Source of the DNA: Lingula anatina
Taxonomy: Eukaryota > Animalia > Brachiopoda
Reading direction: 5' to 3'
NCBI GenBank assembly: GCA_051362555.1
Contig: CM120644.1
Location: 21,102,534 to 21,166,533 of the forward strand
Length of the DNA stretch: 64,000 bases
Positions 1-64,000 of this stretch are shown piece by piece. The position numbers and the translations under genes are program-made. How positions within the stretch are numbered: the stretch's first letter is position 1; the number at the start of each line of letters is the position of its first letter. The notes under the pieces were generated by a model, which searched no databases, was not told where the DNA came from, and saw nothing but the letters and a program-made list of their open reading frames with translations.

Positions 1-1001
1 ATACTGTAAATATACTCTGCGTCCAACTTAAAAAATTTTTTACCTTGATGGGTTCCCATACCTAGCTCGTTCTAATAAGCTCGATCCATCTCCAAGAGGT
101 TATTCGCTAAATTGCTTTCAGCTTAAGCGGCTTAGATGTCTCGCACGCCTACTGAAGCTGCTAAATAATAATTCTAATTAAAATTACCCCCTTTGCAGCT
201 TCAGCACACTCAAACATTGGGCACTGAATACTTTAAATAAATGAGTAACTTTTAGTGTGTTTTTAATTAAACAGACATTAAAAATAAATTAGAAACATCT
301 ACAAGGTGTTATGTAACTATTATCACTTTTACTGTAAACGGTTTCTACGGCAAGACGCCCAGTTTTATCTAATACGTTGTTCCCAAAAATGCATTGCGTT
401 ATTCTCAAAATCAGGCATTCACAAAAACCAATCCAGGGGCTTTTTTCACTAAATGTGAGGATATACCATTGGCGGCAAGCGTTGAATTAAATCTACCACC
501 CAAAATGCAACCAATCTGCAAGATGTTAATTCAAAACTGAACAAACGGTCTGAGTTATTTCTTCCATTGTTGGGGATAATATTTCATGCAATATATAGAA
601 AATTGCTATTTACGCTTTCATTCCTCGTCCGAAGTAGTTGCTGCATATAAAAAGTGTGTCTTGATTTTAGTTGTTAATATCTTAATTAAGATGTTTTTGT
701 ATAGAATACATGCGTGTATATCAGATACTCACGGTTTGATTTCGTCAACGGGTTACAATAGAAAAGTGCATGTCTATATATTTGTTGGACCTATTTCAGT
801 GTTAACATGGCAGGAAGAATTTAGCATTATTTTCAATAAGGCTGCGACACAATGAATATGTATCTCACTAAATCCACGAGGACTTTGGCTGAATGCAATC
901 AGATTAACAAATTAAAACACTTCCGCCTGGAACTGAGTAGAATGCAGAAAAGATGGCCAATATACGAGTACGTTGAAAACATATGCTTCGTAAACAAGGC
1001 A

Positions 1002-1016
1002 TGTGTGTGAGAGAGG

Positions 1017-1049
<33 letters not shown>
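1002..1049. repeat. (TG)n/(GA)n microsatellite
   Basis: Direct dinucleotide run. It explains the spurious RERERE/SLSLSL ORFs. Confidence 0.95.
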
Positions 1050-1051
<2 letters not shown>

Positions 1052-1446
1052 TTTTACGGCTATTCAGTACAATCGCCGATTGTCGAAAGACAGTTGCTGA
1101 TACATTTGTATTCCTCAGGTAGTATAAATTCAAAACAGATGATGATATCCATAATGCCATCGTTGTTAAAAACGACTTTGTACAGTTTTTTTCTTATCAA
1201 AGAAATAAAGGCCTGTCATTCATTTAAATTAAAATACTCAGCTAGTCAAAGTGGAAATTTTGTAAAGAATACATCTATCCAGAAGAATAAATCAAAGCCA
1301 TACATGTTATATATATCTTTTAAAGCTATCAAAATATATTTCTGAGTCGTAACCTATTTCACCACAAATCTCTAATGCAACGTCTTTATTCACCGTTACA
1401 AACCAAGAAGATACAAATGCAAAATTTTACAGGAAGAAATACTTAC

Positions 1447-1496
1447 GTGGAAGCTGCCAGACCTACAACACATAAAAGCAATGCAATCTTCAACAT
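1447..1496 (-). CDS. First coding exon of a secreted protein (signal peptide); remaining exons not identified, probably beyond the left edge
   Basis: Minus strand reads gccaagATG, encodes MLKIALLLCVVGLAAS-T, and ends at a perfect AC|GTAAGT donor (1446-1441). The peptide has a basic residue, hydrophobic core and small-residue cleavage site. A TATA box lies ~85 bp upstream. Confidence 0.75.
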
Positions 1497-1576
1497 CTTG
1501 GCGTCTTTGTCTTGACTAGAGTTCTCCAGTCTTTTCTGATCCTATGAAGTGTGTGTCAGACGGTTTTCAGTCCCCG

Positions 1577-1583
1577 TTTTATA
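1577..1583 (-). promoter_or_regulatory. TATA box (TATAAAA) of the signal-peptide gene
   Basis: Minus-strand cctTATAAAAcgggg upstream of the ATG at 1496; implies a TSS near 1550. Confidence 0.65.
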
Positions 1584-2645
1584 GGAAGGTTCTTAAAGCA
1601 TTCCCTCCTTTACGTCATTTTATAGCTGTTCCAACTTGTTTATTTTGCTGAGGGATTGTGTAACATGCATAAAGATGTATTACTTAAGACACCTAAGGGG
1701 TTTGTTTTTTAGCATCCGCAGCTACATAAAATGTAAAATGTAGTAGGCCGGATTTTTATCTAGACAAGTAATCAAAAAGCGATTACTAAGAGATCGTAAT
1801 GTTTGTTGTGACTTTCATCCAGAGACCTCTGTTGGCCTTGTGGTCATAGATATCTACCTCCATTGACTCCTGAGGCGGTACTGACTTCTTTTACATGACA
1901 GACATCTCAGCATTTGGTCAACATTGATGTTTTAGTCTCTTTGTTACATTACATAACATAAATGTACCTCAAACGAAACTTTGTGTTGAAGTTCAGTGGA
2001 AATGTTTTGTTGATAAAAAAACAAGCGGAAAATCTAACAGAAACGACAATAAATAAATTAATTGATTAATAAAAATAGATCAACAAGTGAAATTTCGAGA
2101 CCTGTAGGGCAAAGAAAAACATTATATTGACACTGTATCCTGAGTTTTGAAATCCATAGGCATTGCTGATCACAAGTTTTATTGGGGATATGTTTACACC
2201 GTTCTTACAAAAATCCCCATTTTCATCCTTTAAAACTGTTTTCAGATTGCATGTGCTGAATAAGTGCCATATAAGATAACAGCTTAATCGTTCACATGTA
2301 AAGGTTTGTAATGTTAAAATTTGCAATATTTTTTATAGGAGGTGACACTGGGCCCTTAGGCAGTTAATAGAATAACAATGAACACAAGGCAAACGACATC
2401 AAACGGACTTATATTGAAGTCGATCTTTGGGGTACTTTGTGTCCTGTAGCAGTAAGAGTGACTTCCTGACTTCCTTTACTTTATAGTTGTCCAGGAATTC
2501 AGTCTATGTTGTGATTTTAATGTCAATTTAATTATGTATCCATTATACAGATGTGTTTCAGTCCTTTGTTATTTATGTTCTTGCTTAACCGCAAACAATG
2601 GTCCAAAGTCCAAATAAGTATAAACCTAAGGTCCAATTCATTAAC

Positions 2646-2775
2646 ACCCCCCACGCACACACGCATACACGAACATCCTCAAACACATACACCCACACAC
2701 ATAAACATACGCACAAACATACATGTACACACATACATACACAACATACACTAATTCCACCCACACATATACACA
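2646..2775. repeat. Degenerate (CA)n-rich low-complexity tract
   Basis: Runs of acac/acat; source of THTH/VCVC ORFs. Confidence 0.85.
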
Positions 2776-3335
2776 TTTTTGTCAACCTGGACACAGGAGG
2801 AGGGTTAAGAAGACATGTCCTCCTCTATGAAAATGTCTACATGCTGTGTGCATACTTTAAACACTGATCAGTCAGCCGATGTCTCTTTTGGGGAACATTT
2901 TGGTCATTGTCCCTCCCACGCCCCTGAACCTACCCTGAGTGTCAGGGCACAGTAAAGCTAGCTTGTTAACTATTCATACCTTGTCATGGGATCGCTTTAC
3001 TGGTTTTGCTGATATGGGTTATATATGAAATCAAGATCGAGATGGCAAAACTGAAATCTAGAACCTAGGGTACCTGAACCCTTCCCAGCCACTTTTATTA
3101 TAGTGAAAATGTTTTATCTACTTGCACGTAGTGTGACGTTTTGTTACATATTGGTCCTCTTTCTTGTTATCTATTACCTCCCGTGATATAAAGGGCAATC
3201 TATACGCTACTTCCTAACTTGCAATTTGGTTACTAGATACATACTGGTGCATTTGGCAGTGATAAAAGAGATGAGGGAAGCCGGTGTGTTAGTTGCGACT
3301 CAATTGCCTTCCTCATAACGTCCTTCCTCATAAGA

Positions 3336-4739
3336 GCCAGGCTCTTCACAAAGTGCTTACATTCCTGTAGCATGGAAGAACGCCAACATGATCATAATGT
3401 TCAAAAAGGGCAATAGGAACGACATCAAGAATTACAGACCCATCTGCCTACTTTCTAATTTGTACAAGATTTACACCAAGATATTGACCGAAAGGCTAAC
3501 AAGACAACTAGATGAAGCGCAGCCAAAGGAACAAGCAGGTTTCAGAGGCCAGTACACCACTACTGATCATATGCACACTGTCAACCAGCTCAAAGAGAAA
3601 TGTCTCGAGTATAACATTCCACTATGTGTAGCATTCGTTGATTATGAAAAAGCCTTCGACTCAGTAGAAACCCAGTATATACTTGCATCCCTGCAAGATC
3701 TAGGGATCGAAGATGGATACGTAGACGTCCTCAGAGACATATACACCGATAGCTCTGTAACAGTCAAACTACACAAGACCACCAATAAGATCAGGATCAA
3801 GAAAGGTGTACGCCAAGGAGATACAATCTCTCCTAAACTGTTCACAGCAGCATTGGAACGTATATTCAGGGATCTAGACTGGCAGGACAAGGGCATAAAC
3901 ATAGACGGTACCAGGCTCAATCACCTTAGGTTTGCAGACGACATCATAATAGTAGCAGATGATGCAAAAGACCTCGAAGAAATGCTACAGGCGTTAGCAG
4001 ATGAAAGCGCAAAAAGTGGGCTAAAGATGAACACCAGCAAGACAAAGGTGATGTTTGGACCACTAACCATCCCTTGCACAGTGAAGGTCAACACCAAAGA
4101 GATAGAAGCAGTAGAAGAGTATATATACCTTGGGCAACGGTTCAGCCTTAGTGATCGAACACTGGAGAAAGAAATCCAACGAAGGATAAAAGCAGGATGG
4201 GCAGCATATGGGAAACACAATGACATCTTCAAGAGCCACCTTCCTACCTGCCTGAAAAAGAAAGTGTTCAATGCTTGTGTGCTGCCGGCAATCACCTATG
4301 GTTCAGAGACCTGGGCACTGAATGCCTCCATGGAACACAAGCTTCAAGTAGCTCAGAGAAAGATGGAAAGAATTATGTTGAACATCAATCCAAGAGAGCG
4401 GAAAACGAATGCATGGTTACGTGAACAGACCAAAGTTAAGGACGTACTGCTCACAGTTAAAGAAATGAAATGGAGGTGGGCAGGACATGTCAAAAGAATG
4501 AAGGACAATAGGTGGACAATCAGGCTTACAGAATGGACCCCAAGGTATGGACAAAGAAAAAGAGGAAGGCCGGTCAAACGATGGAGGGATGAATTAGATG
4601 ACTACTGGAAGTCTTGGAAGAAGAAACCTTGGCCAAACTGGAAATCTGAGGCTCAGGATAGGAAACAATGGAAAAAGCATGCTGAGGCCTTTGTCCAACA
4701 GTGGAACACTATAGGCTCTAAATGATGATGATGATGATG
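3336..4739 (+). mobile_element. 5'-truncated RTE-clade non-LTR retrotransposon (LINE)
   Basis: RT ORF, (ATG)n microsatellite tail at 4722-4739, and an 8-bp target-site duplication ATAACGTC at 3315-3322 and 4740-4747. Upstream residues ARLFTKCL..IPVAWKNA belong to the same RT linker. Confidence 0.92.
3388..4725 (+). CDS. RTE-type reverse transcriptase (C-terminal part of ORF2; endonuclease domain lost)
   Basis: 445-aa open frame with NYRPICLL, EQAGFR, FVDYEKAFDS, GVRQGDTISP, LRFADD, YIYLG, and the RTE C-terminal motifs WRWAGHV and RKRGRPVKRW. Confidence 0.93.
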   Translation: MIIMFKKGNRNDIKNYRPICLLSNLYKIYTKILTERLTRQLDEAQPKEQAGFRGQYTTTDHMHTVNQLKEKCLEYNIPLCVAFVDYEKAFDSVETQYILASLQDLGIEDGYVDVLRDIYTDSSVTVKLHKTTNKIRIKKGVRQGDTISPKLFTAALERIFRDLDWQDKGINIDGTRLNHLRFADDIIIVADDAKDLEEMLQALADESAKSGLKMNTSKTKVMFGPLTIPCTVKVNTKEIEAVEEYIYLGQRFSLSDRTLEKEIQRRIKAGWAAYGKHNDIFKSHLPTCLKKKVFNACVLPAITYGSETWALNASMEHKLQVAQRKMERIMLNINPRERKTNAWLREQTKVKDVLLTVKEMKWRWAGHVKRMKDNRWTIRLTEWTPRYGQRKRGRPVKRWRDELDDYWKSWKKKPWPNWKSEAQDRKQWKKHAEAFVQQWNTIGSK

Positions 4740-5483
4740 ATAACGTCTCGGGGTCAATTTTGGATAAGAGATGACACTTTTTTAGTCTTGTTCAGTAGAG
4801 AGTTGCTGTACAAATGTGACATTAAGTATACATTAAGAACAAATATCAACGTCTGTGCGAGATGTAAAATCGTAACATTGAAATGCTTGGCGCAACTCGT
4901 GCAGTACCCATATTGGACACTTACATTTTCATGGTTGTGTTTTAACAGGAAGCATGTGAAATTCGCCAAACAATTTTACTTCAGCATAAATTTCATACTA
5001 AAACGGTGATTCTAACCACCAATGAAAAATCACAAATTTACTATGAGGGAGTTACCCACCCCCCTCCCCCAATATTTTTTTCTGAGAGGTTTATTGGAGT
5101 TTGATCAGGAGTAATACTCATGGCATCGATCGGATCTCATCCAATTTGGTTCAGAATTTTTGTAGAACCAATAGGGCGTTAGCGAAATACTACCCACAGA
5201 TTGTTTATTAATGGCTGCTGTTGCTGCCCAGACCCTTGGCCCGCAGGTATTTTGTACGAACAAATGAATAAGCTAATCATAGTAAAAAATAAAAGCCACA
5301 TTTTATTATTTTGTATAGTATCTTGCGGATTGGAGGGCGCGTCTGTCACGTGTGTGCATGGAGTCAAAAAGTTCTGTAAGTTGTCGTTTCCTATTGTTTT
5401 TTTCCAGGCTGTTGAAGGGAAAGAAGGAAAAGAATGTGATCTATGATTCACTTTTCCAAATTAGATATTAGTATAAAGTAATA

Positions 5484-5552
5484 GTATTGACCGAAAATCG
5501 AACCGGGTTGCCCGCGTAGCAGGTGAACATTATATCACAGAACCACCGATGT
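5484..5552 (-). pseudogene. Degenerate tRNA-Gly(GCC) copy
   Basis: Reverse complement ACATCGGTGGTTCTGTGATATAATGTTCACCTGCTACGCGGGCAACCCGGTTCGATTTTCGGTCAATAC aligns by eye with metazoan tRNA-Gly-GCC (GCATCGGTGGTTCAGTGGTAGAATGCTCGCCTGCCACGCGGG...). Many transitions; anticodon changed to GCT. Confidence 0.75.
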
Positions 5553-7058
5553 TTATCCACATCATGTACTTGCCAAAATGGGCCCCGCCCCCTCCAATAC
5601 CCAATAAAACCATCTGTGAGATTCGTCACTTTTTCTGCAAAATAGTGCGGGTATGTTCCCTATTTCGAACGAGTTTCCGAGATGCATGTCATTACAAGTG
5701 ATGATCTACATCTTCATATATTAACATAGTGTGATTTTCATAATTAGAGATATCTTCTGCATTGATGGTTATACCTCCGTAATAATCTCTTCTTGTAGTA
5801 TCACAAAAAGAAAAAACTATGGATAAACTTTGCATGTTGGAATGGATTCATTGACCAATGGCTAGTATGGGGAAATCGTTTACTCCAGGAAAATCCGTGT
5901 TTTATTTGGTCAAACAGTTGTTATTCCTTTAGTTGTTATCCCTTTTTACTGACACAGAGTAGCTTCATGTATTCTATTGAAGGGACATATGCTAGATTAG
6001 GGATGTCCACATTAAATGACCGGTTCGAAAATAAGTTTTAGACCACTAGCTATAGATTATGTAATTAATAAAAAAGTGAAAAATAACAATAACAAGAAAA
6101 TCCAAATTCAGCGAAGATTGCATTTTCCACAAAATGAAATGAATCACCAGTTTATTTTATTTTGACTGAAAGCGTACTCATTTTTCCCGTTTCTACATAT
6201 AAAATTTGAGACTGATATTCCTTACTTCAAAACGTATAAGCGAGAGGCACGCCCCCCCCCCTCCCAAGTCTGGCATTTAATAAGTGGCCTAATCATGAAA
6301 ATATTAATTTCTATACTCTCGCGGCAAATTTACCATATTGTTGGTCTTTGGGCGATCATATTTCTCTGTACATTGCACTGAGAACAAGACTATTTGCCCT
6401 GTCTATTAAGAGGTATACGCATTTCTATTTGTCATATGAAGTCACACTTGTATTAGTCCAATAAATGCCGTAATGATGCACTTCAAATATCGCAAATAAC
6501 AATTCTGGATGATCAAGTCACACATTTATCTTTAGCAAAAACTAGCTGAAAACGTGTTTGATTTTAATGGGACAAGAAATTTCCCATTCCTTGTACATTT
6601 ACTTTGTATATATTTTGTAAGGGCAGAGACTTCTGATCATAGTTTGAGTGATATTGTCACTTTCCTTTTTTTCCTAATTGTGTTTGTGTTAAGGCTCAAT
6701 ATCAAACTATATAACCAGATTTGTATATATTTTTTTACTGAACTGGTACAAGCTGTTTACCCCTTAAGAATTGTTTTATCAATACAGTTGTTACTTTCAT
6801 TTGTTCATTAGCGTGAACTTTTGAAGCTGAGAGGCCAAAACTGGTAACAGAATTAACACTTAAACTCACTATCAAGTGGCAAAATATTGTAAGTTATGGA
6901 GACTTTCCATAAACCTTGGAAAAACAGTCATTTTAACAGTAAAGAAAAATGTGATACCACTGTTATGACAATTTTATTTATGCAATTCAGTTTTTAGGTA
7001 AAATAAGTATTTCAGATGCACTGGGACAAATATTTCAGCTGATTCCAATGGGTTCTTA

Positions 7059-7233
7059 GAGTGCATTCAGATTTACACATTGTACCAGCTGGGTCGGTCC
7101 AACTCTGGGGGGGGGGGATTCTCCCAACAGTGCATTTAGTGGAATCAGCTTAATCAGCGCATGATAGTTAGTGAGATTCCCCTGCAGAGTTGGACCAACC
7201 CAGCTAGTACAGTGTGTGAATCTGAATGCAATC
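7059..7233. mobile_element. PIF/Harbinger-like MITE
   Basis: ~50-bp terminal inverted repeats (GAGTGCATTCAGATTTACACATTGTACCAGCTGGG / CCCAGCTAGTACAGTGTGTGAATCTGAATGCAATC) flanked by TTA on both sides (7056-7058, 7234-7236). Confidence 0.85.
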
Positions 7234-7900
7234 TTAACCTGTTTCTGTAAATAACTTTGAGAAGAAAAAATTTTTTTAATTATTATGAAATCCAAAGAGC
7301 CAATCAATCCTGGATGTTTTGTCCTCAGATATAAGTTTCAGTGCCTCCAGGATTGGTTCAAGGCCCCTGAGTGGCGCGAAAGCAGAGCTTAAGCCCTACA
7401 CTATGGACAGGTGTCCCTTTGGTGTGTACATGTAGTCTGCCATCTCTCTATGCAGGTCTGGCAAATCAATATTGACTGACAGCAGCTGCTGAAGACAGCA
7501 GACCTGAGAATGCCTGGATTAAGTCAAACAAGCAACACTTAAGTCAACAATATTATTGGAAAAGCTAAGTTGCTGTTACACAAAAAATGAAAAGAACTTT
7601 AAACCAAAACTTGATCCTAATCTGAATCAACTTCACTCAACAGCTTTGCTCTGTAGTTCCTCTGTAAAACCAGGGAATTATATCAGTCTACAATATAATT
7701 CCCTAGTAAAACAGACTGCCCACTAAAAAATAATCAATTGACTTAATGCCTTTTTTTCTTCACTTATTTGTGTTAAAACAGAGATATATTAATTGCAAAG
7801 TGTGTTATTATGAATATTTGATTGTGTTGCCGTAATATAACCTTACCCATGCACATGCTACAGCTGAAAATGTCCCTAAAGTTGTCAATTTTGTGTTGGA

Positions 7901-7935
7901 CAGTGGCGGATTTAGAGGGGGGGTCAGGGGGGTCC
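7901..7935. mobile_element. Isolated terminus of the hAT-like MITE family seen at 37729 and 40429
   Basis: CAGTGGCGGATTTAGAGGGGGG is the reverse complement of the CCCCCTCTAAATCCGCCACTG end at 40700-40720. Confidence 0.75.
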
Positions 7936-7953
7936 ATCCACAGACAGGTAGAG

Positions 7954-8145
7954 TATGGTAAGGGTACCCTGGAAAAAGAACAATATAACTGAGAAAACTG
8001 AAAATTATATTGAAGAGCCTGGCAAATTCCATGACTTAGAATAGTTAAACATTAATCATTTTGTCAATTCTAGTCCAATGTTTCAAAAATTTGTACAAAT
8101 TAAGCTATATAACTTTAATTATCTGAGAAAAGCTGATCAGTTAAA
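7954..8145 (+). repeat. Single diverged copy of the satellite unit that is amplified at 41.7-51.9 kb
   Basis: ATGGTAAGGGTACCCTGGAAAAAGAACAATATAACTG...CTGAAAATTA..TGGCAAATTCCATGACTTA..ATAGTTAAAC..TTTGTACAAAT..AGCTGATCAGTT matches 41814-42003. Confidence 0.85.
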
Positions 8146-8220
8146 TAAATATATGGTTATGAGCAAGGCTTTTCCCAGCGAATCGCCCAGCCGTCATTGG
8201 TAAAAAAATACATAGCTAGG

Positions 8221-10371
8221 TGCCATAGATGTCAAATGCAAAATCCAAAAGCTAAGAACACCACCCCTCCTCTCCACCCAGTACCAGTGTCTTATTGTAA
8301 GCCATGGAGCCAGGTAGTTACCCCTTTTTAATAATTACACATTAAAATTATATTTAAAAAAATGCTTAATAACGATTATAAAATGGTTATCCATCAATTA
8401 TTATATATGACAGGCCAAAATTTAACACACCCACAATGCCTTTTTCCTTTAACACAGATATTACTTTATATTTATGTTATTGTCAGATTGGAATTGACCT
8501 TGAGGCAATGGAGGAATCGTACAATGGAAACAAGTACTTCTGTTCAGTGTTGCGCTACTTGACAAAACATGCTTCGGCAAAAACCTTTTAAGAGCAAATG
8601 TGCCACTGAAGTGGCTTCATACCTCCTTGAACTCATGATGATGTCATTGTTTTATTCTATAGTGCCAAAACTTATTCATTTTGCCTATGAATCATTATCT
8701 ATGTATCTCGTCATTATTAAATAACATATTTTAGTGAGATAATATATTAAAGTAATGTTATCTAATATTTTATTTCATAATGCTATTAATTATCTGATTT
8801 AGATAAGGATTCCTGAGTGTGATCATTTCTGACCAGGGGCGGGAATTCAACAACCACCTCATTGATGAGATTTATAAAACAACTAAAACAAGAAGACAAG
8901 TAACCTCCCCATATCACCCACAGTCAAACGGCTTAACTGGTGAGTTGATCTGCCTCATTCCAACTAAATCAATGATCTTTTCATTATTTAATCAATTTTG
9001 AAATTTCCCTATAAGTGCCAGTTCGAATTTTAACGCAAACACATAGTAAATGTAACATAATTTTTTTTCGAAATCGCTTTTTTATAAACACCTTTACAGT
9101 GTTTTTTTTTTACTTTATAAAGTTTACACCTTATAGTACCTCACATTCTTATACTGATTTCTATCGGCATTGATGATGCTCTTTGTCTTTATTGCTCTTC
9201 AAACACAGAGAGATTCAACCAGACCATTCAAAATAGTATGGCATAGTCATACGACGACCCAAAAAAGTGTGACGAGACCCTAGCAGGCTGTGTATTTGCC
9301 TACAACACAGCAATACAAGATTCCACCAAGATGAGTCCCTATTTCTTGATGTTTGGAGTGTATGTATTTTAATCACAGCAAATTGAAATATACTGTTATA
9401 AATCAATAAAAGAACAATTTAGATATTCACTTTTATTATAAGTTGCAGTTGTAAACAATCATATAGTTTTATTTCTATGTACATTGACTGATAGATTAAC
9501 ACTGTGTTTTTTTTCATTGTACACAGTGCTGACAATATGACAGATCTAATGCCAACAACATTTTGAATAATAACAACTGCCAATACACTTCATTTCAGGG
9601 AGCCAAGTCTTCAAACTGATGAAGAAGTTGGTGATATTGTGGAAGATGTGCATTCCAGGGTAGAAACCGTAAACCGCCTCCTCAATATAGTCAGACATGC
9701 AGCACAGAAGAACATCCGTACTGCCCAAGAAAGGCAAAAAAAAAAAAAATTACGACTTGAGACACCAGAGTGAGGTAGGAATTAATTTCTTGCTAATGAT
9801 ACACTAAGGAATTAAAACTTAAGTATTGTATTACTTTCACAGAAAATCTATATCTTTATCAAATACACTGATATTGTGTAATTTTCTTTATAGTACGTAG
9901 TTTCACTGGTGTGTGGCATAGATTTGTTTTAACCATCGATAATACATACAATTTTTTATATTTTTCATGAAGGACTTTCAGATTGGAAGTAAAGTGTTTA
10001 AGAAAAACCTTAGAAGGGAAGATAGAAAGGGGGGCAAAGCTGCCCCAAGGTACATGGGGCCATACATAATAGTGGTGAAGAAGCCAAACGGCACGTATGT
10101 TCTGGAAAATTTACACTGGAAAAAGTTTAAGAGGGCTGTGGGTGCTGGTCAACTAAAGCAGTACAGAGAAAATAGGTGATTTTTCTTTTAAATTATTTTA
10201 CAAAATGTAAATAGCAACTTTTATCTAATCCTTCTATAAAAACAATGTTAGCTATTGAAACATCAACTTTATATTTATTGTCATTGCGTTTTCATGATCA
10301 ATTTGGACGGCATTTACAGCACGTTGATTTTTCTGTATTTCAGAGCTGAAGGCGAAGCTGAAACCAGGTAA
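8221..10371 (+). pseudogene. Intron-containing Gypsy-integrase-like (Ginger1) transposase, decayed
   Basis: Spliced exons: ~8221-8313 (CHRCQ..PPLHPVPV..KPWSQ), 8487-~8642 (IGIDL, first D), 8803-8939 (IISDQGREF..SPYHPQSNGLT), 9209-~9359 (E-RFNQT..FAYNT..SPYFLMFG), 9527-9774 (AQKNIRTAQERQKK.YD), 9973-10175 (GPY/F module, RYMGPY), 10344-10371. D-35-E spacing is intact. In-frame stops and frameshifts are present. Confidence 0.9.
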
Positions 10372-10773
10372 AGAATGACACAATTCAGTATTTTGTACAA
10401 CAAAGAAGACTTTAAACAATAAACACCCAGTTAAAACAGGCTTTCTGTATTCTTGTCTTTTTTTAATTCAATAAATTTTATATTTTTATTGATAATTGGT
10501 CACTATTAAATTGCACCAATAGAACTTCAGTGAAACGTATAAAGCGTATAGATTGCAAAAAAAAAAGGAATATTATGGGTACGAATGAAACTCCATTTTC
10601 TTTTGCCTAAAGTGCAACAGTATGGGGGACCCTGCGATTCAAAGCGGACTGTTCCTTTTAAATCTGAAAGTCTGCGGATTGTACGTTTTAATATAAGAAG
10701 TCCCCCGGACTTTCAGATTTAAAACTTAGGGTCCGCCGGATTCTGAAAGGGCTAAACTCTACGGCACACTACA
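8221..10773 (+). mobile_element. Ginger1 DNA transposon relic (right end intact, left end not identified)
   Basis: Integrase without RT or LTRs but with introns. The right end ...CACACTACA at 10773 is followed directly by CCGG, matching the TGT...ACA termini and CCGG target preference described for Ginger1. A subterminal inverted pair TTTAAATCTGAAAGTC / GACTTTCAGATTTAAA lies at 10657-10723. Confidence 0.85.
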
Positions 10774-10976
10774 CCGGCGATCGTTCTCGGTCTAAGCGAA
10801 ATGAGAAGGCAATTTTCATTCTCATTCAAAGGAGTTCGTTCGCAAAAGAGCGTCAGTGGAAGATTGTTCTTGATTGTTTTTAACCCTCTATCCCCATTGA
10901 AATTTATAATTTTTTAAATATTTTTTCATTTTATTTTTACCCATGCCTCCCCCCTTCCCGATTACGCCCCTGCCAT

Positions 10977-12560
10977 TCATGTAGTTTTCAGTTTCCTTCT
11001 AAAAAGTAAAGGCCGCAGTACTCTCTTGGACAACTTATACACAAACACAGCCATGAGAACTACAGCAAGAATACCACTGAAAGCAAGCATAGCCATGACG
11101 ACGGCGACATCCAGTAAGAAATACTGGACCCAGTTCAGTCTGTAAGCTGCTTGTGAGTGAAAGTGACCCGAGCCATTGTGGTGTATGACATAGTTTATCC
11201 AATATAACAGTTCATCTTGTCCAGACATGGGGGTGTCTTTGAGGAGCTCTGAGAGCTTAACTGCATTTTCCTTGAACACTTTATTCTCCAGAACACTGTG
11301 TATGGCCATCTCCAGGATGTCCTCAGTCAAGGAACTAAAGGCCAGCCTCACTCCCACCCCAGCCCTGTCTGTTAGTGTTCTGGCGTGGTGATGCTGGTCA
11401 AACAGCAGAGGAATGGCCACCACAGGGACAGCATGGTACAGCGTCTCCCATGTACTGCTCACTCCACAGTGGCTGATGAACAGTCTGGTGGCAGGATGGG
11501 CCAGGAGGTCATTCTGGGGGAACCATTCTACCAGGTGGGTATTCCTGCCCAGGGATTTGGGAGGCGTTCCCTTGTAGCGCCACAGAACCTTCTGGGGAAG
11601 TTTGGCAAATACTCTGGCAAAAAGTTCTGCTTTTTCTTCAAGCATGGTTGGAACCAAGGTACCAAAGCTCATGAGAACAATGCCGTGATCAGCCCAGGAG
11701 ACCAGGTCACTGTAATACTGAGACAGAGGTTGGGGTGGTGTCCACAGGAGACCAGGGATGGGTTTGACATGAGGCATGACAGGGCACGGGTAATTAAAAG
11801 CAAAATGGACATTGGCTGCAATGACCAGCGAAACACGTTCAAAAGCATGTCGCATGTGGGGCCAGTTCTCATTGGGAAAATATTCCCATCGTTTTCTCTC
11901 TAAAGCTTCTATTTTGTCATTCATCCACTTTGAACCTTCCCAGTGATCATATATGTTTTGAATTCGTTCCCAGAAAGTCATGTGATCTGACAGGCCATCT
12001 AAAGGAAACGGCATGTAAGAGTAGAAGACAGGCTGGTGGAAGACCCACCACGAGTTCCAGAACCCATAGTTAGAGTAGACAATGGACGGCACCTGTAAGT
12101 ATTCATTCAGGAATATCCCTGGACCATAGTTTACAAAATCAAAGAAATAGAGGGAGAAGTTTTCCTGTTTCAGACTTTGAATTAAGGTTTGGTCTCCAAA
12201 TAAAGCATCACACAGGGTAAACTCCATGATGTCTGTGTCTCTGAGGAGAGGGATGGCCGGCTGGTCAATGTAGCTGAGAGCAGTGGTCAAGTCCAGCTCT
12301 CCACCTTGGTTGATCCACACCTCCGGCATTTTGTACCGAATCAAACGCACACCATCTATATTCCTGCTTGGCTGGTAATGGTCACTGACCAACATACTGA
12401 CAGAATGATTATTGTCCCTTAGCAAGATGGCAATTTTCTCTATATTCATGGTTCTAGAGTTAAATATCTGTGAGAATGGGAAAAGAAGTATTTTCTCTCC
12501 CTTACAAATATTTAACATTACAGTCAACAAAGCCATATAAATGTGTGCCTTGATGTCCAT
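10977..12560 (-). CDS. UDP-glucuronosyl/glycosyltransferase (GT1, animal UGT type), intronless CDS, 527 aa
   Basis: Open frame from ATG 12560 (MDIKAHIYMALLTV, signal peptide). Contains the UGT signature WFPQNDLLAHPATRLFISHCGVSSTWETLYHAVPVVAIPLLFDQ, LNWVQYFLLDV before a C-terminal TM helix, and a KxKxx-type ER-retention tail (KLKTT). The ORF-track start at 12596 is a GTG and is less likely. Confidence 0.96.
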   Translation of the reverse strand: MDIKAHIYMALLTVMLNICKGEKILLFPFSQIFNSRTMNIEKIAILLRDNNHSVSMLVSDHYQPSRNIDGVRLIRYKMPEVWINQGGELDLTTALSYIDQPAIPLLRDTDIMEFTLCDALFGDQTLIQSLKQENFSLYFFDFVNYGPGIFLNEYLQVPSIVYSNYGFWNSWWVFHQPVFYSYMPFPLDGLSDHMTFWERIQNIYDHWEGSKWMNDKIEALERKRWEYFPNENWPHMRHAFERVSLVIAANVHFAFNYPCPVMPHVKPIPGLLWTPPQPLSQYYSDLVSWADHGIVLMSFGTLVPTMLEEKAELFARVFAKLPQKVLWRYKGTPPKSLGRNTHLVEWFPQNDLLAHPATRLFISHCGVSSTWETLYHAVPVVAIPLLFDQHHHARTLTDRAGVGVRLAFSSLTEDILEMAIHSVLENKVFKENAVKLSELLKDTPMSGQDELLYWINYVIHHNGSGHFHSQAAYRLNWVQYFLLDVAVVMAMLAFSGILAVVLMAVFVYKLSKRVLRPLLFRRKLKTT

Positions 12561-13431
12561 AGTGCAGTATATGGTCCATCCAGGTAAATGAACCACTTCA
12601 GTGCTTCTAATTTACAGTGTCAGCTCCTCTTTCACATCAGTGTTAGCTTATATCCCTCTTTAGATAACAAGATAAGGTCAATATAGGTCACACTGGGGTA
12701 GCGATATGTTCAGGCTGGATGTACGGGGGACTGGGTCAGGTTACAGAGATTGTGGGGTGAATCACAGTACTATGTATACAGTGTATATACATGTACTACT
12801 GCCTGATGATGGCTTTGGAATATCAGTTATTTCAGGAGGAGATCTGTTGCTACAGATATTTACTACAGAAATGGTGATTATGAGCTAAACATGATTATTA
12901 TTGTGATTATGAGCAAAAAAGGATAAAACTGAGATCACTAATATGATTACACACACATTATGATTTTGATATCTTTCTACATGTCATTTGGTAACCATTT
13001 CAGAGAACTGTTTAATAACATTAACAACTGCAGAAGCATGTACTGTTTCAACAAAAATGAAGTTCACACACACTGGTAACAAGCTATAATTTTAAATGCA
13101 TACAAATTGTTTTAATTGAAATACATTGGTTTACAACAACAACAAAAGACACCATTCAGTTCTAGTGATCAGTATTGTCTTACATAGAGAAAAATATGTT
13201 TTTAATGAGCATACTTCACAAACTTAGTGTTTTTTATTTTACATCTGTGACAACAAAACTATAAAACACGTAATTTACTGAAGAATTTAGATAAGTTGTT
13301 GACCAACCCACAAAGGAACCCCCACAAATCTTCCTTGACTACCTTAACTTCCAGGCAGTGTCAGTTTCAACCTAATTCTTCTCCCAGTATTCTCTCCCTT
13401 TATCACATGCATATACATGTAGTACCTGACA

Positions 13432-13614
13432 GAGTGCATATTCCAAACAGCTATCAGGTCCGCAGATCAAATATGGTGACCCACTTAAAAGCTTGCCGTT
13501 TAATTCTCGATTAGACACTGAATAGATTCCCTGTGCGGATTTCACAACAAGCACTTGAGTGGGTCAGACATATTTGATCTGCGGAACTGCTAGTCAGCTG
13601 TTCTGAACGCGCTC
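13432..13614. mobile_element. Degenerate MITE with long inverted ends
   Basis: TCCGCAGATCAAATATG-GTGACCCACT is mirrored by AGTGGGTCAGACATATTTGATCTGCGGA; outer ends GAGTGC...GCGCTC. Confidence 0.7.
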
Positions 13615-14660
13615 ATATCCAGCAGAACTTACCTTCTGTGGCTTGACTGGGGGTCCCTGGTCTGTGAGCAGTTTCACCAAATGTGCCTTGTCCTAAAAAC
13701 CATAGGAAATCCTATATGTATTCAACTGTAGCAGTATAGTTACCTGTATTGACATTTCCAAATTTTCACATTAAAACTGATCTTTTCTTTAATTTCATTA
13801 TCTTGTCAATACCCTCTGTTTATACCATTAATACATGGAACATCATTTACAAAAATGATAAAAGGACTGGGAGCCCTGCTCAAATAATATTAATAATAAT
13901 AATAATAATAACGCTAGTGAAATTACAGTGAATGCAAGCAGCCATGTACTTGGTTCTGCAAACAATTGTTCTAAAATTGTACATGTGGTCAGTTATTTCT
14001 GTGTCAGCAAATATTATATGAAGTGCTTATCATTATGAATTACATAACTGTTTAGGAGACAAAAAATATTTCTCAATTGTTCAGGACAAAATCATTCATT
14101 TAATATGTAAAAAAACACAGATACATACACGTACACCAACTTTGTGTTGTCAGAGAAATTTTGCATTTCTAAATTGATGGTGCAAATATTTGAATAGTGA
14201 CCCAGTTGTACCTAAAATCCTTCATTATATAGCCCTGAAACCAAATGCAATCCAAAGCAACTATCTTAACAAGATTTATGATCATCAAAATGAGAATCTA
14301 AGTATGACATATAAAAGAAACAAAATTAATGGAGTGCACAACTGAGCCATATCATAAGGTACTGAGTCACGATAATGAAAAATGTTACCAACCTTGGACT
14401 TTTTGAAAAATTCATTTTTCAGTAACTGTTTTGCTGTTGGTCTGGAAAAGAAAAACATTATGTGTTAGACCAGCCCATGGGCACATACTGTACATGTATT
14501 TTCAAATCAGTATTAGGACCACTCTTGTAAATACGACCTTCAATTTGTAACAATTACATGTAAATGCAACATCATGAAAAATATAATTTAAAGATGTTAA
14601 TCAAAAAGAACTAATATATTACTTGTTTTTGCAGGCAATGCATATATTTACACTGAATCC

Positions 14661-15078
14661 CTTTACTACACTCATCTGTAACCTTCTCAGTACATTTTAC
14701 CATCACTTTTGTACTTAGTTTCTTCACTGCACTCATCTGTAACCTTCTCAGTACATTTTACCATCATTTTTGTACTTAGTTTCTTTACTACACTCATCTG
14801 TAACCTTCTCAGTACATTTTACCATCACTTTTGTACTTAGTTTCTTTACTGCACTCATCTGTAACCTTCTCAGTACATTTTACCATCCCTTTTGTACTTA
14901 GTTTCTTTACTGCACTCATCTGTAACCTTCTCAGTACATTTTACCATCATTTTTGTACTTAGTTTCTTTACTACACTCATCTGTAACCTTCTCAGTACAT
15001 TTTACCATCACTTTTGTACTTAGTTTCTTTACTGCACTCATCTGTAACCTTCTCAGCACATTTTACCATCACTTTTAT
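14661..15078. repeat. 61-bp intronic minisatellite, ~7 copies
   Basis: Unit CTTTACTACACTCATCTGTAACCTTCTCAGTACATTTTACCATCACTTTTGTACTTAGTTT recurs every 61 bp. Confidence 0.95.
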
Positions 15079-15288
15079 GCTTATAGTTCCTGCCTTTAAT
15101 AAAAGAGCACTGTGACTTATAAATGATTCAGAGCTAATAATTATACTCAAAGTTGACAGTTTTACCTTTTCTCTGGCTCCTTTTTAAAGCACTCAGCTAT
15201 CATCTTGCGAAATAGTTTGCCATATAGTTTTTATACGGGTCCTTGTCCTCAGCTGCTGAGTCTATGTTGGGCGGCTCATTCTGCAGGG

Positions 15289-18200
15289 TCAGCATTAAAA
15301 CCTACACACAACTTTCAGATCAAAACATCAGCATTAAACCCTACACACAACATTGGATCAAAACATCAGCATTAAACCCTACACACAACTTTCAGATCAA
15401 AACATCAGCATTAAAACCTACACACAACATTCAGATCAAAACATCAGCATTAAAACCTACACACAACATTGGATCAAAACATCAGCATTAAAACCTACAC
15501 ACAACATTGGATCAAATATCAGCATTAAAACCTACACACAACATTCACATCAAAACATCAGCATTAAAACCTACACACAACATTAGATCAAAACATCAGC
15601 ATTAAAACCTACACACAACATTCAGATCAAAACATCAGCATTAAAACCTACACACAACATTGGATCAAAACATCAGCATTAAAACCTACACACAACATTC
15701 AGATCAAAACATCAGCATTAAAACCTACACACAACATTGGATCAAAACATCAGCATTAAAACCTACACACAACATTGGATCAAATATCAGCATTAAAACC
15801 TACACACAACATTCACATCAAAACATCAGCATTAAAACCTACACACAACATTAGATCAAAACATCAGCATTAAAACCTACACACAACATTGGATCAAATA
15901 TCAGCATTAAAACCTACACACAACATTCACATCAAAACATCAGCATTAAAACCTACACACAACATTGGATCAAATATCAGCATTAAAACCTACACACAAC
16001 ATTCAAATCAAAACATCAGCATTAAAACCTACACACAACATTGGATCAAAACATCAGCATTAAACCCTACACACAACATTCACATCAAAACATCAGCATT
16101 AAAACCTACACACAACATTCAGATCAAAACATCAGCATTAAAACCTACACACAACATTGGATCAAATATCAGCATTAAAACCTACACACAACATTCACAT
16201 CAAAACATCAGCATTAAAACCTACACACAACATTGGATCAAAACATCAGCATTAAAACCTACACACAACATTGGATCAAAACATCAGCATTAAAACCTAC
16301 ACACAACATTCACATCAAAACATCAGCATTAAAACCTACACACAACATTGGATCAAAGCATCAGCATTTAAACCTACACACAACATTCACATCAAAACAT
16401 CAGCATTAAAACCTACACACAACATTGGATCAAATATCAGCATTAAAACCTACACACAACATTGGATCAAAACATCAGCATTAAACCCTACACACAACAT
16501 TCACATCAAAACATCAGCATTAAAACCTACACACAACATTGGATCAAATATCAGCATTAAAACCTACACACAACATTCACATCAAAACATCAGCATTAAA
16601 ACCTACACACAACATTGGATCAAAACATCAGCATTAAACCCTACACACAACATTCACATCAAAACATCAGCATTAAAACCTACACACAACATTCACATCA
16701 AAACATCAGCATTAAAACCTACACACAACATTGGATCAAATATCAGCATTAAAACCTACACAAAACATTCACATCAAAACATCAGCATTAAAACCTACAC
16801 ACAACATTGGATCAAAACATCAGCATTAAAACCTACACACAACATTGGATCAAATATCAGCATTAAAACCTACACACAACATTGGATCAAAACATCAGCA
16901 TTAAAACCTACACACAACATTGGATCAAAACATCAGCATTAAACCCTACACACAACATTCACATCAAAACATCAGCATTAAAACCTACACACAACATTCA
17001 CATCAAAACATCAGCATTAAAACCTACACACAACATTGGATCAAAACATCAGCATTAAAACCTACACACAACATTCAGATCAAAACATCAGCATTAAAAC
17101 CTACACACAACATTGGATCAAAACATCAGCATTTAAACTTACACACAACATTCAGATCAAAACATCAGCATTAAAACCTACACACAACATTGGATCAAAG
17201 CATCAGCATTTAAACCTACACACAACATTCAGATCAAAACATCAGCATTAAAACCTACACACAACATTGGATCAAAACATCAGCATTAAAACCTACACAC
17301 AACATTCACATCAAAACATCAGCATTAAAACCTACACACAACATTCAGATCAAAACATCAGCATTAAAACCTACACACAACATTGGATCAAATATCAGCA
17401 TTAAAATCTACACACAACATTCGAATAAAAACATCAGCATTAAACCCTACACACAACATTCACATCAAAACATCAGCATTAAAACCTACACACAACATTC
17501 ACATCAAAACATCAGCATTAAAACCTACACACAACATTCACATCAAAACATCAGCATTAAAACCTACACACAACATTGGATCAAATATCAGCATTAAAAC
17601 CTACACACAACATTCACATCAAAACATCAGCATTAAAACCTACACACAACATTCAGATCAAAACATCAGCATTAAAACCTACACACAACATTGGATCAAA
17701 GCATCAGCATTTAAACCTACACACAACATTCAGATCAAAACATCAGCATTAAAACCTACACACAACATTGGATCAAAACATCAGCATTAAAACCTACACA
17801 CAACATTCACATCAAAACATCAGCATTAAAACCTACACACAACATTCAGATCAAAACATCAGCATTAAAACCTACACACAACATTGGATCAAATATCAGC
17901 ATTAAAATCTACACACAACATTCGAATAAAAACATCAGCATTAAACCCTACACACAACATTCACATCAAAACATCAGCATTAAAACCTACACACAACATT
18001 CACATCAAAACATCAGCATTAAAACCTACACACAACATTCACATCAAAACATCAGCATTAAAACCTACACACAACATTGGATCAAATATCAGCATTAAAA
18101 CCTACACACAACATTCACATCAAAACATCAGCATTAAAACCTACACACAACATTGGATCAAAACATCAGCATTAAACCCTACACACAACATTCACATTAA

Positions 18201-21200
18201 AACATCAGCATTAAACCCTACACACAACATTCACATTAAAACATCAGCATTAAAACCTACACACAACATTCAGATCAAAACATCAGCATTAAAACCTACA
18301 CACAACATTCACATCAAAACATCAGCATTAAAACCTACACACAACATTGGATCAAAACATCAGCATTAAAACCTACACACAACATTGGATCAAAACATCA
18401 GCATTAAACCCTACACACAACATTCACATCAAAACATCAGCATTAAAACCTACACACAACATTCACATCAAAACATCAGCATTAAAACCTACACACAACA
18501 TTGGATCAAATATCAGCATTAGAACCTACACACAACATTCACATCAAAACATCAGCATTAAAACCTACACACAACATTGGATCAAAACATCAGCATTAAA
18601 CCCTACACACAACATTCACATCAAAACATCAGCATTAAAACCTACACACAACATTCAGATCAAAACATCAGCATTAAAACCTACACACAACATTGGATCA
18701 AATATCAGCATTAAAACCTACACACAACATTCACATCAAAACATCAGCATTAAAACCTACACACAACATTGGATCAAAACATCAGCATTAAAACCTACAC
18801 ACAACATTGGATCAAATATCAGCATTAAAACCTACACACAACATTCACATCAAAACATCAGCATTAAAACCTACACACAACATTGGATCAAAACATCAGC
18901 ATTAAAACCTACACACAACATTGGATCAAAACATCAGCATTAAAACCTACACACAACATTGGATCAAATATCAGCATTAAAACCTACACACAACATTGGA
19001 TCAAAATATCAGCATTAAACCCTACACACAACATTCACATTAAAACATCAGCATTAAAACCTACACACAACATTCACATCAAAACATCAGCATTAAAACC
19101 TACACACAACATTGGATCAAAACATCAGCATTAAAACCTACACACAACATTGGATCAAAACATCAGCATTAAAACCTACACACAACATTGGATCAAATAT
19201 CAGCATTAAAACCTACACACAACATTGGATCAAAACATCAGCATTAAACCCTACACACAACATTCACATTAAAACATCAGCATTAAACCCTACACACAAC
19301 ATTCACATTAAAACATCAGCATTAAAACCTACACACAACATTCAGATCAAAACATCAGCATTCAAACCTACACACAACATTGGATCAAATATCAGCATTA
19401 AAACCTACACACAACATTCACATCAAAACATCAGCATTAAAACCTACACACAACATTGGATCAAAACATCAGCATTAAATCCTACACACAACATTCACAT
19501 CAAAACATCAGCATTAAAACCTACACACAACATTCACATCAAAACATCAGCATTAAAACCTACACACAACATTGGATCAAATATCAGCATTAAAACCTAC
19601 ACACAACATTCACATCAAAACATCAGCATTAAAACCTACACACAACATTGGATCAAAACATCAGCATTAAACCCTACACACAACATTCAGATCAAAACAT
19701 CAGCATTAAAACCTACACACAACATTCAGATCAAAACATCAGCATTAAAACCTACACACAACATTGGATCAAATATCAGCATTAAAACCTACACACAACA
19801 TTCACATCAAAACATCAGCATTAAAACCTACACACAACATTGGATCAAAACATCAGCATTAAAACCTACACACAACATTGGATCAAATATCAGCATTAAA
19901 ACCTACACACAACATTCACATCAAAACATCAGCATTAAAACCTACACACAACATTGGATCAAAACATCAGCATTAAAACCTACACACAACATTGGATCAA
20001 AACATCAGCATTAAAACCTACACACAACATTGGATCAAATATCAGCATTAAAACCTACACACAACATTGGATCAAAATATCAGCATTAAAACCTACACAC
20101 AACATTGGATCAAAACATCAGCATTAAAACCTACACACAACATTGGATCAAAACATCAGCATTAAACCCTACACACAACATTCACATCAAAACATCAGCA
20201 TTAAAACCTACACACAACATTCACATAAAAACATCAGCATTAAAACCTACACACAACATTTGATCAAATTATCAGCATTAAAACCTATACACAACATTCA
20301 GATCAAAACATCAGCATTAAAACCTACACACAACATTGGATCAAAACATCAGCATTTAAACTTACACACAACATTCAGATCAAAACATCAGCATTAAAAC
20401 CTACACACAACATTGGATCAAAACATCAGCATTAAAACCTACACACAACATTGGATCAAAACATCAGCATTTAAACCTACACACAACATTCAGATCAAAA
20501 CATCAGCATTAAAACCTACACACAACATTGGATCAAATATCAGCATTAAAATCTACACACAACATTCACATCAAAACATCAGCATTAAACCCTACACACA
20601 ACATTCACATCAAAACATCAGCATTAAAACCTACACACAACATTGGATCAAATATCAGCATTAAAATCTACACACAACATTCACATCAAAACATCAGCAT
20701 TAAAACCTACACACAACAATGGATCAAATATCAGCATTAAAACCTACACACAACATTCACATCAAAACATCAGCATTAAAACCTACACACAACATTGGAT
20801 CAAAACATCAGCATTAAACCCTACACACAACATTCACATCAAAACATCAGCATTAAACCCTACACACAACATTCACATCAAAACATCAGCATTAAAACCT
20901 ACACACAACATTCAGATCAAAACATCAGCATTAAAACCTACACACAACATTGGATCAAATATCAGCATTAAAACCTACACACAACATTGGATCAAAACAT
21001 CAGCATTAAAACCTACACACAACATTCACATCAAAACATCAGCATTAAAACCTACACACAACATTGGATCAAAACATCAGCATTTAAACCTACACACAAC
21101 ATTCACATCAAAACATCAGCATTAAAACCTACACACAACATTCACATCAAAACATCAGCATTAAAACCTACACACAACATTGGATCAAAACATCAGCATT

Positions 21201-21676
21201 AAAACCTACACACAACATTCACATCAAAACATCAGCATTAAAACCTACACACAACATTGGATCAAAACATCAGCATTTAAACCTACACACAACATTGGAT
21301 CAAAACATCAGCATTTAAACCTACACACAACATTGGATCAAAATATCAGCATTAAAACCTACATACAACATTCAGATAAAAAAATCAGCATTAAAACCTA
21401 CACACAACATTGGAACAAAATATCAGCATTAAAACCTACACACAACATTGGATCAAAACATCAGCATTAAAACCTACACACAACTTTCAGATCAAAAAAT
21501 CAGCATTAAAACCTACACACAACATTGGATCAAAATATCAGCATTAAAACCTACACACAATGTTCAGATCAAAACATCAGCATTAAAACCTACACACAAC
21601 ATTTGGATCAAAACATATATATATATATTGAAAACCTACACACAATGTTCACATCAGAACATCAGCATTAAAACCT
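15289..21676 (-). repeat. 6.4-kb tandem array of 37-39-bp units (~165 copies) derived from the kinase splice-acceptor/exon start
   Basis: Plus-strand unit CATCAGCATTAAAACCTACACACAACATT(CAG/CAC/GG)ATCAAAA. On the minus strand it reads ...TGTGTGTAG|GTTTTAATGCTGA, and the last copy runs straight into the kinase exon VLMLTLQNEPP. Confidence 0.97.
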
Positions 21677-22313
21677 GAGCGAAAGAGGAAAGTCAGAAAA
21701 GAATTTTACACAGCGAGCAACAAGAAAGGTAAGCCAAGGAATATGGTTGTATTCTAAATATGTTTTTTATCCCACCCACCCCTTCTCATACTCAATACTT
21801 TTCACACCCTCTTTTGCGCCTATTGCGCTTTTAGACATTCCACTGCCTAAATCATTGGGTGGCGCTTTTAAAAATTTCCCACCTTTAATAATTATGTAGA
21901 GTATGTATCACAGACATCTCGCCGTGTACAGATTTCTCTTTCAGAACTTATCATGGAGCAGTTGGGCCCCTAGGCCCATGGTATGTCGGTATGCATTTCA
22001 CAATCTGTTACACTCCGCTCTTTTACTCCTTTTCATAAAATTTTTAGGGTGACTCCCGTAAACGCCCAACATAAATACATAATTATTAAACATAGCAAAT
22101 AATTTTACTTTTCAAATATATTGAATTTATAAATAATGTCAAGGAGAGATCCTAAGACAGAAGTACATATATTTGTTATCATTTATTGATAACAAATATA
22201 TGTTATCATTTATTGATAAATAATTGCTTCTAGAATGAGAGTTGTTTCTAAAGGAAATCATAGTGTGTACATTTTCAAAGTTAACAGATTTTAACTACAC
22301 AAAAAATTTCTAG

Positions 22314-22315
<2 letters not shown>

Positions 22316-22350
<35 letters not shown>
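22316..22350. repeat. (TA)n microsatellite
   Basis: Direct observation. Confidence 0.95.
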
Positions 22351-22351
<1 letters not shown>

Positions 22352-23010
22352 CTGAGGTGCTGCCCCTGACTCCACACTTCACTCACCTCTTTCAGGGCAG
22401 GCTGAGCACACGTACTTCACTCTTCAACTACATAACCACTAACATATATACACAGAGCATGTGTCTGATATTCTATCATATTATTATTAATCTTACATCT
22501 CTTTAAAGCAAAGGAAAAACTATATTATAAAACAAAACAGATGTTTTCTTTGACCATGTTATTTAAATGTCTACTTAAAGGCAAAACAGTTGAAAGTACA
22601 TACCTTTGTACAGTAACCAAGGTAAAGGGGTGAAGCAAAATTAAATATACAAGGGAGAATTATAGAACTATGAGTTAAACATGTTTGTGGAAATATCATT
22701 CTACTGATAAAGGTGTTTTGATATTTTTAATGACAAATCATTGTTGGAAAAGGATCAATTTGTATTAAACTTCTTTGAGCTATTGCAAATCATCTTCAAA
22801 TTTGTTTAATAAGCCAGCTATAGACTCAACCTGGGCATCAATGCCAAACTGGTATTGTCTACACTAATGTAGCTATCCACATCAAACCCTTTGCAATCTG
22901 TTTCAAATAAACTTCTGGTGAACTTCCTGGTGAATTATCCTATTTGTAAAGAATATGAACACCTAGCCAGTACACACTATACCTGGCCTTGCTGATTACT
23001 GCCACTTCTA

Positions 23011-23177
23011 CAGGGGCAGATTTAGGCCGTCTTCTGGGTCTTCCAGAAGACGGTCAGATTTTCAAGTTTACATTGACGGATATCTATTTTTTCTGTCGGA
23101 ATATGGTCAAAAATGTAGGATGGATCAGCAAAGATAATTTGGAAGACTGTCAGAAAATATCTCTGGATCTGCCCCTG
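23011..23177. mobile_element. hAT-like MITE with 6-bp TSD
   Basis: Ends CAGGGGCAGAT / ATCTGCCCCTG; CTTCTA on both flanks (23005-23010, 23178-23183). Confidence 0.8.
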
Positions 23178-23297
23178 CTTCTATGCAGTTTGCCACAAGG
23201 TTGCCAGGCAACAGAGAAAGCAAAGCAGCCAATCACTGGTCCTAAATGGTCATGTAATGCAAGTATTGAAGAATGGTTGTATGTGGCTTCCAAACTG

Positions 23298-23334
<37 letters not shown>

Positions 23335-24243
23335 CGAGCTTTGATGACAAGACTCTGTAACTATGTTCCCCTTAACATATTCTGTAATAAAAGACATGAC
23401 CTAATAATGTTAATTCCTGGCACTTTAAGTCATACAAGTACATACACAGAGTAAGTAATTATTCTGCTCATAAAGTCAACATATAATGGCAGTTTTCCAG
23501 GGCAGAATACTCTGCTTTGTTGTGTGTGATCTTTGGCTCACACTTACAGTGTCTGAGGTCATGCTGGATTAGCTTTCATGTCTTGGTCCAATGGTAGACA
23601 CTTCAATGAAGTCTGAAATACTGGTTACTTAGACAACATATTATTTAAGAAACATACCTGGCTAATTCTCACTATTCATATTAACTTATCTTAACCTGAG
23701 AGAAAATATCAGTTAACTAAATTAAATTACTGAAAGTGATATATTTGAGGGACCCAAGAACAATATCTTTTGTCCATCAATTATGTTAAAACATTCATTA
23801 CTGCTTACTAGGTGATATACTATGTAACAATGTATTTCCCTTGACTCAGGCTAAGACAAAGAATGAACCAGGAGAAAGCCCTGATGAGCTTGGTGTGTGT
23901 TAACAATGTAAAAGCACTAGACAACTGATTTAGTAACCTAAGTGAGAACAACATAGGAAAAGCCACACCACATGGTACAACCAACGACCTGAATATTAAT
24001 TCTTCAACTGCCAACTACTACAGGTAACAGTACAAGAAAATAAAATCCAACTTATCTAAATGTTATTAATTTTTTGGCTCAACTGTACACAGTTATATAA
24101 TTTAAATATAAACCTATTCCATAACTATATTTTTTTCTTTGGCTTAATCTGTATCACTGAATGCTATTCACAACCTATTACCGTGCAAAACATTTGCATT
24201 CTTTACTACAATATACATATTTGCGGGTAAAAATTCACTGTAA

Positions 24244-24457
24244 GGCTCTGTTCTCACAACTTTTAGATCGATCTATCACCGCGGGGAGTCTCACTAGATT
24301 ACTGTCAGATAATCCGCCTTAAGTGTCCGTCCCCGCCTACTACAAGCTGCAAGTGGTGATTAACTTTCGTGTCCGCCCGGCTGACAGCTATTTAGCGTGA
24401 ACCCCCAGGGAGTTAGGTCGATCCAATGTAGGTCGATCTAATCTATGAGAATGGGGT
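24244..24457. mobile_element. Degenerate MITE (possibly Harbinger-like)
   Basis: TTCTCA..TTAGATCGATCTA at the left end is mirrored by TAGGTCGATCTAA..TGAGAA at the right end; TAA lies near both flanks. Confidence 0.5.
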
Positions 24458-24595
24458 AAGTCATTCAGTAGAGAATGCTGTGATTGTGGTAGTGTCTTGA
24501 CAACAAGCAACAACACATGAAAACTTATAAATAATATCATCATTCATCTTGCTGCCATTTAAATAATTGGTGTGCTGGATATATTGAACACCAGC

Positions 24596-24703
<108 letters not shown>

Positions 24704-25747
24704 GAGGGAGCCTACCTCCTTCACACAGCTGCATCACCACCCACAGTTCATCTTTGACCACAAATGAAGTGTAATAAGACACCACATTCTCGTGATGACA
24801 CTGGCTCATGGCTTGAATTTCTATCTACAAATAAAACAAAACAATTAAAAATGAACAATCTCCACACTGCTAAATTATCCCTGACTAGTCCTAACAGTTT
24901 TGGGATAACAATACAGGATAACTGGCATAAATATAGACACCTTAGACAAAAAATCCTGAATGATCCTGCAAACAATCTGATCATGTTGGTTTTTTTTTTT
25001 TTTTTTTTAACCTGCATATTTATTTTATTATTAAAAGCACTTAGGTTGGTAGATTTTAAGTAAAACAAAAGTGCAGTAAAAAACATGCACTTCTAGCGTG
25101 AAAGTTGCATAAATGAATAAGAATTAAAAAAAACAAAGAAGAAACAAAAACCTTCAAACCTTAAAACTAGACAGCAAAGCTGGCAAATATACAGACACCG
25201 TACAAGAGACAAGTATTTATCGTTAATGTCAAGCAATCATGCCAATTTTCAAAAGCAGCCTGCCTCATTACCAAACAAAGCCACTCAGTAAATTTAAAGT
25301 AAAACAAAAATATGGCTTGGCAGTTATGGAACGAACAAAATATAGGGTACATACTAAAAAGCTGATTATACAGTCTTTTGAACTCAACTTGCTGTTTGAC
25401 TTAAGAAAAGCTGTAAATTTATAATTAATAAATTGGCTGAAAAATGAAACACATTCCATGGTTAAAACTGGAAATGTATTTCAGACTAACTGAGACAAAT
25501 CCAGGGTTTTGCAAGGGTGATGGTGGGGAGATATACTACATGTAGTAGACAGGTGTTTGCCTCACTTTGAAACTGAAGATGTTAAATGCAGTAGGCTGAA
25601 GATGAGGCTGCCATGAACTCACCAGAAGCTCCACAGTGGTGCTGGCCTTCTCCAGGTTGATCCTCTTGAAGGCACATTTCTAGTTCTTTGGTGTACACAG
25701 GGCAGCCTGTACCACAGCAGTGTCCAGTCTGGGCAAAATTTGATTAT

Positions 25748-25808
25748 ATATATCACTAAACTACAGCAGTAGCCCCAGCACCTACAGAACAGAGATTATA
25801 TAGGGCCT

Positions 25809-25877
<69 letters not shown>

Positions 25878-26001
25878 TATATTATATCACTAAACCCCCG
25901 CACCTACAGGAGAACAGAGATCATATATGTATTACATATACTAAACTACAGCTGTGACCCCAGCACCTACAGGTAACAGAGACCATTCATATCACTAAAC
26001 C
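25748..26001 (-). repeat. Three or four diverged tandem copies of the kinase exon acceptor region, with a (TA)n run
   Basis: TATCACTAAAC(TACAGC..)CCCCAGCACCTACAG..AACAGAGA recurs at ~25750, ~25885 and ~25940, plus a partial copy at ~25990. Confidence 0.8.
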
Positions 26002-26068
26002 AGTCAATCGGCCTGCCATTTATGTGTCGGGTCTTCCGCCATATTGCCAAGGAGAGCCACATGCAAAC

Positions 26069-26211
26069 GGGGCCGTAGCGATAGTCCGAAGGTTCATTGG
26101 TCCGAATGTTCACTATAGAACCTCCGGACCAATGAACCCTTGATTAAAAAATCGATGAAAATGTTACCACTTTTCGGACCAATGAACCTTCGAACTATCG
26201 AGACGCCCCCC
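26069..26211. mobile_element. Short MITE with subterminal repeats
   Basis: GGGGCCGTAGCGATAGTCCGAAGGTTCATTGGTCCGAA is mirrored by TTCGGACCAATGAACCTTCGAACTATCGAGACGCCCC; an extra internal CGGACCAATGAACC is present. Confidence 0.8.
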
Positions 26212-26351
26212 ATACATGTAGCCTACATGTATCCATACATATTAATTACCTAATTACTTATTTTCCTTTTATACTGTCCTGTTTTCTTGAAAAATACCGC
26301 TTCCTATGTTAACTTGCGACTGGACTTCTTTTTTCTAGTGTATAGGGAGAC

Positions 26352-26352
<1 letters not shown>

Positions 26353-26404
<52 letters not shown>

Positions 26405-26414
26405 AGGAGAGAGA
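26353..26414. repeat. (TG)n(GA)n microsatellite
   Basis: Direct observation. Confidence 0.95.
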
Positions 26415-29337
26415 TCTCAGTCCTTAGGGCCTACTCCTAATTCGTGTAAGAACGCAGAATATCCATAAAACTTACATAAAGCCACCTCAACTGACAAAGT
26501 TGGGTATTTATTTCTTTATAACCTTCCCCCTCAAATTTGAAGTCTGACTGCTCTTTCAATTTATCTGCATTTTTATTGCCAAAAAGTTGGTCTTATATTA
26601 AAATAATTATTCAAGAGCGCTTTTAATAAAAAAAACATCCACAATCGACCACACGCTTTTATAAAAAATCCATATCGACCAATGAGTGGACGAATTTCTT
26701 GTGAATGTTTAAAGTGTGTGCTGCATTGTTTTGTATTTCAGAAAATTTTCCACCTGAATATGAGAAAACCCTCTTAGGGAAAGTGAAGGTCCATTTTTTC
26801 CTTAGTGGTCCAGTCATGTTTTATCGTGCAATTTTAGTTGCCTATTACTTTCAGCTGTTGCTGTTGCATTTGTATTTAATTGTGAAATGTCACGGTTAAT
26901 TGAAAGCATTTTTTTTTTTTTTTTTTTTTTGCATTAACTCAATAAGCAATGTCCCCTTGTTTCATTGCACTGTTGCTTCTAATTTATGAAAAAGTAACTA
27001 CGAGGTAAAAAAAAAAATGGCCACTTGTAAAGTGACCGTAGCCTACAATGCTAAGGAAGTGTCGGACGTTAAAAAGTTTTACTTTAGCTCTGAGTCGAAA
27101 TAAACGATTTTCGCACCTAAAAGTAATTTTGTTTAAGAGATTTAAAAATCTATTTTCATAGGCTTTTGATACATGTATAATACATGTATGGGGCATCAAA
27201 CTGAAGCTTCCCCTTGACTCAGGGCAAGTTAGACCATCAATCGAGTCATACATGTATTACTCACAAACCTTTGCGTGCAACAGAGCTAGAGACCATTGAT
27301 GAAATGAACTGAATGGTTTAAAACTGAATTTGTTACTTTCTTTTCAAACGAAAATTTATTATTCGTTTTCATTCATTAAAAACCTGCTTTATACCATTAT
27401 TAATTTATTATTAATTAAAAAAAAAATTATTGATAGATATTTGGTTCTTGCAACACGTAGCCCCCCCCTACAACGTGACGTACGGAAACTTCAATAAATC
27501 TGCCTCATTTAAACTATTTATTCATCAAAGACTCTCAAAAATTAATTTTATAAATTAAAAATGTATAAAAATGTATTTCAAGGCGTTTACATGGGATACT
27601 TACAATGTACTTCAATTTCGTGTAGGGGGCCAACTTGCCCCGACCCTTGGCCCCTCTGACGTCAACTGCGTTTTTTGTCAAATTGTGAGGCATCTGGCAT
27701 TATATTTGAAAAATAATGACGTTGCATACGTAGCTTAGTTCATGGGGCTTACTTTGAAACCGGTTTTGTTACTCTAACTCATTCCTAGTTGGCTCTACAA
27801 GGCCAAAAGTGTCTAACTGGGCCAACTACCCCCGGTCTCCCCTACTACGTCGTCCACACTTTACTGCTGTGAAATAATCTAACCAAGATATTCATAAAGG
27901 CATGATGATGGGGATGCGTGCCTTACATAACAAGCTCATGAGAGCTGTTTACAGTAACATTTTTTTTACTAATGCTCAACACGGGGACACGTCTCACTTT
28001 CAGTATAGCAAAAGATTATAACAAAAACTTATAAAATATCTATTTTCAACTACATCAGGGATTTTGATGAACATGAATGTAGTACCTTTAATTGAAAAAT
28101 GTGAAGATTTTGCAAGCAATTGAAATTGTCCAAATTTCACAAATGAAGATGGAAGTATCAAATCACAGTTTTTTTTTTCTTTCGTTCGGCACACTCACTG
28201 TAAGAGCAATTGCGATCATAGCGGATATGATTGACGTTTGTTTATATAACCCGTCAATCAAGCTGTTAGTACTTGACAGCAACTATCAAAACTAGTAATT
28301 TAAGAAGTGCCTGTCTTGTTCAGTTCATAACTACTGTTAGATCCGCTTTTGATATTCAGTAGTTTGGGTTGGGCCTTAGAAATTAATTAATTTTACGTGT
28401 ATTATACATGTATATTTTTTTACCTTCCTTCTCAAAGTTCTTCTTATATAGAAAGTGATAACAAGCACACAATGATTTTTAACTTGTTTTCGGAAGACCT
28501 GACAGTGAAATAATGCACCACGTGGTGAAAATGGGAGAGCTCAAATTCCGAATTCGAAAAAAAACTTAGATCTTAGATCTGACAGACATTAGTCGTAAGT
28601 CGCCAAATATGTCGCTTTCGCAAGTACTTCGAAAACAAACTTACCAAAAAAAAACGGAGCAAATTTTGTTTTCAATATGGACCGGACTTTTTTAATCATG
28701 CATGGAAGGGCAAGGAATAGATCAACACTAAAAGGTCAACAGTAACAGTGGAGAATTCAGCACTAACAGCATCGATGTACCATCTTCATCTTTCTCTGTC
28801 CAAGTCTCTCTGTCTCATCTAGCACATTTCTATGTCTTTATTGGAAAGCGTCGCAATCAGAGTCACCTCCAGTCAACCTCTCGTCTTGCTAAATGAGACA
28901 TCTCCTGGTAAGGAAATCAGCAGTGTAACGTCTCTAAAACGCTCAAGTAAAATATTTAAAAGACTTTTTAAAACACACTGATGTGACGGTAGACCGTTAC
29001 CAAGACATTCTTCAGACTGTCTGCTTGTTACCTCAGGCACGCCCGGGCAATTGACCTTTATAAAAAAAGCGTTGTTCAGACGTTTGAGAAAATCCATTAA
29101 GAGACGCCACTCCCACTTTTTCTACCTGTATTACAAGTACCACCCGGCAAAGAGGTACATGTGATGTTCACTATTGCGACTCACGGGTAGATGTTGCATA
29201 CATGCAATCATAATAAATTTTGATTATGATTTATTTATTTATTTTTATTCATTAAAATGCACATTCAATTTAGATACATTTCAATGCACTAGACGGGTAT
29301 ATAACATAAAATTCCTAAAAAAAATCATACAAACTAA

Positions 29338-30407
29338 GGCCACACTTTTTTATTTTTATGGATGACATCCTCTGGGGACCCCAAAGTCGGTGCGAGCGGG
29401 CGAAAAAAAAAAACGGTCCAAAAAAAAAAAAAAAAATGCTTAAGAAATGTTATGTTTTCAGTACACAGCTGGAAACACTAAATTACCACAGTAACACGTA
29501 TCAAACTAACAACATGTCTTTATCCATGCTCTCAAAATATTAAAGCATTGTGAATAGGGCCTACTTCGTAGAAAGGTAAAAAGTCATGAATATATATATG
29601 CTGCATATTACCAAATCTATTTAAGGTTATTTCATGCATTCTGTTGGTATAGCAATCAATAAAACAAATATCAAATAAACTGTCTTTATTTGTAGGCCTA
29701 CTCTCAGAAAATTAAAGCAGTGTAAACACTTCACAGAATTATTTAAAAAATGAAGCAAAGATAGGCCTATGCTTCCTACTACCAAAGCTAAAAAAGTAAT
29801 TTCGGTCGATGCCATTTTGTCTACTTCGACTCACACGTAGCAACCAACTATTGGGTGGCCTGTCCGACCTTCAGTCCACCAAATACCACGACGCTCTTGT
29901 CGACCCTTTTTTTCGCTACAAAAAAACCTGGTAGGCCTATGTGCTGCTTTGGACAGAATGTCACTGAAATTTTCCGGGCGCGGCCAGCCTTTCGTATAAT
30001 TGTAAAAGGGTGATATCTTCATGTCCAACATCAATGGCAAACCAATCCAAAACGACGGCCCCCGTTCTCTTTATGACTTTAATTGTCGTGTATTTTGAAA
30101 TTAATGCTAGAGATGAATTTGACGGCAAAGCTGCCATATTTCCACGTGGTGATAATACGCATGCGCAGAAAGCTCATTTTCCGCACTCGGAACTACTCGG
30201 ATGTCTCCGCAGTCGACAATGACAGTATGGAGCTTGCGGAATTAGCCGAGGATTGCCGATTGCATTTTCCGACAAATTCAATAACGACGTTTGCGACAAC
30301 CGACTTCCTTGGGGGGGGGGGGATTTTTTTTTTTTTTTTTTTTTGGAGAACGGACGAAAATCGGTGCGCGCGCAGGATGTCATCCATAAAAATAAAAAAG
30401 TGTGGCC
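29338..30407. mobile_element. 1.07-kb non-autonomous DNA transposon, PIF/Harbinger-like
   Basis: Perfect 34-bp TIR GGCCACACTTTTTTATTTTTATGGATGACATCCT / AGGATGTCATCCATAAAAATAAAAAAGTGTGGCC, flanked by TAA on both sides; no transposase ORF. Confidence 0.88.
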
Positions 30408-31178
30408 TAAATTTGAAATTTGTAAAACATAATTTTCTCTCCCACTAAAGGGCGAAACATTACGAATAACAAACACTTTTAAAGCTTAATATTCCTAATT
30501 AAAAAACTTAATAAAGAAACAGAGCCCATCATCAAACTAGCTCTAAATGTCATCTTTAGCTAGGTCGGTCACAGGGGTGACATCACAGACATTCTCTCTG
30601 CGGTCACCGTGTACTTCAAGGTGACATCAACGGTGGAGCCCGGTACATTTATAGGGTCCTCCTCCTCCCATCCAGAATAACGAGCTAAGAATAACATACA
30701 TTAACAGGTGAAATGAGGCAAAACCAAGTAATTTTTTTCTAAATTATCTTCGTCTATTGTATGTTTGCCAAGGAAGTGGATACGATACTCCCTTGGTAAC
30801 AAAAATGTAACCCACCTCCCCCCCCCCAAATATATATAAACTCTAATAAATTCTAATTTATTTTACGAATTACGAGAATTGGCGTAGATATATAGGAAAA
30901 AAGTAAATGTTTAATTAAGTCTAATTTGTCTACGTAAAAAGAGAAAAGAATGGAAAATTCCCTATGCCCGTTAATTAGTGTCCATCTTCCCCGCACATTT
31001 GACGTTGATATTTTGCTAGTGGTCCCTCGACTCGAGTACTGAGACTTTCTATGAGCTCGTGTGTTTGTTAGTCCTCACTGATAGACTTGATGGTGGCGCA
31101 GTGGTAAACCTCAGTTCTGACCCGGTAACTTGGGGTTGATGCTCACAGAGAGCATTATTTAGACTGTCTTGTAAGTAG

Positions 31179-31180
<2 letters not shown>

Positions 31181-31247
<67 letters not shown>
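31181..31247. repeat. (GT)n(GA)n microsatellite
   Basis: Direct observation. Confidence 0.95.
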
Positions 31248-31251
<4 letters not shown>

Positions 31252-32829
31252 TGTTTGATATAAGTGCAAGGTCGTGTGTGGAGTTTTTATTGTGATCAAA
31301 ATTTGATCCCACGATGACGGCGTTTCTCTCACGGCCAAGGTGGTCTGGTACTGCCTCACCGTGTTTTGGTCAAAATTTACAGAATTGTCTCTCACAGTGT
31401 CGCCGCAGGCCTTATAAAGGAAGTTTCCGTTTATTATCTTTTTAATTTGAGCCGCATGTTTGGGATTAGTTAAATCCACTTTTTGAAAATAACACGATTC
31501 AGGGCTGAGGAGGTGTTTTCACAGCACCCCTTGTTGCAGGAGCAGAATAATAAAGTATATACAGTATTATTTTATAGGTCTAAGTTACATGTGGGATTCA
31601 TAGATACAATGTTTCTTCATGATGGAGATTCCAGTGAACGGACAGTTGTAAAGAAGTAATTATCTTTCGGTACAAGTGTCTCGTCCCATTGCGCGGAGTT
31701 AAAAAAACTGTCAGTGCGAAACAATTTGCTCAGTTAAAAATTATTGAAAATAATTCATGATCGAGAAAAAAAACCTGCATGTTACATGTAACAGCCAGAG
31801 ACCAGGATGAAAGCCGGCCAAATCGTTTGCAGTTTATAATGCTGTGCTGGCAACAAGATTTATTCGAATTATTCGAATTAATTCTGCGATCATAAATCCG
31901 CAATTCCAAGTCACAAACGGCAATTACCGAGGAAATTAAGGACGTGTCAATAACAGAAATCGATTTTCATGGATTTTGTTTTGTTAGACACTATTGAATA
32001 CGATATTTTTGTTTGTTTTTTTTTTCATGTATATAATATAGTTATATATTATATATTAACTGTTGTATATTCTTTTAAAGTTTCCATATAATATTTATTT
32101 ATTTATTTATTATTTTTAATGGGTGTAGCCAGTAATATACACTTAATAGCCGCAGTGTGTAATAAATTTAAGTTATACGACACGTGTTTTTTTACACCAG
32201 TATCCATAACAAGACCCGAGACATCTATTCAAAGGAGAAAAATTTAAAATCGAGTGTGAGAAATGTAATTCTCGAGAGGCTATATACCGTGGCTATATAC
32301 AGTGGATGTGTGTGAGTGTTCATTGGTATTTGTGTGTGCGATGTTGTATTGTTCTCATGAAACTAAAAAAATTAAATCTGAACAATCTGCTTTGTCTCCG
32401 ACTGCAGCAAAGGATGGTTTTTCCTCCAGATGGCGCTATAATTTTGAATTTTTATATATCTTGAGAATTGTGTTCCTAAGTACTTGTAACTATTTTATAT
32501 AAAGTCTACAGAGCATTTTAAATGGATTTAGACTTATAATAAGCATACAATTTTAATATATTAAAGAATATATTAGAGTAACGTCTGCTGGTCAAACATG
32601 TCAAAAACTGCTCAGTGGACCATGTATGGACAACCAGTGACCTACATAATGGCGTGACATTTTGGGGAGGGTAAGGGTCTGGGATTTTGTTCTTCTTGCA
32701 TATGTCAAAATATTTTAATTACTAATGGGTCCTGTTTATTTTTATTGTGATTAATACTAAATGGTATTCTTCATCTGTCAGTTATTGATGAGTACTGAAT
32801 AAAAAAAAAACACTTCATCCTGCCCCCCT

Positions 32830-35800
32830 CCCCCATGAAACTAATGGACCGTACAATCGAGAAAGAGATGTCACTTCTTCAGTTCTCAGTGACCAGGGAG
32901 TGGATATGAAGCAACCAAGAAACTAAGTATATGGATATTTAAATTTCAACCGATTCAGATCATCATTTTATGAAATTTAATTTTAGCATTTCATAATGAC
33001 TTATTTGTGACTCATTTTGGAAAAGTATTTGAACGCGTGCATGCTTTAAAGTGGTTTAGGCCATTCCCCAATATTTTCCCCACGTAAAATTTCGCTTCCA
33101 CCATAATTTCATCTATGCATGTCCCTAGAATTGAAAAAGACAGTTTTGCTTTTTTGATAACTATATAAAACTTGTATAGTTTGTAGAAAATAATGACAGT
33201 CAATATTTCTATTTGAGAAATAATCAAGAAGGGGATAATACTGTGGAGTGGCCCTTGAAAAATCCTAGTTATTGTGACCTGTTTGTCACTGTATTCAGTG
33301 TCAGCATAGAGACGAAAGTTTAGCATATCAACATTTAGATACTCATACTCAGTAGAAAGGTATGTGTTGGGGCTCTTGTATCTCAAAACTGCCAGATCGT
33401 TTTACACGGTAACACTTGCAGTAATATAGGTTATCATCTTGACGTTAAGTAGGTCAATGTGGTGCCACGCTTGTAAAACGAGAGAAAAAGTATCGATATT
33501 ACGCACAGTTTTTAGTGTTAACAAGTTTGAATGACATTTAAATTTAAAGATCTAGACAATTGCTTAATTCATTAACTGAAATGAATAATGCCTCTCGCGC
33601 ATTTTGAATAAATTAATTATGAAAATATTTGCATCATGAAACAAGTAGACAAACTGAAGGCTTAATAGTTGGTACACGGAGGCTACAATGAAATATTCTT
33701 CTTTGCCATAAAAACGGTCGGTGCTTGTGAAAAATGTTTTTAAAAATGCGAGGGAAGGATTATTCATCCCAGTTTTATCTCTAGATTTTCTGAAAACAAA
33801 GGCAATAATTCAAATGAGAATACAATCCGTTAAAATGTGCGAGGTTAATCATTAGTTATAAATAAAGATAAAATATATTTTGACGGTTTTAAGCTCAAAG
33901 CAAGATTTTCCAGCAATTTCGCCAAGATATATCCTATCCAAAACTAGTGAGAAAATTGCAAACGTAAAGTCCGTTTTTGAATTATTTAATATATCATTTT
34001 AAATATTTCTGATTTTTTCCCTTCATGGGTGAAAATCATCAATCTCTATCTCCATTACGAGAGTAACTGAAAAACTTTTAGCTCAGAACTGCTATAGCGT
34101 AGAAGTGGATATGGTCTACCATGCTCACATGATTCTATTTTAAGGTGCATAGGGTAGAAATAAATTTATTTCATTATTTATATCAATTTATTCAACAGAA
34201 GTGTAATTTTATTACGAGTTATTGACCAAACATGAAACCGAAAGATTTATATCAAATTTTATATACAGATACTAGATGTATTATATACGGACACTATATG
34301 TTTTAAGTACAGATACTGAATTTTATCCAGTTATTTATTTTATTCAAATTTGCTGAGTGACTTATGTTAATAAGGGGGGTTTCTGTTGAAAATCGGCATG
34401 ACCGGATAATTTTTACGAAAGTTGCTGTATTTCATTATTTATTTTATATTTTTCTAAGTGTCTAATCTGGTGTGAATATGTATGCATGTACAATATGAAA
34501 CGTTTTATGCTTATATATAACTAAAATTTGTAACGTTAATTTGCTGAACAAATCTTTGTATTGCGTTAAGATGAAGAGGCTATTTATGTAATTGAAAGTT
34601 GTCATTTTTTCTAAATTTTGCTGTTTTCTTACCAGCATCTTCCATTTCATCAACCAGGTGGCGCAGAATATTAGTAAATTGTTTATATTCTTGCATTTAG
34701 AAAAATGAATATTATAACAGTTTCACACCGTTTGTAACAAGATTTCCTTTTTGGAAATAGATGAAGGGAATATTGTGATATGCCCATCGGATTTTTACCC
34801 AGATTTCATACCTGTACATGTTGCATATGTTTTTATAATATATAAGTAGAGAGAGAGAGAGAGTGAGATAGACTGTTCGGAGATTTTGTAGATATTGAAA
34901 TACTTTGTTTAGTATCAATAAGATCAACCATAAGTACAAGTAATTGAGTTCATAGTTTATTAATCAAATCGAATATGGAAAAGTTTGTGTCTTTTACATT
35001 TTCAAATAAAGCAGATATCAATTATTTTGTTCTACATAGTCAACGCTTGTAATGATGAACATATTCTGCAAAGACAATGTAGTTCAACAGGGAGATGCTT
35101 TAGAAATACATGAATACTTAATGTGTATATGTTTTGCTCTCAATAAAAAACTTCTCAAATATATGCAAAATGTCTTTGTATTTTCATTTGTAACTACACG
35201 ACTCAGCGGTAAAGTCCGAGTTTGGGGGTTCGATTCCTGGCTAGGGTACTTGGAAATAAGAGGGACTTATAATTTGTTTTTCTTTTGGTTACTATAAGAA
35301 GAAAGTCTACCCGGGGAGGGTGGGTGGGAACAGTTAGAGGAGTAGGTAACGCGCTTGCCTCTGAGACAGAAGGTCGCCAGTTCGATTCCTGGCATTCCTG
35401 GGTCCCAGCAAATTACCTTTTGCAAAATAAAATCAAATAAGTACTTTGGATAACTACAAGAGGACCATACGATTTATTAAAAACTATCAGAGTCGATAGC
35501 TCACTCGGTAAGACGACAGGCTCATGGGCTCTACGCCAAGCACGACTATGTGGAAAGCAGAAAGCCATGGGTTCGAGTTGAGCTGAAGGTAACGACAATA
35601 ATAAACACAATATTGGCATTTTGCATAATTTGAAAAGTAAATAAACGTTATTAAAATTTTACATCTTACACAGGATTTCAACTGAAAATTGTATTTTTTT
35701 TAATCTATACATAGCATTACAAATTTTAATTTTAAAAAATACAAATCGAGCTTAAAACAACTACCACTATTTCCAACTAAAACACATAGGTGATTCTATG

Positions 35801-36160
35801 CATTTTGAAATTAGCTGCTCAAACGACTAATTCTTTTGATTTTTTTTCTTGAAAAATGTTACGGTGTACATAATACTAAGAAGAACATAAAATTCCCAGG
35901 GTTTTACCCAGAAATAATAAATAAATGAGAAGACTGACCGTGTAATACAGTAAACTTTTGTTCAAAAGTGACACCAGTGTAATTGTCTTATAAATGATTG
36001 CAAATTTCACGGAGGAACATTTTATCCAAATGCAGTGGCATCTACGATATCAAAAATTCAAAATGCATAGGATCTCTTCTACGTATTACCTCTACAAGCA
36101 CTCATGCACTTGGGACTACACACCTTATTCTATGTCATCATGCTGATTATCGCACGCAAC
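32830..36160 (+). repeat. Old dispersed duplication, copy 1 (collinear with ~58935-62010)
   Basis: Shared blocks in the same order at ~26.1-kb offset: AGAAAGAGATGTCACTTCTTC..GTGACCAGGGAGTGGAT, the tRNA-like cassette, AACTAAAACA..GATTCTATGCATTTTGAA, AAAATTCAA.ATGCATAG, CTATGTC.TC.TGCTGAT. Confidence 0.75.
35293..35421 (+). ncRNA. tRNA-Met-derived Pol III-like cassette (pseudo-tRNA, SINE head or small RNA gene), copy 1
   Basis: TATA at 35293, A-box TAGAGGAGTAGG at 35335, B-box AGTTCGATTCC at 35379 with tRNA spacing, and TTTT at 35418-35421. GTTAG...AGTAGGTA.CGCG...GAAGGTCG..AGTTCGAT resembles elongator tRNA-Met, but the anticodon and acceptor stems do not pair. Confidence 0.55.
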
Positions 36161-37728
36161 ACCTTAAAAATTAATTTTGGTAAGATTAGTGGCCCTTTGT
36201 ATATGATAATTGTATATGTAGCTCGTATGTTTTGGCATTTCCTTTCCTTCGCATCAAAGCATAAAAAACGTGGTTGCAGTGAATGGAACATTTTGAGTGA
36301 ACACTAGTTTGTCGTGCGAAACAAAGGCAGCATGAAGACATGATCGGTTTTACAACCTAATCCCAGTTATAGCCATTTTAAAGAATTATATGCAAACACA
36401 GTGAAAAGTTTACACAAAAATCCGTTTTCTCAAAATAAGTTAAATCTCATAAACTTTATAAGCTAATTCTTATAAACTCTACTCTGGTCTTCAGTGTTAT
36501 GTGATCAAGCAACACACAGCAAAAACAACCCAACAGGACTGATACCTAATCAGGACTTTTGATCTAAATCACCCCTTCAACCCTACCAAAAACAAGGACG
36601 TTTGTGTATTTTTTAATTTGTGTTATTATTTACTTTTATTAGCATCATTACTTTTTTCAAAATTTCCTGTTGAATTGTTTTTTTAAATTATTTGCTGAAG
36701 AGGACTGAAAAAGATGACCGTCTACAAAACTTCATTTTGATAATTAGGAATATCCATTACACTTTGCGACAGCTTATGTAGTAATTAAAAAATGTCATCA
36801 TAATAACACCTTCTATGATTTACTTATTTCTTGGTGAAGATTTATAAATATGCTTTATGATATTGACTTAGTCTTGAATGACACACAAATTGACACTATG
36901 CTGGGAATTTTGGTAGTCTAATTAGAAATAAGTTTTTCTCATCAAATATACCAGTATCTCCTCACTGTAATACATGTATATTTATTTCGAAAAAATCTAT
37001 CCTATCCCTAGTTTCATAGCGTAAAAGCAATAGTTTGTCCCCTTCCAGCACTGAAATATTGGTCTGTCACTTGGTAGTCACACGTTGTCAATACACCGAG
37101 AACCAAAGTCAGTTTATTCTTAGCTTGTATCACACCGCATATTCACAATTTTATCAAGATTCCAATACGTGTGGGCAAATTGTAATATCGTGAGCACATC
37201 TGCACTTTCATAATAGTGTAATTTCAGAAGTGTTATTATTTTTTATAATATAGTGTTTTCAATAACTTGTAGATTTACATCTTGTTCTCGTCTTCAACTG
37301 AACACAGTATGTCTAGAGAGTTTCCTGTATGCATTTCACGTGATGGAGTCCTTCCAAAAGTTAACTTTATTAAAATGTCTTTTTTGTATTAAGATGAACT
37401 AGCAATTATTTTCAAAAGAACTTCGTCTTATTACATATTTGTCCACACGTTATTTTACAACCAAACAGAAAACCGGTCGTACTAGCACAGTGCTCTACCA
37501 TGGCTTACTGATAATTTTATGGCAATCACTTGATTATTTTTGATAATTTTGTAACGATCAGTTCATCATATTGTTTCCATTCATCTCTTAACCAAGGCCA
37601 GTTTTTATCGACATCAATTCTGTTTAAGAGCTATTCCGAAAGTGTCGTTTCAGGTTCGAGAACTGACGAAGAGAGAGCACTGTACATGTACTACTACTTA
37701 GAAGCACACACACACATATATCGTATTC

Positions 37729-37988
37729 CAGAGGCGGATCCAGGTTTATTTGAAGAGGAGTACGAAGCCGCCCCCCCCCCCCCCCCTGGGCTGTGGGTCG
37801 GGGCACGCTAAAGGGCCCCAAAATTTTTTGATATTTTAGAGGGCAAACGGTGCCATTCGGTACAGTTTAGAACTATGATTCAACTAGTCAAAATTCTAAT
37901 TTCAAGAGGGGACCATTGGCGTGATTTTTTTTAGAAATCGAAGAGGGGGGGTTAGGTCCCACCTGACAACCCCCTAAATCCGCCACTG
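37729..37988. mobile_element. hAT-like MITE, family A copy 1
   Basis: Ends CAGAGGCGGAT / ATCCGCCACTG; interior shared with 40429-40720; flanks TATTC / TATTA. Confidence 0.85.
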
Positions 37989-39311
37989 TATTAAACCAGC
38001 AATATTCTGGTTTGGCGCTTGGACTTAGTCCATGAATAAAACGCTCGCTATGTTCGATTCTATGTTCGATTCACGTATGGTACAAAATATTATTACCCAA
38101 AGCAATCGTTACATTTCATAACAAACGGCAACCCTGTAAATTAACTAGAAGACAAACTTCGACAAGCGAGACAATCTTGGCATGGATGCAGGCGCTAGCC
38201 ACTCAAATCTGATGTCTTTGATGGAAGACGCATCCAGTAAGCGGTAGTTAGGAGTCACTGAAAATAAACGGAGAAATCCACATTAACGGGGCGATGCCTA
38301 ATGGTTTGATAAAGTAATAAACATATAATCGTCACAAAAATACAATTAAGTTATTTTATACACGACAATATAGTAAACTTAAGGTAGATTTATTAGACTA
38401 AGGTGTATCCCTCCATGAGGAATATCGTGATGATGGTAAAAGTGCCCACACATGCATGCACCATTTTACACTTAAACCGGTCGTATTATAGAAATGCACT
38501 TTATAGTAGGAGAGTTATTAAAAGTTACCAGTTCTCGGATTACGCAAATGTTTTATTACGGTAAAATCTGATAAATAAAATGTTTGAGTGACGGAAATAA
38601 ATTTTGATAAATATTTGACAGAAGGGTCCGGTTGGCTGACTAGGATAATTCAACTGTTTGGTGTGTGCAGGGACGGAGAAATTAGTTTTTTCTCTCGTTT
38701 CGTTCGTAATGCTGTTAATTCCTGGAGGAGTAAGCTTACCTCCAAAGCTAAGGAAGGGCTACCCCCCCCCCCCCCCCCCCCCACGGATGGCAACTACCCT
38801 CTACCAAGGCCACAGATTTTTCATTAGATATTCACAGATATGTCTCTAGTTAAATGATAGGACTTTTCTGCACAATATGCGCACCTAGTAGGTTGTATGA
38901 TTAAAGTAGATCTTCTTCAAATTCCAGTGTGCTTACATAAATGATACCGTATTCCGAGCGATAGCAAATTCAGGCCGTTTTTTAAGAAACAAATAATTAA
39001 CGTCAAAGGAGGATCACAGTGCCAACCAAATATGTTTGTTGTCAGTAAACAGAATATATTTTACACTTCGCTATCGTCTAGAATGAAAAGAGTGCCATTA
39101 AGGAGGTATGGATGTATTACCTGTCCAGTCGTAGTGTTTAAGACTGATTTATGCGTTCAGAACTTTGGACAGCTGGAATAACCGCCACTTTTTTATTGGC
39201 AAATGCTCTTCCTCTGAAAAAATAATATAAAATAATTAATTAAGCTTTAAGTTCATTTTGCTTTGAGCTCACTGAAACAGGGTCCTGAGAACGATGTTGT
39301 AGGTTTGCTTA

Positions 39312-39534
39312 TACCCCCTTTACACTGGACGGCGTCCTTTCTGCGTCCTTTCTGCGACCATGAAATTTGGCATCGCTGTGGTCTTAATAAGGAGGCACGA
39401 GCATTGAATTTGTATCAGAATGAATGCTCAATGATCGGCCAGTTATCGTAACGTAAAGTATTATAATTTTTTAACTCTTAAATGGGGCCGTACTGCTGGA
39501 CGCAGAAAGGACGCCGTCCAGTGTAAAGGGGCCC
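39312..39534. mobile_element. PIF/Harbinger-like MITE
   Basis: TIR CCCCTTTACACTGGACGGCGTCCTTTCTGCGTCC / GGACGCAGAAAGGACGCCGTCCAGTGTAAAGGGG; TTA at 39309-39311 and 39535-39537. Confidence 0.85.
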
Positions 39535-40428
39535 TTAGCCCTCAGCGTATTATACGCCGTACGGCAGCGGGGCTGTACATGCGTATCCTCCCCATGGAGG
39601 CGATATATATTTTTATTATTTGAAAATATTAAATATTAAATTTTGGACTTCAAAGCACTCACGCCAATGGCCATTATGCCTAAAATAGGAAATGCTCCAT
39701 TTTGGGGAAATTTCGTCAACGCAATGTATGCAAAGTAATCTTAGTAATCAGCACAGTACTTACCAAAAATTGCTGGAGTTTTCAGTGCCTAAATATCGTT
39801 CTTTATGTGGGAATTGTAGCAGTGTGGCATTTGAGGCTCCTTTTTTCACCATCTTCTACTGACCTCGGACCTATCTGAACACCTCTCACGAAAATACTCG
39901 CCTGGATTACATAATAACACACTTGACCACCTTCCGATCGGAAGCCTCGATTTAGTCTTTGTTACTAATAAGGCGTGTACACGGATTCCTTTTCCCAGTA
40001 AGGCGATTCGCGGTTTCTGAAATTAAAATGGTTAAAATAATCACATTTTGTCAGTCCTTATACTTGATATGAAGTGAGCAATCAGATTTCATGGGTCGAA
40101 TGAATGAACAATGAGCCGCGGGATTGTGGTAGAGAAGACAGGACGCTAATTTAACCCAAACCCCGTCTTTTCATGTCTGTAAATTCCTAAGACAGATCTT
40201 CATTTCCAGGCTATTATTATTATTATTATTATTAACACAATACAGTTGAAACACACCGTGGTATACTGCTCAACCCCTAACATTTACATTGGGTTTGTGG
40301 CGCCGTACAAGTACGTTGAGATTTTTAATTATAACCTTATATACGCCCTATATATACATGTCAGATCTCAAATGTGCTTTACGTCCACAAGAAATATCTA
40401 ACTGTGATGTTCAAATAATTTGCTTAAT

Positions 40429-40490
40429 CAGGGGCGGATCCAGGATTATTTGAAGGGGGTCTCCACGGATGCGGAACCGACGGACCCCCC

Positions 40491-40538
<48 letters not shown>

Positions 40539-40720
40539 TGGGTGTTGGATGTGCGGCCCGCTGAAGGGCCCCGAAAAATTTTGGTATTTTAGAGGGCGAA
40601 CGGTGCTATTTGGTTCGGTTTAGAAGTATGATTCAGCTTGTCAAATATCTAATTTCAAGAGGGGACCAGAAATGGAAGGGGGGTCAGGACCCCCTGAACC
40701 CCCCTCTAAATCCGCCACTG
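40429..40720. mobile_element. hAT-like MITE, family A copy 2
   Basis: Ends CAGGGGCGGAT / ATCCGCCACTG; TTAAT on both flanks; internal TTTTAGAGGGC.AACGGTGC and TCTAATTTCAAGAGGGGACCA shared with copy 1. Confidence 0.88.
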
Positions 40721-41694
40721 TTAATGTAGGCTACCAGTATGAGAATATTAAAAGAATGGTAAACTACAAAACTATCGTCTTTATAAAAACTTTGCACTTT
40801 GAATTTGACAAAATAATTATTTATAAAATACATGAATTAGAAGACCCGTTTATTGGCAGATGCATAGTAAAGAGAAAATTTAACCATTCATATATCACAA
40901 GATAGTTTATATTTAATAGCATAACTGAATCAAAGCAACTCGCATTTCCTTTATTGGATATTTTCTTATAAAGATTACAGTGAGGAGAATAGGTCCATTT
41001 TGCAGGGAAAATAAACTCAAGCTTGTTTTTGTAGAGTTCTATCAGAGACTGAGACTGAAATACTTGCTAGGGCTGAATATTTTCTGAACGGTTACTATTT
41101 TTTCTGTCGTAGTTCATTCACCAAACGGCACTGGGACACGATTGAAATGTCTTTAAATTTTTTAAGTTATAAACCTGTGACAATGAATTATGTGAATGAA
41201 CAAATATCACCTTTAATGCCATGCTTTTAGCCAGCATCTTGGCAATAACTTCAAAAGTTTCAACCCATGCCTGAGGATTAGCTTAAAGGCACCAACTGCT
41301 CTTTAGGCCCACTTCACAGAGAGCTGTACTCATATTGTTGGGTCCAAGAAATTGCAGAAACACCATTTCTACCCTAGAGATTTTGATAAAAATTGTAAGA
41401 CGTAATCTGCAGACCATGAAATGACTGTCTATTTATCTAAAGTCAAATCTGTGAATATCTTGTGAAAAATCAATCTGTCACCCTGGTAGAGGGTAGGGTG
41501 GAGGGGCAAACGCCACCCCCCCAAGTCCCTGAAAATTGCGACCCTAATGAAACAACCAGAATAAATGTCCCCACCCCTGCTTGAACAAAGCCAGAATAAT
41601 GTGCATGCTGTCGTTTGTTTCTCGAGAGGTGTCAGTGTTTGTCTCTGAAATTCCTGATCTCAGTCCTCTGCCCTCATCAGTTGGATAAGCTTGG

Positions 41695-44600
41695 ATGGGT
41701 TGTTGTTATCACAATATCTGACTATGTCCTAAATCCTGCCAAATATCGTGTACTGTACACATGGATAAGACATAGTGCTGCTCTTGGTGCTGTCTTTCAC
41801 TGCCTTCTATTTCATGGTAAGGGTACTCTGGAAAAAGAACAATATAACTGAAAGAACTGAAAATTACATTGAAAAGACTGTCAAATTCAATGACTTAAAA
41901 TAGTTAAACGTTTATATTTTTGTCAAATCTGGTCTAATATTTCTGAAATTTGTACAAATGATGCTGAACAACAATAAAAATATGTGATAAGCTGATCAGT
42001 TAACTGTATCTAATGAAAAGTGTTTTTTAGGACAATATATTTGGGAAAACTGAAAATAACATTGATAAGACTGGGAAATCGCAGGACTTAAAATAGTTAA
42101 ACGCTAATAATTCTGTCAAAAATGTTCCAATATTTCTGAAATTTGTACAAATGATTTTTAACAACAATAAAAATCTGTGATAAGCTGATCAGTTTACTGT
42201 ATCTGATGAAAAGTGTTTTTGAGGACAATATATTTGGGCAAACTGAAAATTACATTGAAAAGACTGGCAAATTCAATGACATAAAATAGTTAAATGTTAA
42301 TAATTTTGTGAAATCTGGTCTAATATTTCTGAAATTTGTACAAATGATGCTAAACAACAATAGAAATCAGTGATAAGCTGATCACTTGACTGTGACTAAT
42401 GAAAAGTATTGTCTTCTGATGATATATTTGAGAAAACTGAATGTTACACTGAAAATTAACACTGCAAAATTCCATGACTGAAAATAGTTAAACGCTAATA
42501 ATTTTGTCAAAAATGTTCCAATATTTCTGAAATGTGTACAAATGATGCTTAACAACAATAAAAATCTGTGATAAGCTGATCAGTTGACTGTATCTAATGA
42601 AAAGTATTTTTAAGATAATATATTTCGGACAACTATAAAATTACATTGAAAAGACTGGGAAATTGCAGGCCTTTAAATAGTTAAACGCTAATAATTCTGT
42701 CAAAAATGGTCCAATATTTCTGAAATTTGTACAAATGATGCTTAACAACAATAAAAATATGTGATAAGCTGATCAGTTGACTGTATTTAATGAAAAGTGT
42801 TTTTGAGGACAATATATTTCACACAATTAAAAAATTACATTGGTAAGACTGGGAAATTGCAGGCCTTAAAATAGTTAAACGCTAATAATTTTTTCAAAAA
42901 TGTTCCAATATTTCTGAAATTTGTACAAATGATGCTTAACAACAATAAAAATCTGTGTTTGTGTTGGAAGTTGCAAGTTACCTAAACTGTCAACTGGAAA
43001 ACAACATATACCCATAAATGACTTCTCCTTACTACCAATGCCAGATGCAGTTTACTCCTTACCATGGGATTCCGGAAGGGGTTGTTGTTATCACAATATC
43101 TGACAATGTCCTAAATCCTGCCAAATATAGTGCACTGTACACATGGATAAGACATAGTGCTGCTCTTGGTGCTGTCTTTCACTGACTTCTTTTTCATGGT
43201 AAGGGTACTCTGGAAAAAGAACAATATAACTGAAAGAACTGAAAATTACATTGAAAAGACTGGCAAATTCAATGACTTAAAATAGTTAAACGTTAATAAT
43301 TTTGTGAAATCTGGTCTAATATTTCTGAAATTTGTACAAAAGATGCTTAACAACAATAAAAATCTGTGATAAGCTGATCAGTTGACTGTGACTAATGAAA
43401 AGTGTTTTTAAGGACAATATATTTGAGAAAACTGAAAATTACATAGATAAGACTGGGAAATCATAGGACTTAAAATAGTTAAATGTTAATAATTTTGTCA
43501 AATCTTGTCCAATGTTTCTGAAATTAGTACAAATGATGCTTAACAACAATAAAAATTTGTGATAAGCTGATCAGTTGACTGTGACTAATGAAAAGTTTTT
43601 TTTAGAACAATATATTTCGGACAACTAAAAAATTACATTGAAAAGATTGGGAAATTGCGGGACTTAAAATAGTTTAACGTTAATAATTTTGTCAAATCTA
43701 GTCCAATTTTTCTGAAATTTGTGCAAATGAAGCTAAATAACAATTAAAATCTGTGATAAGCTGATCAGTTGACTTTGACTAATGAAAAGTATTGTCTTTG
43801 GTTGATATATTTGAGAAAAGAGAATGTTACACTGAAAATTAACACTGCAAAATTCCATGACTGAAAATAGTTAAACGCTAATAATTTTGTCAAAAATGTT
43901 CCAATAAATCTGAAATTTGTACAAATGATGCTTAACAACAATAAAAATCTGTGATAAGCTGATCGGTTGTCTGTGTCGTTTTGTTATGGTAAAGTTAATG
44001 GGAAATTGATCATCAGAAGAGTGAGAATTAACTGAAACAAATATTTCAATATTGCAATGTATTATTTACTCTGAGGGATAACAGCAAATGTGATGATTTG
44101 AGGTTGTTTGTGTTGGAAGTTGCAAGTTACCTAAACTGTCATCTGGAAAACAATATATACCCATAAATGACTTCTCCTTACTACCAATGCCAGATGCAGA
44201 TTACTCCTTACAATGGGATTCTGGAAGGGGTTGTTGTTATCACAACATCTGACAATGTCCTAAATCCTGCCAAATATAGTGCACTGTACACATGGATGAG
44301 ATATAGTGCTGCTCTTGGTGCTGTCTTTCACTGCCTTCTTTTTTCATGGTAAGAGTACTCTGGAAAAAGAACAACATAAATGAAAGAACTGAAAATTTAC
44401 ATTGAAAAGACCGGCAAATTCAATGACTTAAAATAGTTAAACGCTAATAATTTTGTGAAACATGTTCCAATATTTCTGAAATTTGTACAAATGATGCTTA
44501 ACAACAATAGAAATCTGTGAAAAGCTGATCAGTTGACTGTGACTAATGAAAAGTGTTTTTAATGACAATATATTTGGGCAAACTGAAAATTACATTGAAA

Positions 44601-47600
44601 AGACTAGCAAATTCAATGACTTAAAATAGTTAAACGTTAATAATTTTGTGAAATCTGGTCTAATATTTCTGAAATTTGAACAAATGATGCTTAACAACAA
44701 TAGAAATCTGTGATAAGCTGATCAGTTGACTGTATCTAATGAAAAGTGTTTTTAAGATAATATATTTCGGACAACTATAAAATTACATTGAAAAGACTGG
44801 GAAATTCAATGACTTAAAATAGTTAAACGCTAATAATTTTGTCAAAAATGGTCCAATATTTCTGAAATTTGTACAAATGATGCTTAACAACAATAAAAAT
44901 CTGTGATAAGCTGATCAGTTGACTGTGACTAATGTAAAGTTTTTTTTTAGGACAATATATTTCGGACAACTATAAAATTACATTGAAAAGACTGGGAAAT
45001 TCAATGACTTAAAATAGTTAAACGCTAATAATTTTTTCAAAAATGGTTCAATATTTCTGAAATTTGTGCAAATGATGCTTAACAACAATAAAAATCTGTG
45101 ATAAGCTGATCGGTTGTCTGTGTTGTTTTGTTATGGTAAAGTTAATGGGAAATTGATCATCAGAAGAGTGAGAATTAACTGAAACAAATATTTCAATATT
45201 GCAATGTATTATTTACTCTGAGGGATAACAGCAAATGTGATGATTTGAGGTTGTTTGTGTTGGAAGTTGCAAGTTACCTAAACTGTCATCTGGAAAACAA
45301 TATATACCCATAAATGACTTCTCCTTACTACCAATGCCATATGCAGATTTCTCCTTACAATGGGATTCTGGGAGGGGTTGTTGTTATCACAATATCTGAC
45401 AATGTCCTAAATCTTGCCTAATATCGTGTACTGTACACATGGATAAGACATAGTGCTGCTCTTGGTGCTGTCTTTCACTGCCTTCTTTTTTCATGGTAAG
45501 AGTACTCTGGAAAAAGAACAACATAAATGAAAGAACTGAAAATTTACATTGAAAAGACTGGCAAATTCAATGACTTAAAATAGTTAAACGCTAATTATTT
45601 TGTCAAACATGTTCCAATATTTCTGAAATTTGTACAAATGATGCTTAACAACAATAGAAATCTGTGATAAACTGATCAGTTGACTGTATCTAATGAAAAG
45701 TGTTTTTAAGATAATATATTTCGGACAACTATAAAATTACATTGAAAAGACTGGGAAATTGCAGGCCTTAAAATAGTTAAACGCTAATAATTTTGTCAAA
45801 AATGGTCCAATATTTCTGAAATTTGTACAAATTATGCTTAACAACAATAAAAATCTGTGAAAAGCTGATCAGTTGACTGTGACTAATGGAAAGTTTTTTT
45901 TTAGGACAATATATTTTGGACAACAAAAAAAATTACATTGAAAAGATTGGGAAATCGCGGGATTAAAATAGTTAAACGTTAATAATTTTTTCAAAAATGT
46001 TCCAATATTCCTGAAATTTGTACAAATGATGCTTAACAACAATAAAAATCTATGATGAGCTGATCAGTTGACTGTGACTAATGAAAAGTGTTTTTAATGA
46101 CAATATATTTGGGCAAACTGAAAATTACATTGAAAAGACTAGCAAATTCAATGACTTAAAATAGTTAAACGTTAATAATTTTGTGAAATCTGGTCTAATA
46201 TTTCTGAAATTTGTACAAATGATGCTTAACAACAATAGAAATCTGTGATAAGCTGATCAGTTGACTGTATCTAATGAAAAGTGTTTTTAAGATAATATAT
46301 TTCGGACAACTATAAAATTACATTGAAAAGACTGGGAAATTCAATGACTTAAAATAGTTAAACGCTAATAATTTTGTCAAATCTAGTCCAATTTTTCTGA
46401 AATTTGTGCAAATGAAGCTTAATAACAATAAAAATCTGTGATAAGCTGATTAGTTGACTGTATCCAATGAAAAGTTTTTTTTAGGACAATATATTTTGGA
46501 CAACTAAAAAATTACATTGAAAAGATTGAGAAATCACGGGACTTAAAATAGTTAAATGTTAATAATTTTGTCAAATCTAGTCCAATTTTTCTGAAATTTG
46601 TGCAAATGAAGCTAAATAACAATAAAAATCTGTGATAAGCTGATTAGTTGACTGTATCCAATGAAAAGTTTTTTTAGGACAATATATTTCGGACAACTAA
46701 AAAATTACATTGAAAAGATTGAGAAATTACGGGACATAAAATAGTTAAATGTTAATAATTTTGACAAATCTAGTCCAATTTTTCTGAAATTTGTGCAAAT
46801 GAAGCTAAATAACAATTAAAATCTTTGATAAGCTGATCAGTTGACTGTATCTAATGAAAAGTATTGTCTTCGGATGATATATTTGAGAAAAGAGAATGTT
46901 ACACTGAAAATTTACACTGCAAAATTCCATGACTGAAAATAGTTAAACGCTAATAATTTTGTCAAAAATGTTCCAATATTTCTGAAATCTGTACAAATGA
47001 TGCTTAACAACAATAAAAATATGTTATAAGCTGATCAGTTGTCTGTGTTGTTTTGTTATGATAAAGTTAATGGGAAATTGATCATCAGAAGAGTGAGAAT
47101 TAACCAAAACAAATATTTCAATATTGCAATGTACATACGTATTATTTACTCTGAGAGAAAACAGCAAATGTGATGATTTGAGGTTGTTTGTGTTGGAAGT
47201 TGCAAGTTACCTAAACTGTCATCTGGAAAACAATATATACCCATAAATGACTTCTTCTTACTACCAATGCCATATGCAGATTACTCCTTACAATGGAATT
47301 CTGGAAGGGGTTGTTGTTATCACAATATCTGACAATGTACTAAATCTTGCCTAATATCGTGTACTGTACACATGGATAAGACAAAGTGCTGCTCTTGGTG
47401 CTGTCTTTCACTGCCTGCTTTTTCATGGTAAGGGTACTCTGGAAAAAGAACCATATAACTGAAAGAACTGAAAATTACATTGAAATGACTCACAAATTCA
47501 ATGACTTAAAATAGTTAAACGCTAATAATTTTGTCAAACATGTTCCAATATTTCTGAAATTTGAACAAATGATGCTTAACAACAATAAAAATCTGTGATA

Positions 47601-50600
47601 AGCTGATCAGTTGACTGTATCTAATGAAAAGTTTTGTTTTAGGACAATATATTTCTGACAACAAAAAAATTACATTGAAAAGATTGAGAAATCACGGGAC
47701 TTAAAATAGTTAAATGTTAATAATTTTGACAAATCTAGTCCAATTTTTCTGAAATTTGTGCAAATGAAGCTAAATAACAATTAAAATCTGTGATAAGCTG
47801 ATCAGTTGACTGTTTCTAATGAAAAGTATTGTCTTCGGATGATATATTTGAGAAAAGAGAATGTTACACTGAAAATTAACACTGCAAAATTCCATGACTG
47901 AAAATAGTTAAACGCTAATAATTTTGTCAAAAATGTTCCAATATTTCTGAAATTTGTACAAATGATGCTTAACAACAATAAAAATCTGTGATAAGCTGAT
48001 CGGTTGTCTGTGTTGTTTTGTTGTGGTAAAGTTAATGGGAAATTGATCATCAGAAGAGTGAGAATTAACCAAAACAAATATTTCAATATTGCAATGTACA
48101 TACGTATTATTTACTCTGAGAGAAAACAGCAAATGTGATGATTTGAGGTTGTTTGTGTTGGAAGTTGCAAGTTACCTAAACTGTCATCTGGAAAACAATA
48201 TATACCCATAAATGACTTCTTCTTACTACCAATGCCATATGCAGATTACTCCTTACAATGGAATTCTGGAAGGGGTTGTTGTTATCACAATATCTGACAA
48301 TGTACTAAATCTTGCCTAATATCGTGTACTGTACACATGGATAAGACAAAGTGCTGCTCTTGGTGCTGTCTTTCACTGCCTGCTTTTTCATGGTAAGGGT
48401 ACTCTGGAAAAAGAACCATATAACTGAAAGAACTGAAAATTACATTGAAATGACTCACAAATTCAATGACTTAAAATAGTTAAACGCTAATAATTTTGTC
48501 AAACATGTTCCAATATTTCTGAAATTTGAACAAATGATGCTTAACAACAATAAAAATCTGTGATAAGCTGATCAGTTGACTGTATCTAATGAAAAGTTTT
48601 GTTTTAGGACAATATATTTCCGACAACAAAAAAATTACATTGAAAAGATTGGGAAATCGCAGGACTTAAAATAGTTAAACGTTAATAATTTTGTCAAATC
48701 TAGTCCAATATTTCTGAAATTTGTGCAAATGATGCTTAACAAAAATAAAAATCTGTGATAAGCTGATCAGTTGACTGTGACTAATTAAAAGTATTGTCTT
48801 TGGATGATATATTTGAGAAAAGAGAATGTTACACTGAAAATTTACACTGCAAAATTCCATGACTGAAAATAGTTAAACGCTAATAATTTTGTCAAAAATG
48901 TTCCAATATTTCTGAAATTTGTACAAATGATGCTTAACAACAATAAAAATCTGTGATAAGCTGATCGGTTGTCTGTGTTGTTTTGTTGTGGTAAAGTTAA
49001 TGGGAAATTGATCATCAGAAGAGTGAGAATTAACCAAAACAAATATTTCAATATTGCAATGTACATACGTATTATTTACTCTGAGAGAAAACAGCAAATG
49101 TGATGATTTGAGGTTGTTTGTGTTGGAAGTTGCAAGTTACCTAAACTGTCATCTGGAAAACAATATATACCCATAAATGACTTCTCCTTACTACCAATGC
49201 CATATGCAGTTTACTCCTTACAATGGGATTCTGGGAGGGGTTGTTGTTATCACAATATCTGACAATGTCCTAAATCTTGCCTAATATCGTGTACTGTACA
49301 CATGGATAAGATATAGTGCTGCTCTTGGTGCTGTCTTTCACTGCCTTCTTTTTTCATGGTAAGAGTACTCTGGAAAAAGAACAACATAAATGAAAGAACT
49401 GAAAATTTACATTGAAAAGACCAGCAAATTCAATGACTTAAAATAGTTAAACGCTAATAATTTTGTCAAACATGTTCCAATATTTCTGAAATTTGAACAA
49501 ATGATGCTTAACAACAATAAAAATCTGTGATAAGCTGATCAGTTGACTGTATCTAATGAAAAGTTTTGTTTTAGGACAATATATTTCCGACAACAAAAAA
49601 ATTACATTGAAAAGATTGGGAAATCGCAGGACTTTAAATAGTTAAACGTTAATAATTTTGTCAAATCTAGTCCAATATTTCTGAAATTTGTGCAAATGAT
49701 GCTTAACAAAAATAAAAATCTGTGATAAGCTGATCAGTTGACTGTGACTAATTAAAAGTATTGTCTTTGGATGATATATTTGAGAAAAGAGAATGTTACA
49801 CTGAAAATTTACACTGCAAAATTCCATGACTGAAAATAGTTAAACGCTAATAATTTTGTCAAAAATGTTCCAATATTTCTGAAATTTGTACAAATGATGC
49901 TTAACAACAATAAAAATCTGTGATAAGCTGATCAGTTGACTGTGTTGTTTTGTTGTGGTAAAGTTAATGGGAAATTGATCATCAGAAGAGTGAGAATTAA
50001 CCAAAACAAATATTTCAATATTGCAATGTACATACGTATTATTTACTCTGAGAGAAAACAGCAAATGTGATGATTTGAGGTTGTTTGTGTTGGAAGTTGC
50101 AAGTTACCTAAACTGTCATCTGGAAAACAATATATACCCATAAATGACTTCTCCTTACTACCAATGCCATATGCAGTTTACTCCTTACAATGGGATTCTG
50201 GGAGGGGTTGTTGTTATCACAATATCTGACAATGTCCTAAATCTTGCCTAATATCGTGTACTGTACACATGGATAAGATATAGTGCTGCTCTTGGTGCTG
50301 TCTTTCACTGCCTTCTTTTTTCATGGTAAGAGTACTCTGGAAAAAGAACAACATAAATGAAAGAACTGAAAATTTACATTGAAAAGACCGGCAAATTCAA
50401 TGACTTAAAATAGTTAAACGTTAATACATACCACGGGGCTGATATCAAAACAAAAGAATTGCAGGGGCCGATACAATGAATGAGACGGAGTGACTGCCAC
50501 GTGCGGAAGATGGGCAGGAAATCGGCCAACTACTCTGAAAACCACTAACGCAAACGAAGATGATTGGACGGTGACCGTAATTAGGCAGTAAACGCGGGGA

Positions 50601-51945
50601 AAGTCCATTCTTTGATATCACCCCATGCACGGTGATATCAGCGTGTTCTATTCAAAGTAAGGGGTATTGGGTGGGGAACACGCACGATTTCCCTTTGTAT
50701 GTATGACAAATAATGCACTGTTACCCCCTCGCCCGATATCCACGATAGCATGCCTCGCTGGCGCACGGCCTGCTATCGTGATATCGGGCTCGTGGACAGT
50801 GCATTATTTACTACATAATTTTGTGAAATCTGGTCTAATATTTCTGAAATTTGTACAATTGATGCTTAACAACAATAGAAATCTGTGATAAGCTGATCAG
50901 TTGACTGTATCTAATGAAAAGTATTGTCTTCGGATGATATATTTGAGAAAAGAGAATGTTACACTGAAAATTAACACTGCAAAATTCCATGACTGAAAAT
51001 AGTTTAACGCTAATAATTTTGTCAAAAATGTTCCAATATTTCTGAAATCTGTACAAATGATGCTTAACAACAATAAAAATATGTTATAAGCTGATCGGTT
51101 GTCTGTGTCTTTTTGTAATGGTAAAGTTAATGGGAAATTGATCATCAAAAGAGTGAGAATTAACCAAAACAAATATTTCAATATTGCAATGTACATACGT
51201 ATTATTTACTCTGAGAGAAAACAGCAAATGTGATGATTTGAGGTTGTTTGTGTTGGAAGTTGCAAGTTACCTAAACTGTCATCTGGAAAACAATATATAC
51301 CCATAAATGACTTCTCCTTACTACCAATGCCATATGCAGATTACTCCTTACAATGGGATTCTGGAGGGGGTTGTTGTTATCACAATATCTGACAACGTCC
51401 TGAATCTTGCCAAATATAGTGCACTGTACACATGGATAAGATATAGTGCTGCTCTTGGTGCTGTCTTTCACTGCCTTCTTTTTTCATGGTAAGAGTACTC
51501 TGGAAAAAGAACAACATAAATGAAAGAACTGAAAATTTACATTGAAAAGACCGGCAAATTCAATGACTTAAAATAGTTAAATGTTAATAATTTTGTCAAA
51601 TCTTTTTCACTGTTTCTGATATTTGTACAAATTAAGGTTAACAACACTTGTAATCTGTGATAAGCTGATCAGTTGTCTGTGTCTTTTTTCAAGTGTCAAG
51701 TTCATTGGAAATTGATAATCAGAAGAGTGAGAATTAACGAAAACAAATGTTTCAATATTGCAAGGTACTATTTTCTCTCTCAAAAAAAAAAAAAAAATAC
51801 AGCAAATGTGATTTGGGTTTGTTTGTGTAGGAGGTTGCAAATTACCTATAACTGTCATCTGAAAAATAATATATACCCATAGAACACTTTTCCTTACTAC
51901 CAATGTCAGATGCAGATTACTCCTTACAATGGGTTTCTGGGTTAA
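41695..51945. repeat. ~10-kb higher-order satellite: ~180-bp AT-rich monomers alternating with a ~400-bp spacer block
   Basis: Monomer landmarks AAAATAGTTAAAC, TTTCTGAAATTTGTACAAATGATGCTTAACAAC and GATAAGCTGATCAGTTGAC recur every ~180 bp. The spacer landmark GTACATACGT lies at 47131, 48096, 49061, 50028 and 51191 (~965-bp period). Confidence 0.96.
50427..50814. mobile_element. 388-bp insertion into the satellite; non-TIR element with a long terminal hairpin (Crypton-like non-autonomous)
   Basis: Interrupts the monomer motif GTTAATAATTTTG. Hairpin AAATAATGCACTGT..GCCCGATATC.ACGATAGCA / TGCTATCGTGATATCGGGC..ACAGTGCATTATTT at 50708-50809; TACATA occurs at both junctions. Superfamily assignment is an inference. 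Confidence 0.7.
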
Positions 51946-52590
51946 ATGGACAACGTTAAAGAATGAACCAATCTAAAATATAGAAAAAGCATATACCAAT
52001 GACACAAGATCGAGAGGCATGGTGATCCATGACAGCCAACCTGCTGAGAGTGGGTGGCACCCTATGTTGATTATTGTATCCGAATTGATAAACTGTATCA
52101 TTATTTTATGCTCTTTGTCTGTACATCTGCCTTCTTTGAAAATGCACATATTTATTTTTTGGTTTCTTTGAATTTTGCAATCTTTGAGTCATTTTCTCCC
52201 TGTGTCAGACAGGCAATAATAGTCCTCTACTATCTGTTAAACAGAATTGATCATTTGAATATATATATATATCACGGAGAATAAAGTTGATACACTATGG
52301 AAAAGTGCTCTTGCCATGGTGATGGACCATTGGGAGCTAGTATCGAAAGACAAGGAACCGAACAAATTAGTCTGTTCTCTCCATTTTAATTTCAAAAGTT
52401 CCTACAGCTGTTTCGGCCCGGAGGGGCACAAACAGATCACAATACAAAATTGCTGACCGGCTGTAATTAAGCAGCATTACAGATTCAAAAATTCACTAAA
52501 ATATGTAAAGATCCAGAGAACAATGTGATCTACGTGAGAAGATTTGATAAATGAAATTCATGTTGTTATCTAAAAATCTTGAAAATTATT

Positions 52591-52968
52591 CTGGAGTCAT
52601 TATGTTCCATTGTGGCAGTATAGTCCTGTGCCTCCTAGTACAGTGTAGTAGTCTGGAGTCATTGTGTTCCATTGTGGCAGTATAGTCCCGTGCCTCCTAG
52701 TACAGTGTAGTAGTCTGGAGTCATTGCGTTCCATTGTGGCAGTATAGTCCCGTGCCTCCTAGTACAGTGTAGTAGTCTGGAGTCATTGCGTTCCATTGTG
52801 GCAGTATAGTCCCGTGCCTCCTAGTACAGTGTAGTAGTCTGGAGTCATTGCGTTCCATTGTGGCAGTATAGGCCTCTGCCTCCTAGTACAGTGTAGTAGT
52901 CTGGAGTCATTGCGTTCCATTGTGTCAGTATAGTCCCGTGCCTCCTGGTACAGTGTAGTGTGGAGTCA
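52591..52968. repeat. 62-bp minisatellite, 6 copies
   Basis: Unit CTGGAGTCATTGCGTTCCATTGTGGCAGTATAGTCCCGTGCCTCCTAGTACAGTGTAGTAGT. Confidence 0.95.
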
Positions 52969-53802
52969 GATGATGGACTGGAAAAGATATAAAAAAAGTC
53001 GGTGATCTGAGGCTTTTTCCTTAAGATCCAGAATATTAGAGTAATTTTAGTAGGTTTACTACATGTGTACATCATATCAACTGTGAAGAAATAAATATAA
53101 AAACTTATAAAATAACGCGTTGTTGTAAGTCAAGGCTGAGGAGGAAAAAGGTCTACTTATAAAACAGATACAACATCAGTTCTCCAGTTAATTATCTTAC
53201 CTTCATAAGCCAATGCAAAACTACAGATGAAAAGGGAATGGCAAAACTTGAAGTAACTGACGATGTGCAATCTTGTTAGTTTCCAAAAAGCACTTTGAAT
53301 CTGCAGCGTCAACGTTCTGAAGCACATTGTAAAATCTTCACCAGCACATTGCATCGTGATGTGAACAGTGAACAACTGACACAGTCAATACCATATGAGT
53401 CCTTCACTTCAAATGTCTCATCCTGAACCCACCCATAAAGTTTGCAAAAAGAATGTATAACAGAACCAGCGAAGGAAAATGTCCCGATGGTGACATTCAG
53501 TGTGCAGAACGTTTGTTGAAAATCCCGGCTTTATTAAGAGTCACCCTTTGCATACTACATAGACTTTTGTTTAGTATAGATGGCGCTATGCAAGATGTGA
53601 GACTTTGGATTTGTGATGGACTGCAGCCATTATCAGCAACAGGTTCGCCGCCTGCTTTCTAAGAAACTCGTGCAAGGAGGGAGAGGCTTATGGCACTGCA
53701 ATAGATATTACCAGGGTCCAAGTATTGATATATACTGTGATATATTGTGATTTGTATTTACCAGAAAGACTCAAGGTCGAGAGCTTCAACTAAGCGTCAA
53801 TC

Positions 53803-53811
53803 TGATTGGTT
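53803..53811. promoter_or_regulatory. Inverted CCAAT box (GATTGGT) ~100 bp upstream of the orphan gene ATG
   Basis: CTGATTGGTT matches the NF-Y consensus; a second CCAAT lies at 53841. Supported by position only. Confidence 0.4.
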
Positions 53812-53905
53812 TAAAGTTAAGGAAACAATACAGGGGTCGTCCAATGAAATTCCTTTATACAATAATTATTCTTATTTATTGTTTTGTAAACAAAGCAAAG
53901 AGACA

Positions 53906-56579
53906 ATGTCTACACAGTCATTGGTAAGTTTATTTCATATTCAAAACTTAAACCCCGCAGCAAGTTAAATGTAATCCCTCATAGCGCCTTTTTACCGGTA
54001 CCTGTTCATGATTTTTGCGATTAAATAATATCGAATAATATTCTAAATGAATTTCTTGTAAATTTCGTGTCATACAACGTTTTGCTGATCTATCTCAAAC
54101 TACCAAATTGTTCAACTTATGATTTCATTTACCAGCGTGGGTGTCCCGTCTCTTAGGGCAGAGTTTCTCTTGCCCAAGGGCTCAAAAATGTAATGGAAAT
54201 GCATTAAGCCACAAAATGCAAGTATTATACTTTTTTTTACAAAAGTATTGATATAAAGTAAAATAATTTTCTTTGAAATTTAAAAAGAAAATTTAAAGTC
54301 CGACATATGTAAGTATTTATTTATACCTTCATTTTTCTAGTGTATTTGATTTATCAGTTATTGTATATATTTATTAACATTTTATTTTTCATTTTAGACA
54401 TTAACATATCATCAAATTATTTATTTATTTATTTATTCCTCATTCTTTCAGCCTTACCACCCTGGGTCTGGCTGGACATGGGAGCCTGAACCCTTTAGGA
54501 ACAGGTGCCTCCAGGTGACCACCAAGGACAGCATGGAAGTGACCTGTACTTGGGGAGAACTGGACATGGAAATAAAAGGTGCTTGATCTTATAATTCTAT
54601 TTGATATAACCAATGTGATTTTAAGTTGAATTAACCTTTCAATTCTGTCATGTATAACATATGGAAATAAAACTTTATTTGATCTCACAATCCTATAAAT
54701 AATAACCTATATAAAGAAATGATGAAATGGTCCTTTAATTCTGTCAAATACATTTTAGACTATATTTTAATTTATATCACAATTTGTGAATGACAAATAA
54801 ATGTGACATCTTATTCCAGAGTTGAACTACATGTACAAGCCTGAAGTCCACACCAGTGGTAAGTGAATTGCATTATATAATTGTATTGCTCTATTCAAGA
54901 CAATAATTCAGCAGATTTAGCGATCAGCTTGGTGCATTTTTTAATCTTCTAGCAAGGATTTACGAATAAAATTGTTTATTGACAATAACACCATGACTCC
55001 CAGGGTGCGAATCTGCAAGTCAATTCACAATGAATTTGAAGATCTAGCTAATATACACTAACTCCATGGAATCTCTCACTGGATACAATCTGATTAAAAG
55101 ACTAACCTTTTGTCTCCAACATACATAATCAACAGCTTTTTTTGTATTCTACTCAATGCCATGATGTATTTGATGTGTTAAGTTTAGACAAAACAAATAC
55201 ATGTATTGTGTTTCCTTAGATTTGAATTCAGTTCTCATATTTCAGCTGATACCAACATTAGTAACAGTTGTAAAGAATCCTAACACTAAAGATATAGATA
55301 AGACTGGAATCTCAGTAAAATAATTATGACTTTAATACACACATGAAACATGCACATGTGCGTGCACACATACACACACACACACGCATTAGCACATGCA
55401 CACACACGAGCACACACATACATGCACACACATGTACATGCACACTATGTTGCACATTATGTCTGGCTTTTGACAGTCTTAAGAAGATACTTTATCTTCT
55501 GAAAAATTAATGCTCTTGCTGTGTAATCATTCCTTAAAATTCAATTCTGTTCTTTCAGGTGACACCAAAGAAGAGAACAATGTAGCAATTGTTAAGACCC
55601 TAAGTATTGAGGAGCTAGGTAAGGCTGGAATCTAAGTAAAATAATTATGAATTTTAATGTACTTATGAAACATGTGTGCACACACCCATACACTAACAAC
55701 CCACACACATACACCTTCATTACACACTGCAAGCATGTTGTTCAAGTAAACTTTGGTCTGTAGCATACTTACGAAGATTATTTATTTTTTAAGCCAATTA
55801 AATCTTTGAATGTGTCTTCAACAAATTGTAATACTGAATCCTATTTGAACATGCATAGATATGGAATGTTAAGTTTTTAATTGATATCATTTTTTCTTCA
55901 GCTGATATCAAAGACACAAAGAGTGTGTCAGATGCTGAGGGCAGCAAGAAGAGAGGTAAGACAGTAAGGGCAATTTAACAGGAATTCATTTAACACACTT
56001 AAAAAGTGTAAGCATACACAGATGGACTTTAGGGGGGAGATTCTCACCCACAAACACTGAGTTAAAATTCACTGTTTAGTGATCTAAATCTAAATCTTTC
56101 AATGTATCTTTGACTATGTTAAATAATGTATCAAATCCTTGTTGTGCACATGTATGGGATGTTTAATTTGTTTTCCTGTCTTTCTTCAGTCAATATCAAA
56201 GACACAGCAACTGTGACAGAGGATGTGAAGGAGAGAGGTAAGACAGCAGGGTCAATAGAATAAGGATTTATTTATTACACTGATGGAATGTGATTGTGCG
56301 CACACACACACACACACACACACACTGCATATTGATGTGTATGGCCTTTATTCAAGTTTTACTTGCCCAATTTGTTTATTTTTATCAATTGTAAATTTTT
56401 TTCAGTACAGCTGCAAGCGTGAAATAATATGGTGCACTGACTGCTTATTGAAGGTTATATATTATTGCATATTAGTAAGTAATATTGTGTCATATATTTC
56501 AGCTCCCAAAGATCGCTGCCCATCTAGGTGGAGAAGATTAATAAATCTTCTCACGTCTTGCTTCAGAACAAGAACATAA
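53906..56579 (+). CDS. Predicted 7-exon, 140-aa protein of unknown function with duplicated phase-1 micro-exons
   Basis: Exons 53906-53923, 54452-54578, 54820-54858, 55559-55618, 55902-55955, 56190-56237 and 56503-56579 all have canonical pyrimidine-CAG / GT boundaries and join in one frame (423 nt): MSTQSLPYHPGSGWTWEPEPFRNRCLQVTTKDSMEVTCTWGELDMEIKELNYMYKPEVHTSGDTKEENNVAIVKTLSIEELADIKDTKSVSDAEGSKKRVNIKDTATVTEDVKERAPKDRCPSRWRRLINLLTSCFRTRT*. A likely 3' UTR exon starts at 56949, with AATAAA at 57025. Confidence 0.8.
55246..55297 (+). pseudogene. Dead duplicate of micro-exon 55559-55618
   Basis: Acceptor TTTCAG is intact. The exon is 52 nt (not a multiple of 3) with an in-frame TAA, and its donor is mutated to ATAAGA. 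Downstream intron CTGGAATCT.AGTAAAATAATTATGA matches that after 55618. Confidence 0.75.
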
Positions 56580-59500
56580 TGGTTGTTATTATTATTATTA
56601 TTATTATTATTGTTTTTGTTGTTGTTGTTAAGTAAATCTAATCACTCTAGATATTTAGAAATGAGGAAAATTTGACAGTGTTTTAAAAAAGAACAGATTC
56701 ATATTATAGTCACAGTCATATAGTCACAGTCATAAGGGAGTTCTTTCGTTTGTTTCCTTGTTTTGATGGCATCATAACTAAGTGAACTTTCAGTTTTTAA
56801 GAGGCACACTATGTCAAACAGCTGGTAAAACCTGTACAGTAATTATATGATAGCAGCCGGGAGCTGCTGGTTGTAGAGTTACTGTCAGCATCTTTTTATA
56901 GCTAATAACTAAATTAGATTTTAATATTTTCAATTTTTTATTTTTCAGGAATGTCAGTGCAGAACTCTAACTGCCTCTGTAGCAGTCAGTTAAAAAGCTT
57001 TAAAGGACATTCTGTTAATTTTACAATAAAATATTAATTTTGTGTAATCAAATGCGTTTTGTTTTTCTTTCTTTTCTTAATTGAGGTTACCATTGGGGGG
57101 GTAGTGATCACGGTTCAAGGGAAATATAATCATTTATTTACAAATCACAGTTAATAAAGCTTCATATCTCATAGATAATGTGAGTTAAAAATCCTAAATA
57201 TCATGAACCACCAAGTGCAGTACTTCATTTCACAAAGGGCAACGTAACAAAAACCGCATTTACGTGTCATGGGATAGACTTCACGGATCACACTAAATAA
57301 TAGTAGAATGTTTGACGCATCTCGGGTAAATAAAAAGTGGCTTTCATGGGTTACAAATACACCCTAATTAAAGTTTGAAAATGCATAATAATAGTGAATG
57401 ATTCTTAAATAAATTGACTGGTTAGTGCTGAGGGAACGCATTCGCACCCTGCTAAGTGTGACACGGTTGTGAAAGGGTTAACCCCCCCCCCCTCCTCCCG
57501 TCTCGCCCCTATTCCAGCTTCTCACCCTAAGCTTCAGAGATAAATTGAAACAAACATCTACACTGTGGCATACCCTTGCGTTTCCAGTTACTTGAAACGA
57601 CAAGGGTTAATTGCTATTAAGATCTGAAGTTCAGGGTGCGGCTCCTACACCTGTGTATCAAAACTATCGTTGGCAGGTTCATCTTCTGCCGGGAGTTGAA
57701 CAGTTAACGTGGTCAGCAAATTGTGAGGGAGAGACAGATGGCATAGAGAATTATCTTGTTGTCTGCAAAGTGCTACACAGTAAAAACTGGAAAAGTGGGC
57801 TATTTTTACACTCTTCTCAAAGATTGTAATAGACTCTGATTATAGCAGCCCCACGCTTTCTTTGTATTTTGCGATTCAATGGATACTTCTCTCTCTCGTC
57901 CGCCTCTCCCTAAAATGTTCCACTCCGGAAAAAATGCTATGGGAGGATTGTACAGGCAATTGACCTACATTCTCCACTGCAGTTATTGGCGCTAGTTTAA
58001 CAATGTTATGACTTGGACGTGAAAACGTGATTCACGCCTGTGATATGAAGGTTTATAAATTTATATAAATGAATTCATAAACAAGGCATGTCGATCAAAT
58101 GATTGGAAAGTTGTGAGGGTAATGAGACATTGCTTTTTAAAAAAATTAAAAAAATCTGTACAAAATTAAAAAAACAAAAAAATGCATTTTTCTTTTTTAT
58201 GCAAATTAGATTGCCTGTAGTAATATAAGGCTGTCCGGAAGTGATGTTCACATCAGAGATTTCAAATAGTGATGAGCTTGATCACCTATCTTAATTTTTA
58301 TTATTTGATAAAGATAACATAATTGAAAACTTCCAATGTAATTTTTCTCGAGAAATATAAAACATCTCATTATAAATCAAAGATCGACCCACCCTTCGGA
58401 AGAATTTCGTAACAGACAGAAGGCTGAGAAGAGCTTCTAGTCGTGAGCCCCGGTACATCTGCATGCTCCCCCCCCCCTCCCCCCTCCGTCCATTCCCTCG
58501 GGAGCTACTGTGAAGGTCACATTTATTAATGTGTCCAGATGTTTAGGGTGCTTTAAAAAATTGTATAACTTCAGGGTTTTGAGAAAAAGTATTTTTGGGG
58601 GGTAGGGGGTATGATTTAAAGTTATAGGCCTACATCTTCAAGAATTTTTTAGTCTGCTGATTGTATCGGATGGCGGCATAGTACGCTCAGGTTGATCACA
58701 TGTTCAGACAAACACGCACTTGACCATAACAAGTGACGTAAATAATGTTTCTTTTTTTTTTTTTTTTGGGGGGGGGGGGTAGGATATGGGTGTAATTGTA
58801 TCAATGGCGTGTTTTGGAATATTTCTAACACAAATGCGTCGTGTACATTTTCATTCCAGTAAATGTAAACGAAATTTTACCTATCAGATAATGATAATAC
58901 TTGAGTAAATAATGCGTCCAAAATATCCTGCCATCTCCCCATGAATCATATCGAACCAACACTCTAGAAAGAGATGTCACTTCTTCATCAGTTCTGAGTG
59001 ACCAGGGAGTGGATGCGAGGCGGTCCAGATACTAAGTATACGAATATATAAGTTTCAACCGAGTTAGTACAACGTTGTAAGATACTAATGTTATGTATTT
59101 GATGATAACTTATTTGTGATTTATTTTTAATGCCTTAACGTTTTAAACTGGTTTTGAAAATAACCCAATATTTTCCCCATTTTGCCTTCCCCACTTTTCC
59201 CCAGCTCTTCATATCCCATGACAGTTGCACTTCATGTAAACTATTCTGAACTCCGTTGGTAGATGTAGTCTTAGCAGTAAACGTTTGTCGTGTGGTGTTT
59301 TATTCTTTTTGCTATAGGAGACAGTATATGTAGGAAAATAGGTAGTTATTGAACTTGTTAGCAAATATCTTAAAGACATTCTTTATCCAGTTCAAATTTA
59401 TGACAAATTGGCAATATTACAGCAAATGATAATGTTTTTACTAATATCTTGTGAGCTATGATATGAAAATGTGTTCTTTTATCCAGTGAAAAGTTATGCC

Positions 59501-59922
59501 AAATTGATAATATTAAACTGAATAATAATATTTGCAAATGTCAATTTTAAGTTTCTTGTTTTATAGCACTGTGAGTTCAGCATATAAAATAAGTTCAGTC
59601 TTTTCAAATTCATGGGTTTTTAATTTTAATTCAAAGGCACATATTGCGCGTTACACCTTTACCAAGAAAATAACATCCTGAGAAATTCAACAATTTCACT
59701 TTATCCCCAAAGCACACTCTTATCCAACACCATTGACAAAAGTATGACACATAAAATTTGATAAAAAATCTGGTTGTTATATGTCGTACTCCATTACGTC
59801 TCAGTGTGGTTTACAATAGATAAGAAAACTTTGTCGTGTTGTAAATTTCAAATTTTTGCCGCCGTGAGTGAAATTGGCCATTCACTATTTTTCATTATGA
59901 GAGAGACTTGCTAGAAATAAGT

Positions 59923-60185
59923 TTATGGATCGTAAAGCTGTGGACTGTTTTGGATACCGTATACCTTGCATTTTGATGATTTGTTGTAAAAATTTCTAAT
60001 TAAAATAAATGGCTTTATGGAGCGTATTGCTGTGAACTGCTTTGGATATCGTATACGTTGCATTTTGATGATTTGTTGTTAGAATTTCAAGGAAAATTTA
60101 ATGACCTTATGCATCGTATTGCTGTGAACTGTTCTGGTTATTGTATATCTTGGTGATTTATTGTTGAAATTTCTAGGAAAATTAA
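59923..60185. repeat. ~92-bp diverged tandem repeat, 3 copies
   Basis: TTATGG..CGTA..GCTGTG.ACTG..TTGGATA.CGTATAC.TTGCATTTTGATGATTTGTTG recurs at ~59923, ~60015 and ~60107. Confidence 0.85.
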
Positions 60186-60370
60186 ATATTAGCTACATAT
60201 GGGACCAGCACTTACTATGTGCCTTTGCTTTACTTTAAACGCCCAGATAAGAGGTTAGAAAACTTAATTTCATAAGCTTGTTCTTGTTAATGATCCAATT
60301 TTCTGATGTCCAGGTTCGTAGTATGTACACCACGACTTTCGTAAAAATGTAACTGGACGATGATGTCTCT

Positions 60371-60733
60371 TAAACAAATCTAGATTCTGTGTAAAGATGA
60401 AAATTGATACTATATTTCCAAATCTGCTCAACTTTGAAAAAAACCTCTTATTGATCAACATGTAAAAAATTGTATACTCTCTGCATGTGCAATGTGAGGT
60501 TCATTCATATTCTATTAATAGCAAAACATTTGTCACAAGAGTAAATAAACAAATCTAGATTCTGTGTAAAGATAAAAAGAATTACTGACAATATTTTTTT
60601 AAAAATCTGCTCAACTTTGAATATTGTCTCTTACTTTTTACGTCGATCAGCAGGTGCAAACATGTTTACTCTCTACATGTGCTGTGTGAGGTCAATTTAT
60701 GTTCAGTAAATAGCAAAACATTTGTCACGAGAG
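60371..60733. repeat. Two-copy ~180-bp tandem duplication
   Basis: TAAACAAATCTAGATTCTGTGTAAAGAT...ATAGCAAAACATTTGTCAC occurs twice (60371, 60546). Confidence 0.85.
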
Positions 60734-61367
60734 TTGTAAAATTGCTCATGATCGTTGGTACTTAGTTATTGAAATAATTCTTATAATACCGTATGGTTAG
60801 AAACAGAGAAGAAATCAACGTCGGATCCCAAACATGTAAATGTGGTCAAATTGTAAAATGCTCGGCAATTTGTGGCATTATGTGTTAGTCCAGAATGGGG
60901 TTCCTTTTCGATTTTCTGAGGTTAAAGGTGGGGTGGATACCAGATCCGGCGTTGTTTTTTAAAGGAAAGTTTTTTCTGAAATATTCTCTTTAATATTAAT
61001 GAGATCAAACATAGGTAGTTTAGTTGATAGTTTTATTTGTAAAATCAAATATATTGAATTTGCTACATTTTTGTGTGAGTCCTAATGCAGATATCGATAA
61101 CTTTGTCTATATTAATATATTCAAACATTCAAAACTTTTTTCAGAAATGTAGTCGCACAAATCAATGTTTTAAGATGGTTGAATTTACATGCATATATGG
61201 AATGGAAATTTGTTTTGGTCTTAATAAAGAAATACCAAAATTTTCCAATGCGTTGTAGTATTTTCATGTTCATTGGTACCCACGGGTTGGGGTTCACTTT
61301 CTTGCTCGCGTACTTGGATATCACTTAGTAATTTCCAAGGATTTTTTAAAAAATTTCCTTTGGTTAC

Positions 61368-61496
61368 TATAAGAAGAAAGTCTACCCGGGGAGGGTGGGT
61401 GGGAACAGTTAGAGGAGTAGGTAACGCGCTTGCCTCAGAGACAGAAGGTTGCAGGTTCGATTCCTGGCGCTCCTGGGTCCCAGCAAATTACCTTTT
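61368..61496 (+). ncRNA. tRNA-Met-derived Pol III-like cassette, copy 2
   Basis: TATA 61368, A-box 61410, B-box GGTTCGATTCC 61454, TTTT 61493-61496; about 6 differences from copy 1 over ~145 nt. Confidence 0.55.
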
Positions 61497-63608
61497 GCAA
61501 AAATAAACCCAAATAAAGAATTTCGACTTCTACAAAACAGTTCTACGAATACAGAATAGTAAGAGGAGTCGGTGGTTCTGTAGTTAAGGAAAATAACTTC
61601 TATTTTGTTCATAAAATAATATAGGGCATTTATTATTGCACAAATGCATACAAAAAGTAACAGCATTGTTTTGACAAAATATTATAAAACCTGGAATATC
61701 CTTTTTCTTCTACATTAATGGCAATTTCATAAAACGTACTATGAAATGTGAATTAAGCTTTTATATACAAACAAAACTGGTTCTCTAACTAAAACATGCC
61801 GAGATTCTATGCATTTTGAACATTTCTACTTGACCGGCGTAGAAATATTATGATAGACATAACACCAACACGATTAACCAAAACAAAAATGTTTGTCTAA
61901 ATTCACTGGTGTGATCGATATAGAAAATTCAATATGCATAGAACCTAATCCTATCCCGACACATGTTCCCACATGGAAGCACTATGTCGTCTTGCTGATG
62001 TTCACAAAACAAAAATAGGTAGTCAAAATAATCAAACTAAAAAAAACTAAGTACAAGGCCAACCTTCAACAAGGTGCTGGTCTACACACTTTTGGATAAA
62101 AATTCTGAAAGAATGACAATTGTTCATATTTGTTTAAAGAAGCAAAATACTATAAAAAAAGTAATTTTGTATGATAATTCGATGAATTTTCAAAGAATTG
62201 TCAAAAGAACCGCTAGCCTAAATTTAAGTAAATTTACGAAAAATGCTTATTTATTTATTAAAACTTTTCGCTTTAAATTGTAACATATTTTATTTTGAGT
62301 GTATTCTTTGAGTGGTCATTATTCTAAAAAATCGGCTTTGTGACAGCTATATTATTGATTCGAATTTGTCAAGACTTCGTCGAAAATTCAGAATGTTAAA
62401 GTTTCTGATGAATGTCAGTCCTACATAAACCCCTTTATGAAGATAATATAGCGAAATAAAACATTATCTTTGATTATTGTAATCTACCACGACTACAATA
62501 ACAAGTGCATATTAATTTCGAGAATTCTAAAGCCAGGGTGACTTTTGACCCCCTCCCATCACTGACAATGTGGCCTGTCACATCAGACACTCGATATTTT
62601 AATAAACACCAAGTTTGTTTTTATATGAGTCACAATCGCACATTCAAACTTTTAAAAGATCGTTTCAATATGTATGGGCAGCTCTGCAATACTGATGACA
62701 CATCTGCCAATTTCATAATGCTGCAATTTCTGGTACGTTCTTATTCAAATTACAGCGACTTATTATCATTATTATTTTTTAAAATTATTTGTAGATGTAC
62801 GTCTCTTTTTTCTCTCAAAATGAACACACAGTTTAACCTCCAAAGGTTTCCATAAATGCATTTAACGCGGTTGTGAGGTTTTCTTTCTTCTAAAAAATTA
62901 GCATCACCAAAAAAGATATTAAGATTCAATTTTGAATAAACACTTGTTCAGGGTGAAATGTCAAATTGCAGATTTGCCCTCACAAATATTTTACCATCAA
63001 ATAGAAAACTGATCATCCCACGTGTAGCAAAGTACTCTTCCTGAAAACTTGGTGATAATTTGACAATAACTACAACCGATTTAGTACATCAATACAGCAA
63101 GTCACTTTTTGCATTAGCAATATTTATATCAAATGAGGACTTTAAAAAGGCGTTTTCACATTAGAGACCCGAAGTGTACCTCTCCTTAAACCAAATGCAC
63201 TAGCAAATTACCATTAAAACACCACGAGCGGGAAGAGTACTGTACAACAACATGGTAACATACATACACGTACATATGTACAATAGCAAACCAGCGACAT
63301 ACAGGGCTGACGCTTAGTATAGAAATAGACGGCGTTCACAACCAGTTGATCCGTGGGCTATCTAGTCCACGCGCACCGTCCCAGAAGGGGCGAGCAATTG
63401 AATCTAGGCTTGCTTACAAGTAAGGCTTTCTATTTGATAGTCTGCAGATTAACTAGTTGTGAACGTGGCCTTAGTCTTTTTTAAATCAGACGTTTCGTGA
63501 AAAAAATACTTCTTACATCCGACTTTTCATTTGATACACCTTCTGATGGAGTACAACAACACAAAGCAAACATTACACTTCATATTAAATGTTAACCCTG
63601 CAAATTTA

Positions 63609-63733
63609 CTACATGTAGCAGACGAACTCTGCCATGCGACATGTAATCTTGACATGGATGCAGCCGCTGTGGAACACGAGTCTGACGTCATTGATGGAGA
63701 ACGTATTCAGTCTTCTCGTGCACGGTTGAGTCA
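63609..63733 (-). CDS. Probable terminal coding exon of a gene entering from the right edge
   Basis: Acceptor TTTAATTTCAG, then a phase-1 open frame xTQPCTRRLNTFSINDVRLVFHSGCIHVKITCRMAEFVCYM* with coding-like GC content; no family recognised. Confidence 0.45.
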
Positions 63734-63861
63734 CTGAAATTAAACAAAAACACTTTACAAAACGATCTCTACGGGTTGTTTTCATAAAGCAGTTTTAAAT
63801 ATAATGAACCCGATTTCGATAGTAATATTCAACAAATCGTTTTTCAACTTCTAATTTATAC

Positions 63862-63863
<2 letters not shown>

Positions 63864-63906
<43 letters not shown>
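63864..63906. repeat. (TA)n microsatellite
   Basis: Direct observation. Confidence 0.95.
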
Positions 63907-63907
<1 letters not shown>

Positions 63908-64000
63908 TGCGGTATATTTTATGTAATCATGGACGTTAAAACAATACCATTTCTATTATTTTACATCATGTTCACACTGTAACCCGACAATATTCTGTGT

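Follow-up and report, generated by a model that had tools for sequence, protein, structure and literature searches.

Probable mirage minisatellite of about 166 tandem 3' splice sites at an OSR1/SPAK kinase locus of Lingula anatina

The window, by which we mean the whole 64,000-nt stretch of Lingula anatina DNA analysed here, carries an incomplete copy of a kinase gene of the OSR1/SPAK (OXSR1/STK39) type, which matches L. anatina OSR1 and, among PDB entries, both SPAK and OSR1 (Table 1). Exons 3, 9 and 10 of this copy are 97-100% identical to P0002. Ahead of the kinase exon that precedes exon 9, numbered 8 here after its vertebrate counterpart, lies a long tandem array of short units. Between exon 3 and this array no match in the window was found to residues ~94-230, the catalytic core, and no exons after exon 10 were found within the window; a complete catalytic domain (HRD, DFG, APE) in open frame is absent from the copy. 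Because residues ~94-230 are missing, exon 2 contains a stop and exon 8 is frameshifted, the window copy is a pseudogene, as an earlier sequence-only reading had already suspected from the 2-bp insertion in exon 8.

Table 1. Positions in the window of the array, the surrounding OSR1/SPAK exons and the upstream repeat.
Feature	Position	Strand	Description
Exon 10	13633..13692	-	identical to P0002
Exon 9	14393..14441	-	17/17 residues the same as P0002
OSR1/SPAK exon VLMLTLQN...EPEK	15166..15301	-	2-bp insertion at 15222; Q>P and L>F changes
Last unit	15302..15340	-	mRNA is spliced to its AG; identical unit before the expressed-type exon in DNA run X3
Array (probable mirage minisatellite)	15302..21674	-	166 units of 37-46 nt (unit parsing)
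Dispersed multi-copy repeat, cut off	21679..22133		transposon-like; gives the apparent first acceptor's pyrimidine tract
Exon 3	24716..24824	-	frame open, 97% identical to P0002 residues 59-96
Broken exon 2	25623..26003	-	stop codon, one codon missing, start apart from body

At 15289-21676 of the assembled window, TRF reports a tandem repeat with a period of 39 and 166.4 copies, and parsing resolves it into units of 39 nt (n = 84), 38 nt (n = 54), 37 nt (n = 27) and 46 nt (n = 1), which bears out the 6.4-kb array of ~165 tandem 3' splice sites described by the sequence-only reading. The same reading was right that the unit consists of an acceptor plus an exon start: 13-14 nt from the start of the kinase exon are followed by ~25 nt of intron 3' end closing in TGTGTAG, with the exact exon 13-mer opening 129 of the 166 units and an AG ending 164. 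The CTRAY motif that it had placed upstream of a usually sole AG occurs in 165/166 units (25-27 nt before the unit end in 164/166), and exactly one AG is present in 161/166. Its view that the frame is restored at the last acceptor alone holds as well: none of the 166 upstream acceptors opens a frame into the kinase exon, 99 of them reading VLMLMF followed by a stop. The last unit meets the authentic exon boundary at 15301, and from its acceptor the sequence reads VLMLTLQNEPP, which matches SPAK/OSR1 structures. No further occurrence of the 15-nt match between unit and exon was found within the window. Units come in 33 distinct variants, the order of which is non-random, and an identical run of 12 unit types recurs (maximum 8 and mean 4.3 in 200 shuffles), a pattern that block duplication would produce.

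The upstream end of the array is of a different nature from what had been proposed. The acceptor at 21674 had been regarded as native, and its pyrimidine tract is supplied by the dispersed repeat, whose depth is several-fold to tens-fold above that of the contig joining flank and array. Among the matches listed, the flanks of this repeat are mixed at 22133, and other copies run past 21679 into unrelated sequence; no terminal inverted repeats bounding 21679-22133 were found. The junction between flank and array itself was found in one of three DNA runs (X1, depth 88, 0 differences). Four RNA reads of X10 that aligned to the upstream flank, 90-95% alike, probably stem from other copies of the dispersed repeat. 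The possibility that the first acceptor is an orphaned exon 4 acceptor left by a microhomology deletion was rejected, the flank being dispersed repeat and no contig reaching exon 4 being present among the matches listed.

Five of 19 sequencing runs were used (X1, X2, X3, X10 and X13), and contigs assembled from them demonstrate presence, not absence. Record 13 of X3 (182 nt, depth 41.6) spans 15164-15340 and continues from the exon through a full unit; it carries the expressed alleles and lacks the 2-bp insertion, and its six other letters are the six listed exon differences. Record 4 of X1 (depth 251) likewise bridges the exon into the unit over 15224-15338. The sequence-only reading had suggested counting the units at this junction in the intact gene, and this is answered in part: the unit is present before the expressed-type exon, with at least one full extra unit bridged in the X1 and X3 contigs. 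The array had also been described as an expansion inside the exon; since the unit precedes the expressed-type exon in X3, it lies instead in the intron ahead of it. No contig joining the exon to non-unit DNA occurs among the matches listed for the DNA runs, and among those matches the unit borders only on further units, on the exon and on two array starts. One of these starts, an X3 contig (depth 25.2) whose assignment to the working gene is uncertain, consists of unique DNA followed by part of a unit end of the intron type, the arrangement that a native TGTGTAG acceptor would predict. Two exon types are present in X1, at depths 144 and 91, and the array starts differ between X1 and X3. The depth summed over units reaches a maximum of 25,020 in X1 and 2,130 in X3, with exon depths of 251 and 42-70, giving unit-to-exon ratios of ~100 and 30-50, respectively, where depth is not copy number. 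Many units exist in both runs, and most of them could sit in a dead copy.

Of the array, one unit and the first unit's 25 nt at the upstream junction served as mapping targets, so that RNA junctions to internal or first acceptors would show only indirectly; some 6% of each run was read and depth is low, the runs are not described as nascent, and poly(A) RNA conceals targets of nonsense-mediated decay (NMD). In X10, 8 of 26 mapped reads splice exon 7 (APYHKFPPMK of P0002) straight to the last acceptor at 15301, which supplies part of the junction evidence that the sequence-only reading had called for, and 14 of 26 link the kinase exon to exon 9. At both 15177 and 15188 every read carries a base other than that of the window (18/18 in X10 and 5/5 in X13). 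Depth on the collapsed unit is 2 in X10 and 0 in X13, compared with ~11 and 2 at the junction. A few sense-strand reads of X10 contain tandem units (a joint that goes back 39, 4 counts, 2 starts), and these could be pre-mRNA or genuine use of an upstream acceptor. In the mRNA sampled, normal splicing is kept in the expressed gene, whose exon is bridged to one extra unit or more.

It is very probable that the array is a mirage minisatellite, likely tolerated as clutter, in which ~39 nt across an intron-exon boundary of Lingula OSR1/SPAK, with the end of the intron and the beginning of the exon, have been repeated head to tail, the expressed gene having the unit and its mRNA using the last acceptor. 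As contigs of the expressed-type exon run into the unit and RNA uses the last acceptor, the repeat as such appears to be tolerated. Growth of the array through slippage or unequal exchange would presumably have begun in the working gene. The last acceptor may win because it is the nearest to the exon's donor, through exon definition, and NMD would clear stray transcripts from upstream acceptors. The window copy, whether a null haplotype or an additional duplicate, may then have lost residues ~94-230 through a rearrangement that also left the repeat fragment against the array, and its frameshift was likely the last event.

There are precedents for boundaries repeated in this manner. Somatic instability has reportedly been seen in one, the mirage of amphioxus Adh3. 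In humans, the CBS insertion 844ins68 duplicates the acceptor of intron 7. The latter is a parallel, with one extra 68-bp copy as opposed to the long Lingula array, judging from the available part of its description (PMC1334203). Amphioxus mirages have been described in Adh3, the globins BflGb6 and BflGb9, troponin C and PGBD5, where, in the available portions of the reports, they leave splicing undisturbed and undergo the concerted turnover that by comparison is shared with the Lingula array (PMC3087553, PMC3902484). As far as those portions go, both have an intron-exon boundary copied head to tail beside the real one, with many splice signals kept and normal mRNA, and BflGb6 has the same polarity of intron 3' end plus 5' part of the exon. 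The Lingula array differs in its 166 units, compared with the 3-7 given there for the globin and PGBD5 mirages, its 164/166 intact AGs, its brachiopod host and the pseudogene status of the sequenced copy. The 37-bp VNTR in intron 7 of human F7 also resembles it, in the accessible text of that study, in unit length, in spanning a junction, in having identical pseudo-sites that can function but stay silent and in use of the site nearest the exon; there, however, the donor is repeated, whereas in Lingula it is the acceptor and a 5'-to-3' scan hits the decoys first (PMC1557585).

On the mirage reading, the array is an unusually long and likely harmless case of a known class, and mirage minisatellites now extend to brachiopods; no mirage report for Lingula was found in the open-access literature. 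With the class already known and a pseudogene as the sequenced copy, its importance is modest. It stands out for its size with nearly all acceptors intact, some 165 decoys in a row. If arrays in working alleles are similarly long, simple scanning from the upstream donor to the first AG cannot account for the outcome, and the locus would be a ready substrate for tests of exon definition versus scanning. A stronger version, which we regard as rather unlikely, is that working OSR1 alleles have length-polymorphic arrays with tens to more than 100 decoy acceptors, intact, identical and each furnished with a branch point, and that leakage cleared by NMD scales with array length. Were this true, the VNTR would adjust the dosage of a kinase that acts in ion balance, and the locus would be the largest natural test bed for the choice of one 3' splice site among identical neighbours.

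The sequence-only reading had offered, as one of two options, that the array was the lesion that inactivated the gene. In this scenario, which we consider quite improbable, an array beyond some length threshold poisoned splicing and killed the window copy, exon loss and point lesions coming later; all 166 upstream acceptors do end in stops, and at neither 15177 nor 15188 does any RNA read show the base of the window. However, the RNA donors may simply be without the window haplotype, the repeat as such is present at expressed-type exons, and the loss of the catalytic exons together with the exon 2 lesions suffices to kill the copy. Moreover, in X3 every exon contig has the expressed alleles and no junction of the window type was seen, yet unit depth in that run is 30-50 times that of the exon. 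Even less credible is that assembly stretched a short array to 6.4 kb, or that the unit is a genome-wide satellite. The ordered unit variants, the excess of unit over exon depth in two independent runs and recovery of the window's upstream junction in X1 without mismatch speak against this alternative, as do the restricted flanks of the unit among the matches listed, which contrast with the mixed flanks of the dispersed repeat at 21679-22133.

The faintest of the alternatives, on which we place almost no weight, takes the AG/GT sites as active, the array being excised unit by unit through recursive splicing or recording intron gain by AG/GT duplication, both of which had been entertained in the sequence-only reading. 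TAG/GTT stands at 138 of the 165 internal junctions, a branch-like motif lies ahead of each AG, and recursive intermediates, being unstable, would escape poly(A) RNA (PMC6110457, available text). The regenerated donor GTTTTA nevertheless matches 0/4 consensus bases at +3 to +6, compared with 2-4 in the gene's five real donors (a simple match count against the donor consensus), which makes ratcheting unlikely, and the AG/GT junction persists in mature mRNA. A 39-nt segment is, besides, probably too short for excision. Recursive sites, or ratchet points, share the AG/GT core within a long intron, but in the available text their segments are nearly all >1 kb and a strong juxtaposed motif is needed, whereas the Lingula sites are spaced at 39 nt and have no donor consensus past the GT (PMC6110457). 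The AGGT model of intron gain likewise involves tandem duplication of an AG/GT-bearing segment, but, as described, it requires duplication of exonic DNA containing AGGT, the first GT becoming the new donor (PMC3443670, PMC2891723). In Lingula a pre-existing acceptor was duplicated: the mRNA joins exon 7 at exactly the junction position of the array and the unit contains intron sequence, so the duplicated segment is not exonic, and as the intron already existed none was gained.

Two smaller observations concern the rest of the gene. The contigs holding the best match of the neighbouring UGT (94% identity) and the intact OSR1 are both 1,613,224 in size, which suggests that the UGT/OSR1 pair is linked there too. 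Ahead of exon 2 in the window copy are three degenerate copies of that exon's own acceptor and exon start, and this tripled acceptor is a second, small mirage.

We show that the array in front of the OSR1/SPAK kinase exon arose when an existing intron end and exon start were duplicated and then amplified, and that the mRNA takes the last copy. The array is a real feature of a known kind, the mirage, named in amphioxus for tandem copies of an intron-exon boundary beside the real one (PMC3087553, PMC3902484); the mirage traits open to testing are present, and its ~165 intact acceptors are notable. As far as the amphioxus accounts go, the polarity is that of BflGb6, which has 3-6 units against 166 here (PMC3087553, PMC3902484). 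In human F7, a VNTR with a 37-bp unit repeats a donor whose copies stay silent (PMC1557585), and CBS 844ins68 gives mostly normal mRNA via an alternative site (PMC1334203), according to the parts of these sources cited. No brachiopod mirage was found in a search of the open-access literature.

TRF finds the array where the sequence-only reading had placed it (15289-21676, period 39, 166.4 copies), and parsing yielded 166 units in 33 variants (84 of 39 nt, 54 of 38, 27 of 37 and 1 of 46). An AG stands at the end of 164/166 units, 161/166 hold exactly one AG, and the CTRAY motif claimed for every unit occurs in 165/166, lying 25-27 nt from the unit end in 164. The CTGAT branch-like motif before each AG comes from the copied exon start. 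Units were said to begin with the 13 nt that start the next exon; the match is exact in 129/166 and inexact in the rest. A block of 12 unit types recurs exactly, against at most 8 in 200 shuffles, all of them exceeded, and hence block duplication accounts for part of the array's growth.

Mirages and the adjoining repeat in the window
Feature	Position	Strand	Basis
Mirage array	15302-21674	-	TRF and unit parsing
Dispersed repeat, unclassified	21679-22133		Depth, mixed flanks, copies running past 21679
Small exon 2 mirage	25735-26003	-	Three degenerate acceptor copies

As proposed, the last acceptor reads VLMLTLQNEPP, in a kinase exon matching SPAK and OSR1 structures, and it alone restores the frame (0/166 upstream acceptors give an open frame into the exon). 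The last unit (15302-15340, minus strand), which gives the used acceptor, is one of only 3/166 that have a second AG ~11 nt upstream of the acceptor. Exon numbers are those of the vertebrate gene. Among 26 placed reads of RNA run X10, exon-7 sequence is joined straight to the array-side exon in 8, and that exon to exon 9 in 14. The bases at 15177 and 15188 differ from the window in 18/18 reads of X10 and 5/5 of a second RNA run, X13, and the 2-bp insertion is absent from 8/11 and 2/2. Since reads of any unit pile onto one collapsed copy, where depth is only 2 (X10) and 0 (X13), a long array can only rarely be retained in mRNA. By exon definition, the last acceptor would win because its distance to the downstream donor, 134-136 nt, is the shortest, and use of an upstream acceptor would run into stops, with the transcript degraded. 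A few sense-strand X10 reads hold units (2 starts); they could be pre-mRNA or come from splicing, now and then, to an upstream acceptor close by, and are the chief result against a wholly harmless repeat.

The window copy of OSR1, in which the array sits, cannot encode the kinase, irrespective of the array. Exon 3 is 97% identical to Lingula anatina OSR1 (P0002/P0003), and whole-protein mapping on the 64 kb gives five pieces only (residues ~19-57, broken, 59-94, 231-275, 275-291 and 292-312). For residues ~94-230, the part with HRD, DFG and APE, neither the 3 kb that separates exon 3 from the array nor the rest of the 64-kb window gave a match; the first exon and all beyond residue 312 were not found in the window and may lie outside. 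This loss of catalytic residues, an exon 2 with a stop codon, one codon lost and a disrupted start, and the previously noted 2-bp insertion in the array-side exon make the copy a pseudogene, as had been suspected. That the array was the inactivating lesion is unlikely: the copy is dead, but the repeat as such does not conflict with normal splicing and the other lesions suffice. The copy may represent a null haplotype or, alternatively, an additional duplicate of the gene. DNA run X1 holds two exon types (depths 144 and 91); the second, window-like type has three bases in common with the window and lacks the insertion, so that the frameshift probably arose after the array, or else is a private error.

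Clearance of the array by recursive splicing is unlikely, because the regenerated donor matches 0/4 consensus bases at +3 to +6, versus 2-4 in five real donors (plain match count), and recursive sites, in the cited part of the source, require a strong juxtaposed motif, with segments nearly all >1 kb (PMC6110457). Intron gain by AGGT duplication is inapplicable, since that model, as the sources excerpted present it, concerns exonic segments (PMC3443670, PMC2891723), whereas here an existing intron end and exon start were copied.

The first acceptor, at 21674, had been called native; comparison of 21650-22160 with DNA runs X1, X2 and X3 and with X10 shows instead a chimeric junction, because its strong pyrimidine tract is part of a truncated dispersed repeat (depth 246-1,833, 326-5,908 and 135-2,044 in X1, X2 and X3). 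Among the matches listed, the repeat borders on varied sequence at 22133, and in X1 and X2 there are copies that run past 21679 into one common unrelated sequence. The repeat-array junction occurs in 1/3 DNA runs (X1, depth 88, zero differences), which supports the assembly at the array's upstream end. No terminal inverted repeats were found in the dispersed repeat, whose left end holds, on the plus strand, a purine-rich exon-like stretch ending in a GTAAG donor near 21725. An orphaned exon-4 acceptor as first acceptor is unsupported by contigs among the matches listed, which cannot prove absence.

The exon plus one unit was also compared with X1, X3, X10 and X13. In both X1 and X3 the contig across the exon start continues into the repeat unit. 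Record 13 of X3, which is free of the insertion and has the alleles seen in RNA, spans the exon and a full unit; the expressed-type gene therefore carries at least two acceptors in tandem. The proposed unit count at the junction of an intact gene thus stands at one extra unit or more. Many units are present in both animals, summed unit depth, which is not a copy number, peaking at 25,020 (X1) and 2,130 (X3) beside exon depths of 251 and 42-70. One X3 contig, of uncertain tie to the working gene, shows an array start in which unique DNA gives way to a partial unit end of intron type, as predicted by duplication across a native TGTGTAG acceptor. It is improbable, as a joint reading, that working OSR1 alleles bear tens to >100 decoy acceptors with leakage scaling with unit count.

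The exon 2 acceptor and exon start of the same copy occur in three degenerate copies, one broken by an (AT)n run, which form a second, small mirage, so the duplication process hit this gene at least twice.

A 61-bp tandem repeat (14661-15083, 6.9 copies, 95% matches) starts ~80 nt into the intron after the array-side exon; raised depth in X1 and X3 backs it, and no exon edge was noticed inside. Just past exon 10 and in the same orientation lies an intronless open UDP-glucuronosyltransferase frame (10977-12611, minus) with 94% identity to its best match, P0123, which is apparently on one contig with intact OSR1. A 463-aa open frame with a YADD-like FADD motif (3334-4725, plus) is what we take to be a look-alike of non-LTR retrotransposon reverse transcriptase. 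A large degenerate satellite of 193-195-bp units occupies 41839-49943, and further arrays lie at 52590-52959 (62-bp) and 59915-60152 (92-bp).
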